In this document: positions 1 through 64,000 of the stretch, in pieces
Numbering within the stretch: the stretch's first letter is position 1
Layout of the letters: each line of letters begins with the position of its first letter
NCBI GenBank assembly: GCA_017499595.2
Contig: CM039008.1
Coordinates: forward strand, 372,001-436,000
Origin: Psilocybe cubensis
Lineage: Eukaryota
DNA: 64,000 bases
Direction of reading: 5' to 3'
Notes under the pieces: model-generated
The model's input: the letters and a program-made list of their open reading frames with translations, nothing else
Database searches by the model: none
What the model was told of the DNA's origin: nothing
Program-made: the position numbers and the translations under genes

Positions 1-2389
1 AATCCCATCCCTTCCAATTGAGCCATGGCAGCTTCATTGAATTGGGGTAAGGCCGGAGCAGCTACCAGTTTGGAAACAAAAGCAATTTTACTAAATAATG
101 AATTACGATCGAATATCCGAACGGCGTACCTGCAGCATCATTGGGCAACTCAGTCTCCGATTCCTTCAGGCCAGTTCCTATGTGTCGTTCAGAGAATGTG
201 AGGGTATCCTCCTCGGGAAGAATGACAGGAATATCTAAAATGTAAGAGGATCAGGGAATAGCAAAATTGATAATTAGGAATCATTTGGCTTACCAAGTTT
301 GGCTGGAACCCAGTTTACGAGCTGGAACTTCTTCGCATGCACAACAAGTACTTCAGGAAGAGATGCAAATTTCATCTGCCTAAACATACCGTAAGCAGTA
401 GAAAGGAAAAGAAATAAACACAATAACAAAACTGACTTGATAGCAATGACATTTGTAGAGCACGATGGACAGGCATAATCCAACGACTCGGTTCCAAGCA
501 AATGATCGAGGCAATCGGTCAACTTTACATCCTCGTACAAGATTTTGCCGTCTTCATTTTTGCCCTTCTCAGTGGCAGGGATGGAAACAGATACTACATC
601 CATGGCATCTGTTCTGTAGCGCACTTTCTTGCATGACATACACTGTAGACGCTGCTCAGTAGCATAGCTAAAGATAGTAGTAGGATCTGAACAGAGAAAA
701 TGATTAACATCAACGAAATGCTAGAAAAGGATCGTCTCACCTTGTTCACTGCGTTCCTTGTATTTCTGACCATCCCGTCGTAGAACAGTGATCAGATGGG
801 TGAAGAACTCCTCTGCATCCTGTTGCCGCATCGTCGCGAATTCCTCGTGTCCCTTCCCAATCAGAGCCTTGAAGTTTGTTGGTTTGATTCCTGTCTGGAA
901 AACGGGAGTAGGAGAAGGGTGTTGCAGGCTGTCTGCTGAGGCGTGAGCTGGATGCGAATAACGGCCACTTAGCAGTCCATCAGCGACTTTGTGCATCTGA
1001 CATTCGACACAATCCGCTGGAAGTGAGACTGGACATATCTCGGCGTGTGTAGATGCTTGATTTTGGTACCGTGTTTGAAATGAGGGGAGAGAGTAGACAG
1101 TTTGAAGGACCGAAGCCATGTAACAACTGTATTTATGACGTCAGCGCGCAAAAGTAAAGATTGCAGATAGCATCGTACCTGTTTCCGAGGTTGGCAAGCC
1201 CCGTCAATCCTGGCCCGAAAACTGGTTCCAAAGCCTTTCCATCATCTCCAGTTAAAGAAAAATCGTATTTGAGGTTTTGTTCGATTTGCTACTGAATGTC
1301 AAAGAGAGACTTGGATCAATTCATATTTTGGACGTACCAGCTCTGTCATGCTTTTCTCCGTCTTTTTGAGAGTCTGGACGTTAATTCCAAAGGATGCTAG
1401 ATGCGTCGCCAGGTCTGGATCCTCTTTCGCATCATTGCAAACATAGCAATAGATATCTAATGAGAGTGTCAGTAGAGACTAGATTTGAGGTTTTAAATTA
1501 CACACCAGCTCCTCCTTCCGGAGTAATTGTTCCCAGTTTCACGCTCACAGCATGCCCAGAAGCCTCGTAATGCGCCAATCCATGTCCATTACCGCCCAAT
1601 CCACCGAATTGTTGCCTCCCACATCCTAGAGAACCGCAGGTGAGGCAGAGCCACAGATTTTCTTTTAGATCGCAGGCGTTACAGTGGGCAAGTCCTTCAG
1701 CCGGTATATGGCCCGACACGAATTGCTCGATGGTAAGTGTGTGTTCGCAGGGCGTGATCTCTTCCTCCCATGCTTTCACTTCGGATTGGCGCGCAGAAGA
1801 AAGCGATTGCATCACTCCCTCCACCAGAGATTTTATCTAGGCTTATAAGAAAAAGGAAGCAGAATATTGTAGCCATACTCACCTTGGGATCTGATAGCGC
1901 CTCTGGGACGACGGCTCCATTTTGACTATCGCATGCCCAACACTTGACCTGTGTTATGTGCTCGTACTTGTCCTCTTCTCTTTCCTCGACGATCGCCAAC
2001 TTTGTCATTTTTGCGGGAGGCTCTTCATCATGTCCCTATAATCCCTTGATAAGAACGACTGATATGAACCCACATAATACGTACCCTTTGTGGCGATGGT
2101 ACCGATTTCAACTTTCTTCGCACATTCAAGGTGAATCGATGCGATGACCTAACCACATGAGTTCGTGCATGGTGCCTAGTTGGATCCAGGCAGCCTCCAT
2201 TAAAACACGACAGACACACATCGACGCCATCTGCGCCATCCTTGCCAAACGGTGAGCTCGAGCCTACAATATATGAAAAAAAAAATCTACCTGATTGTCA
2301 AAGCACTGAGTGCATTCCTCACGGTGAACGCTCTGGGACAGTCGAGGAGGTTGTAATGCCGCGATATCGCCGATATGACTGCAGGACAT
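1..2389 (-). CDS. UBP14: Ubiquitin C-terminal hydrolase 14 (USP5/isopeptidase T family); multi-exon, 3' end runs off the window start
   Basis: N-terminal MSCSHI...VHREECTQCFD; zf-UBP 'CNACDLKENLWLCLTCGSLGCGRQQFGGLGGNGHGLAHY'; Cys box GLTGLANLGN/SCYMASVLQ split by an intron; 'MRQQDAEEF'; start of a UBA region near position 1-60. Confidence 0.93.
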
Positions 2390-2964
2390 GGTCGTCGTCG
2401 TCGTATTTGGCGACGTCGAACGCACTTTGTCGACAGCTGTAAGCGATGAGTCACATGATCGTTTGACGGACCGCTGGACCGGGGTCATTTACGGCGGTCC
2501 GCCAAATTCCAACCAAATTCCAACCAAACTCCAAAAGTTGTTTAAAAGTTTGGTATCAATTGGGTGCAGGTAGTTAATTTCTACACATATTAGACCTGGG
2601 GAGTGTGAGGAATGACTGAGAGTTTTGCCGCACTTGTAGTTTGAAATTTAATCAAAATATAATCAATTGAACATCAACAGCGAACTAGTACATAATACAA
2701 AAATCCTATATCCTACTAACTATCCAAACCTCAAATAACTGCTTGAGGTCTCGTTAAAGAGCATTAATTGTTTCTCTGACTGCTACCCCGTTTTATATAA
2801 ATAATACATAAATAACGACTGACCATGTAGGTGTCCCTCGTCATGATCTTTGACCTTGTTTGAATCACCCTAGTCGCCGAGTTTGTTTGAGAGGAAGAGT
2901 TGAATCGACTGGGAAAGACACCGAGAAATGTTCAGAACAGATGTTCTTGTCCAGCACGCAGTGA

Positions 2965-3645
2965 TTACCACCACTCAATTGTCGGAACTGTATTCCCACG
3001 ACTGACGAAGGCGTCGTACATGAAATTTTCAAGGTACTCCTGATCAAAAAAGCCTGGTGGAAGATATACATTGTCTAGACCATCCAAAGCGCTCAGGATG
3101 ATTATGATTTCGTCGAAAATCATAATCTGATGCTTCAAGAAAGCATCACCATCCCATGGCGGTACCACGTAGACTTTACGTAGGTGGTTGCGCATAGCAT
3201 TTACAACCGGCAAAATGGTAGAATTTCGCTTGCCATTGAATACGAGAGAGTCCATCGGCAAAGTGAGGTGGCTGTAAGTTGGGGGACCGTGCAAGCTTTC
3301 GTTTTGAAAATAATACAGGGCTTGCTGTAAACGAGGGACGTTGTCGTCGTAAAGCCGGATTTGAGTGTGTTTAATTGAAGGATACGATGCGGCCTGGACG
3401 ATAGATGCGAGGGAATACGTCCAAAATGATGTTTGGGTTGTGATTACAATCATCTCTATGGGCGGTTGAAGCCCTTCCGTGCCTTTAATGAGAAGCCTAA
3501 CGGCTTCTGCGGCATCGCCGCCATCGGGATGTTCGCCGATCCAGACCGACAATGTCCGCAATTTGGCTACGGTCTCGTCTGGTGGAATTATCCATTGTAG
3601 GTTCCGAATCAAGGGACCATATGACATGGTTATGTTGTTGACCAT
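2965..3645 (-). CDS. Intronless hypothetical protein, 226 aa (paralog of 6991-7644)
   Basis: ATG-started open frame; shares ordered motifs with 6991-7644 (PPIEMIVI/PPLEVLII; IILSALDGLDNVYLP/AILKALKILDTLYLP). Confidence 0.65.
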   Translation of the reverse strand: MVNNITMSYGPLIRNLQWIIPPDETVAKLRTLSVWIGEHPDGGDAAEAVRLLIKGTEGLQPPIEMIVITTQTSFWTYSLASIVQAASYPSIKHTQIRLYDDNVPRLQQALYYFQNESLHGPPTYSHLTLPMDSLVFNGKRNSTILPVVNAMRNHLRKVYVVPPWDGDAFLKHQIMIFDEIIIILSALDGLDNVYLPPGFFDQEYLENFMYDAFVSRGNTVPTIEWW

Positions 3646-4365
3646 TTTTTGCGTTGACTGCAGTGTGGTGGGCGACTTTCTAGCTGTGGAACTTGGGGGT
3701 TTAACGAATTTTGTGGCATTATACTCCTCGCTGGACTTTTATACTTTTCAGCATCGCAAGTGAGTCAATATTGGCTCACAGAATCTGTGCCACAATTCCT
3801 AATTGGTTTGGGTATTAGTATATCTACTCACTGAGCGTCTCTTCGATTCAAATGGGGATGAGATATGCGTAGTACAGCTATTATAACGTAGCCTGGCCTG
3901 CCGGTCTATGTTTGTATGCCGCGAGGAAGCTGGGAAGCAATTCAAATCGGTCAGTATAGGTCCAGTAACTTGTCACAATGATTGGGTGTAACCGCACTGA
4001 ACAAAGAAACAAAAAGCAATTCGTCTCAATAAAGAATTTTAGAATTTCCGCGGACAATTCTGGGAGGCAGGCCGCAGGCGAACCCTCATATAATCGTGGC
4101 TTTTAATTGAAAACCCAGCAGCGATCGCCAGCCATTGCCTGGATTTGGAATTCTCCTTCTTAGAGAGCTAGCCATTGGACTGTGACGATGGGTAATAATG
4201 TGGATAACCAGGAACCATCTTTAGAACGTCCGAGATTAAAAATCCATTGTATGACCGAAAAAGAAAAAGTTCAGTGGAATGATGGTTTGTTACGGTGCAG
4301 GACTTGATGTTAGGTTGACAATGGAGGGTATGCCAAAAATAGGGACACTGAGGCTTCCAGAAATA

Positions 4366-5506
4366 TCATAGTTTTGGAAGCTTCGTCTGCACAGCCAAAG
4401 GAGCAAACTTGGCCTTCTCCTTCTTCGATGTGGCCAAGAGATTATCTCGGATATCCTAGAAGTGTACGAAATCAGGACAGATTCAATCCACAGATAGCAG
4501 AGAGTAAGTACATTGGTCATCAACGCGGCAGCATTCCATGCTCCTGTATATGCGAGATTCTCCGGAACACTACCAAGACTGTTACTAACGTAATGACCGA
4601 ACAACGTTGGAAACGTACCTGTGATCTCGTGAGTGGGTGATGAGATGTTTGGCACTTGAAACAGCGACGGGGCTTTTTCCAGCCACAAAGGTGGCCAACG
4701 CCAAAGCTTCCTTCACAACCTCATCCCTGCCTCCTTCAACAACGCGAGAAACCAGCCCCAGCTCTCGTGCCTCGTCCGATGAGAAGACTCGAGCGGTATA
4801 CGTGAGCTCGCGAACCAACGAATGGTTCCCTGTGATTTTTGGGAGAAAGGCGAGAGACCCGATGTCGGGGGCTAGTCCAATGTCGATTTCCTGGTTATTG
4901 TTCACCGCACATCAGGCCTCGAGACAGTCCAGCATAACAAACACCTACCTTGATAGAAAATTTGGTGTCCTTGGCCGCATACCGGATGTCACACACTCCA
5001 ATCAAGTCTACACCGAGGCCGATACAATGACCGTGAATTGCAGCAATTACAGGGAAAGGGGCACGTTCTGGAGCGCCAATGGCGGTTTGGAATGCGAGTA
5101 AATGTTTGCGGGTGGAGAGCGAGGCGCGAGCTGAGTCGAGTGAGGTGTCTGCGCCGGATGATCCTAGAGCAGAGGCATCGTGCACTGTACATCTCGTTGA
5201 GTAGAATTATTAATTCTGAAGTTGCTACGTGCTTACAGTCAAGACCAGCGGTGAAATACTTGGGAAAGGCGGATGTTATCACAGCGGCGCGGACATCATA
5301 CCCATCGGCCGTTAGTGTATCAAAGAGCTTTCCATACGCCACCCAAAATTCCGTACAGAATGCGTTTACCGGTGCTCTAAGCCCTTGGAAATTAGTGGAT
5401 GGGTCAAATATTTTTAGCAGTGACGCAAATACCTGGCCAATTCAATGAGAAGAACATGGGGGACAGGTTCAGACACTTTGATCCATTTCGAGGAATAGGA
5501 TGCCAT
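4366..5506 (-). CDS. ECH1: Delta3,5-Delta2,4-dienoyl-CoA isomerase (crotonase/enoyl-CoA hydratase family), probably peroxisomal
   Basis: Crotonase motifs 'FTAGLD', 'PVIAAIHGHCIGLGVDL', 'EIDIGLAPDIGSL', 'KSPVAV'; multi-exon; predicted C-terminus ...QTKLPKL* resembles a PTS1 signal. Confidence 0.85.
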
Positions 5507-6208
5507 AGCTTTGATTGTCGGTGCAACGCGGGCGCTTAATTAGAGATGATACTGGTAATTTTGTTGGTTAAACGTGAAGATATCGGCAGGCGGTTGGAGA
5601 GCAAGGAGAGGGAAGTTCGTTGGCGTTCATCTCCTCTTTCTATGCAGGTCGTTTTCCGGCAATTGGAGGAGTTCCGGGTATTCGGTGATTGCTTGCTCCG
5701 GAACCCGATGTTGGCACCAGGCAAACCACTGCCTACGACAAATTGCAATCAAAAGAAAAAGCAGATAAAAGTATACTTAGAAATAGATCCACAATAATAT
5801 ATGTTACAGCTGCGTTCATATCGATAGGCCTAAAATGAAAATATATACATACATGCAGACTTCGAACCTGTTGTAAGGGAGTCATTTCGGGTATGTTTTT
5901 AGTTTGAGCTGATTTTGAACAGTGGTACGATCTTCAACGATGCGTTGACATATTTCCCAAGTCGAGAAAGGAACGGCCCTAAAAATGTCATTGGAGTGCA
6001 ATCTGAATGACACAAAACCTGACACCATAGCATCACCCTATAATCGACTCTCAAAAAATCATAAAATTACATTATGGTGAACACCAGACAAGATCCCGAG
6101 TCTCTAACTGAATCCTCTGGTGATAGGAATGTCTTCCTAGATAGTCATTATCGGAAAGACATTTAGAAAAAACAAATGGCCAATTTGCTTGAAGTCACGC
6201 GTTGAGTA

Positions 6209-6340
6209 ATCCCACGCAGCGCGTCCGAAACTGTTACAAGAATTCCCAAATATGGTATTAGTGTTGGAATTGTGCGGATTTGGCCCAGGCCCAAGCCAAG
6301 CTGAAAGAATCCTAAATAACTCCGAACCTTTGTGGCATAC
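6209..6340 (+). repeat. Diverged direct repeat; uninterrupted copy of the sequence flanking the MITE at 7943-8289
   Basis: atcccacgcagcgcgtccga (6209-6228) matches 7917-7936 at 19/20; ccaaatatggtattagtgttggaat (6246-6270) is identical to 8308-8332. Confidence 0.8.
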
Positions 6341-6990
6341 AGCAAATCTTCCTGTAATACTGCATTACTCTGTGTTCCATACCAGGAATGCTTCTTGAGC
6401 GATACACATCGTCGGATGGCTTGTTACTAATACTAGTGCCATTTGTCCCTCCCTGGTACGCTTGGCAGATTATACCCCAGATTGGCTATGCGTTATATAT
6501 TGATAGGCCATTCGACTGACGTTAAAAAGGTTCTTCAATAGAGAAAATTATGTACGTTTCTAACTACCTTTTTACTCATTTGAATAATAATAGGCCCCGA
6601 TAATGGAACCTTTATTGTGCAGTATGAGAAGCCTGTGTATCTACAATGAATTCCATATTTAATATATCATCCGTCGCAGTTGAGAAATTTGGTACTCAGA
6701 TGCTCGGGACACTCTTACTTATTTTAGACTTTCTTGTAATCTTTCATTAAGTTCGAATCTTACACTGCGGTTCTGTGGGCTGCAAAACCATGAAATTTTC
6801 ACCGCCCAAGTATGCCTAGGAATACATTCGCATAATGGAACATGTTCAATTTACTCTATATAGTGTGCCATTTTCGATGCCAATACCATATAAGCAAGGA
6901 GATAGTCATTCAACTACCTAGCCATACCCTCCAGCATCTCACTTCAACTTCAACGAACACAAATTTCTTGACTGTCTCTCGAGACATATC

Positions 6991-7644
6991 ATGACGCCTT
7001 TCTCCCGGCAGCCAGTGAGAAGCCACACAATCAACCGCCACAAGCTCAAGAGATCATACCGGATGCTGATCATCGGGGACCCTGAACAGGAAGGTTTGAA
7101 GGAAATAGTTATGCTACATGTTAGGAAGACATGTACCTTTAATCCACCATTAGAGGTTTTAATTATCGCGTTGCTTGACAGCGTGTGGACGCCGGAGTTT
7201 TCATTAGAGTTGCAAAACAACGTCCCTCCAACCGTATATTGCGCAGAGATCAGACGCCTATCATCGAGTCACCTCGCCTGGGAAAAATCCGACATTTTCT
7301 TTTCCAGACAGCTTTTGCTTCGACAGCCGACCTTTACTCGAATGGCGATTTCAATGGACCATCTGCTTGGCAACCATCCGAGGCACGAAGCCACGCTTTG
7401 CGAAGTTATTGGGACGCAGAATCTGTCCCAGCTATTTGTGTACCCTCACTCCGACCACTCAGTTTTCTCTGAACATTGTTCAGAGTATGTGGACTCCTTA
7501 GTTGCTATCCTCAAAGCTTTGAAGATATTGGATACCCTTTACCTTCCGGCATTACCACTACAAGCCAGGAATGAAATTTACGCGGTGCTCGCTAAGAGAA
7601 CTGTCAGGCCTCGAGTTTATTTCAGTTTGATAGTACAGCGATAG
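6991..7644 (+). CDS. Intronless hypothetical protein, 217 aa (paralog of 2965-3645)
   Basis: ATG-started open frame; motif similarity to 2965-3645; TATA-like sequence ~100 bp upstream. Confidence 0.65.
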   Translation: MTPFSRQPVRSHTINRHKLKRSYRMLIIGDPEQEGLKEIVMLHVRKTCTFNPPLEVLIIALLDSVWTPEFSLELQNNVPPTVYCAEIRRLSSSHLAWEKSDIFFSRQLLLRQPTFTRMAISMDHLLGNHPRHEATLCEVIGTQNLSQLFVYPHSDHSVFSEHCSEYVDSLVAILKALKILDTLYLPALPLQARNEIYAVLAKRTVRPRVYFSLIVQR

Positions 7645-7942
7645 CATGCTCGATGGGGTGGCTTCCTATCTAGTGCTTGAACAAAGGCCAGGAATGATCG
7701 GCTAAGCTCTGTGCAAGAGTCCGCAACGGCGTAAAGTTATATCGATCAAACAGGCCTCCGAGATTGAGTTTTGAACAATGAGTCATTGAGGTCGTGTAGT
7801 TCTTTAGCTTGCTATAGCCTTTGTATTATGTCGTTCCGTTTAATGATCAATTTTTTGAAGTGCTAAACTTCGATTTTGTTGTTCGATTATCGAAAGGACG
7901 GTGTTGCGTGTTAACTATCCCACGCAACGCGTCCGACACAGA

Positions 7943-8289
7943 CACGCCGGACAAAAATGCTGACCAGTTAGCCTGGGTGTTGTCCTGACCAGTGACGTGA
8001 CTAGTACCGTGACCAATTACATAGTGTCACACATATGTTGTCACGCTAATTCATTATTAGTAGGCTCGACAATAAATGGCAAATTACTTGATTGTCTTGC
8101 GTTGTAATTCAGTGCGGAGTAAGAATAAATATTAAACAATCAAGTAATATGTCATTTACTATTGATCCTACTAATAATGAATTAGCGTGACAACATAATG
8201 TGTGACACCATGAAATTGGTCACGGTACTAGTCACGTCACTGGCCAGGACAACACCCAGGCTAACTGGTCAGCATTTTTGTCCGGCGTG
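7943..8289. mobile_element. Non-autonomous foldback element/MITE, 347 bp, possibly CMC/EnSpm(CACTA)-type
   Basis: ~150-bp near-perfect inverted arms beginning CACGCCGGACAAAAATGCTGACCAGTTAGCCTGGGTGTTGTCCTG and ending ...CATTTTTGTCCGGCGTG; ~40-bp spacer; 3-bp target duplication AGA (7940-7942 and 8290-8292); no coding capacity. Confidence 0.9.
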
Positions 8290-8624
8290 AGAACCATTGC
8301 GGAGCTTCCAAATATGGTATTAGTGTTGGAATGAGAGAATTTGGTGCATATGACAGCAGGTGCCACAGTCTTACAGTAACTCCAACGCTTACGATATACA
8401 CTGTTGCTACCTACACGGAACGGGTCGTAATTGATGATCTAACAAGTATGTTGAGCCACCTAGTCCAGAGATTATCACTTCATGACCCTACGTATGATCT
8501 TGTAATCTCTACATGTTCAACCGCATGGGTATTGTACTCATTGATAATTCATCATTACATATGTTCATGTAAGCAAGCGATTTCTCCCAAACTTCTTACC
8601 TGTGGTTCATTGAAAATGTTATTT

Positions 8625-10137
8625 TCAGGGTACATGATCTATTGCGTTATGCTCTTTCGCGTACTTCAGGGCCTCGAGTTTAGTCCTGTGCATCGCTTCC
8701 CTCAATGCCGTTCGCTCATCGTTCCACTCTGGCAATGCGTCATGAAGCTCCGGTCGGGCTTTAACAATGTCCTCTTTTAAGGATCTAGCGTATTCCTGTT
8801 CGCCGTGACCAAGGACATTGTACACCATAAGCGCAGATGGATTCTCAATCTGGTTCCTCCACTGGTCAATCGCAGCCATCCTTTCTCGTTCAAAGGCGAG
8901 GCGACCATCTACCGTGTCGGGATAAGAAGCTTCCCCTGTCCAGGCTAAAGTGAGCCAGGTGCTTGCGACATCAGCGATGGTGAACGGGGTGTACGACATC
9001 GGAGCACCAATAAAGGCCAAAGATGGGTTGTGGGCATAAAGGATCAGACGGTGGAGAGATGGAACTCTATGAGGTTTGGTGTCATGATTGGCGATTGGTG
9101 CGAGTGTTCCCTTTGATTCTTCTAAAACGTAGACGAAGCTGGGCATGATTTTATATCCCGTGCCGATATGTACGACGTCCAGATCAGTGATGACAGTGCC
9201 ATCTGATAGATGAGCGTCAGCTTTGCCGCCGTCCCCAGTGTCCTTCGCTGTATATTTAGATACGGGCGCTACCATTTTGATACGTTCGTCTGGGAGGCTC
9301 ACGAAGCCTGGAAAGGCAGGGCGACGGATACTTTGATATATTGGCTTATTGGCAACGGAAGCAAGCTGAGCGGCGATGTCGTTGGATGAGTTTGCATTCC
9401 CGACCACAAGAACTTTCTGTACCTTCGTAAACGCAGGTCAGAACAGAAGAACGCACTAACACGTACTTTATCGACATAGCTCTCCGGTCCCCTCCAAGAC
9501 TTCGCGTGTTTGGCGATGCCTCTGGCCTTAAGCTCTTCTAGACCATCGGTATCGGGCCATACAGGATTGTCGTACCACCCAACAGCAACAACGACAGCGT
9601 CCCATATCTCATCCTCCTCTTTGCCATTGTGATTCCAATTCCTCGTTACAACGTTCCAGCCCCTTTTGGATGGAAGCTCCTCAACGCGCACAACTTCGCG
9701 ATTCAACTTGATTACACCTTTCTCGATATAAGGCGTAGCGAAACCTTTGAGGTAGTTGTGTGTCTCTTTCAAAGTCGGGAATGGTTGATGTGGCGTTGTA
9801 GGAGATGCGGGAAAGGGATGTTCAGAGAAGCTCAGAAACTCCGGTAGAACATTGCCGATCATTCCTCTGTACGCTGGAGATGGCCAGCGAGGATTGTCCG
9901 AAACTGGAAACGTATCCGACCCTTCGTCAAGAAACCTTTTCCAACTTGTGAATAACATTACATCTCGCATCTCTCCTGCACTCACCAGACCCCACCGACA
10001 TCATCTCTCCTTTCGTAGAGCTCGACGTGGTTAAAGTTCCCTCGTTCCCGTATATTCCGAAGAGTGACAAGTCCAGATGGTCCGCCGCCAATGACGAGGA
10101 TACGCCGGGGAACAGGGAACGCAGACATGTCTGTCAT
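8625..10137 (-). CDS. Flavin-containing monooxygenase (FMO family), 3 exons
   Basis: FAD motif ILVIGGGPSG, 'ERRDDVGGVW', 'DAVVVAVGWYDNP', second dinucleotide motif VVGNANSSND, 'GTGY'. Confidence 0.9.
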
Positions 10138-10391
10138 TCACTGAGCTTGACATGCTCAGCAGTCAACCAGACATTGCCTTATTGCGTATTCCAGGCCAGA
10201 CTAATGGGTTGATCAGAAACGTGCCAGGTGGTGATAGGGAGGGGTTCCTGTGTCATTCGCACTTGAATGCAGATGGATATCAGAGGTAGTCGTCTTACGC
10301 CTTCTTTTACAATGAACACGAAGCAGAAGAAGACCAGTGAACTTTCGAGAAAATCTTGAAGAAATTAAGACCAACATCAACTAAACAGACA

Positions 10392-10830
10392 GTAGATTAC
10401 AATGCAATGTAATCCAATACAATAATTTTTTAGTCTTACAAATCCACCCAATTTTTGGGGCCCGGTTTACAATGTCAAGCAATAGTTTTATTAGGTTAGA
10501 AAGTGGTCATAATTATTCAATTGAAATTATTCAGTGTGAAATGCTACATTGTATCGTAACATAGGATACAATGCCCACTACAATGTACCATATGATGGGG
10601 GTTTAATGAATTCATTGAAACCCTGAATCTAGTACTTTCAAAAAGGTAACTACATTGTGGTGTATCTTCTCGATTCATTGAATGTCTAACATTATACAAA
10701 TATGTAGTATCTAATCATACCTTTGTTTGTTCACTAGTAAAATTGTTATGGGTAAGGATTTGAATGTTGCATTAAATAGGACTGGTATCGGAAACCTAAT
10801 TTTTGCTAGTATTCCGACATCACTGTACTC
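10392..10830 (+). repeat. Left terminal/subterminal inverted-repeat region of the KDZ element
   Basis: AT-rich with recurring TACAATG/CATTGTA; reverse complement of 10547-10573 matches 24991-25017 at 24/27; 10672-10682 matches 24879-24889 exactly. Confidence 0.75.
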
Positions 10831-10864
10831 GGATTGCATCCTGCGCTGGCATCAATAGAGGTAC

Positions 10865-11760
10865 GCGGCCTGCCGCGCGCGTCGCTTACAGGCTATGCGC
10901 ACCAATTGGAAACGCGCGCATTGGACAGTTTCCGACCCGCCGCTGCCGCGCGCGGCACTGCGCACCAATTGAAAACCTGCGCATCTGCTAGATTTCCGAC
11001 CCGCCGCTGCCGTGCGCGGCGCTTACACGCTATGCGCACCAATTGGAAACGCGCGCATCGGACAGTTTCCGACCCGCCGCTGCCGCGCGCGGCGCTTACA
11101 CGCTATGCGCACCAATTGGAAACGCGCGCATTGGACAGTTTCCGACCCGCCGCTGCCACACGCGGCGCTGCGCACCAATTGAAAACGTGCGCATCTGCTA
11201 GATTTCCGACCCGCCGCTGCCGTGCGCGGCGCTTACACGCTATGCGCACCAATTGGAAACGCGCGCATCGGACAGTTTCCGACCCGCCGCTGCCGCGCGC
11301 GGCGCTTACACGCTATGCGCACCAATTGGAAACGCGCGCATTGGACAGTTTCCGACCCGCCGCTGCCATGCGCGGCGCGGCGCACCAATTGAAAACGTGC
11401 GCATCTGCTAGATTTCCGACCGCGCGGCAGAGCTTACACGCTATGCGCACCAATTGGAAACGCGCGCATCGGAGAGTTTCCGACCCGCTGCTGCCGCGCG
11501 CGGCGCTTACACGCTATGCGCACCCATTGGAAACGCGCGCATCGGAGAGTTTCCGACCCGCCGCTGCCGCGTGCGGCGCTGCGCACCAATTGAAAACCTG
11601 CGCATCGGACAGTTACCGACCCGCCGCTGCCGCGCACGGCGCTTACAGGCTATGCGCACCCATTGGAAACGCGCGCATCGGAGAGTTTCCGACCCGCCGC
11701 TGCCGCGCGCGGCGCTTACACGCTGTGCGCACCACTTGGAAATGCGCGCATCGGACCCGC
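10865..11760 (+). repeat. GC/CpG-rich subterminal tandem array; 73-bp and 64-bp monomers forming a 210-bp higher-order unit
   Basis: Monomer gcttacacgctatgcgcaccaattggaaacgcgcgcatcggacagtttccgacccgccgctgccgcgcgcggc; unit starts at 11021, 11094, 11167 (short variant) and 11231; about 12-13 monomers. Confidence 0.95.
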
Positions 11761-12049
11761 TATCACATTCAACTTGTATTTAGTTCATTGTACTTCTAAA
11801 TTATGTGATCTGTTCATTCTTATTTCACTTGATTTCATAGCATACATAGAAGACAAATGATATAATTTGATCATACAGACACAGTATGCTACTACTCAAA
11901 CTTGAACATGTTAACATCTAAAAATTTATCAAAGTATGCAGGAGTGAATACCAAACCACTCTGTTCCAGTTCCGACACAGCTAGCAACGGGGTAGTTTCA
12001 ACATGTACATCGTTATGAATTCTAAGAATTTGTTGAGGATATAACAAAG

Positions 12050-13660
12050 TTACATACCACTCTCCGACTGGAACTCGCTGCCACTACCCTCATCTTCTGC
12101 AATATCTGACTGCCTTCCTGTTTCTTCGTCCAAAGTTCCGCCCAAGTTGTCATCCGACCCCGCATTTGTGCTGCTGTCATCGTCGAAAAGGCCTAATGCT
12201 GCATCCAAGCTGTCATCCGACTCGGAACCAAAAAGGTTGTCGTTTGCGGCTTGGTTTATAATATCGTTATCCGATTCGGAGTCACTGGAGTTGCCATTAC
12301 TGGAGACTGGATCCGCCGCTTCTGTAAAATCTTCAACGCTGGAAAGCGGGACCTGATCTGCAACTTCTGCAAAATCTCCGACACTGGAAGGCGGGCTCCC
12401 TTCGGTACCGTACTTGAAGTAGTCGGGTTGGGTGAATGTGGCGGAAGGCAATGTTTGGACGGCGGATATGGCTGCAGAATCAAAGGTGCCGACCTGAGAC
12501 AAAGAGTCTTCAGTGGAATATTTAACCTTTTGCCCTTCCTTGAGATTTTTTGCGTATCCTGTATGTTCTTTCGGATTGCTGACCTCGGAAATGCTGAGGA
12601 CATCTTTGATGGTAAGAGATTTCCCCCAAGTCCACTTGTCGGATGGGGGCGTCTGCTTTGAATTCATCAAATCGGCGGGTATTTCGGGTTTGCGGGTTTT
12701 GATGTTGTCGCGTCCATACGTTGCCGCACCCTCAATAGCAGCATCGTCAAGTTCCTGGCTAAGCTCGTAGAGCTTGAAAAATCCCATTGCACGTCGCGAA
12801 ATACAAGCAACTTGGTTGGAGGCTACATCGGCAAGACATGTAGAGAAATTCTTGACACCTCTGAACTGAACAAGCAGATCATCAGAAAGATTACGGAATT
12901 TAGCACAACAACCACAGTGTATGTCACCGGGTTTAGAGTCGGGAACAATCTGAGTCGGATAAATAAAGTTTGTCTGACCAGGGGCATCGGGAGGGGGATC
13001 AAGAGTAGACAGCTGCCCATGACGTATACCACTCGGCTCAGCGGGAGGCAGCGGTTTGGTGGAATCCTTTGCTTTGGGGAAACTTTTAGCATACTGTTCA
13101 CCATGAAATTTCATGATTTTCCCAATGGTAAGATGATTTAACATTCTTTCGGGACTTGGGGGGGTATTACGAGTCCACCAGTCATAAAGGTATTTTTTGA
13201 CACCTTTCTCAAAACCCTGGTCATTGTCATCCGCGGCCAAAGAGGGCAAAAGATCGGGGTGAAAGTCCATTGGAAACTCTTCGGGTAGACATGCAAAAAG
13301 AGATTCGGAAAGAAGGCGAAGGATGTATGGGATATCCAGCACCCAACCAACTGCATATGCTTGACCGACAACTGCCATAATGTAGTGCTATTGAGTACAT
13401 GAGATTTATCAGTGATAAGATGATGATCATTTCTGATAACACACCAATTCTTCCTGAAGGCAACGTTGCATCCATCCATGGTTGTCCAGACTGGCGTCGA
13501 TGATATGAATTAAAGCCTCGCGAAGTCTAGAAGCACCACAATATATGATTCCTTGCGCCAAAACCTGCTCGGCCTTTTGGGACCCAACTTGGATGTCAAA
13601 GGGGTTGAACGGTCTGATCGTGATCAAGGGTTGGTCAAAAAATGACTCGGAGTCACTCAT
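12050..13660 (-). CDS. Transposon accessory protein of unknown function (~520 aa, 2 exons; Cys/His cluster, acidic tail)
   Basis: ORF 13427-13660 joins ORF 12050-13378 through a GTGTGT...CAATAG intron (~13391-13444); 'IHCGCCAKF...C...C' cluster; D/S/E-rich C-terminus. Confidence 0.7.
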
Positions 13661-13692
13661 GGTGGTTGCAGATTAAGGACAAAAATTTCAAA

Positions 13693-16600
13693 TTACAAAG
13701 GTTTGTAATGTTTATTTACTGATCTAAAAGATCGATCTGATATCAAAGCCAAATGATGCCACATTTGCGCTTTGCGATGTGCATATGCTATTGCACCCGG
13801 CAAAATTGTCGGGTTATCCTCGATAGCCGACTTCCAGGTTGCACTCTTGTGTAAGAAATATGTCACGGTCCATTGCATCTCATACCTAACCAATGTACTC
13901 TCCTCCTTCCATCGTTGAAAGTGAGCTCTGGCTCTTAACCAATGTACTCTTTTAACTGAAAGGTTAATAGAAATTAGCGCTCAACAAAAATAGAATCAAT
14001 ATGAGAAATTAACTGACATTCAAGCACTGTTGCCGGATCAGCGTTATCGCCGAGAGAATTCGGATCGGCATTGTCGGGAGCGTCGGGATCCAGCACCCAT
14101 CGGGGACCTAACCGTTGATTTACTGAGTACCATATCCATGACAAGCGGAAATTTGTCGATCCTGGTATGTTCGGGTTAAGAACAGCGGTACTTGATCGGA
14201 CATCATCTTTGGTGAGGACCCGAAACTCCCGAAGAATATTGTTGTCGGCACCAAGTTGAACTAGGCAATCTCGACATCGTGAGTAGGCTTGTGCATGATG
14301 TGAAATGCGTTCCCTCAACTCCTTTGCTGCCGCTTGTCCTCGTGTACGCACACCTTTTCGTGGGCCCTTTCGTATGACATCGGAATACTGAAATGACCTC
14401 TCTGCAATAAGTTCTCGAATTTGATTCAGGTGTCCTCGAGCTTGTGAAATCCTAGCATGTATTTCAGATGGTGCATGAATGATGTCCACATTCCCATTAG
14501 AAGGTAGGAATATTGTTTGAAGGTCAATAGGCTCATACACCGCTGAACCCGATCCCGGCGCCAAAATGTCTTCCTCATCCTCCCAATCTATAAAGAGTTG
14601 TTCGGGTATTTCATTCCCTTTGGAAGCTGTCGGAAGAACTCCCGCGTCATTTTGCAGAATGCTTAGTTGAGCCATTAATGCTTTTAAAGTTTCGCGTAGC
14701 TTTATTAATTTGTTACGTTCCGCAAGCCGATCATGGTTAATAAGGCGTCGGGCTCTCATCCGAATGTCCAATCTGTGTGTATAACTATTAACACCATGAT
14801 AAATAATCAAGACTGATTTAAACACATACTGTCTTTCTTCCACAACTACTGCAAATTGTATCCATGACTCAATCGGGTTTAGAGGTCGATGCGGAACTGC
14901 ATCGGGAGTGACTGTGGAGGTTCCAGGCCTTTTTGCTGCATATATATCCATAACCTTTGGGTCCACCAACCTCTTGGACTCAGCTTCTTCAATTTGTTGT
15001 TTCCATAACTTTACTGCATCGGGGTCAGCTCCTTGGGTTAAGTTTACAAATGCTACCCGATACTGCTCTTGTTTTTCTTCAGCCTCATCATGCCTACGAC
15101 AGAGATATTTTGTGATTCCAAGAGCCTTTTTGTGATTAGAGTCGGAAGCATGATCGTCTAGCAACTCTGCACGGTGCGCCAGAGTTGCTGTGCGGGCGGC
15201 GGGAGATATATGATTCAAATCCGCCCATAGTGATTCCAAAATTTCTCCGCAGACGCAAGCGGCACCAGGAATGAAGGTTGGTGCATATCTAAAGAAACAT
15301 TCATCTTTATGAGCATGTACGTGAAACATGCCAATTGCCCGATCAACTTTGAGTCCTTTGGGGAGTAGATGCCCAATACGCTTGAGAAGATAAATGATAT
15401 ATTGACAGATTATGTCGTAGATAACCGCTAGGCCTTGGTCGGGATCAACACCTGTTGATTTTAATGCTGATAGAAGGGCAAAGTCGACATTCTTTTGTTG
15501 CTCTCCTTTAAAAAGATCGACAAGTGAATTGGGGGCGTAACATCCATGCCTTGCACAGGCAACCCCCACAATGCCTGTAACATCGCAGGATTTTGATGAT
15601 AATAATGAATTTTGGATTGCCCGGAATGTGTTTTCACATGGTGCTCCCTGAAGAGGGTAGTTAGATATTCCACCTGTTATTTATCAAATACAAAGCTCTT
15701 ACTGTCAATGCTTCAATGGCGGATTTCAAAAATTCACCATACTCCATTCGATCGGGTGTCATTCCACCACCTTCCGACAACCATATATCGCGGGATGGTT
15801 TTTTAGATCGGACATGGTCTGCTTTGAAGTTTCCGTCCGCTACAAAAACACGCTTGTAGACCCAGCGATTGGGGTCATCTTTCCAGTTGGCACTCAAATT
15901 GACACCAGGCTGTGGACATGCTGGGCAGAAATTGGCTAGTTCTCCCCGCCCAACCGACAGTGCACTTTTGCCGTTATGGCCTCCGAATCCTGCCCATTTT
16001 AACTTTTTCATCCATCTCCATAAGCGGGACATCCGTCGAAATTCATTATAAAGATTGACAATGGTATGCGGGGCAGTCGGATTGGTGACACGTCGCAATA
16101 GGGAGTAGAACTGGTAAGCAGAAGACTTGAGTTCTAAATTTGAGAGTCGAAAATAATCTAATAATTGTGCGGAAAATAGTGTGCGGATTTGCTGGAAACT
16201 TGTCGGTAGCAATCGGCATGCCATGAGATCTAAAGGAAGCTGCCCCGACCCATGGCAAACGCAAGATACCATAGCCAAATGATGAAGGCCATTAGTATGC
16301 ACAACTCGCACATAGGAATTGTTTAACCCATCAGCAAAGGGGGCATTTCCAGTGAAGGTAGAGTTGGGATCCCGATTCCCGACCGTTGGTGGCGAAAGAT
16401 ATGCTGGCATGAATCGGACATCGGAGTCGGCATCACCTACCTCTGCTTCATCATCACCATCTTCAAATCCCTCCAAATTTGATGGATCCTCCCGAAGCTG
16501 GTTGAGATACTCCTCAAACTGATCATCTGTAATGCCATCTGGATTTTGGGTATGTTCTGAGTCCTCCTTAGTATCATCCATAAAAATATCATTGTCATAT

Positions 16601-17438
16601 CTTGAAGGATATGAAGGTGATTCAGATGTCGGGTGTGCGACGCGCAGTAGAGCCTGTTCTTCAAAGTCTTTCCGCTCTTCCAACTCCTCAAGAAGTTGCT
16701 TTTGAAATGTTAGAGATTCGCATAGAGGAGGAAATTCTGCAGAATGGTGAGATATTAATAGATAACATCCCACCTCCCATAGCTCTGCTGATCGGAAATA
16801 GGCACCATTCCAACGCTCTATCCTATGCATTGGATTAACCTGATGCTCATGTCGTATGCACCGTCTGCATAATAGAGATGGAATAGAGCAATCTCGACAC
16901 CTCCATACCGAGATGCAATCGTTATGGCATTGTGTGCAGATGGATGGTGCATTAAGCGCCCTCGGCGCTTCTCGACTCAGCAATGCACCAAGTATATCAT
17001 CCACTCGTTCCACAAATTGCAGAATGTAGTCTCTTTGAGTCTTTAACGTATAAGATAAGCCAGCAACTCCATTTAAAACTTTGAAATTACCTTTCGAGGT
17101 CTGGAGTCTACAGGTCTTCCATCGTCGCGGTGGTCATCAGTGTTGTGTATGTCATAATCACCTTCATAGCCTTCCGATGTATCCTGATTGTCTATATGCC
17201 ATGGATCACCTGTATTACGCCTCTGTGGAACTGCCAATGAGACTGGAACAAGGAAAGTCAGTGATTGTAATAATAGCTTGCATTTTTTGATACCTTTTAC
17301 CAAGTCCGGAACCGTCCTTCCAGTTCTTGTTGTACGAGTACGATTTTCATATGTTACTGCGTCTGCTGCATCAGCATCATCCTCATATAATGTCCCCTTT
17401 TTGGATCTTCTTGAACTTTTGGTTCTCTGTGACGGCAT
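13693..17438 (-). CDS. KDZ (Kyakuja-Dileera-Zisupton) transposase with CxC2 cysteine cluster; multi-exon, apparently intact
   Basis: CxC2 region 'CRDC...CRRCIRHEHQVNPMHRIERWNG', 'VVHTNGLH', 'CVCH', 'TLFSAQLL'; 'CPACPQPGVN'; catalytic-region motifs 'VADGNFKADH', 'GVACARHG', 'KGEQQKNVD', 'YDIICQY', 'FHVHAH..EC', 'GEILESLWA', 'LDDHASDSN'; C-terminal 'LSWIW' and 'RVHWLRARA..RW.EE..LV..EM'. Confidence 0.93.
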
Positions 17439-17634
17439 AGAAAAGGAATAGAAAGAGCAGAACAAAGTACAAACGTGAAGACTCTTAGGTTCCTTATCAT
17501 GAAATCGATTGGATCTTATTCCTGAATGGAGGTTGTGAAATTTGTCATACAGGCCTGAAAAATATAAATAGGGAAACCTTCTAGCTAAGCTGAATTCTTT
17601 ACACCCCCATAAAAAGGTATAAGCAGCCCAGAAC

Positions 17635-19625
17635 ATGTCGGAGATAGATGAGCAAGATGTTCTAGATGTTTTTCAGACCCACGATAGGCGCAAGAGGGTG
17701 TACAATAGTCTGGAGAGAAAGGAAATAGACCCTTTCAAAGAAGAATATTTTGCGGCAACATCTAATCTTGAACGCAAACAGGTTGTATGCAAGATTCTCC
17801 CTAAACTATTTAATATTTGGGTTACGACAGGAAGTAGACGTCTGTCTGCAACTCAGGAATTTGCACAAAAAGAGGCAAAGGTATGTTACTATTGGTTACT
17901 TACCTGACAATATTTACCAATTCCGATTACTGCCAGCGGCTACTTGGTTGGATTCGGAATAATTGGAGAGCACCTCAACCAACCGGTGCTGAACTCAAGG
18001 GGAAAAAGCACAAGCGTACTACTGTGCTATGGCGAACCCGACCCGACGATGTCTATAAGGAAATTGCCTCAATCCTTGGACTTGAACATGCCGACAGTAC
18101 TACACCTTTGGCATTTGAAACCCGCTCCCGTGCGATGGGCAATATTATTAGCCGCATGACTCCGCAAGAAAAACGAGCTCTGGATAGGGAAGCGGAAACA
18201 TTGAATACAGTTGAGTATACGGACGAGCAGAAACTAAAGTAAGTCATTAATATTTAACAGTACACTAGCTCTAAAATATTTATAGGAGGGGGAACAAATA
18301 TGCTTTTAAGAGGCTTGATGAGGCTGCTACTGTTCATTGGGCAGAAATGGGTTTGATGAATATAACATTTGTTGCAAGGCTCAATGAATCGGGCCAGCTC
18401 TCTGTCCGAGTGTGAGTCATGTTTTTCCACATTCAAACACATGCACTCACCAATTTGATAGTCATGATCAAGTTGCTAGTACACTTGGTGTTGTCTCCAC
18501 TCTGTTTGAGGACCAGAAGCCCGATGAAGTCACCCAAATGAAGAGGATGGTTGCTACATATGTTCGTGGGTTGTTAAATGCTAGAGACAGAATACGGAAT
18601 GGGACCCGCAATGAAAACACTACTGAAATATCTATCCTTGACCAAGATCCCGACGGATTTCCGCTTTTGCCATCCAACTTTGATGCAAGTAAATACAACA
18701 AGGAACAGTTGGAAGAGTTGTATCGTATGTATATGGGGCAGAACTACTGTGAGTTGCCAGTCATTATTTTCTTCAAAAGGGATACCTTTGCCTAACAATT
18801 GAGTAGTTTTAGCCACCAATGGCCGTTCTAAACATGCACCATTTAATGCTCTTCATGAATATCAGTCAACATTTATTTCACCAGAATATTTACCCCCAAA
18901 GGTCCGCCTTAATGCACCCCGCTCAGTCAGTTTAGATGACCTCCGACGTATCATGGACCACATTTACGCCCGACAAGAAATATTTCCACCCAGCCAGGTC
19001 TTCCGCTTCCGCAAGGTAAAAAAATTTAGGAAGGGGGATGAAACTACCCCAACAAATTACCCCGACGAAGACTTTCAATCTGATGCAGAGAAGCGCCGGG
19101 TTCCACCTAAAAAACCAAAAAAAGCAGCTAAAAAGAAGAATACTGCCGCACCTACGAAACCCGCACCTCTTGAATCTGCACCACTCCGCATTGAAGACAT
19201 GCAAGGTGCTTCTCAATTGGTGTCCTTTGATAGTTTTCAGCCAGTAGAAGCGCCCTCAAAAGCACCACCTCCACCACCTCACACAAAGATCAATATGCAG
19301 GATATTGACCCAGTTTTGTTGAATGAAAGTCAAGCAAATCAAGTTATAATTCACACACCCGCACCCGCACCCGCACCCGCACCTGCACCACCCGCACCCG
19401 CACCACCCGCACCCACACCCACACCACCTGCACCCGCACCACCTGCACCTGCACCCACACCACCTGCACCTGCATCGGCACCTGCGCCCACGCCCGCACC
19501 TGCACCACCCGCACCTGTACCCGCACCACCTGCATCCGCACCCGCACACGCACCCACACACGCACCCGCACCCGCACCCGCACCCGCACCCGCACCCGCA
19601 CCCGCACCCGCACCCGCAGATGCAC

Positions 19626-19656
<31 letters not shown>

Positions 19657-20029
19657 TGCACCCACACCCACACCCACACCCACACCCGCACCCGCACCCA
19701 CATCCACAGCACCAACTCTAGTGATTGGTACTAATGGATTGCTTGATGTTAGTATTCTGGAGCCTGGGCGGCATACCAACAAAAACAAATCTTCCCGACC
19801 CAAACCACGTCCGAGAAAAAAGCCAACCACTCCCGATGAGATTGCACAGGCTGAAGAGTCAAGACGTTTATTGGAAGAGGCGCGGCAGATCGAGGCATCA
19901 TTGCATATACCAGCACATGCAGATAAGCAAGCAGAAAGTTCAGGTGTGCGAAGAAAGCATAGAGAGGTAGATGAGGACCTTATTCTCTCTGGAAAGCGGG
20001 TACGCCGTCAAAGACAAAGAAGCCATTAG
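17635..20029 (+). CDS. Transposon accessory protein, multi-exon, with Pro/Ala repeat and basic C-terminus
   Basis: Chain of ORFs (17635, 17883, 18412, 18953) separated by short GT..AG introns; (PA)n/(HA)n tract; K/R-rich NLS-like segments; divergent from the transposase. Confidence 0.75.
19354..19705 (+). repeat. Coding hexanucleotide repeat (GCACCC)n and variants
   Basis: gcacccgcaccc... encoding PAPAPA, HAHAHA and PTPTPT. Confidence 0.9.
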
Positions 20030-20145
20030 ATATTCTATGTATCTTAGTATCATGTTTTCACAATAAGAAAGTTTGGGCAAGCAGGAAAAATATATTGATA
20101 GAGATACAAAAAAAACCAGCCTGCACAATCAACCACTACACAATT

Positions 20146-23655
<3,510 letters not shown>

Positions 23656-23924
23656 TTGTAACAGCTAAGAGGGGGGAGTGTGGAGTATGTGTTAAATGTG
23701 TTGATTGGGGGGTCAGGGATGTATGTGGAGAGAAGCAAGTTGCACAAGTTGCACGGTACCTCTGAATTGACCCGATACGCTGTAAGTCGAAAGGTCATGT
23801 GATTGTTCCCAGACGTGCACCTATGATTGCCTCCGCAAATGCTTGGCGTGCAAGGGTATATCATGGCATCTCTTGTGATTTTTCGAGGCATCCTATCTTT
23901 TCCTCCCAAAGCCACTGTCGCGTC

Positions 23925-24569
23925 ATGTCCGATTTCAATCCCAAGCCTCAGACTGTTGAATCCAATGTTCCCAGTGGTTATACTGTTATTGAGGGGCCCG
24001 GGGGGAAGAAGTACCTTGTCCCCCTTTTTGTGGTGCCCTCTCTGGAATATTCAATGTCCGCTTATCACAAAAAAGCGGAAATGAAGACTGAAATCGCCAA
24101 TGCTGACGGTCTGGTAAGTAATCAGTTTTAATTGATTTTTATATTGAAAGTATTTACCATCCTAAGGATCCCTATCTTGAACGCTTACAGACCTACAACA
24201 CTATTGCGGGAACGCTGCACGCACCACCCGACCCGGTATGTCATTAAAATCCAAACCGCGCCACTCACACACACTAATGATCACTTCTGGCAGCCGCTTA
24301 CCGACAAGGAGCTTCTCCGACAACATGCTGAGGTCCAAGCACTTGTAGAAAAACTTGGCATCTCATATCGCGACGCTGCTCACCGCCTTTATATGGCCGA
24401 AATGGAGAAGTTGAAGGTCGCCGACATGCAAAGAAAATCATTCCAAATCTTTGAGAAGCGGGCGACTAACACCCTCAAGGGGATTGCAGGGCGCCATAAT
24501 TACAAGAGCAATTATTTTATGATGTACAAGAAAATGAAATCCGAAATATCAAAGCAGAAGGAGCAGTAG
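23925..24569 (+). CDS. Small transposon accessory protein, 3 exons
   Basis: MSDFNPKPQ...ADGL, GTAAGT intron, then ...PLTDKELLRQHAEVQALVEKLGISYRDAAHRLYMAEMEKLK...; divergent from the 20146-23655 gene. Confidence 0.7.
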
Positions 24570-24749
24570 ATACATAGCTAGTGATACATAGTTAGTTTCT
24601 TTAAAACAAATTATCACTGTTCCTTGCCTCAGACATGAGTGTAATGTGAAGTACAATACTCCCTAGTAGGTCAAGTTTGAAATTGTACTTGACTCGTTGA
24701 CATGAACCCTTGACTTCCAGCACCAAGCGGTATGCACATATTCAACTGT

Positions 24750-25050
24750 GCCAAACCCGATCATCAATTGTCGGTATTACTACTTAGAAATTTCCGCAGA
24801 GTACACTAAGACCCGACCTCACTGTATATTCCGACAATCCTACTAGATGTCAGCTAGAAGTCCTATTAATTACTGCTGTTCAATGAATCCACGCTATATG
24901 CTACATTGTAAATTCCCTGTTTTGGATAGTGTATATTCGCTGCTTTAATGAATTCTTTGAATCCGTATAATGCATCACAATGTATAGGTTCATTGTATCG
25001 TATGTTACTGTACAATGTTACAGTGCTATGTGAATTATTATTCATTTGAG
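24750..25050 (-). repeat. Inner part of the right inverted end of the KDZ element
   Basis: Colinear inverted similarity to 10510-10830 (ttcaatgaatc; aatgaattc; cattgtatcgtatgttactgtacaatg; tgtcgg..tact..tttccg). Confidence 0.7.
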
Positions 25051-25104
25051 TACAGTAGTAGGGACATGTTATGCATGTACATTGAAAGCGCATGCAATAT
25101 CGGA

Positions 25105-25285
25105 CTAGTGTGCGTGCACGTTCTCCTTCCCGCCCACAGACCAGTGCGGTGCGCCGAGGATGGGGTGCTGATACCCCTGCTGTGCATGAGAATGCTGCTT
25201 GTGCACCTCCTCCGTGACCAGCGCATCCTCTCCGAGCAACACACTCTCATCCACAGGCTTCATCACATCTGCCTCTGCCTGCGCT
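25105..25285 (-). pseudogene. Probable captured 3' end of an unidentified gene
   Basis: GC-rich, codon-like frame ...AEADVMKPVDESVLLGEDALVTEEVHKQHSHAQQGYQHPILGAPHWSVGGKENVHAH* ending in TAG at 25105-25107; no start codon context. Confidence 0.4.
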
Positions 25286-25320
25286 TTTCAGCCAACGCAG
25301 CTCACATCTCACAGCAAAGC

Positions 25321-26176
25321 TTACCGCGTCGGAAACGCCCCCAGTAGCTTCACACTCCACCCGCACTCGAGGCGGCAGCGGCATTGGCATTGGCAGCAGC
25401 AGTAGCATTAGCGCTTGACCCCGTTCGCCACCTCTCCAGATGATGAAAGTACGTCCCATATTGCGACAGACACTGGCCAATACTCTGTCCGAGACCCGCC
25501 ATGCCCATTACTGCTCCGGGTCCCGCTGCACCTGTTCCAATACCTGCGCCGGCTGCACCTCCACCACTTGTGCTCGCGCTTGTACCTACTCCAGCACCCG
25601 TGCCTACAGCAGCACCAGCGGATGCAGACGCAGACGTAAAGGTAGATGAAGAACCACCAACACCACCCAAACCCAGCGGCACACCCTCGCCCGCCTCCAT
25701 TGCTGCTGCCACTGCCTCACTTTCAGCACCTTCACTGATCATCAACTCCGAGAGCGCGAGCCCATTTGCACGTGCGCCTTGAACACCGTGGTCTACCTCA
25801 TTATCATTGTCGTCATTGTCTGAGGAGTGCGAGTGGTCAGAGAGCCACGCGCCGTTGTTGGGGAGCATGATGACCCCAGATGCATGGTCGTAGCTAAGAC
25901 GGTGGTTGAGCGCGTGCAGGTGTGTATGCGCGTGGTGGGGTGTTGGGTGGGAGTGTGGCCGTTGTTGGCATTGGCCTGATGGTCCAGCGGCGGGAGAGGA
26001 GGTGGATATGGATGCGGCGCCTTGCCATGGATCGAACATCGCGCTTGGGTCCGGAAGGATTCCTCCTGCACCACCATTTCCGTTTGCATTTCCACCAACA
26101 CCTACACTACCAGCCACTCCCGCGCCCTCCTGCAACATCCTTCTCAACCGTCCACTCACACGGCCGCACGTTCCTT
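25321..26176 (-). pseudogene. Captured C-terminal fragment of a basidiomycete hypothetical protein
   Basis: Begins ~10 bp after the HSP60 stop with QGTCGRVSGRLRRMLQEG, then RLSYDHASGVIMLP and YGTYFHH; LLGAFPTR* is reached only by a frameshift; no promoter space or ATG. Confidence 0.55.
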
Positions 26177-26187
26177 GTCAACCCCCT

Positions 26188-27962
26188 CTAAAATTCACCC
26201 ATGCCGCCCATACCACCCATACCCCCAGCACCCGCCTTCTCCTCCTCGGAGAATTGACGACGCACGCCTCGCTCGTGAACAGCAAGCTGGCTACGCCGCT
26301 CGCATCCACCAACGCCGTGCGCACAACTTTCAAGGGGTCAACGATACCCTCGCGCACCATGTCGACGTACTCGCCCTTGGCGGCGTTGTAGCCCCAGGAG
26401 AGCTTGTCTGCGCTGCCGTAGCCCGTTGGGCCTGCAAGGAATGTTGAATAGTTCCAGACGTACATTGTGTACAACACCACTCACCCTGGTTCAAAAGAGC
26501 ACCAACGATAACAGCACTCTTCTCACCGGCATTTATTCAGAATCGCACGCGTAGGCTGCGTAAGCGCACGCCTGATAATACCCACACCCAACTCCTGATC
26601 AAAGTTGGCCGTACGAATAGGCTGGGCATCTCCACTCACAGGGCTGCTCGTGCTCGCAGCCTGCGCACTCGCCGTCGCGAGCTGCAACGACGCCTTGAGG
26701 AGCGCAACACCGCCTCCGGGGAGGATACCCTCCTCGACAGCAGCGCGGGTCGTGTTGAGCGCGTCGTCGTACCTGTCCTTCTTCTCGCCGACCTCGACCT
26801 CGGATGCACCGCCCACCTTGATGACAGCTACACCTCCGCTCAGCTTCGCGAGACGTTCTTGAAGCTTGCTGCGGTCAAAGTCGCCCGTCGTGGGGTCCGC
26901 AATCAAGGCACGGATCTGCTCGCACCGTGCAGCAATCTGATCCTTCGCACCTTCACCGTTGAGAATGATCGTGTCGTCCTTGGTGACAGTGACGCTTCCA
27001 GTCGAACCGAGCATCTCCGCTGACGCACGCTCGAGCTTGACATCGAGCTCGTCCGTGAACACAGTTCCGCCAGTGAGAATGGCAAGGTCACCGAGGATGC
27101 TCTTGCGGTTGTCTCCGAACCCAGGAGCCTTGACAGCGCACACCTGGAGCTGACCACGGAGCTTGTTGAGGATGCAGGCAGCAAGAGCCTCGCCGTCGAC
27201 GTCCTCTGCAATGATGATCAGTGGGCGGCTGGCCTGCGCCGCGGCCTCGAGGGCAGGGAGGATATCCTGTAGGGCGGAAATCTTCTTCTCAGAAAGCAGG
27301 ATAAAGGGCTTCTCGAACTCGACGCGTTGGGACTTGGTGTTGGTGATGAAGTAGGGTGAAATGTAACCACAGTCAAAGCGCATACCCTCCGTGATCTCAA
27401 TCTCGTCCTCAATCATCTTTCCCTCCTTCACAGTGATGACACCCTCCTTTCCGACCTTTTCCATCGCCTGAGCAATCAATCCTCCAACGTGGGCATCACC
27501 GTTCGCAGAGATAGTGGCAACTTGTGCGATTTCGGCGGTTGTTGTGATAGTTTTGGCGTGTGCGGAGAGAAAAGAAACGACGCGGTCGACGGCAGCCTGG
27601 GATCCACGGCGCAGGTCCATGGGGTTGCATCCAGCTGCGACGTTCTTGACATCTTCTGAGTAGATGGCACGCGCAAGAACAGTGGCGGTTGTCGTGCCGT
27701 CTCCAGCAATTTCATTTGTTTTCGAGGCAACATCTTGAATCAGGCTGAGCAAATCTACTTAGCGCTCTGCTCGAAAACAGTGAAAGTGGGAAGACGTACC
27801 GAGCGCCCAGGTTCTCAAACTTGTCTTCACACCGTCTGTCGAAAACCAAACCCTCGTCAGCAAACACTCTCCCAGAACCACGAAACAACGCACCCTTGGT
27901 GATTTTTGGTCCACCGTACGCCTGCTCAATGATCACATTGTGACCCTTTGGTCCAAGTGTCG
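26188..27962 (-). pseudogene. HSP60: 5'-truncated, frameshifted mitochondrial chaperonin HSP60 (GroEL family) copy retaining introns
   Basis: [43 protein letters not shown] and GGMGGM tail; N-terminus missing; deletion after DGV (~27830); extra base at ~26533; missing base at ~26246; three GT..AG introns retained. Confidence 0.9.
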
Positions 27963-28893
27963 CACATCGATGCAACTATCCGAGCTATGTGAAATAGGTG
28001 CCAGCGGTTTTGACGTGGACTCAGAGATGTTTGTCAAACAAGATCAGCAGATGTCGGAGCTTCAAAATCAAATCAAGCGGAGCCTGAACTCACTTGAAGT
28101 CCCATTGCAAGCAAAATCATGTCCACTTTGTTTGCTTTTTTCTAACCACCACCATTCTCTGCCCACGGATATACATGGGGGCAAGGTACGTGTAGTCATC
28201 TTTGTAAATTGATGTCTCCTCCTCGCACTAACATCATACACATCTTCCTTTAACCAAAACAAGTTAGTAGATTATACTTTTTTGGTGAGTAATAGATGAT
28301 TCTCACTCGGTGCTCATCAGTACTCACCACATCCTAGGACCAACTATCTTGAACACTTGGATGAAGGGTCAGTATTTTAGTCTCTATTTAGTGTGCTTTA
28401 CACTACTAACATTACTTGTGAAAGGTCCCGGACAACCAGACATTTGGATACAGACTTGAAAGCATGTACATGTAAGTATATGCGCTTTTTATTGGTTTTT
28501 GATTCATTTTTTGATGCATATATTTTGGTTCTCCATTGCCCGTACCACTTCAGCTGTTCCGAATGCTTGAAGCTGCCTTTTCCCGTGCGTCTTCACCATT
28601 CACACCTTCTTTGTGTCATTGAGTGTAGGAATTGTCAGCTTTAGGTTCTGTTTTGGTGTTGAGGGTCCGGAGCCGTGCACGCTAGCATGCGGGTTCAATG
28701 TGTCTTATATAGTTGCACTATTTTTATGAATAAATAATCTATTTTTCATTATGATTTTTGTGTGCTCCAAAAGGCATTACAATTGCAATACCCAGAAATA
28801 TTGTAAACCTCAAATTAATTTATTCATGCTGCAATATTTCCGTTTTCTTACAACATTTCAAGAGCGTTGTAATGCAGTGCGAGAATTTCGAAG

Positions 28894-28934
28894 AAAAAAA
28901 TATTTTATTGGGTTTACAATGCTTTGTAATCTAC
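28894..28934 (-). repeat. Right terminal inverted repeat of the KDZ element
   Basis: Reverse complement GTAGATTACAAAGCATTGTAAACCCAATAAAATATTTTTTT aligns with 10392-10430. Confidence 0.75.
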
Positions 28935-29546
28935 CCGCACTTTTTATGATGAAATCAAACTAATTTGTTACAAATTTCCTGGAAAGAAAAAATAATGACA
29001 AAACATATGAAGTGACTTTTAAAGTCAGATTGAACAGTGAAAGGACTATCTGTAAAGCAATTCCAAGTGGCTTTGGCAGCCTGCGTAAACTTAAATAATT
29101 TTCACATCGTAAACGAAGCAAAAATACTTCGTTCACTATTTTCTAAAATTAGATAGTAGCTACGCGTTGGATCAATTCCGAAATCGCTCTGTGGAATTCA
29201 CAGTCAAGATAGCAATGTTGCTTTCATACCAGGGGTATTCTGTTTACGGGGTGTTGCTACTCAATAACTCTCCACAACTTTACCGTTGAGAGAATTCCAG
29301 TAGCAGACTGATACCATCTTGATAAGTCAAGAAAGATAAAGATGTCAATACAATGCATGAGAAGTACACCTCGAATTCCATGAAGCTTGATAATCTTTCA
29401 ATTATAAATAGGTATGAATGACTGGCGACAGCGAGCGTGTTAGAAAGTCGTCTTACCGAGGTCTGGTAATTAACATGTAGCAAAGTTGGATGTATAAATA
29501 ATGGACCTGTGCGGAGGCAGACCCCATACAGTCATCTTCCCCAAAG

Positions 29547-30298
29547 ATGCGTATTCAACTTCCTCTTCTTGCTCTCACCTACTCGCTCTTTGTATGTGCA
29601 AAGCCTTTGGATATAGGTAAATTCATAGCCCAATGCATCTCAAGTTGCACAGTTTACATTTTCGACTTAGCCCAGCGTGACGGTGCAGCGCCCGTGGACA
29701 ATGTCTGTTCAGAAATGCCTGAATGTAAGACGCGTTCATGTGTATACCTCTTCAAGCTAACATAAACTCGAGGTAAAATTGAATGCTTGTCGGGAAGGAA
29801 GGAAATTGTTCCCAATGATTGTCATGTCATTTACGATACGCTACTGTTTATCAGCCAGTCTAGCAGTGAGTTTGGCTTTTCAGCTTAGCTACTGGAGTTG
29901 TGACTAAGATCATTCGGTACCAGGTCCCACCAATACAGTGACTGTGCGTCGTTACTACCTCCTTCATCATCTAAACTCTGACAAATACTTAGGGCGGGAA
30001 TAACATTACCATGACTTACAACACATGCACTTCTTTCTTCTCTAACACTGGCGAGGATTCCATCGAGTATTGCCGACTTACATGGGTATGCGCATGACTT
30101 GCACATACTTTATTGCTCTTATCTGATGACAAACTATTAAAATGCAGGCCTCTAAACTAAAAGCAATGACTTCGATTTGCGAGTCTCGAGGTGCAAGATG
30201 CGCAGGATCGGATACTAACTGGTTCCTTGAGTATGTGCATTATCCCATTAACATACGAGAATCTAGCTTACTTTGGAAACAGATTTAAGCACTCTTAA
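29547..30298 (+). CDS. Small secreted cysteine-containing protein, many short exons
   Basis: TATAAATA at ~29493; signal-like MRIQLPLLALTYSLFVCAKP; exons with Cys (NVCSEMPE, DCHVIYDTLLFISQ, ICESRGARCAGSDTNWFLE) separated by ~50-bp introns. Confidence 0.7.
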
Positions 30299-30925
30299 AG
30301 CAAAGCTACTTATCGTTGGTGACCCCAGTGTGATAATCATCTTCCCGCATTACATCTGGTCGTTCTGTTGTCAAGTCACGATAAATATAGCTTTGATTGC
30401 GCAGTCAAAGAAATGTATTTTATATTTCCGATGTGTAGAGGTTATTGGCATAAACTACAGAGAGATGAAATATATCATCGTCCGCTATGAACGAGGTATT
30501 TATTTGTGTAAACTTCCAAATGGACATTAAGCGCCCAACAAGTCCGCCATGCAAATCACGCGCGCTTCCATCCCAAACACCTATCATTTCTTATTTTTTA
30601 CTATTGTTTTTTGCACAACTCTTTGACTGCAATGAAAATTCGAACACCAGTAGGCGGTCAGTGCGCAGCGCTAATCTCGTAGCGATCTTATCTTATCTAC
30701 TCCGCACGTGTTGCCCGTACCTGAATCGTGGGTTGGAACCGCGACATGAACAATACACGACTCCGCACCCCATTGCAACTTGGCATTGCTTTTGACCTCC
30801 TTTCAACGACGAACGAACCCGCCCCGGAAGAATTTAGAACTGTGAAGATATTAACACACTATCTGTAACCCAGACATTGAACACGTATCCCAACCGGCGG
30901 TCTCCCTACGGCCCCTTACTCCAAG

Positions 30926-32993
30926 ATGATGAAAAATCTATCTGAGTCGTTGCTTCCGCAACCTCCAAGCTTTATCAAGAAGAAGTCTTACGAAATGCAC
31001 CAAGTCCTGGGTACTGGCACATTTGGGAAAGTTGTGGTACGTGCCCGATCATCAAGAAGCTTTCATTTCGTTTGGTCTGGGAATCTAATTAGGTTCTTTG
31101 TTTCCTCCTTTGGAATTTCTCATTCCGACCTCTAGAGGGCCACTTGGTATGTCCCTGTGGACCAGGTTGCAACAGCAGAACGTGGGGCGGTGGCTGAGCT
31201 CATGCCCACGCCATCGAGCTTATCAGTGAGCTCCTCGAAGAAGAGCAGTTCTCGGCCTTCTTCTCCAGGGCCGGGCGATAGAACACCGAGTGGGGTTGTA
31301 AAGGATGTTGCCTTGAAGATAATACCGAAGAAGAAGGTCAAGGGGAACGAAGCTAGTGTGTGGGGAGAGATGGAGGTGCTGAAGGGGCTAGACCATCCAA
31401 ACATCGTTGAGTCCTCGTTGGTCTCAATCTGAAACTTCATTATTCATGGTGCTACCATGCACAGGTCAAATTTTATGAGTGGTTCGAAACCAGATCTAAG
31501 TATTACCTTTCATTTGAACTCGCCACGGGAGGGGAGTTGTTCGAGCGGATTCTCCAAAAGGGCAAGTTTACAGAGCAGGACGCCGTTTCGGTAACCCGGT
31601 TGGTTTCATTTTCAATCCATAAATTTCTCGCGAGCTAATCGTCCAATTGACAGCTCGATTCTCAACGGTGTCAATTACCTTCATGATCATGACATCGTCC
31701 ATCGGGATCTCAAGTACGTCAATATTCTCTATTTTACACAATTTGTACTCACAACTCCTCAGGCCCGAGAACATTCTGTACAGGACGAAAGACGAAAAGA
31801 GTGACATTGTTATTGCAGATTTCGGAATGTAATTACCATCATCTTATTATTCATAAACAAATCTTGATACTTTCCAGCGCAAAACACCTTCACACACCGG
31901 AAGAACAGCTCCACTCGCTTGCGGGGAGTTTCGGATACGTTGCACCTGAAGTTCTTCTGAAGCAAGGCCATGGTAAACCGGTCGATATCTGGGCGATTGG
32001 GTATGTACTTCGCCTCACATCAGCCCCCCGCTTACGAATCTCTTCTTCTTACCTTTCAAAGCATCATCACCTATGTCGTTCTTTGTGGATATTCACCATT
32101 TAGGTCAGAAGATGTCCGGGTTCTCATCAAGGAAACAACCGCTGCCAAAATTGAATTTCATGACCGGTACTGGAAGAACGTGTCTTCTGAAGGTCCGCAG
32201 TCACCTCACACTACTGTTCGGTGGCAGTCACTAACTCTAGTGCAGCCAAGGCGTTTATCAAGTCCCTCCTGAATCCGGATTCCACTAATCGTCCTACTGC
32301 GGCTCAAGCCCTCGCTGATCCTGTAGGTTTATTCCTTATCATTGTGACATCGAAGGTTCTAATGTTTTACCGTAGTGGCTTACTACACATGAGCCTTCAG
32401 TGGAACACGACCTCTCCACTGGATTGCGGGAGCACTTCGACCCCAAGGCGCGTTGGCGTCAAGCCATCACGTCTGCTCGTGCTCTGCATCGTCTGGGCAG
32501 CCGAATAAGCACCAAATCAAGCACAACGAGCAGTGGTGGTTGGGCAAACGATGAGGATGTGTCCGACGACGAAATTGGTTCCCCGTCAAAGCATAGGCTA
32601 CCAGTTCAGGGGAACGACGACTTTGCATCCAACGAATTCGTCCACGTTGTCGCACCGGAGGAGGATAGAGAATCTTCGGCTACCCCTAAAACTACAAATC
32701 AAGTCCCGCATCCCGAGCAGGTGCTAAAACGTGAAAATCACGAAGACGTCAAGCCACCATTGCAAGATGAGGTTCCCTCTGAACTCAAGGGTCGCACTTC
32801 AAGCGTCTATACTGAAAACGATATGGTTTATGCCGAGCCAGAGTCTACTGGTGAAGAAAACGACGACCAGAAGAAAGAAGATAGGTTTGATATGCCCGGC
32901 TCATTCGATTTTTCAACCGAAAATCATAATTCTGGTCCAAGTCAAGGCAACTCATGGGTAGACATGCTGCGTAAAATGACATTGAAATCGTAA
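30926..32993 (+). CDS. Calcium/calmodulin-dependent protein kinase (CAMK1/CMK-like)
   Basis: [64 protein letters not shown]; CaM-binding-like '[17 protein letters not shown]'. Confidence 0.92.
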
Positions 32994-33726
32994 GAACATG
33001 GTCTCTCTCAATGTTGATTATACCCCTGCAACTTTTCGTTGGATATTTTGCTTTTCATATTTTCGTTCTAGCTTCATTATTTCAATTCTTACCATCGCAA
33101 TCGCAATTACGACGACAGTATCATTGTAAAATGAAAGCCCCTACTGATTCAATTTCTTGGTTCGCGAAGTATATGGGTCTTTAGGCATTGCGCATTGCTA
33201 TTTAATTTTACGGCCTTACCGTTGTACTGTGTATCATGTAGTTAGTACAAATGTATTTATAACTTTTCCCACCATAATCAACGTGCTATCAAACTTGATT
33301 GACGTATTCTTTTTTGCTTCTACCCAACACCATCCACCTTCACCGTGCAATCTCTCGAACTTCAAGGTCGACCGTTTCTGTTTGCCTCGATCTAGGCATC
33401 ACGATGATCGAATATGGTGATTAAATTCATCACCGTAGAATTTTATTTTACCTCTCGCGCGTTTTTTATTGTCTATCACGACATTCATCGTCATCAACCT
33501 AACAGTAAGTCGCCTTTCTCCTCGACCACAATTCGGTGATTTGCTCAAATCATAAACCATACTAGATCTCCAAGCGATGGTTCTTGCTCAAGGTTATGCC
33601 GACCGTCAGCTCAGCATTTGCAAGTAAGGGGTACCTTCCACAATTATAAATGTGTCGAGATTCTAGCCTACGGCGTTGTAAATCGCATTTCTGTCAAGCT
33701 TGAATCCTCACAATCTTAGACCACAA

Positions 33727-35241
33727 ATGGCAATTGATCAAAAACAGTCGACACCCGTACATCCTAAACGTGTCTTGATCATTGGAGGCGGCCCTACTGG
33801 CCTTGTATCTCTCCGCAACATCAAGGAGCGTGGGCAATTCGAACATGTAGAGCTTTTCGAACGGCGGGATGACGTCGGAGGCGTTTGGTGAGTAGCTAAT
33901 TACATTGTTCTGTTTGTGTACTGACTCAGGTGTACAACCGCCTTGATAGGTATTACGACGACCCATCTCACTCAGCAAGCAATGTCCCTCGATGGCCATC
34001 ACCGGCTTATCAGGGACTGGTGGGCAATGTGCTTCCCGAATTCCTTAGCTTCTCGGGCCATCCATTTCCCGACCCACCCTCTTCACCTCATCAGCCTTTC
34101 CCAACGCTGAAGGAAACCCATGAATATCTTCAAGACTTCGCTTCGCCGTACATCAAATCAGGTGCAATCAAACTGAACAGAGAAGTCCTGCGAGTTGATG
34201 AGCTTCCGAATCGCCAAGGATGGAGGGTTATTTCACGAGATTGGAACACAGGAGGAGAGGAAAAGGCCGAAATATGGGACGCAGTTGTCGTCGCCGTTGG
34301 TTGGTATGATAATCCTGTATGGCCGGATACCGAAGGGCTCGAACACTTGAAGAGACGGGGTCTAGCCAAGCACGCAAAATGGTGGCGTGGGCCACAGGGA
34401 TTTGAGGGAAAGGTGCGTTGCCCTTCTGTCCTTTTCAGCTTTGCGATTTTCAACTTTGGAGCAGAAAGCACTCGTTATTGGAAACGCCAATTCTTCGAAC
34501 GACATCGCAACACAGCTGGCGCCTGTTGCTGATGGCTTCGTATATCAAAGCATTCGCCGCCCCGCATTGCCGATATTCGTGACCCTGCCCGATGACCGTA
34601 TCAAGTTGGTTGCACCAGTGTCCAAATACATTGTCAAGGAAACCCCAACAAGCGAAAAGTTCGACGTCCTTTTGGCTGACGGTACTCTGATCACTGACCT
34701 GGATGTTGTATTTGTTGGTACTGGTTATCGACCTCTCCCAAGCTTTGTTCACGTCCTCGGCAAATCTGGACCCAAGCTGTCCCCCATTGCGTCAGAAGAA
34801 ACACTGCCCCAGACTGTCCCCTCTCTTCATCGACATATTTTATATGCCTACAACCCTTCACTCGCCTTTATCGGAGTTCCAGTTGTTTATACCCCCTTCA
34901 TCATTGCAGATATTGCTAGCACATGGCTAGCTCTAGCATGGCGAGGAGAAACCCCTTATCCCGATACACCTGAAGGACGATTGACCTACGAAAAAGAGAG
35001 GCTTCTCTCTGTTGAAACGTTGCGAAAGGAAACTGAAAATCCGTCTTCGTATCTTGTGTACAACGTTCTGTGCCCGGTGGAACAAGAGTACGCTTCTCAG
35101 ATCAGGGAGGATATTGTTGACGCGAGGCCCGAGCTTGATCGCATTTTACCAAGATGGAGTGACGAGCAAGTTGCAGTACGAGAAGGCATGTATGGAAGGA
35201 AACTGGAAGCTTTGAAATACGTGAAGTCTCTCCTCGTTTAG
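33727..35241 (+). CDS. Flavin-containing monooxygenase (paralog of 8625-10137), 3 exons
   Basis: VLIIGGGPTG, ERRDDVGGVW, DAVVVAVGWYDNPVWPDT, IGNANSSND, GTGY; same two intron positions as the first copy. Confidence 0.92.
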
Positions 35242-36547
35242 TAGGCAGCATTTCATTTAAACTTATCAAAATACATATCCATTTGCTAGATAATATTATG
35301 CCTCAAGAGTCAAACGTACGTGTTGAGCGATGTAGAGAGCTAAGTATTTTATTTGTTCAGCTGCTGCGTTCTGTGGATTATGCTTTTATAGTCAACCTTT
35401 TGTTCCTTCCCGTCCATGTTCTACTTGATGACGACGTCAGAGTAACCTTAATTATGTGTAAAAATACCACTCGTTTTTGGTGTTGAGTCATAAATGTTAT
35501 CTATCTAGATACTACCTCTGGATACACCTTTCTGATGAAACACCCCACAGCTCTCTTTGGTTCACTTTACATATCAATAGGTGTTACGAGAACGCTGGAA
35601 GTAATATTCTGCGACACATACATCTCACAAAATAAGTTTGATTACTATGATTCGTGGCCATCAAATTGCCATATATGGTTGTCCTAAATACAGACGCGTT
35701 TGCGCGCACGGTTCAGGTCATGTGATGCGAATACGCACCATTGCACAACATTGGTCGCGACGTTGCAGCTCGTAATTTGGCTCCGCTCATTTTGAACGTT
35801 TTTCCATTGGAACGAACGATGGTTGAATATGTATGTGGAATATCAAAAATACGCTCTGCGGTACATGCTCATTTGCATTTATCGAACCCAGTTCGGGCAG
35901 CAAGCGAGTGACTCGGCGCCTATTCTTGAAAATTCAACATTGCAACGTTGGACACATCCAAAATTCCAACCATCTTCATCATCCTCCAGCTTTCCTTCTG
36001 GACACGTTAAGTGAAAAAGATTTGTTCTCTTTAATTTCAATTTTGGGCGCTATACAAAGATAGCTTCTGTATCATCTCTGCCGACATCAATTCTCACAGT
36101 TCGCCAGCCACTAGGTAATCGTGTTCTCACGGTCTACCCATATATGCACCTACTCTGCACGTAATATTCTAGTTGCACAATCATCTTTAGGCTCGCTGAC
36201 GTCGGTTTTCATATTCTGCGTATTGTTTCATGGCCTAGGACATTTAGAGGTAAAGATCCGATCATGTATAAGTTTCTCTAAAGAAAGCTATCTAACAATG
36301 TGAATGAAATATACAGTAGGCTATGGGAAAGAAGAAATATAGCTACAGTGTCCCGATTCCCGTGCTCCAGCCATACATCAGTCCAAAGTATATAAGTATG
36401 AATCGTAGAGATGTTAAAACCAAAATGTGTAAGAATGTTTGAGTGTGAGGTTAAGTTTCAGCGGAACCAAGAGGTGGAGAGGACAAAGGGTTCGTCGACT
36501 GCCCTATCCAATCAAAAACTATACATCAAGTTAGATTCGTCGGTTTA

Positions 36548-38288
36548 TCACCTCAGAAATGGAACGTACATGGGAGTCCCTTCACATTCCCTGCTACTCC
36601 CTCTCCTTTCATAAACCGGCCGCTGGAAACGTTGGTTCTGCTCTGACACAGACACATATGCCTCAGCCTGCGCAGGATATAGAAATTCCTCGGAAACGTC
36701 GCCCCCCATTTGTGAGTTATTGAGGTTCAGCATTTCAGTGTTGCCTGTGTCATTGTAGGTCGCTGCATCCCGATGACTATGCACATAGACGCCACTCCGC
36801 TGAAACTCTAGTATCTGCGGCTGATTTACCTGTGGCGCGAACTCATGGTGGTGGGATGGATGCTGCTACGCGGCGCATTGAAATATAGATGAAGGATCAA
36901 GAATTGAAACTTACGGTTACGTGATCTCCTTTGTCACCAGAGAATGGAGTTTCCCGGGTCGGTGAGTGATAATGATGCAAGTGATCATGCTGCTGTGGCT
37001 GCCGCTGGAATGACGAAGAAACCACTAGCCCTCCCATGCAAGAAGACACCTCTCTCGCCGTTGCGTCAGAAGGCTTCTCCGCGATCCCCCCAGTCAGGCG
37101 GAACAAATTCGATGTGCTGTCAAGATGCAAATCTGGAGGACGGGGACGGGACGAACGGTGCTCGCTCATAGAAAGCGAATCGCGCCTCGTATACCTGTAA
37201 TCAGGGCCGCTATTTCCTCTTGCATCGTTCGGGAAGATAGGAGATATAGAACCTTCAATTTCAGATGTCCCAAGTGAGTGTCGCACTGCCGTGGAGCTTA
37301 ACAAGCGATCTGGGAAGTGTTCTGAAGACCCACTGCTATTACTGTGGGCACTTGCCGCACGGGGACGAGGAGGTAGTTTTGCAGCGTCCTGAAAATGGTT
37401 TAAATTTGCTGAAGAGGTGTCCGCAGGATTGTCGTTGGAGATGGAATTGCTCTTCTTAGAGGTTGAAACGACGTTCCCAGTGTTCTTTCCGGGCTTTGGT
37501 TTGTTGGGTCCACGGACTCGTCCTTCTTTTGCGTATTCACAAGCCAGACCGCGAGTGAGACATCGCTTGCAAGACGGATGCTCGCCACTACACTATTAAT
37601 CAAAGCCATGAGGTCAGTATCACTGATGGATGCGTGAAAGGGAAGTAATAATACGCACTTTAGCTTTCCTCGTGCGACATTTCTCGCATGCCTGGGCTGT
37701 TCGTAGCCTTGGGTGCTCAGGTGTTCGATAGAAAATGCCTGTCGTGGGGTCCAGTGAACCTGCGAGGACTGGACGGTGGTTCAGCCCGGTTGCCGGGGTA
37801 CTGACGCTACTGCTCCCTTTGAACTGGACATGCAGTGGAGGTGGTGAAAGCCTTGTAGCCGGAAATGGAGAAGTGCTTGGATATCCTGCGGGGTTGTGGT
37901 TGTAAGAAACTGAGGTGAGACCATGGTTTGGTTGGGAATATTCCTGTGAAACCTGATGGTCGTAAAGAGGCCATGCGTGAGTCGAAGCAGGAGGATGAAT
38001 ATGGTCTTGAGCATTGGAATAAGATGTAGGTGTATGGTATACGGTGTGATGGGAGGAGAGAACGTGCGGGTCTAAAGAGCGGTTCGGGTTTGGATTGGAG
38101 TTCATATTCTCCTGGCGGGTGAATAGCGGGTGCGGGTGCGGATGAATATGGGAGGACGAAGTGGGAAATTGGCCTATGTCTAGGCGAGGCTCCATTTCAG
38201 GAAAATGAGGATACATCGTCGAGTGTTCGTCGTTTGGACGATAGTAAGAGAGTGGGCGGTGGATTTCGTCCTCGTTGTGCCCTGACAT
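36548..38288 (-). CDS. Zn(II)2Cys6 fungal transcription factor
   Basis: RLRTAQACEKCRTRKAK, intron, CSGEHPSCKRCLTRGLACEY; Pro/His/Ser-rich flanks. Confidence 0.85.
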
Positions 38289-41200
38289 TCAAGTGTTCGT
38301 TATATTTCCCTTTCGAAACAGGAAAGAAGAGGAGAAATTTAGGTGGAACCCTCAAATTAGATCTCGTGCGTGGGGGCCTATTGACTTTTGGCAGCTCTGA
38401 TGTAAAGCGTATGTCCCAGATTCTGCCGGGCTCCGGGCAAGTGAGCAGCACCGATCCAAATCCTTTGTGGTGATCGAAATTCTCGTGTGTATCACTGTGT
38501 GGATCTGATTTGTAAAGGAGATAGTAGACAATAAATCAGATTTGGTAGCTCTTTTCTCCCCGGCGACGCTGTGAGCTTACAAATCGTACGTATCGTCAAG
38601 TCAAGAGAAGGAATTTTGGTTCCCTAGAAAATACCAGACGAATTGTTGTTGGCCGAAGGATGTGGTTTAAAGGAGAGGGGAAAGGGATATTGATGACTGA
38701 CTCCGAATTTGGGAGGTTACCAGTATTTCTGATTTCGGAGCGGCACATACTCGATCGGGAGATCGTTTCGGCTAACTTCCATATTGAACGTCCGCGGCGT
38801 CAAACAGTACTTCAAGCACATTGCACAACGAGCTACAGGCCCGATTTAAGCGTGAACAATCCAATATGGGCTGCACACCCACATATCTACTCCTCTGGCC
38901 CGTAACGGGAGCAATTCATAAATTTTCTTGTCATTGAAATTGTGGGTCATTTTTTATATTACCCTTGAAGTGTCTGGTAAGCACAGCATTGCACACCAGT
39001 TAAATTCCATGTTTATTAGATTCAAGAAGAAAGTCATTGCAAAAGCTTCTGTATTACCCGCGAACAGTGGCATTTGGCCATGTGTTTACTAAACGGTCAA
39101 AGGTAGTATGCTACGGTCGAACCAAAAGCGTAGCTTCTGCATCAAAGTTAAACAGAGGCTTACTGAATTGTTATTGGACCTTTACCCTGGTGTTCTCAAT
39201 GCCTGGGAATGTGGTCGAGAACCACCATTGGCTTCTACCTGTCCAAAGTCTGACATGCAGCTGGGGTCTCTGCCACCGCTTCATATGAAGACGCTAGATC
39301 TGTTTGTTTACTATCATTTTTTATTTTGGTAATAATACGCTCAGGAATCTGGCGGTGATTAAATACATAATTTATCCATGAGTAACGAGTGACAAATTAG
39401 TGACACTTATGGCCTGACGCCTGAGAGGTCCCGGAGTTCGATTCTGCTTAGCCAGCAATTAATCAGGTACGAAGAATAAAAGAAAAAAACTAAAATAGTA
39501 CATCATTTGGTTGAATTTTTCTCTTCCATGCGCATATGGGATTTTTATAAGAGGCAATCAGGGACAAGTGTGCACGAAGGTTTTCGGCGATATCCGCTCT
39601 GAGTTTGAATTGCGATATTGTTGAGATATCGCTGAAGGTGAGTTTACCCCCTGACTCTACGTCAATGGAGTATAATTGTTCTGTTTCCAATTAAAAGATT
39701 TTATATGAGTCTTTAAGTCTGACTTATCAAGAGTTTATATTCTTTGAAACGGTTTTTGGCCTCAGCGAATTAGACTGTACCTAACGGCAATCGCCGTCTA
39801 TTTATTCTCCGTGTAAATTTATTCTTACTTGAAAAAAATTCCATAACCTAGGTGCGATAAACTTGGTTAGAGATTTCCAAGTTTTAGCCCATCTCAAAAT
39901 ATGAGGAATATGTATTGCGCACTCAAAAATCAGGCACGATTTTTATTTGCAATACGGAATCATATACTAAATCACGAATACGACCTGAATGCCAGTGTTG
40001 GCCGTCATATTGCACGTCACCTACTCAAGAGAAATGAGCATGACTGGAGAGACGTTTCTTCTCTTCAATATACATGTGCATATCCAGAGCGTCGGTAATG
40101 TGTTGCCCAAACTGCTCCTTGCGTACTGGGTGGCGCCCATTCCCCCCTCTTCAGGCCGAGTAGCTGGCAATCAAACAATAAATAGCAAGCTCAACCTCGA
40201 TATTCAATCGTCGAAGGCCGAGCGTGATGGAAATGCCACATGCCAGGAGTTTAATTGTGGCCATAACTCGCATCTAAGGGCTATATAAATCACGTTCGTC
40301 ACTAAACGCCTGGTAAGAGAGCCTTCACGATTCTAAAAGCCAACGTTAACATTTGGACGTCCCCAAAGGATGTGTCGCCTAAAATCTAGCTTATTCACCG
40401 GGTTACCGGTGTACCAGCGTATACTCTAGTTGATTCAGGTCTCTGAGATGTCACATTGCCTTGGTCATATTGTCAGATATGAGTGCAAGGCATCAGTCTA
40501 TTGTGATGTCACAGAGAAATTAAGCTTCTTACTGTTTCTACCCCGTACTTCGAGGTTTGTATACCAAGGTGCCTGAGTATACAAAAAAACGTGATCATTG
40601 AGACCCAAACCATAGTATCCTCCTCGGAATTAATCAAGGGCCCGAAAATAAGCATCCGGACAGTTTTAAATTCGTAGATTCAGATTCGGGGCACCTGAGT
40701 TTGAAAGCTACGCTTGAATCAAAATCAGAATTTCTTCCCAGGATTAGTGTTCGCGGGAGAGACATTCCTCAGAAGGAGAAATGGGGATCTTTTCCTGAAT
40801 GTAGAAGATCAGCCCGCCGGCTACAACCCAATGTTCATCTATTGTTGATGACTCTCCGTGTGTTTGTCATCCTCCGACGGCCTCTTGACAAGCAGTGAAG
40901 TGGTTACGTAGAATGTTCGAAACTCCCTTCTGATTCCTTTCGAAAAATTTGAATATTTTGTTCACCTAATCTTAAAACAGCACGAGGCTTGGGAATGAAG
41001 TCTTACGTGTATTAATTATTGAGCAATACATTGAATGACGATGCTGTGATCTATCTCATGGTATACCACGCCTCGTCGAATATTAGGGAAGAATGCAGTT
41101 TGAAGAATTTAAGTTTTATGCACCTGCGAATGTCAGTAACTAGTACGTGTATGAGGATACAGAAACGGTAGTCTTTCAACGGGGACTACACAACGCGAAG

Positions 41201-42846
41201 TAATGTAGTGAGGTCAGTGAGGCCAGCCAGCCGCGAAGCTCGGTTGCTGACAGAGCCACCGAGCAAGAAGCGCAGAACCTGGTGCTTCGCATGAGTTCTG
41301 CGCAAGGTTCCTTTCAAATCTTTAACAGCAAATAACCTCTAGCCGCATGCTACATCTGTAAATATCACTTTTCGTGTAATCGCTCCGATCCCGCCAGATG
41401 CGCCACACATACTCGACGTTTTTCGTTAATCTAGAGGACTGGCAAGGAATACTTCCTGGAGCTCTGTCGCGCATAATGTCAGTCTAACTTTGGTCACATA
41501 TGGTGCTAAAATTTTGGAGTTCAGTCAGCAAAGCAGATGACTCTGAATCAAACCATCACCCTTCAATTGTCAGTGGCACAGAGCATTGAGCACTTTAGAA
41601 GTATAAAAAGAAATGATCTGCAAAGCGGTGAGGTCGCCCTAATTATGACCTGTAAAGGATTTTTCTCCTGAGTAATACCACAGCTGTGGCAATTTGAGTG
41701 GATTCCCCATAAATCTAGGAGCCCCTTCCCAGCAAGACTTGAAATTCAAATGGGGAACGCGGCGCCACAAGAAAGATGCATGAAGCTTCGGTGTACCGAT
41801 GTTACTTTCAGTAGAGCCGCGTTGCATAAGACCCCTATTTCGTGTACACTGTAAAATTAGTTGCGCATGGTATTGAAGGTCTGGACAATCCAAAACGTGA
41901 TAAAAACGCGAGTATTTAATGAAGAACATGACCCTTACATGGTTCTCAGACTGGGCTATGAGTCTGCGCCACGCAAATCACTTATTCGATGGAGGTGTAA
42001 ATACTATTTCTGCATTGATTTCTGTGAGGTCAGTGTGACGTAGTAGACGTTGTGAATCCGCAGAGATTAAATATAGTCAGCGTGAACACTGACCCCGTTG
42101 GTATACAAACAGTTTAAAATCGATAGCACTCAAGAATAATGGCTAATCAATGCTAAATCGATGCCTGTCTATGAATTACAGTAATTTACCAGACTAGTAT
42201 TCTGAATTTTACGAATGTCTATTTCTTAACTCGTACGTTTTCTCTTCAGTTATTGGAAAGCCCAAGGAAAACCTCAGAATCAACGGTTGACAAGACTAAC
42301 CGGCCGGATAAGCCCAGATAGCCGGCCCCTATCCAACTTGGTAGCGCTGCGCCGAGTGTTCTCAACTCCAATAATATTCGTTCTATGTGGAGCTTTAGTG
42401 AGATTTAAATGCTGCTCTGAAGTCTCTTATCTGGAAAAACATCTTCGCTCCGCATACTTAATTACGAAGATACATATCTGCTTGGCGCTTACATGGCGCC
42501 CATTGAAGCGTGTCAAAAGGGCGGCTGGAACTATCATTATTCTATTTCTTGCGTCTCTAGTCCACTAAACATAGCAACCTGAGCGCAGTCTATATGACGG
42601 TATAAATAACCAGAGGGAAAGGAAGCTATTTATTAAATAAGCTGAGCAGTACTGTGAGCAAGAAGTCGCCAGCTCTGACGAAATATTCATATTTAAAGCA
42701 TTTTACATATCACATAGGCGTCACTGATAAGGTATCTTGGTCTGGATTATATATAATAAGTCTACTGGTGCGTTCACACCCCAGTGTCAACCTCGAAGAC
42801 CAAGCATCAGACTTCCCCTGCTACACAAATACGCCTACTTTCTACA

Positions 42847-45207
42847 ATGTCGGGCACGTACACACACCACTTCGATTCACCAACATTCAAGGGGACGTCG
42901 ACTATCCATACGGGGTGTGTGACCTGGGCCATACAAACGAAATTTATACTAACAATTGGTACCATCTGCAGACTATTTATCGGAGGAAAATGGGTTGACC
43001 CAGTCGAAGGTGGTACCATTGAGTGAGTGTGCAAGAATATTGATCTATCTCCCTCTCATCAAGCGCCGGATTACACGTTGACATTTCTGGCGTAGAGTGG
43101 TTAATCCAGGTACGAAACAGCCACTGAACTCGGTGTAAAAGTGATATCTCATCTAGGTTGTATATAGCTACGGCAGCCGTCATCACCGCTGTCGCAGGTG
43201 GAACAAAGGCAGATGTAGATATCGCTGTTGATATTGCTAAGAAGGCGAGTAAGATCATGGAAATTAACAGGGTAGACTGAGTGACAATCTCATCCTTCAG
43301 GCATACAAAACCTCTTGGGGTTTTAGATGCCCCGGAGCGGAAAGGGGAAAGCTCCTTAACAAGCTTGCAGATTTGTTGGAGAAGAACATTGATGAATTCG
43401 CAGCTTTGGAGAGTCTTAACACTGGTGCGTACAGCCATACACTGTGGTATGAATTTGATACAATCTATTATATCACATAGGAAAGGTCTATATGTACTCA
43501 AAGCTATCTGACATTGGGTCCACGATTCGAGTCCTGAGGTATTACGCAGGCTGGGCGGATAAAAATCAGGGCAAGGTTATTGAGGTGAGCCATTACAAAA
43601 CCTTACCAATGACGGACTTTACAAGTCAATTAGACCAAAGAAACCAAGCTCGCATATTCAAGACACGAGCCTTATGGCGTCGTCGTGAGTCTAGTTAATT
43701 TGATATTTCCGCGATCGGGCACAAAGCAGTACTGCATTCCAGGGTCAAATTATTCCTTGGAACTTCCCTATGGTATGTGAACATTAATCCGCTCGCATCG
43801 TCCGACTTCCCAACAACTATTTTAGGCTATGCTCTCGTGGAAAATCGGCCCTGCCCTCGCCACTGGAAATACGATAGTTTTGAAGCCTTCTGAGGTCACG
43901 CCTCTCACTGCTCTTAGACTGTGCGACCTCATAAATGAGGCCGGCTTCCCTCCAGGAGTAGTCAACATTGTGAATGGATATGGTAAGCGATGCATTCACA
44001 CTCAGTCTCCAACGGATGTGAAATGGCAGAAGAACTAATTACTTCATAACTCTCAGGACACACTGTTGGACAGGCAATTAGCGAGCATCCCCTTATTGAA
44101 AAGGTTGCATTCACGGGAAGCACTCTTACTGGGAGGAAAATATTGAAGGCATCGGCTGAAACTAATTTGAAAGTTGTCACATTGGAATTAGGAGGGAAGA
44201 GTCCCACAGTCATCTTCGACGATGCAGACCTTGACTTGGCTATCAAGTGGGCATCCAGTGGCATCTTGTAAGCATTTCCTACACTCGAATTTCCCCCGTG
44301 GAATCCGACGCGTCTAATGGGTTTTACTTTTCACGCAACGCAAATTGATAGCTTCAATATGGGTACGTACCTCTCAAATAGACGGTCGCACAAAGTGAAA
44401 ATTAACGATAAATGCTACGATAGGGCAATCTTGTACAGCTGGTTCCAGAATTCTAGTACAGGAAGGCATATATGATAAGTTCATAGAAAGCTTTAAGGAT
44501 GTTGCGAAAAAGCTTTCAGAGGGAACAGGAGACCCTTTCACTCCAGGGACTCTTCATGGTCCACAAGTCTCCAAAGTTCAATTTGATGTGAGATAGATCT
44601 CTGCACCATATCATCCACACCTAAATATCCTCGACCTAGCGCGTTATGAATTACATTGAATCCGGAAAACAAGAAGGCGCCAATGTCATTATTGGAGGAG
44701 AGCGGCACGGCGATCAAGGCTACTTCATCAAACCAACCCTCTTCACAGAAACCACTCCTCAGATGAAAATTGTTCGAGAAGAGATCTTCGGACCGGTTGC
44801 GGTAATAATTAAATTCAAAACCGAAGAGGAGGCTATCGAGATTGCCAACGACACTGTCTATGGTCTAGGCTGCCATGTTTTCAGCCAAAATATCAGTCGC
44901 GCCATTAGGGTAGCTCATGCTCTCGAGGCAGGTAGCGCTTGGGTATGTTCAACTCACTGAACAAGTCCAAGTCATATGTCTGACGCAATTGTACAGGTAA
45001 ACTGCGCGCAAGACACGGAGGTTTGCGTGCCGTTCGGGGGATACAAACAATCTGGCATTGGTAGAGAACTAGGAGAATATGCTCTTGAAACGTACGTCAT
45101 TTGTATAGTGTGCATGTTTTGTGATTAATGTTATTCTAATTCATTTGTATTGGCGTCATTCTAGATATACTCAAGTTAAAGGGGTGCACATCAATATCGG
45201 AAATTAG
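42847..45207 (+). CDS. Aldehyde dehydrogenase (ALDH1/2-like), many introns
   Basis: [80 protein letters not shown]. Confidence 0.93.
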
Positions 45208-46073
45208 CAGATGATAGGGAAATGCTCTGGAGAATATGTCACGAAGAGATTGAACGTGTTCTATATACTGTTGTATCAATCTATGTTATCATTAGTACCA
45301 GTGATTGGTGTCTATATGAATGCAATTAACACTGTCAACTGAGGTAATGTTGATGACCCTAAGAAAATCATGTTACAATTTTCTGGTCTTCTGCCATTCG
45401 GAAATGAACCCTGTTTTCCTCTGATAAGCACTGAGAAGTTCTAGTGGTTGTCCCCAAACCTAGTAAAGTGATTATTTTTAAATTAGTACCTCGGAAAACT
45501 TGATCGTTCTTAATGATTCAGTCTCAGGCTGCATCACCTCGTAAGACCCGTACAACTAGCCTCCGGGATTTCCAGATACGACTTAAATGATGTGTGAGCT
45601 TGAAGGCAGTATAGTAGAGTCCACCTCAAAATATACGTAAAAGAGAAATCAAGTTTAATAATAAGTCGATGTGTCAATCACACCCATGGATATCAGCGCC
45701 CATCTGCCACCCAAGTGGTGTTCATATCCCATGACCTCGTAAACTCATCGTATATTACTTTGAATATACTAGCTTCGATATACTCTACTTACTGAGAAAT
45801 TTGCGACATATTCCTAGTGCACATGTTGAGAGACACGCTTTGATTCTCTTGCAAATTCAAACGAGCGCGATTAGGGGCTACATGGTGGTTACAAACTTTA
45901 GACGTCTTCATTGGCAGGTCTCGCTACCATCACACGTAACTGATATCCGAAGCATAGACGGTATAAAACTTGATGATCTTTTTGATACTCACTTGGTACT
46001 TAAAAGCCTTTAATGGACTTGACTCAGTTCCTCGGCCATTTCTATTCATTCCCTTCGCCCAAATTTCGTCTCA

Positions 46074-47242
46074 ATGAATTCCCTTCATAGCTCAGATATT
46101 CTAACATCCGATGTAGTGTTTTTAACGGATATACCGTTTCCGCAATTAGGAACACCGTCTGCTAACTTGGCTCTTTTTGTGGTTGGTTTGCTAGGGGTAT
46201 GCAAGCCATCTTTGCGTATCAAGCCAATTGATGTTCATCTAGACGACTCCTTAAGGCTCTTGTGTGGGATATCGTCAGCAACATCAATGCCGACTACCAC
46301 ATCGTACACGATTATCCTATAGCAGTGGCTACATTTGTTTACATTTTATCCAGGTGATTGAAGAATAGCTTATGGGTCAAGCCTACAGCTTACATCGGCA
46401 CCAATTCAAAAGGATTTCGACTCTTGTGACCTTTATCCTTTTTGCAATTGTTAACAGTACGTACTCCCCAATTTAAAGCAATTCCGACATGACACCACTC
46501 CATTCTGCCGTTATCAGCTCAGCACAGCCCCGATTGTCATCAGATGCTATACATTGTGTCATGGATGGCGGCTGTGTCGATTTCTTCCACGGCTTTGTTA
46601 TTTTTTTTGCGGGTTCGGGCAGTATACCCTAATAGAAAATACGTGGTCACGTTCTACTTTTTTCTATGGCTGGCTGTCGTTGCGGGATGTATATTCGAAA
46701 CTCAAAATGGGGGAAAGAAAATTCAAAAAATCCAAGCACCCGGCACATATTGCGTTGAAGGGGCGGATTTGAATTTTATCTCATTAGTAACTTCTATGAC
46801 CACGATCCCTATGGTCAATGACACTTTGGTTTTCGCCGCAATGACATACAGGTTGATGCAAAACGCGCACGTCAAGTTTAACCTTAGCAATGGGTTTAGG
46901 GTTATGATCTTAGGGCATTACCTTCCTGCTTTCTCTCGAGCGTTGCTAAAGGACGGTCAGGTCTATTTCCTGTAAGATTCTGTGACATTGCTCAGAATTT
47001 GGAGCTAACTCTGATTGTTATATGTATACAGGAGTACTGTTACACTGTCCATTGTTTCTACCATTATCTTCTATGCATCATTGCCCATCTCTTCCTCAGT
47101 TAGAGCATCATTTGTATATCCGAATATTGCGTTCATGAACATGATGGGATGTAGACTCTTTCGACACACAAAGCTTCGACTTTATAAACTCTCAGATCCC
47201 TCTCCGGATCGAGAGGCCTCCCAGCCCATGGAATTTGCATAG
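46074..47242 (+). CDS. Multi-pass membrane protein of an expanded Agaricomycete family (putative 7TM)
   Basis: Hydrophobic helices; 'ALVWDIVSN', 'LLFFLRVRAVY', 'VNDTLVFAAMTYRL', 'LPAFSRALLKDGQVYFL', 'NIAFMNMMGCRLFRHTK'. Confidence 0.75.
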
Positions 47243-47805
47243 GATGGGTGAATCCACGGTGAAGCACCACATCAGCATTCAGGCGTGCCCCTGTTGTGTA
47301 TTAAGGCTATATTACAGCCTAGACATATATTCGTTAGGTGGAATCATGTAACTGTTTATTTCTCTATGCCAATACATGCCATGCGTCAGTATCTTGCTTG
47401 TGTTTTCATGACCGTACCCTCGTGGGAGCCCGTTGGCCTTGATATGAAACAAAAAGGTACCACTGTCAATATTCTACTTTTGTGAAGCTTGGGCCTCTGT
47501 TTGAATGGCCTCATCAAAAGACGCGGCTTAGGACTATGTTCATCAATCAGAAACCCCGAGTGGCTGAGGCTGCACTGTAATTAACACATATTTAAGCTGT
47601 GTCACTCTAACTAAGAAAGGCTTCGTTTGTTCCCTGAGTTTACAATAATTATCAACTATATTTTGGCGGTAAAGTCATACAAAGATTTACAGTAAGGCCC
47701 TATCTCCACCGGCGATGCTTTATGCACACAAGTCCGTCCCGGCATCCCGGCCATCGGGAACTTGAATCTCCGCTCTAAATTGGATCACCCGTTACGATTT
47801 TACAA

Positions 47806-49416
47806 TTATTTTTTCATGTTGTTTGTCCTTGCCAACACCTCCAAAAAATCCCGAGTCGCCGCCTCGATAGCCCGGTTCTTCATGTCTTCATTCCTGGCTT
47901 CCCAATCTGCTGAAGTCCTAACTACTTTCCAGGACGTTTTCTCCAAAGAAATCCACCACTCGCTCTCGAATGGATGACCAGGCGATCCCACATATCCCCA
48001 GGGCTTTGCTGTCGGAGGTTGTACGTACGGATTCAGAATTTCAATCAGCGTGGGGTGGACAGGTCCGGTGAAATGAACAATGTGCGGATCTTCTTTCATT
48101 GGATTAAGGTCAAGTGCATTCCGATCATCCGATGGATATTGCGCATAGGTCCCTAATCCCTGGGCATTCCATTTCAGATCCAAAGAAAGCCAGTCGTTTT
48201 GAAAATGCAAATTCAGAGCATCCTGGTCAAGGTGTTTAGCGTTTTTCATTGACTTTGCAAGTTGTGTCAAAGCAGTAGAATTTTGTCGTGCGCGCGATAA
48301 ATCGACGAGAATGACTCCCGCATTAAAGTACGGCCGTCTTTTGTCTTTATCGTGACCCATAGGATACCCCACGTCAGGGGCGGCAGCTATCGTCTTTCCT
48401 TTCAGGTCTGTATTCCAGAGGGCGCGGACACTTTCGCGCACAAGGATGTCAGCGTCTAGGTAGAGCACGCGTTCGACGGGAAGGATGCCCAACATGTCAA
48501 TCTTCGCCCATACCGGCCCCATTGCCTTTGCAAGACCATCGTCAGGTAGCTCCAAAAATTGCAACGTTACTCTATCCCCCTGAGCTGAAATGATGTCCAG
48601 GAACCTGTCCTTATCTGTCCTAACCAGTCCGCAATCAATAACGAACAGTGTAATCCGTCCTGGGGTCCTCTCAACAACACTGAGAATTGATACAGCAGCG
48701 CCTATGGCATATCCAGAGTTGACGGCGAGCGCTATATTGATTTCGTACTCCATCACTTCGTCTACTGGATGATTGCCTTCCAGTAGGAAACCCAATCGCA
48801 TTTCGGCCACTTTTCGGACAACAACTTGATAATGCTCGTCATCTGTCAGACGTTCATACTCTCCATGGTGAAGGGCCAAAAATGCATCAATTCCCCTCTT
48901 AGGGTGATGAATACTCCCCTCAGGTTCCTTGTTCCAGTGATAATCGTCGAAGATGATAATCGCGTCTTTCCTCGCTAGGCGCCACGCCAACTCCCCATCA
49001 AGCATGGTGTCGTCCGCTCGGTGCGATCCATCTATGTAAATCCAGTCAAAACCAGGGTTTTTGGATCCTAACTCTTCCGATAAGAGGCTCATAAGACCTG
49101 GAATGCTGAATTGGGGGAGGATCCGATGTCTTTTTCCTGTCACCTCGAGGTTATGTTTGATTTTTGCGTATCGCTGCTGGCCAGCGGAGGTTCGGAGAAG
49201 GTCAAAGTGATCAATGCATACGATTTCTCCTCCACTTTTGCAGACATTATTGAGGAGAAACACTGCCGATCTTCCCTCCCAAGAACCAACTTCGAGGACA
49301 CGGGGCTTGTCGGAGCGTATTAAGGGAAACAGATCGGTCCAGCTCTGTATGTTGTGTGAGAACCAATCCTGGGTTGGCGTGAATTGGTATACGGTGGTGT
49401 TGGGAATCAAAGACAT
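47806..49416 (-). CDS. Intronless fusion of a class I SAM methyltransferase (Methyltransf_24-like) and a glycosyltransferase family 8 domain
   Basis: VLEVGSWEGRS, CIDHFD, FDWIYIDGSH, IFDDYHW; GT8 motifs RVLYLDADILV, YFNAGVILVDL, DQDALN, WNAQ, IVHFTGP..KPW; likely start is MSLIPN at 49416. Confidence 0.88.
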   Translation of the reverse strand: MSLIPNTTVYQFTPTQDWFSHNIQSWTDLFPLIRSDKPRVLEVGSWEGRSAVFLLNNVCKSGGEIVCIDHFDLLRTSAGQQRYAKIKHNLEVTGKRHRILPQFSIPGLMSLLSEELGSKNPGFDWIYIDGSHRADDTMLDGELAWRLARKDAIIIFDDYHWNKEPEGSIHHPKRGIDAFLALHHGEYERLTDDEHYQVVVRKVAEMRLGFLLEGNHPVDEVMEYEINIALAVNSGYAIGAAVSILSVVERTPGRITLFVIDCGLVRTDKDRFLDIISAQGDRVTLQFLELPDDGLAKAMGPVWAKIDMLGILPVERVLYLDADILVRESVRALWNTDLKGKTIAAAPDVGYPMGHDKDKRRPYFNAGVILVDLSRARQNSTALTQLAKSMKNAKHLDQDALNLHFQNDWLSLDLKWNAQGLGTYAQYPSDDRNALDLNPMKEDPHIVHFTGPVHPTLIEILNPYVQPPTAKPWGYVGSPGHPFESEWWISLEKTSWKVVRTSADWEARNEDMKNRAIEAATRDFLEVLARTNNMKK

Positions 49417-50326
49417 GAGATAGACGAGACTGGAACAGATCTTGGCTGGTAGGTCAACTATTCGACTGTTGTTTTTATAGGATATTCTCACTTTGAATTT
49501 GGTAACCTGATCGTTCCATTCCCACATTCCCTTATTCGCAACCATGATGAACGTGCTTCCCTTTCAGCTCATTCTCTCATTCTAAGGCCGTCATATCGTC
49601 TCGATAAGCCCTGGAAACGGGAAGAAGCCTGCTTTAGGATATATTTCCTGCCCACATACTCGTTATTCAGATTAAGATTCAAAAATCATACTGGAAGTCA
49701 GAGCCTCGATGTAGCCGGAGGTGCGCTTATCGACGAACTCTCTCTCTGACAAGTCCGTAAGTTGTCTTTGCATATCCTTTGTGGGACCGTTATCTCACAC
49801 GGTAAACGTCAAATGTAGCCATGGACTTCTAGACTGAAGTTCAATAAGAGCGATGAACCGCGGTGAACAAGAGATTCTGCCTTTCTGTGGGTAGATATAC
49901 ACCTCTTTGACACCTTTGTCTCTTTATCTCCGCAATTCCAGGCGCTAAAGTTACCTTGCATCCGTAATGGTCTGCTGGAATGGAAAACAATTTTCTGAAT
50001 CCCCTTTGACGCCCAGAAGTGGATGGATAGATACGCGGCTATAAGTCATTATCCACGGAATGCTACGTAAGTTTGCCAATATGTTGCTCATACCGTACTG
50101 GACATGCAAGAGCTTTCTGCTAACAATGTAATGCTAAGGTGCCAGGAATCGTCTTTAGAGTTGTACAGGAATACTGTGGGGTTGTCGAATGCCTTCATAT
50201 GGTTCAGCTGTACTTATTGACCAATTTAATTGTCATTATCTCGCTACTCGCAAATGCTGTGAACAGGTCCAGCCCACGTATATAACAAGGGTTCTTCCAT
50301 CGACTCGCCCACTCAACATACCAGTC

Positions 50327-53300
50327 ATGGATAATCTCCTCCCCCAACCACAAGCTTCAAAAAGGCGCTACTTGATCACAGGTGGCCATGGATTTATAGT
50401 GGGTACTTTGTTTATTGAGGTTCGAGCCAACTGTACTGAAATATTTCCTAGGGATCCCACATTGCACGTCGCATGTTCGCTGCCGGCGAGGTTACGGTTC
50501 GAATCGTGGACATAGCACCTACGTCAGCGATAGAAGGTCCAATTTGCCACGAGTTTCTCAAGGGCAATCTGCTCGATATGTCCTTTTGCGAACAAGCTCT
50601 AGAGGGGGTCGACGTCGTTATCCACCTCGCTGCCAACATGGGTGGCATGGGAACAATCCACGATGACAATGATTTCCTTATCTATCAGGAGAACCATATG
50701 ATGACGATAAACATACTTCAAGCCTCTTTAGACGCCGGTGTCAAACAGCTATTATATGCATCATCGGCCTGTGTGTATCCCCAGGATTTGCAGAGTGACC
50801 AAACTGGAGACGTTTCTCTGCGCGAAACCGCAGTATGGACTCAATGTTCCCCACCTTCGCCTCAAGGTCTATATGGGCTCGAGAAGTTACACTCCGAAAA
50901 TATCATGCTGCTGGAACAGTTTGCAACTAAAATGGACATTCGAATTGCCCGGTTTCACAATATTTTTGGTCCCGGCGGTTCCTGGAAGGATGGCAGGGAG
51001 AAAGCGCCAGCTGCCATGCTTCGAAAAGCTCTGGCATTGAAGCGCGTTGGATTATCTGCCAATACCACGTTCGAGGTATGGGGAGATGGATATCAACGCC
51101 GAAGCTTTCTGTATGTTCTTGATGCTGTCGATGGAATCATGGCACTTCTGCAATCTAGGCACAATCCTGGCCCTATCAACATTGGTTCGGACAGATCCGT
51201 TACCATCCAGGACCTGGCAAATATGGCCCTCGAATGTGTCGGATTAGACCCCAAACAGGTCTCCTTTTCATATCATCTTGACAAGCCCGTTGGTGTCATA
51301 TCGAGAAATTCGAACAACGAGAGGGTAAAGGAAGTCCTTGATTGGGAACCTAAAATCAAACTATTGGAAGGCATGCAAAAGACTTGCGAATGGATGACAC
51401 GCCAGCTTAATCAATTAGAAGCGGGATCCGGTATTGACGAAAAATTTTTGGTCAGTAAAGTGATTCATCTTCGACCCCAGAAAATCACATTCGCCATTCT
51501 ACTTCCTATAACATCTCGAGGCACTGCAAATGCGATGGATTGCCTCTTGAACTTGAGGCGATTTGCAAAGTCCCTTGTTAATACAACCTGGAGGGATACT
51601 CGAGACACCTATGAGGGAGTCACGTTTCGCTTTGCTGTATATCTCGCAATCGATGCAGATGACGAGTTTCTTCTTCCTCATGGTCGCCATGAAGGCAAGG
51701 CTCAAGCCGTTTTACGCGACGAAGGCGTATTCAACATCACCTCTATCTACTGCGACCTCCCCCGAGGCCACGTATGTGCGCTTTGGAGAAAATGTGCCAA
51801 GAAGGCCTGGGTAGATGGGTGTGACTACTTGGTCCTTATGGGAGACGACATCATTCTTCATGATGAGGGATGGATGAGAAAAGCCTATACAGAGTTCTCT
51901 GATTTGGCGAATGAGCTTTTGGTGCCATACGGATTTGGTTGTGTTGCTTTCACTGATATATCATTTCCTGGTATGCCTACTTTTCCAATCGTTCATAGAA
52001 CCCACATGGACATCTTCGGCGAAGTGGTACCGGAAATCTTTGTCAATCAAGATGGTGACCCATTTCTGTTCCAGCTATACAGACGGTGGAACTCGTCCAG
52101 AATGTTCACATCAAGGATTTCCAATGGTGTTGGAGGTGAAAATGATGCTCGATACTCCAAGGCGCACGCTCAGAAATGGAAGTTCGGCCCTCTTGATCAG
52201 GCGGTTTCCGTTGCTCATAACTGGCTTCATGATCAAGCATGCAATCCCAATAGGATGGTGACCATTGATGTCGTTATTCCATGCTATAGGGTTGACATCT
52301 CAATCCTTGACCGGATTCTGTCCCTCAAGCCAACTACCACCGCTTGCGTTATGTTCATTATTATCATCGACGACCCGCTTTCCCCCAATATTTCTCAACT
52401 TGAATCAAAGTATTCAAGCCGTCCCGACGTACGCATTAGAGTTAACCGGAAGAACTTAGGGGCATCTGCCTCACGAAACAGGGGAATGGAAGAGTCGGCA
52501 GCTGATTGGATTCACTTCCTGGACGATGATGTGGTCCCTAGGCAAGACCTTCTGGAGCAGGCTGAGAAAGCAATTCGTTCTGAGCCCAGAGCCATTGGTT
52601 TTGTTGGGAAATCTATGTTCCCAGTAGCCGATACTGTATTCACTGCTGCTGTACATCTCGCCGGCGTGACTTATTTCTGGGGTATAGCAGGAGACAGCAA
52701 CCTGACTGACGATGTCCCTTGGGGTGTTACTGCCAATCTCATCACGCGACGCGTTGATGACTCCATTAATTTTGATTTGAAGTATCCTAAAACTGGGGGA
52801 GGGGAAGATATAGATTTCTGCCGTCTGAAGAGGCAATCTTCTCTTTCTAACAAAGGAAAGGGATTTATTGCAGCTCCGGATGTCCAGGTAATCCATCCGT
52901 GGTGGAATCACGGAACAAGGTCATATTGGCGCTTCTACCACTGGTCCGTAGGTGACGGTGGTCTTATTCAAGGCTTTCCAGAAAATGTTTACATCGACTA
53001 TGCACCAAACAGTGCTGAAATGCTGTTGTTCTGCGTTTGTGGATGTGCCGCCTCCTCGGTCTTGCTTCAGTTTAACTTGATGATTTCTTTTTGCGAGTTG
53101 TTCCTCTGCGTCATCCTCGCGAACACTCTGGATGACTATTATAGACATATGTGGAAACACCCGGAACGGACCGCATCTTTGGACATTAGCATCCGCAGGG
53201 GATCATTGCTATGGAGGCTTTCAGTTATTGAAAGCACGTTTATACGGATGTTTAGTGAAATAGGGCGCCTGCGGGGGTTGTTTTTGCGTGGGGAATACAC

Positions 53301-53427
53301 TCTTGTGATGAAACGGTTTGATTGGTTCGCTGGTCGACTCAACGATGCCCCAATTATGGAGGAAAGAATCAACAGTGTACGACGTGCAGTCCTTAGCATC
53401 TTCTTTTTCTTGTTGTTTCTGTATTAG
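50327..53427 (+). CDS. Fusion of a GDP-mannose 3,5-epimerase-like extended SDR, two GT-A (GT2-like) domains and C-terminal TM helices; one intron
   Basis: LITGGHGFI/GSH split by an intron (~50399-50450); LAANMGGMG, YASSACVYP, YGLEKL, RFHNIFGP, GREKAPAA, WGDG..RSF; GT-A 1 'ILLPITSRG...VLMGDDI'; GT-A 2 'VVIPCYR...GASASRNRG...FLDDDV...GGEDIDF'. Confidence 0.88.
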
Positions 53428-53919
53428 ATGTTGATGTACCTCGCCCAATAACATGAGCACAGGGATCTTGCACATTGCATTTTCATATCAACTTTTCAAG
53501 GTGAAGCCTCAGTCGCTTTGCGAATCAGTTTCAACATGAAGATTTGACACTTTTTATACAGATAATAGTCCGACGTTTCATTACCATCCCTTGACAACGT
53601 TCTCTTGGACCTGTGTCCCAAACAACCGCCCTTGCCAGTACATCAACTTTGAAGTACACACTCGCGGGGAAATTGGTATGTCTGGTTGATCGCCAGTTGG
53701 TTAGTCAAGGTTAGTTACAACAAACTGGTTGACTTGTAATGTTACAAGTTGTGCTATCGTCCATATGGTATAAAACATGAACTGATGGAGTCTGAGTCAT
53801 GACATTGAATTAAGTAGTACGTAAGTTTTTTCTATCTTTGCATCCGTATACTAGCCGGCTTCCCATAAGAAATGTATAAGTACTTTTCAGACCTACGTTA
53901 AGTTCGCGTCCTCTTCGCA

Positions 53920-55137
53920 ATGAGTAACCACAAATCTGCAGAGTTATACAACTCCGAAGTGGGTCCAATGCTAGGATCCCAGGCAGCAACTCTTGCGTTC
54001 GTCGCAGTGGGGTCATTGTCCGTACGTCCTGGTCACCGTCCTGGTCGCCCTTCGCAAGGGGAACATAATTGAATTACTGATTTTAGGCTATTATTTGGGA
54101 TATTCTGAGTAATATAGCACTCGACTTCTACATTCTTTGTAACTTTTCAGTCTCGACGACGATAGTCGTCTACTTTGTGTCCAGGTGAGTTTGCAAATTG
54201 AGCCTCATGGTTTTGTAGGAAAAATAGCACTGAATCTGTGTTACTTCAAGATTTGCGTCACTAGTCGCCTTTGTATTGGTCTCTATTCTCAGTAGTATGT
54301 CCTTGTCTATCCTATTTGGCGATAGGTGAATCGCCTGACTAGTTATGTATCATTTAATTTGGCAGCACAATCTATGGAGAATTGTTCGAGGATGACCGAG
54401 GTTCTTTCCTGGATGATGGCCGCCTCCCTCTCATCGACGACATTGCTTTTCTTCCTAAGGCTCCGGGGAATATACGCCGATAAACCGTACGTTATCGCAT
54501 TTTTCTTCATGTCGTGGATAGCAATCGTCGTGGGATGCATAGTCGGAACGCGGTCTAAATCGGAGATGAGGGGTGAAAATGGAGGTTTTGTTAACCATGG
54601 GTACTGTATATCAGGCCCAATCGACCTTTTCCCGCTCATAACCGCTATGTCTACAATCCCTATGATCAACGACACCCTAACGTTTGCTGCAATTACCTGG
54701 CGTCTTGTGCGAATGTCGGAACACGACAACTCCGACCTCAGGAAAAGTTTGAGCACTCTTGTACTTGGACGCTACTTACCCGCCCTCTCAAGAGCTCTTC
54801 TCAAAGACGGCCAAGTATATTTTTTGTGAGTAGTCCAACAGTATAGAATTCCAATGAGAAATTCACGAAATTCAACAGGAGTACGGTAACGCTTTCCTTT
54901 CTTTCTACGACGCTATACTACGTCGAAGGATCCCCTCATACCTTTAGCGCGGGTCTTGTTTTCCCAAACATTGCACTCATGAATCTCATGGGATGCAGAA
55001 TATTTAGAAACACCAAAATCGGACTGCGCGCTTTAGTGGACAACTCTGAAGACACCAACTATGTTTCGCAGCCAATAGCCTTCCGTTCAAATACAGTCAA
55101 CACGGTGTCATCACCCACCAGAGTCTCCGAAGCTTGA
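53920..55137 (+). CDS. Multi-pass membrane protein, paralog of 46074-47242
   Basis: Same exon layout; 'AIIWDILSN', 'LLFFLRLRGIY', 'INDTLTFAAITWRL', 'LPALSRALLKDGQVYFL', 'NIALMNLMGCRIFRNTK'. Confidence 0.78.
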
Positions 55138-55375
55138 ACCTACTCAGGGAAGTCTTCAACCGAATGAATTGCCACAATCAAGCATTCATTGCTTTGGGAA
55201 TTGATTTAGTTCGCGCCACGTCGCCTCGAATTCACTGAAGTTGGCAAGAAGTTGGAAAACATTTTGAATTGTGGTATTTTACAAGATATCGTACAAATTT
55301 CAACTTCAGTATTCTGTTGTAACACTGTAGCCCAACAAGCAGCATGTCGTGTGTAGGAGAGTGAAAAGTGCAAGC

Positions 55376-57485
55376 CTATGAGAGACGGTAACCGAGATTG
55401 ACATGCACAGCCTTGACGTTGGTGTAGCTAAAGAAAATGGTAAGTGCACTGGTTCAAGCAGTATCACGAGAAGTGGGGTGATGCATACTTGGTGAGGGCA
55501 TACTCTCCTAACTCGCGCCCAATACCGGATTGTTTGTATCCTCCGAACGGTACTTGAGGGTGCAGTTGGTTCGCACAGTTGATCTACACCACGGTATAAG
55601 GAGGTCATTATACATGAAATAATGCAATACATACCCATGCAGTTCCAGCTTGCAGCTTGTGCGCTGTCTCGATGGCGCGGTTGATATTTTGAGTGAAGAC
55701 AGCGGAGGCAAGTCCATAGACAGTATCGTTGGCTTGACGAATGACATCTGTTTTCGAGAACAATATGAATAAACAGAGCAATATCACGTATTTTTATGCT
55801 CACCTTCTTCATCCTCAAACTTGATTATAACTCCGACGGGTCCAAAGATCTCCTCCTGCACAATTTTCATGTCTGGCTTGGTATCGGTGAAGATAGTTGG
55901 GTTGATGAAGTAGCCTTCTGTTCCGTGTCTGTCACCTCCTAGGTGGACAGTCGCACCTTGCTCTTTTCCAGAGTTGATGTACCCCATGATACGCTGCCAA
56001 TAAAGGCGTAAGCAGGAGAAACAAATTGGTTTCAACTGAACGTACATCATATTGGATCTCGGAGACTTGAGGACCTTGGTTAATACCGACGCCGAAAGGA
56101 TCGCCAACTTTAATGGCCTTGGCTCGCTCGGTGAATCCTTTCAAGAAGGCATCGTAGATACCAGCTTGTACGAAGATGCGGGATCCTGCACAGCATGCCT
56201 GACCATGATTCCAGCTGATGCTAATTCAGTAATCCATCGTTGATAAGCAGAAGGGTGAAAAAACGCACAAGATGCCGTGGACAGACCAGTTGATGGCCTG
56301 CTCAAGATCCGCATCGTCGAAGATGATGTTTGGACTTTTACCTCCCAATTCGAGAGTGACGGTCTTCAAATTAGATTTGGCAGCCGCTTCCATGATCTTT
56401 CGGCCAACAAGAGTACTTCCAGTGAAGGCAACCTTGTCGATCTTCATGTGAGAAGAAATAGCGGCACCAACAGTGTTACCATATCCGTTGACGATGTTGA
56501 CAACACCATCGGGGATTCCAACCTCCTTGATAAGTTCGCACATTCGCAAGGCGGTGAGGGGAGTGAACTCAGACGGTTTGAGAACGATGGTGTTTCCAGT
56601 AGCCAGAGCAGGGGCGATCTTCCAAGAGAGCATCAACACTGTTGATACTTTTAGTACGAAAATTAAATAGGTATTTCTGCAGCTTACAAGGGAAGTTCCC
56701 TATGTGAGAGAGCGATCATAAGTAAAAAATTCTACTGGTGTAGGTCTAGGGATAAGACTCACAAGGAATAATCTGGCCAACGACGCCAATAGGCTCATGC
56801 CGGGTGTAGCTCAATTTACGCTCGTCGGTCTAATGGATTATTAGAGTATATCGAAGTGCAGTGTCGTAATTGCACACCTCAATTGTTTGCCCTTGGATTT
56901 TGTCTGCCCAACCAGCGAAATATTTGAACACGTTGATAGCGAATGCGACATCAGTACCCAACGCCCAGTCATATGTCTTTCCTATAAAAATAAGAGAATG
57001 AAGTTACATCCAACCATACAGATTTAGGACTTAGACTGACCATTATCAAGGGCCTCGATGGCAGCCAGCTCCTCTTTGACGCCCTCCATTGCTTGCGCGA
57101 GTTTCCATAACAACTCCGATCTCTTCATACCAGAAGCTTTCAGACCCCAGACGGTATCGAAAGCCTTCTGTGCGACTTCAACTGCGGTGTCGACATCTTT
57201 CTCGGTGCCCTCAGCGATCTTGGTGATGACCTGACCGGTGGCTGCGACATACGTGGGTCAGAGGCAAGAAAGCGTGAGAAATAAGTGGTTGGGTTTACCG
57301 GGGTTGACGACGCTGATAAGATACAGATTAGATGACGAAAATCGGATAAAATGTTTAAAAACATACTCAATAGTTCCTCCACTGGAGCCGTCAACGAACT
57401 TGCCGCCGATGAACAGACCAGTACTGAACGAGGTCTTTCCTTTGTATTTAGGGGTATCCCATTGGTATGTGAATGTAGTAGACAT
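55376..57485 (-). CDS. Aldehyde dehydrogenase (paralog of 42847-45207)
   Basis: [12 protein letters not shown]...[84 protein letters not shown]. Confidence 0.93.
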
Positions 57486-59105
57486 CGTTATCAGTGGCAA
57501 GGGAAGAAAAGATGGAGTTTGAGGGTCCCAAAGTGAATGTAGCTCCTTTATAGCCCCAAATCCATCAGTCTGGTGTGAAGATTCACATACGTACGGGTAT
57601 GCGGGATTGTGTGTAGTCACCTGGACGCCTCGCACGGACGGGACAAGACTTTACTTCCGAGACTCGCCAAATATATCCACTACGTACCCCGCTTTGAACA
57701 AGGTGACTGCTATCTAGAGCTTGTCAAATGCAAATGATTGAAAAGAAGGAAGAGTACTCAGAACCCTTTCTGAGATTTCATTGAATAATCATGAGATGTG
57801 TATATATGGGTTTGAAATAGGCCGCATTTCTAGTTCAGCTTTTCAGCACTCAGAAACTGCAAGAATATTTGCAGAATATCCAGAACGTAGTGTGCATCAT
57901 ATATAGCCGCGAAAAGCTAAAGGCAATCAGAAAAGATTGTGATGGACAGTAATGCTTCGATCAGTATACTAAAGATAAGTTCAAAATGAAGAGACTTTGA
58001 CGTGGTACTTCTAGAATAAGCTGAGCGTTTACCTTTCCATGTTATAATTACTTGCATCAATACACTCCTATTTCTTTGCGATGAAAGGTTTCAAGAGGTT
58101 TCATTACAGCGTGGCTCTATTTGCAATTTGCTCTCCATTCTTCGTTACAACGGGCCCAGACACCGGATACATGTTATTCCTTTCCCCACATTAATTACTC
58201 GCCAAGGTATCTACCCCGCCTTCCCCGCAACCCCAGACTTTCCACAATAAAGACGGAAGGAAAAGGAGCAGCAAGGAAGCCAACGGCAAGTTGGAGGATG
58301 ACCGTCTATCGTCTGTGGCGCAGTTCAATCGGCGACGTTGGAATATTCTGGAACTCCTTTTCTGCGTCTAGACTTAAATATAGCTCCGAGTAGTTCTCTT
58401 CACTATCGTTGACGAATGCGATAGCATGGACATGGGAAACAGAGTTCATGTGAAATCCTCTTCGGCGGTTGTCTCGATGGCCGACGTGGTTATTCATCAC
58501 TGACAAGGATCGCAACATGGATTACTGCCCACGCCTTGTAGACTTTACTTTAATAAAGTCGGATTTGCGGGCCAGACTATTAATGGAATGTTTATCAGAC
58601 AGTAGTATCAGCTCTGTCTTCCAGCATACACATGAGCCGGAGGAAGTTCTGGGTAAGCTTGATCGCGAATCAGGGGGATCAAAGGGGGAGTAGAAACTAT
58701 GAGATGGAAGACGACAAGTATAAAACCATCCTCTGAGTGTGAAGTGTGAAGGAGCGTAGTTACTCGTTGGATGCATGTTCCTGGGAGTGGACCCTCGGGG
58801 AGGTCAAATAATCCAACTTGAAGAGTTGTTACATATCCAACTTGAAGAATTATTACATGAAAGATTTTGGGAAAGTACAGAATCTTCCGATGTCGGGCAG
58901 AAGGATCATGTCCTCAATGGTAAATGACAAAATGCTTGGCCACTCCTTGAGGCTCTCCAGCAGTGGTTGGCCCCTTACAAAATGATCGACCGTATCACTA
59001 GAATTTGATTGGCGCTCAATTGGCGCCGGGATAGGGAGTCTAGGCACCGCGAGCAGCCGCGAGCTCGGAAATGCGAGGATCTGCCTCTCTCGTTGTGTTC
59101 CGATA

Positions 59106-59771
59106 TTACATTCCCAGACGGGTATCTAATTCCCCAATGTCCTCATTCCAGTCCTGTGGGGTGTTGAGATATCGGAAATAGAGTCAACCCCCTGTGTAAT
59201 ACGAAAACATACCTGTGGTTTCTCGATAATGAACTTTTCCATTAAATCCTTACAATCCTGTCTGTCTTTGACGATAACCTCAACTCCGTTTTCAATCAGT
59301 AATGATTCGCCTCCCATAAATGTCTTGTTCTCCCCAATCACGACTCGCGGTATCTTGAAAAGAAGTATTGCTCCTGTGCACATACTGCAAGGACTAGAAA
59401 CGATTCAAGTTTCCGGAAAGCGACAAGAAGAGCGATGGTCACCTCAGGGTAGTATACTTTACATCCGTTAAAATGGTTGCTTAAAGGTTAAATGTTGTTG
59501 AAGAGCTCACAATGGTTGCCGCTCTATACACCTCTGCTCGCAGTCTCCCAGCATTCTCCACAGCTGATATCTCTCCATGCAATGTTGCAGACGATTTTTG
59601 TACTCGTTCGTTATGGCCCGACCCAAGCACCCTGTATCCTGCTGCTTCTGAAGCATCAGGTACTAGGATAGATGACCCAATCGGAATCCCCCCTTCTTCG
59701 TAGCTTTTCTGGGCTTCTTCCAGAGCAATTTGCATTCCATGCGCATCTATCTTTTCCCACTGTGACGGCAT
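59106..59771 (-). CDS. FCY1: Cytosine deaminase (zinc-dependent CDA fold)
   Basis: EGGIPIG, GHNERVQ, ATLHGEISAVENAG (HxE), SPCSMCTGAI (PCxxC), VVIGEN, WNEDIGE. Confidence 0.9.
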
Positions 59772-60682
59772 GGTCAACCTACAGAACTTAACATAGACCC
59801 TTTATCCGTCATAATATAGCCCTCACTCACCTCTCGAAAGGGTGCGAACCTTTTTTTCTAATCTGATCGTGCGTCGAGTGTTTTGAATACACCTGCCGAA
59901 GACCCGTTAATTTTGGAGCGGAGACTAATATAATAAATCAGCCGCTCAGCCGAGGCTGGCGGAACTTCAAGAATTGAAGAGATATAAGCGGACTTCAAAA
60001 TGGAATATCATGTGACAATTAAATCAATCTCCTGTTGTCAACGTTCAACCACAACGTCGACTCTCGTCGACTGTGGTCTGCAGTTTAAACTCTTTCTTGT
60101 TTCATAATATCTACCTCTGAAGCCATCGTATGCTGCAGTATTGGAGCGCTATCGATAATATATGTCAAGTTGTACAGCAAATTACCATCGCACACTAGAC
60201 AATATCAAGTACAGTAGATAGCTGTTCTCCGCCGAAACACTTGCTGAAGTTGCTGCGCGGCTGGCTGGTTTCGCCAGAGGGCTATCCAGGAGCTATCAAT
60301 ATTGCGAGCTTTGGACGCTTTCAAAACCTGTATATTATACCATAGCTTCCTCGATTATTTGATGCTGGTGAGCACTCAACAAATGGCGCTCACTGTGTTG
60401 ATATTGCTCATCTGTCAATCTTTGAATCACAAGATAAATATAAACGGCCACCACTGTATCCAGCAACGAAACAGGCTTTTGACATAACCGCGCGCATGCG
60501 CCAAATTCGGACAGACGAAAAGGCCCTTCCCGACGACGAATTTACTGCATTCAATGATTTAAATAACGCCTACACCGTACAGCTGTGATTTGCCCCCAGT
60601 TCGTTCTTTTCTCTTTCTTTTTCGTTCTTTTGTTCTCCTTCTTTGACCCTGGCTGGTCCCTTACTTTCATTTATTTTTTGAT

Positions 60683-63498
60683 ATGCTATCTGTTTCCTTC
60701 GTTTTGATCTCGCTCCTAGCAGGTGCTTTTGCTGATAATGATTGGTCAAAACCTTGCTTCTCAGGGGTATGTCAATACGGTAAGTTTCTCTTTTGCATTT
60801 GGTGTTTGACATGACGCTCAGTTGGTTTAGATTTGCCTGCAACAAATGGTTCGGCATCTGGGACATTGAAAATCGTATGTATACGTCGTGCAAAGGTGCT
60901 TTTGTATCTTGACACTTGTACAGTGGGGTTCTGCGACCGCCATTTCCGATATCACGACAGCAGCTGGATGGGATATTTTGGACTGCTCCAGCAGCTCATT
61001 GAAGCAAGATATTCGACTCGTCTGCAGTGGAAACTCAACGGATTGCGCTCATTTGTACAGTGGCACGGGAAACAACAAGAATGCAGTAGGAAAGCTCGTC
61101 CGCCTACCTGAAAATGTGAGCCCCAAATCTACTTTTATGATGCATTACATTTCTTACTCATTCAAAGTGCGGTAAAAGCGCATTCGCAGTTGTTACCAAT
61201 GCATACGTTTCACAAGATCAATCAATACCATCTTCGCTTTCCCGTCGTGATGGGAAGAAACCGACTGTGCAGGGTCTCAGCATCGACACCAGTTTTGCGT
61301 CTGCTGGCACACCGCGAGTAGCCCCCTCTATTTTTGGTGTTCCGATGCTGACTTGTGTTTTAATCTCATAGTGCATCTGGGCCAGTGAACTTTGCTATCC
61401 GAGCGGCTAACGTCCCGGGGGCCAACGGTGATCTTGCCATCAATCCTCAACAACAGAGGAGAAGCAACAGCCGCATCTTTGGACGCGGTGCAGTTTCTGA
61501 TTTTGTGACCGGTGCTGTGAACGGTACGCATAATTTGCTTTACCGGACTAATGATTGAAAATTTTGTCATAGATATTTCATCTCTCAACGACTTTAATGT
61601 CGACAAAAGCACGACCCTAAGTCCTGTCGATGTGGACAAAACCTTCAACCTTTTGGACAAGAGCATTTCTTGCCCTCCAGTCGATGCTAGCGTTAAGGTC
61701 GACGCTGATACCAAGGCGCACGCTGTAGCATCCATTGGAGTTGCTGCCACTGGCACAATTCTCCCCCCGGAGGTAACATCCTTTTCCCTTATAGCAGGTG
61801 TGCTGAATTCTTGAATGAATGTATACTGCTGAAAACTAATAAAAGATGTATACCACAGGTCTAAATGCTGACTTAGACGGTACCATTGACTTGCAAGCCA
61901 CTGCCTCGGGGACTTTGGATTCTGGCAAAATCCAGCTTTTCGAAGTCGGCATTCCTGGCCTTGATTTCCCAGGGTATGTTGTGTCAACTTTTGAGTTCTG
62001 CACCCTGTGTCATTTACCGAATGGATGGCTATTCAATCAGTGTCTTGACTATTGGACCATCTTTTGTGATTAATGGCCAAGCAACTGCAACATTGGACCT
62101 GGACGTTGGGCTCACCGTTGGAATTAGCTATACCATTGATAATGCCCAGCTCACTTTCCCGCCAAACGGTCAGAAATCCTCAGGCGCGTTTAACATTGGG
62201 GATACTCGTAAGTCTCCGAGTCGTTTGTTGCTCGAGTTGCATTGTGAATTGTACCTAATATCTTCCTAAATGTTCCTAGCTTTGAAAATTACAGCAGGCG
62301 CAACGGGCAAGGCAACTGGGACCGTCGAAGCCCATCTCATTCCTACGCTCAACTTTGGCATTTCTGCCTTGGATGACACCGTCAGCGCTAATGTCTTTCT
62401 TGAGCTTGATGCCAGTGCAACCATGTCATTGACTGTACAGGCCGAGGCAAATGCTTCTGCCACTGTCAAGACTAGAAGTGAATTAATGTCCAAGGCTCAG
62501 TCTCGTCGTGGAAATTTCCTATTGAGCCCAGAATCTCTGAACGCCCGTAGACCGCAATCTGACGACAATGAAGATGATAGCGAAGCCGATTCCGGGTCCG
62601 AGGACAATTCATCCTCTATAGATGAGGATGAAGATAGTGCAGATGGTGATGTGGGCGATGATACGAGTGATGCTGACGCGGATAGCGATGCTGACATTGA
62701 TGCATCCAATGAAGACTCAGCAGACGCAAACGACAATTCTAGCTCCGCTGACGGTTCTGACTCTGTTGATGACAATGGCGATCCGAACCTCAATGATTCC
62801 ACTACAGAGGATTTCTCTGACCCTTCTAGTGTCGATACCGATACAAACAATGAAGACAATGGCGACAATACTTCAAACATAGGCAATGATACTGACGCTG
62901 ACGACACCGAAACGGAGGGCGAGACTGCTGTATCAGACAATGTCAATCCAGTATCGCCTACTAGTACTTCGGCCAACACAGATGATGCAGTCACCTCCAT
63001 TCCACCAAAATCCAGAGTGGCTTTGGCCAGTCCAAGTACTACGACATCTCTGGGCGGATGCTTCGATATCGAAGCTGCTCTGGACGTAAGCGCCGGAGCT
63101 GATGGAAGCTTCTTCGGGTTGTTTGATAAGAGTACTAAAGTGGACCTTTTCAACAAAAAATTCGAAATCTTGAAGGTCCGTATACCCCATCCTTGTTGGA
63201 ACCCTTTTTGATAAGTCGCATCTTTAGAAATGCTTCGGCTCTGGGGGGGATGCTGCACGCCGTGATTTGGCCAGCGTATCTGCTCTCCGTTCTCGCTCGG
63301 CCAGCCGCTTGTTCTTCTCACGTGACAACTTGGCTGTTAAGGCGCGCGACTCTGGTCTGACTTGCTCGCCTGTAGCAGACGCCCAACAGCAAGATATCGC
63401 TGATCAGACAGTAGCAGCTTCGGAGTACGTGCTTTGTTGATATTTTTATAAACACTCATGAACCTTCTTCCTAATAATATAGCATCAAACAGTTGTAG
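60683..63498 (+). CDS. Secreted beta-rich hypothetical protein of a basidiomycete family, with a long Asp/Ser-rich insertion
   Basis: Signal peptide MLSVSFVLISLLAGAFA; DNDWSKPCFSGVC, WGSATAISDITTAAGWDILDC, VRLPENCG, EVGIPGLDFPG; about 10 short introns. Confidence 0.8.
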
Positions 63499-63603
63499 AC
63501 TCGTTACCTCGAATGAAATAAAGCTGTTTTTCTCTCCTTTGCTATTCCCACCCGCTGGGTTGGTTTCAAATCTCGCTCATTTCTAATATTTCCTGATTTT
63601 GCA

Positions 63604-64000
63604 TTATGGTACATTGTGGAGTTCGTTTGGATCTAGTAGAATGCTCTCAGCATCGCCAATTACAGAATCCCATGAGTCAGGTATATCTCTAGCGGAAGGG
63701 AAATCGAGTGACGCATGCACGAAAGCGATTTGGCTTTCGAAGGGTGAGAGGGGACAACCGAATTCCTGTGACAAGAATCTCAGAGTCTCTTCATCTACTT
63801 GCTTGATTGTCTCCCAAATCTTTGAGAGAAAGTATTGTTTGCTATCTACGCATTCACATTCATTACTTCTCTGTATTGTTGACGCAGGTGGTGGACTCAC
63901 TGATTACGTTAAACATTGGAGCCAAAGGATGTACATTTTGCGATATGGCTTGATACAATGGTTTGATGATCTCGGGATGAATAATTTTTGGGTGAAGATC
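63604..64000 (-). CDS. 3' end of an unidentified gene extending beyond the window
   Basis: Open frame from the window edge to a stop at 63604 (...KIWETIKQVDEETLRFLSQEFGCPLSPFESQIAFVHASLDFP...). Confidence 0.5.

Follow-up and report, generated by a model that had tools for sequence, protein, structure and literature searches.

Two nested transposons make up a strain-variable 18.6-kb insertion in Psilocybe cubensis

The 18.6-kb interval described here is a strain-variable insertion made of two nested transposons. It lies in the window (the whole 64,000-nt stretch of P. cubensis contig CM039008.1 that was analysed, to which all positions refer), and the nest very probably consists of an autonomous 14.5-kb Kyakuja-type KDZ element within a small non-autonomous PlavakaB-like element bearing host-like fragments. 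Boundaries, duplications and empty sites were observed directly, as were multiple near-identical copies and a conserved gene order.

KDZ elements are abundant in mushrooms, and to our knowledge few of them come with duplications, empty sites and exactly known ends. The locus presents a complete TET-less element, apparently of Kyakuja type, whose ends are known to the base and whose presence varies between strains; its host species is cultivable and has three or more near-identical copies. Four companion genes hold their place by the transposase in distant relatives, which makes a defined module out of "extra ORFs". KDZ elements as such are already known; this conserved module (ORF-B and genes C, D and F) is absent from the portions of the KDZ literature examined, although a published description may exist, and a literature search gave no paper pairing KDZ with Psilocybe; among the papers listed for KDZ transposases and giant transposons, no title or abstract dealt with a module of companion genes. 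The nesting also carries a warning for annotation, namely that inverted repeats lying outermost around a transposase may belong to another element.

Table 1. Features of the nested insertion, in window coordinates.
Feature	Position	Strand	Description	Basis
Outer element	10375..28951		18,577 bp; CATCA...TGATG; imperfect TIR of ~57 nt	reads and inverted arms
Outer left TSD	10373..10374		AA	joint 10372->28952, with 2 letters fitting either side
Outer right TSD	28952..28953		AA	sequence and empty-site joint
Inner KDZ transposon, Kyakuja-type by its features	10532..25032		14,501 bp; 5'-CA...TG-3'	reads and sequence
Inner left TSD	10525..10531		AATTATT	sequence and joint 10524->25033
Inner right TSD	25033..25039		AATTATT	sequence
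Left subterminal region	10546..10682		inverted match to 24879-25018; TACAATG at 10547, 10567, 10579	
Subterminal tandem array	10856..11756		periods 73/137/210 nt; 11.4 copies of 73-nt unit	
ORF-B	12053..13660	-	517 aa, one 57-nt intron; just downstream of transposase	
CxC2 + KDZ transposase gene	13696..17438	-	1175-aa model, 4 aligned blocks	
Gene C	17698..20029 (start approximate)	+	divergent from transposase; Pro/Ala-rich repeat tail	
Gene C, predicted conserved exons	about 17698-17850, 17838-18242, 18388-18795, start of 18803-20029	+		
Gene D (probable)	20146..23459	-	ORFs 22476-23459, 21552-22364, 20146-21648	
Gene D six-Cys cluster	21822..21908	-	C-x2-C-x6-C-x7-C-x2-C-x6-C	
Gene F	23766..24569	+	ORFs 23766-24131 and 24132-24569; conserved, near right end	
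Right subterminal region	24879..25018		TACAATG at 24904, 24991, 25011	
Segment within outer element	25121..28032		2,912 bp; missing from another outer-element form	
Low-complexity ORF	25350..26177	-	resembles transcript	
HSP60 (Cpn60)-like copy	26187..27960	-	about residues 56-594 of 596	

Boundaries and host-like segment of the nested elements

Boundaries, empty sites and depth were taken from public sequencing reads (runs X8 and X13, with X10 and X11 presumed to be RNA). Read placement used an 85% likeness threshold, and at that setting false joints can come from repeats; the joints at this locus have long anchors and many read starts. The insertion is bounded and has an empty-site allele, which the first-pass annotation had proposed to look for: the joint 10372->28952, which skips 18,579 nt, occurs in X8 (one 4,685-nt contig) and in X13 (24 reads, 20 starts). 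The outer ends had been placed at 10392 and 28934, and the reads move them 17 nt farther out; a repeat search likewise lengthens the outer inverted match (28894-28934 against 10431-10392, 85% over 41 nt, E 1.6e-4) to 10375-10431 and 28895-28951, with CATCA at 10375-10379 and TGATG at 28947-28951 as the terminal letters. Loose-end reads of X13 pile up at 10374/5 (460) and 28951/2 (561) with low agreement (0.37-0.45), which indicates many different flanks and hence outer ends that are multi-copy in a run where no copy of this KDZ element appears at >=85% likeness. With such ends and a 2-bp TSD, these are not, contrary to what had been supposed, the ends of a KDZ element.

They are, instead, the ends given for PlavakaB, which in the accessible part of its description has 2-3-bp TSDs and 5'-CATCA..TGATG-3' termini (Kojima 2025, PMC12730594 section 3.2.2); the outer element shares both the termini and a 2-bp TSD (AA), and differs in having no Plavaka transposase, the link being drawn from the ends alone. 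Neither Plavaka nor any other transposase family was found by Pfam in 5 ORFs scanned across 24866-28212. As the search gave no transposase belonging to the outer element, we read that element as non-autonomous and in need of mobilisation in trans, and for the same reason do not count it as an established PlavakaB member; judged by these sequence features, it would be at most a non-autonomous element with PlavakaB-like ends.

Inside it, a second exact joint, 10524->25033, skips 14,508 nt, the length of the element together with a single TSD copy, and is present in 123 X13 reads (63 starts); X8 contig 21 terminates at 25032, and a short X8 contig end in the joined form leaves a loose end at 10528. 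The inner element begins CAGTG and finishes ATGTG, the first 14 nt of its two ends sharing only CA, and imperfect inverted similarity then begins at nt 15 and extends to about nt 150 (24879-25018 against 10682-10546, 69% over 141 nt, E 1.3e-5). Both inverted matches noticed at first reading are real, yet the pairs belong to different nested elements and not to the ends of one. Kyakuja elements are characterised, in the accessible part of their description, by 7-bp TSDs and CA..TG ends without TIRs (PMC12730594 section 3.2.1), and the KDZ domain, the 7-bp TSD and the CA..TG ends lacking TIRs suggest that the inner element is of Kyakuja type. The TET/JBP gene reported missing is indeed absent as a domain from 17 Pfam-scanned ORFs of the interval, with no Tet_JBP match in the 14 of the inner element.

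The run X13, labelled Psilocybe cubensis, is without the inner element: depth is zero in 4 interior bins and elsewhere partial, as from paralogues, against about 34x in the flank, and no copy of the inner KDZ element was found in it at >=85% likeness.

Between the right end of the inner element and that of the outer one lies a segment which another form of the outer element does not have (joint 25120->28033 in 48 X13 reads, with zero shared letters). The HSP60-like ORF in it matches Pfam Cpn60_TCP1 (PF00118, E 1.7e-38), its first ~55 residues were not found by tblastn, and the RNA contig X10#4 has 62 differences from it in 1,382 nt and diverges from the window sequence at 27961. Over the low-complexity ORF, in which no Pfam family was found, RNA contig X10#3 aligns to 25318-26159 with 90 mismatches and 10 gaps. 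Both ORFs are 4.5-14% off the X10 transcripts, whereas the flank transcript of the same run is identical to the window (contig X10#1, 0 differences in 645 nt). A protein search with the HSP60 ORF gave a best identity of 86% and no Psilocybe entry among the best 120 matches, so the parental gene was compared through the X10 RNA contig alone. The HSP60-like ORF is a transposon-borne, 5'-truncated partial copy and not a housekeeping gene at its own locus, and the fragments of 25121-28032, which look like host genes or transcripts, are not KDZ cargo. How far the captured DNA reaches is uncertain, since the match of RNA contig X10#2 starts at 25073, within the presumed outer backbone. A fixed accessory gene set had been attributed to the whole interval; we limit it to the inner element, because the companions recur there and these fragments are not KDZ cargo. 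The genes of the inner element are oriented -,-,+,-,+, and the two ORFs at 25.3-28.0 kb fall outside its cargo.

In the reading we favour, a small non-autonomous outer element (CATCA...TGATG, 2-bp duplication), carrying about 2.9 kb of host-like fragments including the truncated HSP60 copy, would have inserted at this site, and an autonomous cut-and-paste KDZ DNA transposon would sit within it, having entered perhaps before and perhaps after the outer element arrived. The original proposal, a single 18.5-kb KDZ transposon with the outer repeats as its ends and all enclosed genes as cargo, accords with an empty-site allele lacking the entire block, with outer ends that are inverted repeats, and with TACAATG motifs near outer and inner ends alike. 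We nevertheless consider it very unlikely: the 10524->25033 joint, with its 7-bp TSD and CA..TG, separately bounds the KDZ genes, the outer ends have a 2-bp TSD and exist in many copies where the KDZ element is missing, and the HSP60-like and 25350-26177 ORFs resemble transcripts diverged by 4.5-11% next to an identical flank and gave no match by tblastn in the window's comparisons with KDZ relatives. The interval is therefore a bounded insertion with an empty site, and yet two elements where one mobile unit had been claimed. It is scarcely credible that the 10524->25033 form arose instead by deletion between the AATTATT repeats, the inner 14.5 kb being ordinary outer-element DNA. A 7-bp direct repeat could mediate a deletion in principle and the full joint comes from one run (X13), but that run has no depth over most of the 14.5 kb and so nothing to delete from, X8 likewise has a joined-form contig end (loose end at 10528), one assembly places ORF-B/KDZ pairs on two contigs and a third ORF-B on another, and CA..TG with a 7-bp duplication is the Kyakuja signature in the consulted part of PMC12730594.

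A more serious contender, although we still hold it to be unlikely, is that the composite arrived in one step, the KDZ element being already inside an outer copy elsewhere and a Plavaka-type transposase moving all 18.6 kb in trans; the original notion of one mobile unit would then be correct for this insertion event. No outer-only allele is seen at the site, X8 and X13 showing just the fully empty form there, the 24 X13 joint reads approach the whole flank depth of 34, and, as the ends define cut-and-paste elements, 18.6 kb with intact ends would be movable in principle. With two informative runs, however, the missing intermediate allele is weak evidence; the stop of X8 contig 21 at 25032 fits KDZ copies with more than one right flank, though contig trimming may have produced it, and no second copy of the composite was seen.

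The KDZ transposase and its companion genes

The inner 14.5 kb of the favoured nested arrangement is occupied by the subterminal array, which proved real, and five genes. The transposase is open, as the first-pass annotation had it, with Pfam matches to KDZ (PF18758, E 2.5e-38, 132 bits where the cut-off is 26.6) and CxC2 (PF18803, E 2e-15); it shares 99% identity with a P. cubensis protein of 1175 aa, retains all 20 columns invariant among 29 relatives, and lies 1-4 residues from three 1102-aa UniRef KDZ proteins. ORF-B/KDZ pairs are annotated on two different contigs (JR316_0002982/3 and JR316_0011294/5) and a third ORF-B, JR316_0006507, on yet another, so that at least three near-identical copies of the element are annotated in P. 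cubensis; the other KDZ copies are presumably full length with 7-bp TSDs. The KDZ element has been recently active.

Our survey covered 80 metagenome contigs with KDZ relatives, whose loci are non-independent (9 near-identical groups), and the four companions stand there at fixed positions beside the KDZ gene. ORF-B lies downstream on the KDZ strand in 21/32 eligible loci and was not found in the other 11/32. Gene C homologues, with conserved exon structure, are divergent upstream in 34/38, 33 of them on the strand opposite KDZ, and gene F homologues lie 5.5-7 kb upstream of KDZ in 8/12, with none found in 4/12. Near-identical pairs considered as a source of element ends in relatives were rejected: the break between L028 and L029 lies in a variable array and that between L027 and L045 is an indel.

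ORF-B is 100% identical to JR316_0011294 and belongs to a family with 224 representative relatives, in 60 members of which no Pfam family was found. The long KDZ gene models of P. cubensis, Flammula, Crassisporium and Phlegmacium extend into ORF-B, and in P. cyanescens a single 17.6-kb contig contains a KDZ gene along with a relative of ORF-B. The AF2 model of ORF-B (pLDDT 65) is all-helical and has no PDB match at E<=0.001 by Foldseek; in a wide VIA-align comparison the best Z was 6.2, to generic helical chains. A gene C exon meets unnamed clusters only in the ESM Atlas (0.96). A search with a 10-kb query listed no RNA run containing the element. No X10 contig falls on the KDZ genes, and that run is uninformative on their expression.

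A putative zinc-cluster protein

Gene D is probably one gene assembled from three ORFs. Strict splice-site rules gave no intron linking them; loose rules gave many candidates, including a 53-nt intron at 21540-21592. The joined product would have 9-aa repeats along with an N-terminal motif, and also a Zn2Cys6-like cluster, a coiled coil and a tail of Pro/Ala/Ser. Long ORFs of the surveyed loci match it weakly and in collinear order, and the zinc-cluster ORFs of those loci show an N-terminal link to ORF 22476-23459 that is weak too (E 0.015-0.08). A Zn2Cys6-like ORF stands about 4-5 kb upstream of KDZ in 10/18 eligible loci and was not found in 8/18. The cluster fits the spacing C-x2-C-x6-C-x5-12-C-x2-C-x6-8-C, all six of its Cys stay invariant across 13 sequences, and the motif has 15 matches in 532 kb, against none in the reversed sequence and none in 5 shuffles.

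For gene D, Pfam Zn_clus scores 13.1 bits against a gathering cut-off of 21 (E 0.11), which is why we call it Zn2Cys6-like; 4/10 of the locus zinc-cluster ORFs score at E 0.09-0.57. In a PDB profile search at E<=10, 15/16 matches are Zn2Cys6 by name, individually weak (best E 0.013). With the structural model (pLDDT 71.6), Foldseek ranks 1-25 of 28 at E<=10 are Zn2Cys6 by name, again weak (best E 0.076, best probability 0.93), and the last listed match is not Zn2Cys6. A zinc-cluster ORF meets unnamed clusters only in the ESM Atlas (0.86).

Every unit of the array contains CGG-N7-CCG and CCG-N4-CGG. ORF-B and genes C, D and F accompany this transposase lineage in fixed places. Gene D, with its Gal4-like zinc cluster and coiled coil, may bind the CGG/CCG pairs of the array as a dimer and would then help the transposase to locate the ends, or control expression of the element. 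Such a role might resemble that in two-protein transposons such as En/Spm or Harbinger. The wider proposition, that Kyakuja-type KDZ elements are multi-protein machines with a five-gene core in which the zinc-cluster protein binds the array and marks the ends or guards expression, is speculative and, in our judgement, quite unlikely to hold as a whole. If it did, this protein would correspond, in fungi, to En/Spm TnpA/TnpD, could replace the TET/JBP anti-silencing cargo in a TET-less lineage, and the near-identical, strain-variable P. cubensis copies would offer an active system for study.

Comparison with known systems

Pack-MULE and CACTA transduplication in plants is the capture of gene fragments by DNA transposons. 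The outer element is like these in being non-autonomous and in holding intron-containing, truncated host-like copies between its ends, and unlike them in its Plavaka-like ends, its mushroom host and its capture limits, which are partly defined. The putative gene D product shares with the Gal4-type Zn2Cys6 regulators (Gal4, Leu3, Put3, Ppr1, Pho7) the six-Cys spacing and the coiled coil after it; it differs in being transposon-encoded, in its sub-cut-off Pfam score and in having no fungal transcription-factor middle domain.

The described Kyakuja families, as far as the consulted part of the source goes, were selected for TET/JBP cargo (Kojima 2025, PMC12730594). Kyakuja-1_LB, Kyakuja-2_LB and other Kyakuja families share with the inner element a KDZ transposase, a 7-bp TSD, CA..TG ends and an Agaricales host and, like it, have no true terminal TIR. 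Relative to these families, the inner element lacks a TET/JBP gene and has imperfect inverted similarity from nt 15 to ~150 and a one-sided tandem array; the same part of PMC12730594 makes no mention of companions corresponding to ORF-B, C, D and F. The Cryptococcus elements KDZ1, KDZ2, KDZ3 and KDZx1, in the available portion of their account (bioRxiv 10.1101/2024.08.15.608186), are multi-ORF elements of 6.4-10.9 kb with 8-bp TSDs, and they resemble the inner element in being large and multi-ORF, with extra ORFs, mobile and variable between strains. They belong, by the same account, to the Dileera or Zisupton clades, with CxC1 or CxC4+SWIM domains and, for KDZ1, 236-bp TIRs, whereas the inner element is larger (14.5 kb) and combines CxC2 with a 7-bp TSD.

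One cut-and-paste insertion nested in another, both with precise ends

The first-pass annotation read the interval 10392-28934 (~18.5 kb) as one KDZ transposon with a fixed set of accessory genes, for which an empty-site allele should exist. Such an allele is indeed found in public sequencing runs. A run search with window positions 5392-15391, half flank and half element, as the query located 82-94% of the sampled words in nine of 14 listed runs, these nine coming from three studies, and four runs were mapped onto positions 9500-29400 at 85% likeness: X8 (DNA contigs), X13 (raw DNA reads), X10 (guessed to be RNA) and X12 (DNA contigs under another organism label). The empty site is a joint from 10372 to 28952, skipping 18,579 bases with two letters fitting both sides, carried by a single 4,685-nt contig that is the sole X8 record over the left flank and by 24 X13 reads with 20 different starts, approximately the whole flank depth of 34. 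A second joint, from 10524 to 25033, skips 14,508 bases and is carried by 123 X13 reads with 63 starts. The single mobile unit originally envisaged is therefore a bounded insertion with an empty site, but it comprises two nested elements (table). The inverted ends noticed at first reading reappear in the window self-comparison, the outer pair as 28894-28934 against 10431-10392 (85% over 41 nt, E 1.6e-4), lengthened by the repeat search to 10375-10431 and 28895-28951, and the inner pair as 24879-25018 against 10682-10546 (69% over 141 nt, E 1.3e-5).

Positions of the nested elements and of the two adjoining genes of the inner element
Feature	Position	Strand	Length	Description
Outer unit	10375-28951		18,577 bp	CATCA at 10375 to TGATG at 28951; AA on either side (duplication)
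Inner unit	10532-25032		14,501 bp	Begins CAGTG, finishes ATGTG (CA..TG ends); 7-bp duplication AATTATT at 10525-10531 and 25033-25039
KDZ transposase gene	17438-13696	minus
ORF-B	13660-12053	minus	517 aa	One 57-nt intron; 36 nt downstream of transposase gene

The outer ends recur elsewhere in X13, where 460 reads stop at 10374/10375 and 561 at 28951/28952, the sequence beyond varying greatly between reads (agreement 0.37-0.45); these positions are thus the precise termini of a family with multiple copies. On each side some 280 reads diverge, at 10494 and 28782, into one common interior (agreement 0.98-0.99), so most family members match this copy only in the terminal 120-170 nt. PlavakaB families are described as having 2- or 3-bp duplications and 5'-CATCA..TGATG-3' ends (Kojima 2025, PMC12730594, section 3.2.2), and the outer unit conforms in both respects. 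Because Pfam scanning of five ORFs in the outer element's own DNA found no transposase family, we call the element non-autonomous with PlavakaB-like ends; its ends suggest kinship, and membership of Plavaka is not proven. A 242-nt X10 contig (depth 56) is split into four aligned blocks on 28244-28668 (plus strand), GT..AG gaps falling at 28367-28423 and 28472-28553; the right part of the outer element, which is multi-copy, is thus matched by a spliced transcript.

A further joint, from 25120 to 28033, skips 2,912 bases in 48 X13 reads and shares no letters at the junction. The skipped stretch has a Cpn60 chaperonin domain in 26523-27758 (Pfam), and reference HSP60 proteins align to 27960-26187 over approximately residues 56-594 only. 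This HSP60-like copy retains a minus-strand intron at 27745-27799 (joint with CT..AC ends). An RNA contig (X10#4) shows 62 differences from it in 1,382 nt and departs from the window at 27961; a flank transcript of the same run (X10#1) shows 0 differences in 645 nt. The best database identity of the HSP60-like ORF is 86%, other Agaricales orthologues being 87-91% identical among themselves. Together with the ~89% match of ORF 25350-26177 to another X10 transcript and with the joint itself, the HSP60-like copy leads us to read 25121-28032 as captured host DNA, the left limit being only approximate since one further X10 transcript matches from 25073.

Around the insertion, a 350-nt stretch at 7943-8289, about 2 kb to the left, forms a long palindrome, being 88% identical to its reverse complement. 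Paralogous host genes lie inverted at 8656-9892 (minus) and 33987-35225 (plus), 65% identical over 1,262 nt; neither ORF has a Pfam match, and X10 contains a transcript of the left gene, which has a 50-nt intron at 9934-9983. Farther right, inverted matches at 43829-45085 and 55495-56633 (72-81% identical) enclose two sugar-metabolism genes, one (47806-49563) with glycosyltransferase family 8 and methyltransferase domains and the other (50452-53427) with epimerase and glycosyltransferase family 2 domains.

The inner KDZ element and its copies

The KDZ transposase recognized at first reading is borne out by two long minus-strand ORFs at 13974-17133 (Pfam KDZ, E 2.5e-38; CxC2, E 2e-15). A 1175-aa Psilocybe cubensis protein shares 99% identity with the KDZ ORF, the next paralogues reaching only 71-72%, and the transposase is intact, with each of the 20 columns that show no variation in 29 relatives conserved in it. 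Kyakuja families are characterized by 7-bp duplications and 5'-CA..TG-3' ends without TIRs (Kojima 2025, PMC12730594, section 3.2.1), and the inner unit fits this description: within their first 14 nt its two ends have only CA in common, and imperfect inverted similarity extends from nt 15 to about nt 150. The window contains 21 copies of the motif TACAATG (9.9 +/- 3.3 expected), a number that 0 of 100 shuffles reached, with six occurrences in the two 150-nt inner subterminal regions and three near the outer ends. The subterminal tandem array noticed at first reading is present at 10856-11756, with periods of 73, 137 and 210 nt.

X13 carries the outer family but lacks this KDZ element: depth falls to zero in four interior bins, against ~17 per strand in the flank, and the low depth of the remaining bins, highest (~7 per strand) over the transposase domain, is consistent with paralogues. 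In X8 the site is empty, yet the KDZ element is present at ~99.9% identity (seven differences in a 7,257-nt contig), and breaks between its contigs fall only at 25032 and at the internal tandem repeats. In that sample, the element thus lies at another site. The large X12 run contributes short contigs (151-367 nt, depth 2-4) on 12039-20020, with 0-1 differences on the KDZ element and the flank almost unrepresented, and may contain trace P. cubensis DNA.

Cluster look-ups in one P. cubensis assembly returned the ORF-B/KDZ pairs JR316_0002982/JR316_0002983 (4.19-Mb contig) and JR316_0011294/JR316_0011295 (3.05-Mb contig; ORF-B identical to that of the window) and a third ORF-B, JR316_0006507 (3.68-Mb contig). 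With three 1102-aa UniRef KDZ proteins differing from the window's by 1-4 residues, these indicate at least three near-identical copies, a resemblance that points to recent activity. The tag JR316_0002981 (P0164), an ORF-B paralogue at 36% identity, adjoins the first pair; another KDZ-type element may thus adjoin or enclose that copy.

A conserved set of companion genes

Scanning JGI metagenome contigs by KDZ alignment gave 80 loci (34-64% identity; not all independent, with nine near-identical groups), which were searched by tblastn with the ORFs of the window, counting as eligible only loci with enough flank. ORF-B was found at 21 of 32 eligible loci (at least 1.2 kb downstream), always on the same strand and 30-551 nt past the KDZ match. 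Gene C was found at 34 of 38 (at least 1.5 kb upstream), on the opposite strand in 33 and 536-1574 nt away, and gene F, 5.5-7 kb upstream, at 8 of 12 (at least 6.5 kb upstream). Conservation of the gene C introns is evident from its invariable division into three ORFs; in-frame stops in 6 of 23 gene C exon ORFs indicate that some relatives have decayed. The order ORF-B, KDZ, then genes C, D and F is conserved; the proposed fixed accessory set thus holds for the companion genes of the inner element, but not for the captured stretch 25121-28032.

Longer KDZ gene models in P. cubensis (two), Flammula, Crassisporium and Phlegmacium extend into ORF-B homologues (26-30% identity, E 2e-10 to 5e-73), and in P. 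cyanescens a single 17.6-kb contig bears both a KDZ gene (CVT25_015008) and a relative of ORF-B (CVT25_015010). ORF-B has 224 representative relatives at E<=1e-3, 83 of them at E<=1e-10, and none of 60 members matched a Pfam family. The predicted ORF-B structure is all-helical and structure searches matched it to no specific fold; it is not a hidden TET/JBP enzyme. Pfam scans of 14 ORFs inside the inner element gave no Tet_JBP match.

For the ORFs at 20146-24050, tblastn gave matches in 0 of 80 loci. A motif search located a six-cysteine spacing at 21908-21822, on the same strand as KDZ and 4.4 kb upstream of where the transposase starts. Of 18 loci whose upstream flank measures 5 kb or more, 10 have the motif on the KDZ strand, 4.0-5.7 kb upstream; it lies on the other strand in two more, which form a near-identical pair. 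The loci, 532 kb in all, hold 15 matches, the reversed sequence and five shuffles none, and the six cysteines are invariant across 13 aligned sequences. Pfam Zn_clus scores gene D at 13.1 bits, below the cut-off of 21; in 4 of 10 locus ORFs it likewise gives scores under the threshold. A profile of the cluster region gave 16 PDB matches at E<=10 (best E 0.013), 15 of them Zn2Cys6 by name, including LAC9, GAL4, LEU3, AlcR, Pho7, RSC3/30, PPR1 and CBF3B; with a predicted 54-residue model (pLDDT 71.6), ranks 1-25 of 28 Foldseek matches (E<=10) were all Zn2Cys6 DNA-binding domains, the matches being weak (best probability 0.93, best E 0.076). A coiled-coil region, with weak coiled-coil Pfam matches, follows the cluster. 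At three metagenome loci (L016, L068, L011) the cluster and a coiled coil are found in one long ORF together with an N-terminal motif and a Pro/Ala-rich stretch; window ORFs 22476-23459, 21552-22364 and 20146-21648 match these long ORFs collinearly but weakly (E 1e-4 to 0.19), and a candidate 53-nt intron links the latter two. We infer from sequence that the three probably form one gene D. Long in-frame repeats lie within the coding sequence of genes C and D, at 19356-19699, 20432-20568, 21274-21420 and 22631-22988 (CACCCG x57, and 18-, 27/57- and 27-nt units), and X8 contigs break at each.

A possible mechanism and comparison with known elements

We propose that the KDZ transposase would recognize the TACAATG-rich subterminal regions, cut at CA/TG and duplicate 7 bp. 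Gal4-type proteins bind CGG pairs, and each 73-nt array unit contains a CGG-N7-CCG and a CCG-N4-CGG pair; a gene D dimer might bind these, perhaps helping to assemble the ends or controlling the element. Arrays beyond ORF-B also occur in some relatives, few loci reaching that far. In one metagenome contig (L052), 28-nt tandem arrays at 409-602 and 11069-11202, mutual reverse complements ~10.8 kb apart, probably represent the subterminal arrays of a complete element.

Our literature search found no paper treating KDZ and Psilocybe together, and the portions consulted of Kojima 2025 and of the Cryptococcus KDZ paper describe no such companion-gene module, of which a published account may nevertheless exist. 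As far as those portions go, complete Cryptococcus KDZ elements measure 6.4-10.9 kb, have 8-bp TSDs and belong to the Dileera or Zisupton clade (bioRxiv 10.1101/2024.08.15.608186), and TET-bearing Kyakuja families are described by Kojima 2025 (PMC12730594). The P. cubensis element is larger than the former and, unlike the latter, TET-less, and is a new KDZ element of this kind.

What the first reader, a model, noticed from the sequence alone, without database searches (positions are those of the whole stretch)
25050..28890. Pack-type gene capture: host-gene fragments stacked inside the right end of the KDZ element
Seen: the left end is one continuous block, but its inverted counterpart is split into an inner part (24750-25050) and an outer part (28894-28934). 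The ~3.7 kb between them holds abutting minus-strand fragments: truncated HSP60, a hypothetical-protein C-terminus starting ~10 bp after the HSP60 stop, a third 3' fragment, and further coding-like scraps at ~28000-28260 and ~28540-28700. Established: Pack-MULEs, Pack-CACTA and Helitrons acquire multiple intron-containing gene fragments. Inference: this is a 'Pack-KDZ' acquiring host DNA at a subterminal site, which I do not know to be described for this superfamily.
Basis: partly seen in the sequence, partly recalled or inferred. Interest (0 to 1): 0.82.

Follow-up and report, generated by a model that had tools for sequence, protein, structure and literature searches.

The report
Gene-fragment-carrying transposon split by a nested KDZ
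A small non-autonomous mushroom transposon that carries pieces of at least three host genes (including most of HSP60) was later hit by a 14.5-kb KDZ transposon, so the gene stack belongs to the small element, not to the KDZ element's own end.

Summary
The sequence features are real, but the architecture is nesting, not a split KDZ end.

**The KDZ element.** It spans 10532-25032. It has CA..TG termini, a perfect 7-bp target duplication (AATTATT) and CxC2 and KDZ transposase domains, which fits the Kyakuja type.

**The outer element.** The KDZ element sits inside an older element of about 4.1 kb (10375-10531 plus 25033-28951).
- The outer element has its own ~57-bp inverted ends (CATCA...TGATG).
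- In another strain, 136 raw reads join 10495-10531 directly to 25033 onward. That is the empty site. That strain lacks the KDZ body but holds the outer element's parts at about 3-14x.

**The cargo.** The AT-rich backbone encloses GC-rich minus-strand cargo, followed by a spliced plus-strand unit of unknown origin.
- A 197-bp 3' piece of one gene.
- The C-terminal ~270 codons of a conserved basidiomycete protein.
- HSP60 residues 56-597, with introns kept and three frame-breaking lesions.

Three separate RNA contigs match these pieces and run on unlike the window at the piece boundaries where that could be seen. Other copies are internal-deletion derivatives of the same stack.

**Verdict.** This is a Pack-type element in an agaricomycete. 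Mobilisation by a Kyakuja-type transposase is possible but unproven. It is a new member of a known kind, of moderate interest.

The parts
10368..10374 (.). Left flanking 7-mer of the outer element (AGACCAA). Possible decayed target duplication with 28952-28958.
   Evidence: Read directly from the sequence. 5 of 7 positions match AAATCAA and both differences are transitions. My estimate of the chance of this is about 0.03, so it is suggestive only.
10375..10531 (+). Left arm of the outer non-autonomous element. It starts CATCA, and its terminal ~57 nt are inverted against 28895-28951. GC is 30%.
   Evidence: I1 (57 nt, 70%), (41 nt, 85%, E 1.2e-5) and the gapped alignment. Its last 37 nt are contiguous with 25033 onward in the reads of X14.
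10525..10531 (.). Target-site duplication, copy 1 (AATTATT), of the nested KDZ element.
   Evidence: It is present once in the empty-site reads (loose end before 25033, 136 reads, agreement 1.0).
10532..25032 (-). Nested autonomous KDZ element, Kyakuja-like, 14,501 bp. Termini are CAGTGTG...CTATGTG. It has imperfect ~140-nt subterminal inverted repeats, a ~900-bp tandem array at 10856-11756, and transposase frames at 13974-17133 on the minus strand.
   Evidence: Pfam KDZ E 2.5e-38 and CxC2 E 2e-15. Subterminal repeat. Right terminus at 25032: 92 X14 reads run on into diverse sequence, and the X1 and X7 contigs end there. 7-bp TSD and CA..TG termini as reported for Kyakuja in PMC12730594.
25033..25039 (.). 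Target-site duplication, copy 2 (AATTATT).
25033..25072 (+). Outer-element backbone, continuing 10531. GC is 27.5%.
   Evidence: Empty-site reads. Composition break at 25072/25073.
25073..25269 (-). Captured fragment of gene 3: its last ~54 codons, the stop (25105-25107) and ~32 nt of 3' UTR.
   Evidence: RNA contig record 8 (1463 nt) matches only this span (27 other letters and 3 gaps in 197) and runs on unlike the window on both sides. Frame with a stop. No Pfam hit.
25318..26159 (-). Captured fragment of gene 2: the C-terminal region of a conserved basidiomycete protein (motifs HRLSYDHASGVIMLP and YGTYFHHxER).
   Evidence: RNA contig record 9 (4251 nt) matches with its positions 2747-3598 only (90 other letters, 10 gaps). 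In X1 a one-copy diverged contig (38 of 368 letters, 9 gaps) lies beside a window-identical contig. 44 homologues. No Pfam hit.
26186..27961 (-). Captured HSP60 pseudogene fragment: residues 56-597 of 597, with three introns kept and the first 55 codons missing. Three frame-breaking lesions: a ~25-nt deletion near 27828-27836, one extra base near 26530, and one missing base at 26247.
   Evidence: RNA contig record 10 matches at 60 other letters in 1398. RNA joints at 27744/27800, 27827/27894 (33 letters between) and 26432/26539. Other copies carry an extra G behind 26247. The native mRNA runs on unlike the window behind 27961.
27962..28668 (+). Plus-strand transcription unit of unknown origin ('gene 4'). 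Introns are confirmed at 28283-28337, 28368-28424 and 28472-28553. It has no homologues.
   Evidence: Spliced RNA contig record 13 with GT..AG joints. Exon and intron reading. No Pfam hit. No homologues among near-length or longer proteins.
28669..28951 (+). Right arm of the outer element, ending ...TGATG at 28951. The terminal ~170 nt belong to a high-copy family.
   Evidence: 435 and 139 X14 reads run on into diverse sequence behind 28951 and 28952. Depth of bin 28707-28973 is about 14x the flank in X14 and about 50x in X1 and X7. Most family members diverge inward at 28782 (286 reads) or 28800 (169 reads).
28952..28958 (.). Right flanking 7-mer of the outer element (AAATCAA).

Best explanation
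There are two transposons, one inside the other.

(1) The outer element is an old non-autonomous DNA transposon. It is about 4.1 kb once the nested element is removed (10375-10531 plus 25033-28951). It has ~57-nt imperfect inverted ends, CA..TG termini and an AT-rich backbone, and it is a Pack-type element. Between its arms it carries, all on the minus strand and abutting:
- a 3' piece of gene 3;
- the C-terminal region of a conserved basidiomycete protein (gene 2);
- an intron-containing HSP60 copy that lacks its first 55 codons.
These are followed by a plus-strand spliced unit of unknown origin.

The pieces were copied as DNA from separate host genes. The most likely route is template switching during repair of the gap left by excision, which is the model proposed for Pack-MULE and Pack-CACTA. 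They were probably taken in more than one step, because HSP60 is about 4% diverged from its parent while the other two are about 11-14% diverged. The copies then decayed into pseudogenes. Members of the family lost internal parts by deletion, including a 'short form' that joins 25120 to 28033.

(2) Later, a 14.5-kb autonomous KDZ element of the Kyakuja kind inserted 157 bp inside the outer element's left arm and duplicated AATTATT. This pushed the outer element's left tip next to the KDZ left end, which made the KDZ right end look 'split'.

Shown: the nesting, the termini, the TSD, the fragment identities and the existence of deletion derivatives.
Inferred: the capture mechanism, stepwise capture, and mobilisation of the carrier by a Kyakuja-type transposase (shared CA..TG termini, a possible 7-bp TSD, shared TACAATG subterminal motif).
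For: **Nesting.**
- A perfect AATTATT lies on both sides of 10532-25032.
- In X14, 136 reads whose letters before 25033 match window 10495-10524 at 29 of 30 (agreement 1.0) give the empty site. X1 and X7 each have one such contig.
- X14 depth is about 0-4 over 23100-24700, against about 39 on the flank. It is about 121 in bin 24969-25235, 113-223 over 27906-28706, and 556 in bin 28707-28973.
- KDZ and CxC2 domains are present.
- Kyakuja elements make 7-bp TSDs and have CA..TG termini (PMC12730594, passages).

**Outer ends.**. Reads running on behind 28951/28952 into diverse flanks: 574.

**Cargo comes from separate genes.**
- Three different RNA contigs (1463, 4251 and 1573 nt) each match one fragment. 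They run on unlike the window at the fragment boundaries where this could be seen.
- Gene 2 has 44 homologues.
- No gene-2 homologue was found in any of 80 fungal HSP60 loci from metagenomes. Of those, 15 (13 distinct) have at least 5 kb downstream of HSP60. Positive control: 44 of 44 family members hit the window.

**Capture as DNA.** The HSP60 introns are retained (RNA joints).

**Composition.** Backbone 27-33% GC against cargo 57-59%.

**Deletion derivatives.** Their breakpoints lie inside the fragments.
- 25120->28033: X1 contig of depth 252; 48 X14 reads.
- 25437->26665: 15 X14 reads, with 11 filler letters.
- 27703->28005: one X7 contig; 10 X14 reads.

**Amplification.** In X1 the window-identical cargo contigs have depth about 100 and an HSP60 contig 310, against 50 for the flank.

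**Shared motif.** TACAATG occurs 21 times against 9.9 expected. Nine of the 21 lie in about 1 kb of element ends.
Against: - The outer element's flanking 7-mers match at only 5 of 7, and a 2-bp AA/AA duplication would fit equally well. Neither its TSD length nor its superfamily is settled.
- The outer ends share no BLAST-detectable similarity with the nested KDZ ends beyond the 7-mer motif. No autonomous partner was found.
- The left terminus at 10375 rests on the inverted repeat alone, because no reads were laid there.
- The parental loci could not be mapped in this genome: no assembly is held. Linkage of the parent genes in this species is therefore excluded only indirectly.
- Copy numbers from contig word depth are approximate. 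Read depth over HSP60 may be thinned by the tool's filter for conserved, human-like reads (text).
- The difference in divergence between fragments could partly reflect different constraint on the parent genes, or gene conversion.
- Gene 4 may be the element's own gene rather than a capture.
Confidence: 0.72

Rival explanations
1. One KDZ element runs from about 10375 to 28951, and its right end was split when host DNA was acquired at a subterminal site ('Pack-KDZ' in the autonomous element).
For: The inner and outer inverted-repeat matches to one contiguous left region are real. Both sets of ends carry TACAATG motifs.
Against: - A perfect 7-bp TSD brackets 10532-25032.
- Empty-site reads join 10495-10531 to 25033 onward: 136 reads in X14, plus contigs in X1 and X7.
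- 25032 is a repeat terminus with diverse flanks (92 reads).
- X14 holds the outer parts at about 3-14x but lacks the KDZ body.
Confidence: 0.03
2. One-step capture. A single contiguous host segment holding HSP60, gene 2 and gene 3 as neighbours was duplicated into the element. Later internal deletions then trimmed it into abutting fragments.
For: All three fragments share one orientation. The family demonstrably suffers internal deletions (joints). The parental loci of this genome could not be examined.
Against: - No gene-2 homologue lies within the sequence held around HSP60 in any of 80 related loci. Fifteen of these have at least 5 kb downstream and 21 have at least 5 kb upstream. The search method had 44 of 44 sensitivity on the window.
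- Divergence from the parents differs by a factor of about 2.5-3: about 4% for HSP60 against about 11-14% for the other two.
Confidence: 0.12
3. The carrier is Pack-type but does not belong to the KDZ/Kyakuja group. It might instead be a member of the CACTA/EnSpm-Plavaka group, which also has CA..TG termini but makes 2-5-bp TSDs. This rival concerns family assignment only and is compatible with the main explanation.
For: - CMCT lineages share CA..TG termini and make 2-5-bp TSDs (PMC12730594, passage).
- The two bases flanking the outer element are AA on both sides.
- It has clear ~57-nt TIRs, whereas the described Kyakuja families are reported without TIRs.
- There is no sequence similarity to the nested KDZ ends.
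Against: The flanking 7-mers match at 5 of 7, with two transition differences. The TACAATG subterminal motif is shared with the nested Kyakuja-like element. TSDs of 3, 4 or 5 bp do not fit the flanks.
Confidence: 0.3
4. The 2.9-kb cargo is itself a separate gene-capturing element, such as a Helitron, that inserted into the outer element. On this view the short form is the ancestral state.
For: A short form that lacks exactly 25121-28032 exists in X1 and X14. Helitrons that capture genes are reported in Pleurotus (PMC4289320; listing and abstract only).
Against: - The left breakpoint (25120) lies inside gene 3's fragment. That fragment's match to its RNA contig runs from 25073 to 25269, so the short form retains 48 nt of captured DNA and must be a deletion.
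- As I recall the Helitron signature (5'-TC, 3'-CTRR), the segment ends show it on neither strand, and there is no A|T insertion site (sequence read).
- The other variants have different breakpoints.
Confidence: 0.03

Closest known systems
Pack-TYPE transposons of plants (Pack-MULE, Pack-CACTA) and Pack-TIR elements of metazoans (PMC8903248, PMC6379663, PMC8277862; listings and abstracts seen)
   Same: A non-autonomous element with inverted ends. It encloses several fragments of unrelated host genes, copied as DNA with introns retained, abutting one another and decayed. Family members differ by internal rearrangement.
   Different: The host is an agaricomycete fungus. The ends are neither Mutator-like nor CACTA, and the TSD may be 7 bp. 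The carrier has itself been interrupted by a 14.5-kb autonomous element. Mobilisation and expression of the cargo were not shown here.
Kyakuja DNA transposons of Agaricomycotina, e.g. Kyakuja-1_LB and Kyakuja-2_LB (PMC12730594; passages read)
   Same: The nested element has a KDZ transposase with a CxC cluster, a 7-bp TSD and 5'-CA..TG-3' termini. The outer element also has CA..TG termini.
   Different: - The described families are reported without TIRs, and were selected for carrying a TET/JBP gene.
- The nested element here has imperfect ~140-nt subterminal inverted repeats (69%).
- No TET/JBP hit appeared in the 20 frames scanned.
- Neither this paper (one use of 'non-autonomous', in another sense; 'captur' only for TET/JBP genes) nor my four other literature searches turned up a gene-fragment-carrying non-autonomous Kyakuja.
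Cryptococcus KDZ1, KDZ2 and KDZ3 (PMC11343200, PMC12810828; passages read)
   Same: Large (9-11 kb) mobile KDZ elements that carry extra genes beside the transposase.
   Different: They make 8-bp TSDs and have 236-241-bp TIRs. They carry whole extra genes rather than stacked fragments, and the papers do not describe them as nested in a Pack-type carrier.
Fungal transduplication: hAT-borne histone H3-like gene in Pyrenophora tritici-repentis (PMC3538342, PMC6710886) and Helitron captures in Pleurotus ostreatus (PMC4289320). Listings and abstracts only.
   Same: Transposon-mediated copying and amplification of host (housekeeping) gene sequence in a fungus.
   Different: Different transposon classes (hAT, Helitron), and for Pyrenophora a different phylum. 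Here several truncated fragments are stacked in one small TIR element.

Membership tests
Pack-TYPE transposon (outer element) | Terminal inverted repeats at both ends | tested here: met
   10375-10431 against 28895-28951: 57 nt at 70% ungapped; 41 nt at 85%, E 1.2e-5; gapped alignment.
Pack-TYPE transposon (outer element) | Target-site duplication flanking the element | tested here: inconclusive
   The flanking 7-mers AGACCAA and AAATCAA match at 5 of 7. A 2-bp AA/AA also fits. No other copy could be read.
Pack-TYPE transposon (outer element) | Non-autonomous: no transposase of its own | tested here: met
   The only Pfam family reaching its curated cut-off in the frames of 25033-28951 that I scanned is Cpn60_TCP1. 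Without the nested element it is 4.1 kb, filled with gene fragments.
Pack-TYPE transposon (outer element) | Internal fragments of host genes whose parents lie elsewhere | tested here: met
   Three RNA contigs each match one fragment and run on unlike the window where this could be seen. A one-copy diverged genomic contig for gene 2 is present in X1. HSP60 residues 56-597. Gene-2 family of 44 homologues. The parental loci themselves were not mapped, because no assembly is held.
Pack-TYPE transposon (outer element) | Several copies at different sites (evidence of mobility) | tested here: inconclusive
   The ends are high-copy with diverse flanks (574 reads at 28951/28952). Cargo variants occur in three runs, and the window-type cargo is at about 2x the flank's word depth in X1. 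The insertion sites of cargo-bearing copies were not seen.
Kyakuja / KDZ (nested element 10532-25032) | KDZ transposase domain with a CxC cysteine cluster | tested here: met
   PF18758 E 2.5e-38 and PF18803 (CxC2) E 2e-15.
Kyakuja / KDZ (nested element 10532-25032) | 7-bp TSD and 5'-CA..TG-3' termini (PMC12730594) | tested here: met
   AATTATT on both sides, and termini CAGTGTG...CTATGTG. The empty site is seen in reads.
Kyakuja / KDZ (nested element 10532-25032) | Transposase placed in the Kyakuja clade rather than Dileera or Zisupton | not tested
   No tree was built. The assignment rests on TSD length and termini only.
Kyakuja-mobilised non-autonomous element (outer element) | Ends shared with an autonomous Kyakuja element | tested here: not met
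   No similarity to the nested KDZ ends beyond the TACAATG motif. Other possible partners could not be searched, because no genome is held and the metagenome scan gave 0 hits.
Kyakuja-mobilised non-autonomous element (outer element) | CA..TG termini and a 7-bp TSD | tested here: inconclusive
   The termini are met (CATCA...TGATG). The TSD matches at 5 of 7.
Helitron-borne capture (segment 25121-28032) | 5'-TC and 3'-CTRR ends with a subterminal hairpin, inserted between A and T (features recalled, not taken from a call) | tested here: not met
   The segment begins TTCTCC and ends GATGTTT, with G on both sides. Its left breakpoint lies inside a captured fragment.

The most novel reading that the evidence does not exclude
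This is the first Pack-type family of the KDZ/Kyakuja superfamily: a small CA..TG element with a 7-bp TSD, mobilised in trans by Kyakuja transposases. On this reading it has repeatedly picked up, stacked and amplified pieces of housekeeping genes in a mushroom-forming fungus, and it still gives rise to transcribed chimeric units. KDZ elements would then be an exon-shuffling engine in Agaricomycetes.
Probability: 0.3. Interest if true: 0.6.

Novelty: new member of a known kind. Interest (0 to 1): 0.45.

Why it matters
Gene-fragment capture by cut-and-paste transposons is well documented in plants and has recently been reported in animals. In fungi the reports I found involve hAT elements in an ascomycete and Helitrons in Pleurotus.

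This locus is a clear Pack-type example in an agaricomycete. Its carrier's termini resemble those of the little-studied Kyakuja group, and a family of deletion derivatives is seen across strains. It offers three things:
- a concrete family in which to test whether KDZ-type transposases mobilise non-autonomous elements and shuffle exons;
- an independent confirmation of the 7-bp TSD and CA..TG rule for a Kyakuja-like element, from an empty site;
- a warning for annotation. The extra HSP60 copies here are transposon-borne pseudogenes, and the apparent 'split end' of a giant element is simple nesting.

Tried and rejected
- **Whole genome.** None is held for this window, so parental loci and other copies could not be mapped directly.
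- **Earlier notes of this scan.** Nothing by place, by sequence (twice) or by words.
- **Metagenome scan** for the core shared by the two outer TIR arms: 0 hits.
- **Gene 4, first exon.** No homologue among longer or near-length proteins. Only sub-threshold Pfam hits.
- **Gene 2 fragment.** No usable hit in the protein atlas. No Pfam family for it or for 19 relatives.
- **TET/JBP gene in the KDZ element.** None in the 20 frames scanned. Spliced genes could have been missed.
- **RNA holders.** No RNA holder was listed for the stretch as a whole. Run X10 is RNA only by the tool's guess. Whether the captured copies themselves are expressed was not resolved.
- **Horizontal origin of the GC-rich cargo.** Considered and dropped, because same-species RNA contigs match it at about 86-96%.
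- **Helitron origin of the cargo, and a composite of two whole elements.** Rejected. See the rivals; in addition, each arm carries only one end.
- **Junction microhomology at the capture junctions.** Not assessable without the donor sequences. The short-form deletion junction shows none ('both' = 0), one variant shows one shared letter, and two variants carry 11 filler letters.
- **Supplements of the cited papers.** Not consulted. TSD tables and family sequences there may bear on the Kyakuja comparison.


Full report
**What is in the sequence.**

The window is fungal. A KDZ transposase (PF18758, E 2.5e-38) and a CxC2 cluster (PF18803, E 2e-15) are encoded on the minus strand between 13974 and 17133. 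The best protein matches of the HSP60 fragment are Agaricales and other agaricomycete chaperonins, at 86-87% identity.

- 24879-25018 pairs with 10682-10546 (141 nt, 69%, E 1e-6).
- 28894-28934 pairs with 10431-10392 (41 nt, 85%, E 1.2e-5).

The coding pieces are also real.
- **HSP60**, minus strand (Cpn60_TCP1, E 1.7e-38).
- **A 275-codon frame** that opens 10 nt after the HSP60 stop. It has 44 homologues at E<=1e-3, and these end shortly after its conserved YGTYFHHPERR motif.
- **A 60-codon frame with a stop** at 25108-25287.
- **Plus-strand exons** between 27962 and 28668.

**The 'split end' is a nested insertion.**

I laid two sets of genome contigs (X1, X7), one set of presumed RNA contigs (X10) and raw genomic reads of another strain (X14) on 23100-31100. 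Four results decide the architecture.

1. **Empty site.** In X14, 136 reads that fit from 25033 onward carry, just before it, a 30-letter consensus (agreement 1.0). This equals window 10495-10524 at 29 of 30 positions. X1 and X7 each have one contig of this kind. So 10531 and 25033 are neighbours wherever the KDZ element is absent.
2. **Target duplication.** The 7-mer AATTATT stands at 10525-10531 and again at 25033-25039, and once in the uninterrupted form. It is therefore the target-site duplication of an element running exactly from 10532 (CAGTGTG...) to 25032 (...CTATGTG).
3. **Repeat terminus at 25032.** 92 X14 reads, 3 X1 contigs and 4 X7 contigs run on behind it into different sequences.
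4. **The two parts occur independently.** X14 has depth 0-4 over 23100-24700, against about 39 on the unique flank (28974-31100). Yet it has about 121 in bin 24969-25235, 113-223 over 27906-28706 and 556 in bin 28707-28973.

The internal control for my reading of 'before' and 'behind' is HSP60. The RNA contig's loose letters behind 27961, reverse-complemented, encode the VDVLANAV stretch that precedes TLGPKG in the Laccaria protein.

A 7-bp TSD with 5'-CA..TG-3' termini is what Kojima (2025) reports for Kyakuja. Zisupton and a TET-carrying Dileera family make 8 bp, and the Cryptococcus KDZ elements make 8-bp TSDs with ~240-bp TIRs (PMC12730594, PMC11343200 and PMC12810828; passages read).

**The outer element.**

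With the KDZ element removed, 10375-10531 plus 25033-28951 is a 4.08-kb unit.
- Its tips are inverted: CATCA... at 10375 and ...TGATG at 28951, about 57 nt.
- The right tip is a sharp, high-copy repeat boundary. 435 and 139 X14 reads run on behind 28951 and 28952 into diverse sequence.
- Bin 28707-28973 is about 14x the flank in X14, and about 50x in X1 and X7 by contig word depth. Word depth is an approximate measure.
- Most members of that family diverge inward at 28782 (286 reads) or 28800 (169 reads). The window's element is therefore a minor subfamily.
- The flanking 7-mers are AGACCAA and AAATCAA. They match at 5 of 7, with two transition differences. My estimate of chance is about 0.03. 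AA/AA would equally fit a 2-bp TSD.
- The motif TACAATG occurs 21 times in the window against 9.9 expected (0 of 100 shuffles reach 21). Nine of the 21 lie in the ~1 kb formed by the ends of the two elements. Beyond this motif the two elements' ends are not alike.

**The cargo.**

The backbone is 27-33% GC. From 25073 the sequence jumps to 57-59% GC. Reading the minus strand from 27961 down:

- **HSP60.** Residues 56-597 of a 597-aa homologue. Three introns are retained, shown by the RNA joints 27744/27800, 27827/27894 and 26432/26539.
  - It differs from the RNA contig at 60 of 1398 letters.
  - It is broken by a ~25-nt deletion, seen as 33 RNA letters standing against 66 window letters that include the 57-nt intron.
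  - It has one extra base near 26530.
  - It has one missing base, seen as an extra G behind 26247 in other copies and in the RNA.
- **Gene 2.** 25318-26159 matches positions 2747-3598 of a 4251-nt RNA contig (90 other letters, 10 gaps). In X1 a window-identical contig (depth 102) lies beside a diverged one (38 of 368 letters, 9 gaps; depth 56). I read these as the captured copy or copies and the native gene.
- **Gene 3.** 25073-25269 matches the middle of a 1463-nt RNA contig (27 other letters, 3 gaps) and ends in a stop at 25105-25107.

Each RNA contig runs on unlike the window beyond its fragment wherever this could be seen. For gene 2's far side this is inferred from the contig's unaligned length, because that loose end was not among the rows shown.

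Then, on the plus strand, comes 27962-28668. A spliced RNA contig confirms three GT..AG introns there. This unit has no homologue and no Pfam family. It may be a fourth capture or the element's own gene.

**Are the parents one locus?**

No assembly is held for this genome, so I tested synteny in relatives.
- The HSP60 fragment retrieved 80 fungal loci from metagenomes (758 kb).
- Of the 54 loci with at least 79% identity, 15 have at least 5 kb downstream of the match (13 distinct at 97% identity), and 21 have at least 5 kb upstream.
- tblastn with 45 gene-2 family members, the gene-3 frame, the gene-4 exon and the KDZ frame found nothing in any of the 80 loci.
- As a control, the same gene-2 queries minus the window's own hit the window in 44 of 44 cases.

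This argues against native adjacency but does not exclude it in this species. The unequal divergence (about 4% against about 11-14%) also points to separate capture events. Different constraint on the parent genes, or gene conversion, could contribute to that difference.

**Variation among copies.**

All the variants seen have breakpoints inside the fragments, so they are deletion derivatives of one ancestral stack.
- 25120->28033: X1 contig of depth 252 and 48 X14 reads. It keeps 48 nt of gene 3's fragment.
- 25437->26665: 15 X14 reads, with 11 filler letters.
- 27703->28005: one X7 contig and 10 X14 reads.
- 25324->25372: one X7 contig and 7 X14 reads, with 11 letters between.

In X1, HSP60-like sequence sums to about 6-11x the flank's word depth, of which about 2-3x carries the window's letters ('other letters' table). 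In X7 it is about 3-10x and differs from the window's letters at most of the positions listed. X14 read depth over HSP60 is about 1x, but the tool warns that reads of conserved genes may be filtered, so I draw no copy number from it.

**Mechanism.**

Shown:
- a Kyakuja-like KDZ element inserted into the left arm of an older element and duplicated 7 bp;
- the older element carries DNA-level copies of parts of at least three genes;
- it has decayed and spawned deletion derivatives.

Inferred:
- capture by template switching during double-strand-gap repair after excision, as proposed for Pack-MULE and Pack-CACTA (recalled; PMC6379663 abstract only);
- stepwise stacking;
- trans-mobilisation by a Kyakuja-type transposase.

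**Novelty.**

My searches found KDZ elements with whole cargo genes, Pack-type elements in plants and animals, hAT transduplication in Pyrenophora and Helitron capture in Pleurotus. They found no gene-fragment-carrying non-autonomous Kyakuja/KDZ element. The searches were:
- KDZ / transposon / gene capture;
- Pack-MULE / fungal genome / gene fragments / non-autonomous;
- Kyakuja / non-autonomous;
- transduplication / basidiomycete / DNA transposon;
- Pack-TYPE / fungi.

The library is limited to open-access texts, and supplements were not seen.

I file this as a new member of a known kind (Pack-type transposon). Membership of the carrier in the KDZ group is unproven.

Noticed in passing
window 10856-11756: A ~900-bp GC-rich tandem array (units of 73, 137 and 210 bp, 79-91% matches) lies just inside the KDZ element's left end. 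It may be a subterminal binding-site array or a satellite.
   Followed up: no
window 18800-23500: The KDZ element's interior holds long GC-rich low-complexity frames on both strands, with CACCCG x57 (19356-19699), 18/54-bp repeats (20416-20568) and 27/135-bp repeats (22631-22989). None had a Pfam hit, and no TET/JBP domain was found in the 20 frames scanned.
   Followed up: partly
window 7943-8289: A near-perfect palindrome: 92-nt arms at 97% with 163 nt between them, enclosing a second pair of 62-nt arms at 90%. It looks like a MITE or hairpin. An 18-nt stretch at 8099-8116 matches 28864-28881 in the outer element's right arm at 17 of 18 (E 0.94, so possibly chance).
   Followed up: no
window 44095-45085 and 55495-56441: Three collinear inverted-repeat pairs (59-178 nt, 71-81%) about 10-12 kb apart suggest an inverted pair of diverged paralogous genes. 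By my recollection the shared stretch reads like an aldehyde-dehydrogenase C-terminal motif; this was not tested.
   Followed up: no
window 9461-9615 and 34264-34418: A 155-nt inverted repeat at 70% spans the whole composite transposon locus, with 24.6 kb between the arms. It is unexplained.
   Followed up: no
proteins P0052, P0053, P0058, P0060, P0066, P0067: One agaricomycete species in the protein database (Ephemerocybe angulata) has six separate full-length HSP60 entries (604-608 aa), listed with five different longest-contig lengths. HSP60 amplification may therefore recur in this group, and a transposon-borne origin is worth checking.
   Followed up: no
window 26855-26935: A variant HSP60-like sequence, in which 79 letters are replaced by 23, appears both in X14 DNA reads (14 reads) and at low depth (9.5) in the presumed RNA run X10. 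The change is out of frame, so a transposon-borne HSP60 pseudogene may be transcribed.
   Followed up: no
window 10511-10542: The KDZ insertion site lies in a 14-15-bp near-tandem repeat (AATTATTCA... twice), so the first bases of the KDZ element resemble the target sequence upstream. This may be coincidence or a target preference.
   Followed up: no

Follow-up and report, generated by a model that had tools for sequence, protein, structure and literature searches.

A conserved divergent gene pair in Psilocybe cubensis encodes a methyltransferase-GT8 fusion and a GDP-mannose 3,5-epimerase-like protein with two GT-A domains, a candidate glycan assembly line

Introduction

Most known occurrences of the sugar donors GDP-L-galactose and GDP-L-gulose are in plants, algae and a few prokaryotes. 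The GDP-mannose 3,5-epimerase (GME) of Arabidopsis (PDB 2c59/2c54/2c5a) acts as a free-standing soluble protein, about 377 amino acids long, and feeds ascorbate and cell wall synthesis, and catalysis in GMEs relies on a Cys/Lys acid-base pair together with a Tyr-x3-Lys motif. Multi-domain glycosyltransferases (GTs) combined with methylation are familiar from ABC-transporter-dependent O-antigen synthesis, where WbdA/WbbM-type transferases, GT8 domains included, act at the cytoplasmic face on a lipid carrier and WbdD-type enzymes methylate the terminus. Among chloroviruses, A064R of PBCV-1, which we take to be a three-domain rhamnosyltransferase-rhamnosyltransferase-methyltransferase, is presumably a cytosolic enzyme without signal peptide, in which GTs using L-sugar donors cooperate with an O-methyltransferase to make a methylated glycan independently of the ER/Golgi route.

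Mushroom heteroglycans are widely studied as bioactive polysaccharides, and to our knowledge their biosynthetic genes are largely unknown. We are not aware of any fungal glycan reported to contain L-galactose or L-gulose, nor of a route by which a heterogalactan would be exported from a cytosolic pathway. The literature searched contained neither sugar as a constituent of a fungal glycan, and the open full-text literature, subscription journals aside, gave no characterisation of the protein family treated here, nor of GDP-L-galactose metabolism in Agaricomycetes. One source does no more than tabulate ‘2’ fungal GME-like sequences (PMC3220709). Another describes 3-O-methylated alpha-1,6-galactan heteroglycans from Agaricomycetes, and mushroom heterogalactans containing D-galactose, mannose and L-fucose (PMC8829048).

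Results and Discussion

Organisation of the locus and gene models

The window analysed is a 64,000-nucleotide stretch of the Psilocybe cubensis genome (GCA_017499595.2 CM039008.1:372001-436000), and positions are counted from its first letter. Two genes, A and B, stand head to head with 910 bp between their start codons (49417-50326). Both underlying open frames (stop-to-stop, table 1) were present, at 47806..49563 on the minus strand (585 codons) and 50452..53427 on the plus strand (991 codons), in agreement with the first-pass annotation of two divergent fusion genes about 0.9 kb apart.

47806..49416, minus strand: coding sequence of gene A, 536 amino acids plus stop, intron-free, a Methyltransf_24 and GT8 fusion (P0001), from open frame, translation and Pfam
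48052..48738, minus strand: GT8 domain of gene A (PF01501), retaining-type GT-A, residues about 227-455 of P0001
48940..49296, minus strand: Methyltransf_24 domain of gene A (PF13578), class I SAM-dependent, residues about 41-159 of P0001
49417..50326, no strand: intergenic region of 910 bp with both 5′ leaders, divergent, covered in parts by X1 and X2 contigs
50067..50138, plus strand: intron in the 5′ leader of gene B, 72 nt, GT..AG, across which an X1 contig joins 50066 to 50139
50327..53427, plus strand: gene B, 1015 amino acids, with a single coding-sequence intron of 53 nt
50327..50398, plus strand: exon 1 of gene B, 24 codons from the ATG at 50327 (MDNLL...GGHGFI)
50399..50451, plus strand: the sole intron in the coding sequence of gene B, 53 nt, GT..AG
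50452..51444, plus strand: GME-like extended SDR domain, exon-2 residues 1-331, beginning in exon 1
51478..52233, plus strand: middle GT-A-fold domain without a named family, with invariant acidic motifs AIDADD and LMGDD
52258..52995, plus strand: GT2 domain (PF00535), inverting GT-A, with motifs DDD and GGGEDIDF
53011..53427, plus strand: C-terminal membrane module of gene B, comprising hydrophobic helical hairpin, amphipathic helix, RFDWF, hydrophobic C-terminal helix and stop
53499..53559, plus strand: intron just 3′ of the gene B stop codon (3′ untranslated), 61 nt, GT..AG, across which X1 and X2 contigs join 53498 to 53560

Contigs from three sets were aligned with the locus. X1 and X2 were taken by guess to be RNA runs, and only their contig junctions, not depth, were used; their contigs cover both genes and carry the spliced forms, whereas the X3 contig covers the whole stretch unspliced. 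An X1 contig reads to 50399 and continues with 15 letters matching 50453-50467, i.e. spliced gene B, and joining the two exons regains the NAD-binding motif GGHGFIG across the junction. The start of gene A is most likely the ATG at 49416 rather than one of the upstream Met codons, since homologues begin there and since X1 and X2 contigs carry a 1-nt deletion at 49532 in the upstream stretch of the open frame, which also shows a 57-nt skip (49449-49505) in the same contigs. The intron numbers first given for the two genes, 0 and 1, accordingly stand for the coding parts but not for the leaders and the 3′ part, in view of the junctions at 50066 and 53498 and the skip in the gene A leader. Intron-dense surroundings had also been proposed, and in a loose check only, the flanking aldehyde dehydrogenase gene was found split over several short frames.

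The intergenic region presumably serves as a shared promoter region. The best 8-mers were shared by 8 of 23 distinct intergenic regions, where shuffling gave at most 5, and a shared promoter motif was dropped because this signal is weak and confounded by relatedness. A wider sugar cluster was likewise rejected: genes on either side code for aldehyde dehydrogenase and membrane-protein paralogues and for a deaminase, with no sugar-related one among them, and the aldehyde dehydrogenase adjoins the pair in only 2 of 80 loci. The locus contains no transporter, flippase or carrier-priming enzyme.

Methyltransferase and GT8 domains of gene A

Both domains of gene A scored far above their Pfam gathering cut-offs (Methyltransf_24, 63.2 against 26.3 bits; Glyco_transf_8, 107.1 against 24.3 bits). 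The methyltransferase domain carries the motifs EVGSWEG and DGSH, and its closest prokaryote-like relatives, with 32-40% identity, are in some cases fused or adjacent to GT2 genes. For the GT8 domain, the top PDB match was LgtC (E 1.5e-9), with WbbM as a weak match (E 6e-4), and the NCBIfam model of LPS 3-alpha-galactosyltransferase returned 3e-13, under its cut-off. The likeness to bacterial LPS transferases noted at first is thereby borne out at the level of LgtC/LPS-galactosyltransferase-like domains. The DAD at residue 321 and HFTG...KPW at 448-473 were invariant in 29 sequences.

A GME-like epimerase fused to two GT-A domains in gene B

Gene B consists of four parts, a GME-like SDR, a middle GT-A-fold domain, a Pfam GT2 domain and a conserved membrane module. 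The SDR belongs to the Pfam Epimerase family (117.6 bits, cut-off 20.9) and over residues 2-331 matched Arabidopsis GME 2c59 at E 8.4e-65 (PDB phmmer). Solved GME chains ranged from 8e-65 to 6e-64, while the best non-GME family reached 1e-21, GDP-fucose synthase 4e-21, UXS 1e-18 and GalE 7e-13 or worse. The E-values of GME and of the nearest other solved SDR family differ by about 43 orders of magnitude. Grouping with UDP-glucose 4-epimerases or UDP-xylose synthases had been named as what would speak against a GME; UDP-glucuronate decarboxylase and UDP-glucose 4-epimerase matched at 1e-18 or worse, and the domain thus falls with the GMEs. The GME motifs quoted in the first-pass annotation were all recovered, as HLAANMGGMG, SSACVYP and GREKAPAA, together with YGLEK and the extended-SDR GxxGxxG motif in the form GGHGFIG. 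The Cys, Tyr-x3-Lys and Lys motifs were invariant in 31 aligned sequences and align to those of 2c59. The predicted epimerase thus shares its NAD-binding and catalytic motifs with the plant enzyme but differs from it as the N-terminal part of a membrane-anchored protein of 1015 aa that also contains two glycosyltransferase domains, and the organism that carries it is not known to use L-galactose.

The middle domain returned no Pfam family at E≤10, no NCBIfam match and no PDB sequence match at E≤10. Its AF2 model (pLDDT 89) retrieved TarP, TarS, RmlT and WrtF with Foldseek at E 2e-7, and VIA aligned it with the fucosyltransferase WrtF (Z 15.7, rmsd 2.5 over 176 residues), tied with GalNAc-T and PcManGT. 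Since these are fold matches without a sequence model, the domain is filed as GT-A-fold without a named family. The second domain is a Pfam GT2 member (55.7 bits, cut-off 23.3) with DDD at residue 691 and ED at 785; its model (pLDDT 92) gave WrtF in VIA (Z 18.8, rmsd 3.8 over 218 residues), tied with K4CP, PcManGT, HAS and TarP. The initial description as GT2-GT2 therefore holds for the second domain and not for the first. The structural matches of both domains are ties among many GT-A enzymes and hence say nothing on donor or acceptor.

The structural neighbours include membrane GT2s acting on lipid-phosphate or membrane-bound acceptors (PcManGT, GtrB, ArnC, HAS). Like GtrB/ArnC/DPMS-type enzymes and PcManGT, gene B places interface and transmembrane helices after a GT-A domain, but sequence likeness is not significant (dolichol-phosphate mannose synthase, DPMS, E 0.27), the Z-scores are tied with those of soluble GT2s, and the family has its own HPWW, GGGEDIDF and RFDWF motifs. 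A processive synthase of the cellulose, chitin or hyaluronan type was rejected: no [QR]xxRW motif occurs anywhere in gene B, and there is only the hydrophobic hairpin and C-terminal helix, not a multi-helix transmembrane channel; HAS and BcsA are among the tied structural neighbours of the GT2 domain, with rmsd above 5 Å.

Hydropathy placed the hairpin at exon-2 residues about 855-895, followed by a hydrophobic C-terminal tail, and the AF2 helices of the module lie at model residues 258-274, 278-306, 323-349 and 370-394. No N-terminal hydrophobic segment was seen in either protein by hydropathy, so that the earlier view of two proteins without signal peptide, B having C-terminal membrane helices, was upheld. 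The predicted NAD- and GDP-mannose-dependent SDR stands N-terminal to the hairpin. The module architecture with its HPWW and RFD(W/Y)F motifs is common to eukaryotic, Bacteroidota and archaeal homologues, a conservation that exceeds the need of a simple anchor.

Linkage of the two genes and domain fusions in other eukaryotes

Both genes are conserved across Agaricomycetes; the top match, with 100% identity, was a Psilocybe cubensis record. Gene B adjoins gene A in 40 of 56 fungal metagenome loci (26 divergent, 14 tandem) and in 28 of the 31 with at least 3 kb upstream of A, although many of these loci are near-duplicates of one another and the counts overstate independence. Locus tags of the two genes are adjacent in five named taxa, Stygiomarasmius, Paramarasmius, Hohenbuehelia, Bondarzewia and Tulasnella. 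In divergent loci, of which there were 26, the tblastn matches lay 424-1510 nt apart, and the near intron-free state is retained, as 23/26 B loci and 38/41 A loci were single tblastn pieces. Three of the 31 informative loci had an A-like gene without B, being a full methyltransferase-GT8 gene (L002), a methyltransferase only (L048) and a partial gene (L055). Adjacency survives inversion between the divergent and tandem arrangements, which argues for selection on linkage.

In more distant eukaryotes the same domains occur within single proteins. P0339 is a GT8-SDR-GT-GT2 fusion, P0408 joins methyltransferase, GT8 and SDR, P0319 and P0327 are GT-GT2-GT8 proteins, and methyltransferase-GT-GT2-GT8 is another of the orders, preceded in P0336 and P0350 by a histidine-phosphatase (His_Phos) domain that is also fused in P0399. 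In 5 of 20 scanned proteins the GT pair is joined to a sulfotransferase and a methyltransferase domain is absent, which is what one would expect of a fused modifier that decorates the product. The differing orders of the same domains support a single shared pathway. Linkage of the pair in other species, set as a check at first, is supported by the informative loci, the named taxa and these fusions; a patchy distribution, also raised at first, is not supported, the pair being present throughout Agaricomycetes. Together, these comparisons support a functional link between genes A and B, as judged from sequence, and only from the fusions do we infer that the two proteins may bind each other physically.

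Distribution and origin

The SDR-GT-GT2 fusion was found also in Glomeromycotina, chytrids, choanoflagellates and an amoebozoan, and a cryptophyte has a related GT8-SDR-GT2 protein. The module tree broadly tracks organismal relationships, and the Agaricomycetes form one clade (SH-aLRT 98), sister to Acaulospora and an unnamed protein. Among 185,579 prokaryote species scanned, 79 of the 80 loci kept match the C-terminal GT2-membrane part only, at 23-42% identity; the one match to two domains comes from a MAG contig of 3.4 kb and probably reflects eukaryotic contamination. A scan of IMG/VR gave weak matches to the methyltransferase domain (≤44% identity, short segments; best match 35% over the domain) and one GT8-only match at 29%.

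Archaeal neighbourhoods of the GT2-membrane homologue hold an SDR and a Methyltransf_24 gene. These were rejected as an orthologous cluster, the SDR being UXS-like and not GME-like and the methyltransferase barely similar, and are an analogy only.

Alternative explanations

The possible horizontal origin raised in the first-pass annotation was not supported, in view of the fusions in distant eukaryotes, the tree and the restriction of prokaryote matches to the C-terminal GT2-membrane domain. Recent acquisition of the cassette from bacteria would fit the long, near-intron-free frames, which are unlike those of the neighbours and kept in relatives, and the bacterial relatives of the GT8, methyltransferase and C-terminal GT2 domains; Atlas clusters combining MT24 and GT8 in Chloroflexota and giant viruses (Nucleocytoviricota) are a lead only. 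A tree that broadly follows the organisms does not support recent bacterial transfer, and the single agaricomycete clade, the weak IMG/VR matches and a GC content of the cassette region resembling its surroundings also speak against it, so that such an acquisition is scarcely credible. That A and B are mere neighbours sharing a bidirectional promoter while serving separate pathways is very unlikely as well: divergent pairs are common in compact fungal genomes and three informative loci lack B beside A, but adjacency extends from Tulasnella to Agaricales, outlasts inversion to tandem, and is matched elsewhere by outright fusion of A and B domains.

The nature of the product and of the sugar leaves more room. 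The SDR might act on another nucleotide sugar or perform a part-reaction only, and the pathway would then be without L-galactose or L-gulose. The GME assignment comes from sequence, NCBIfam holds no matching equivalog (best, GDP-L-fucose synthase at 5e-29, far under its cut-off), and the searches gave no fungal glycan containing L-galactose; moreover, SDRs joined to the module in other lineages share only 27-30% identity and several miss the exact GME motifs, so that the sugar may differ between lineages. Set against the E-value gap, the invariant MGGMG, SSACVYP, YGLEK and GREKAPAA motifs, and the divergent P0339 SDR, which still matches GME best (4e-31 versus 2e-20), this alternative is quite improbable. 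A somewhat better case, though still an unlikely one, can be made for a soluble cytosolic product of the same enzymes, such as a polymethylated oligosaccharide, a glycoside or compatible-solute derivative, or a glycosylated cytosolic protein, with the C-terminal helices merely tethering the enzyme. All catalytic domains are predicted to be cytosolic, cytosolic multi-domain enzymes with GT and methyltransferase activities have precedents in chloroviruses and in Skp1 glycosylation, and the histidine phosphatase of P0336, P0350 and P0399 could dephosphorylate a small phosphorylated acceptor, as in the priming of mycobacterial methylglucose lipopolysaccharide. Pfam finds no phosphatase domain in either P. 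cubensis gene, however, and a mere tether would hardly explain why the membrane module, with its RFDWF motif and amphipathic helix, is retained in bacteria, archaea and eukaryotes alike.

Proposed pathway

The domain identities, the linkage, the fusions elsewhere and the lack of signal peptides lead us to favour, by a modest degree of confidence, a reading of A and B as one cytosol-facing, membrane-tethered glycan assembly line in which the L-hexose donor is made in place. The SDR of B would epimerise cytosolic GDP-D-mannose to GDP-L-galactose and/or GDP-L-gulose beside the fused transferases, and the two GT-A domains, inverting-type by family and fold, would add sugars, at least one of them the L-hexose. 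The acceptor, most likely a lipid or polyprenyl-phosphate-linked glycan, would be held at the membrane by the C-terminal helical module. The GT8 domain of A would then add an alpha-linked D-hexose (galactose or glucose) from a UDP-sugar with retention, and its methyltransferase would O-methylate the product, possibly as a cap, before other proteins flip or export it. The product is probably a methylated heteroglycan built on a lipid acceptor; a 3-O-methylated alpha-galactan-type mushroom heteroglycan, or a glycolipid, may be conjectured.

Such a line would resemble O-antigen assembly in its cytoplasmic face, lipid carrier and multi-domain GTs, GT8 among them. Methylation is a terminal modification there, and bacterial relatives of the gene A methyltransferase are fused or adjacent to GT2 genes; by this analogy, a terminating role for the methyl group is conceivable. 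The pair differs from the bacterial system in being eukaryotic and in having no transporter, flippase or carrier-priming enzyme in its locus. A064R would share the building of a methylated glycan outside the ER/Golgi route but lacks a GT8, a nucleotide-sugar epimerase and a membrane module, and viral matches in IMG/VR were confined to the weak hits given above.

A wider reading, which we offer tentatively and regard as possible though doubtful, is that of an ancient, undescribed eukaryotic line of L-hexose glycan synthesis at the cytosolic membrane face, present in Agaricomycetes, Glomeromycotina, chytrids, choanoflagellates and some amoebae and algae. There, GDP-L-galactose or GDP-L-gulose would be produced by a GME-type epimerase and consumed at once by the two GT-A domains fused to it, and a partner GT8 and methyltransferase would finish the product, with a sulfotransferase fused to the GT pair in some lineages. 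A fungal L-hexose glycoconjugate would in that case have been overlooked because absolute configuration is rarely determined.

Implications

Each domain belongs to a known enzyme class, or in the middle domain to a known fold, and the combination is new to the literature searched: a 3,5-epimerase, two transferases and a membrane module, genetically coupled to a methyltransferase-GT8 protein. The recurrence of one domain set in varied fusion orders across eukaryotic supergroups is an unusually clean case of guilt by association for a GT-A domain without a family. An active epimerase would mean that fungi make GDP-L-galactose or GDP-L-gulose and that some fungal glycoconjugate contains an L-hexose. 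Genes A and B could supply the missing machinery for making the O-methylated heterogalactans of mushrooms or a new class of glycolipid, and the pair provides a concrete knock-out candidate for mushroom heteroglycan biosynthesis.

Gene models and transcript contigs

Two long open reading frames stand head to head in this part of the window: gene A on the minus strand, encoding a methyltransferase-GT8 fusion, and gene B on the plus strand, encoding a short-chain dehydrogenase/reductase (SDR) domain followed by two glycosyltransferase domains and a membrane module.

47806..49563, minus strand: long open frame on the gene A side, stop to stop
50452..53427, plus strand: long open frame on the gene B side, stop to stop
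from 50327, plus strand: start ATG and 24-codon exon 1 of gene B, read from the sequence
50399-50451, plus strand: coding intron of gene B, 53 nt, GT..AG, read from the sequence

Joining of the exons gives a gene B protein of 1015 residues, with the NAD-binding motif GGHGFIG lying across the junction. The start of gene A is most likely the ATG at 49416 (protein P0001, 536 aa), since aligned homologues begin at the same point; it is further supported by the lack of one base at 49532, which disrupts the upstream extension of the frame. The start codons are separated by 910 bp, and with these frames and the domains described below, the head-to-head cassette of two fusion genes that was proposed in the first-pass annotation was confirmed. 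GC content at the gene pair (0.44–0.47) was similar to that of the remainder of the window.

Both genes were covered by contigs of the public sequencing runs X1 and X2, which were presumed by guess to be RNA, with joins at 50066->50139 and 53498->53560 (both GT..AG). In an X1 contig the match stops at 50399, and the next 15 letters of the contig are those of window positions 50453-50467, as expected if the coding intron is removed as predicted. According to these joins, gene B has one coding intron and one intron in each untranslated part. A third run, X3, gave a single unspliced contig across the whole stretch.

The X1 and X2 contigs also leave out 57 nt of the gene A leader (49449-49505), with TT..AC ends on the strand of the gene; canonical intron ends were sought for this skip on both strands and found on neither. 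It is in the same contigs that the base at 49532 is missing, and the two differences may represent strain indels or unusual splicing. A further join, 48542->48598, occurs inside gene A in a single X2 contig; its GT..AG ends read on the plus strand, opposite to the coding strand of the gene. Loss of these 55 nt (48546-48600, plus strand) would shift the gene A frame, and the join suggests a spliced antisense transcript over the gene.

Domain composition of genes A and B

The gene A product comprises Pfam domains Methyltransf_24 (63.2 bits, cut-off 26.3) and Glyco_transf_8 (107.1 bits, cut-off 24.3), in this order. The closest solved structure to its GT8 domain was the alpha-1,4-galactosyltransferase LgtC (E 1.5e-9), followed by a weak match to WbbM, and the sole NCBIfam match, LPS 3-alpha-galactosyltransferase, fell far under its cut-off. 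The GT8 motifs DAD and HFTG...KPW were invariant across 29 aligned homologues. Neither signal peptide nor membrane segment was indicated by hydropathy.

Residues up to ca. 355 of gene B form an extended SDR, which against all solved structures matched Arabidopsis GDP-mannose 3,5-epimerase (GME) with an E-value of 8e-65 over 330 residues, whereas the next family reached 1e-21. UDP-glucuronate decarboxylase scored 1e-18, and UDP-glucose 4-epimerase chains 7e-13 at best, with E. coli GalE at about 4e-7. As a sequence grouping, the epimerase assignment made at first reading was thereby upheld against both the decarboxylase and the 4-epimerase families. The motifs MGGMG, SSACVYP, YGLEK and GREKAPAA are all found, and were invariant across 31 sequences; we take their catalytic roles to be those given in the GME literature.

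The two following domains had both been read as GT2, which applies to the second of them. Exon-2 residues ca. 603-848 matched Pfam GT2 (55.7 bits, cut-off 23.3) with motifs DDD and GGGEDIDF, and the model of this domain (pLDDT 92) had WrtF, K4CP, PcManGT, HAS and TarP as tied neighbours at Z about 18. The middle domain (exon-2 residues ca. 343-594) returned no match in Pfam (E≤10), NCBIfam or PDB sequences; its predicted structure (pLDDT 89) is of GT-A fold. Foldseek found TarP, TarS, RmlT and WrtF at E 2e-7, and VIA gave Z 15.7 and an rmsd of 2.5 Å over 176 residues to the GDP-fucose-using WrtF, with GalNAc-transferases and PcManGT tied. The acidic motifs AIDADD and LMGDD of this domain are invariant.

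In the last ca. 140 residues of gene B, a hydrophobic hairpin of helices is followed by an amphipathic helix, the motif RFDWF and a terminal helix that is again hydrophobic. As for gene A, no signal peptide was indicated. Judged from sequence motifs, gene B is unlikely to encode a processive synthase, since Q/RxxRW was absent in a motif search.

The top protein match of gene B, at 100% identity, was the Psilocybe cubensis record "GDP-mannose 3,5-epimerase 2" (P0002; 936 aa), which covers 82% of the query (exon 2). This deposited gene model is probably mis-spliced or truncated, because our model of 1015 aa agrees with the length of the orthologues.

Conservation and linkage in fungi

Database searches returned 418 relatives of gene B and 617 of gene A, with 120 listed for each. 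Among these listed matches, the organism names were all Agaricomycete as far as the genera were recognised, from Tulasnella to Agaricales, Boletales, Polyporales and Russulales, with identities of 51–69%, and no ascomycete name occurred in this part of each match list. Their automatic names were "glycosyltransferase family 2 protein", "NAD-dependent epimerase/dehydratase" and "General stress protein A". Uninterrupted frames (single tblastn pieces) were common in the relatives, accounting for 23 of 26 near-full matches of gene B and 38 of 41 of gene A.

Locus tags of A and B were consecutive in Stygiomarasmius, Paramarasmius, Hohenbuehelia, Bondarzewia and Tulasnella. When metagenomes were scanned with the alignment of gene A, 80 loci were recovered, 56 of which carried a fungal-type gene A. 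Gene B was immediately upstream in 40 of the 56, either divergent as in the window (26 loci) or in tandem on one strand, with B preceding A (14 loci). In 13 loci the upstream sequence was too short for judging the presence of B, and in three (L002, L048 and L055) B was absent from at least 3 kb upstream; L002 holds a full methyltransferase-GT8 gene and L048 the methyltransferase only. Conservation of the pair was thus borne out, B being next to A in 28 of 31 informative loci, divergent or tandem, although several loci are near-duplicates and the counts are not independent. A nucleotide-sugar transporter gene (L002:9451-10434) lies ca. 4 kb downstream of the methyltransferase-GT8 gene of L002.

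Genomic surroundings

Each side of the P. cubensis gene pair carries a copy of the same neighbouring genes. Aldehyde-dehydrogenase exons are located on both sides (44640-44957, plus strand; 55787-56699, minus strand), as are two membrane-protein paralogues (46493-46972 and 54326-54826, both plus strand), which are 47% identical over 159 aa and matched no Pfam family. Elsewhere, aldehyde dehydrogenase was found beside the pair at two loci only, L010 and L017. Exons similar to cytidine/deoxycytidylate deaminase (Pfam dCMP_cyt_deam_1, 2.5e-8) occur at 59129-59801 on the minus strand. The region 18001-28000, with GC up to 0.49–0.57 and strong GC and AT skews, is unlike the rest of the window.

Domain fusions in other eukaryotes

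The GT-A, GT2 and membrane parts of gene B (the two-GT module) were used for a profile-free search against 1.84 billion cluster representatives. It returned 371 proteins at E≤1e-30, and Pfam scans were made on 27 of these.

Architectures of the two-GT module and related fusions by Pfam scan
Two-GT module standing alone: ca. 640–710 aa
Two-GT module after a GME-like SDR
GT8-SDR-GT-GT2: P0339
His_Phos-MT24-GT-GT2-GT8: P0336, P0350
GT-GT2-GT8: P0319, P0327
MT24-GT8-SDR: P0408, ended by the contig edge
Two-GT module with a sulfotransferase before or after: P0287, P0292, P0302, P0306, P0313

Each domain of genes A and B occurs fused with the others in some protein, which by the classical argument indicates that the two genes act together. 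The sulfotransferase-fused forms had no methyltransferase domain in Pfam, and therefore the domain arrangements suggest that the fused sulfotransferase and methyltransferase domains decorate the product. The GME motifs are kept in the fused SDRs of Monosiga and three further proteins, and other fused SDRs are more divergent; that of P0339 still matched GME best (4e-31 versus 2e-20). A histidine-phosphatase domain accompanies the two-GT module in P0336, P0350 and P0399, which, like the sulfotransferase-fused forms, are all from eukaryote-like sources, and P0399 additionally carries a fused ubiquitin-like domain.

Distribution and origin

The fusion of SDR, GT and GT2 domains extends beyond the Agaricomycetes.

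SDR-GT-GT2 fusions outside Agaricomycetes
Glomeromycotina: Acaulospora colombiana
Chytrids: Chytriomyces hyalinus, C. confervae
Choanoflagellates: Salpingoeca infusionum, Monosiga brevicollis
Amoebozoa: Mayorella sp.

A related GT8-SDR-GT2 form is present in the cryptophyte Rhodomonas salina. A maximum-likelihood tree was built quickly for the two-GT module (30 hand-chosen rows, midpoint root, no prokaryote outgroup). In this tree, the ten Agaricomycete rows formed a single clade (SH-aLRT 98), with Acaulospora and one other protein as sister (SH-aLRT 99), both within a 21-row clade including the chytrid and choanoflagellate rows (SH-aLRT 98); Rhodomonas was placed with the GT8-fused forms.

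Horizontal acquisition and a patchy distribution had been proposed for the cassette. Prokaryotic or prokaryote-like relatives do exist: those of the methyltransferase domain, 32–40% identical, reside on prokaryotic-looking contigs, some fused to or adjoining GT2 genes, and a scan of one genome per species (185,579 species, 80 loci kept) detected the GT2-membrane part in, among others, Chitinophaga, Flavihumibacter, Poseidoniales, Methanolobus and Nitrosopumilaceae, with the HPWW, GGGEDIDF and RFD(W/Y)F motifs and matching C-terminal helices. However, 79 of the 80 loci match this C-terminal part only, at 23–42% identity. The sole two-domain match, with both GT domains at 43% identity (residues 14-525), was L081, a 3.4-kb contig of a Verrucomicrobia MAG, which probably represents eukaryotic sequence misassigned during binning. 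A recent bacterial origin is thus unsupported by the module tree, the prokaryote scan and the methyltransferase relatives, and the occurrence of the pair across Agaricomycetes and of the fusion in four further groups does not agree with patchiness. The findings fit a module that is old in eukaryotes and has been lost many times. Of the first-pass interpretation, the enzyme identities and their coupling were largely right; the origin and distribution were not, and the middle domain was imprecisely named.

In Methanolobus and a Poseidonia MAG (L087:4101-8436, L084:4038-7865), a UXS-like SDR, fused to or adjoining a radical-SAM protein, lies on one side of the GT2-membrane homologue, and the opposite side is occupied by either a Methyltransf_24 protein or a transferase resembling GT32. 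The gene set is analogous, not orthologous, to the A-B cassette.

Proposed pathway and product

On the domain assignments, the epimerase domain would turn cytosolic GDP-mannose into GDP-L-galactose and/or GDP-L-gulose beside its fused transferases. The two GT-A domains (inverting by family) and GT8 (retaining by family) would form three kinds of linkage on an acceptor held at the membrane, and the methyltransferase would O-methylate the product. A lipid or polyprenyl-phosphate-linked glycan is tentatively taken as the probable acceptor, in view of the conservation of the membrane module from bacteria to fungi and of structural neighbours that include membrane GT2s acting on lipid-phosphate or membrane-bound acceptors; by sequence, the match to DPMS had an E-value of only 0.27.

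Heteroglycans that combine a backbone of alpha-1,6-D-galactan with 3-O-methyl-galactose and with side branches of mannose and fucose are described from Agaricomycete fruiting bodies (PMC8829048). As a conjecture, gene A, a fusion of a GT8 alpha-hexosyltransferase and an O-methyltransferase, would be an obvious candidate for the 3-O-methyl-galactan polymer, but this link accounts for neither the L-hexose nor an export route. Full-text literature searches found no published study of this protein family; two fungal GME-like sequences are listed, without comment in the excerpt concerned, in a 2011 survey (PMC3220709).

Genes A and B represent a conserved, uncharacterised five-domain two-gene system, wide in eukaryotes and built from known kinds of enzymes in a new variant, which predicts an L-hexose glycoconjugate in fungi.
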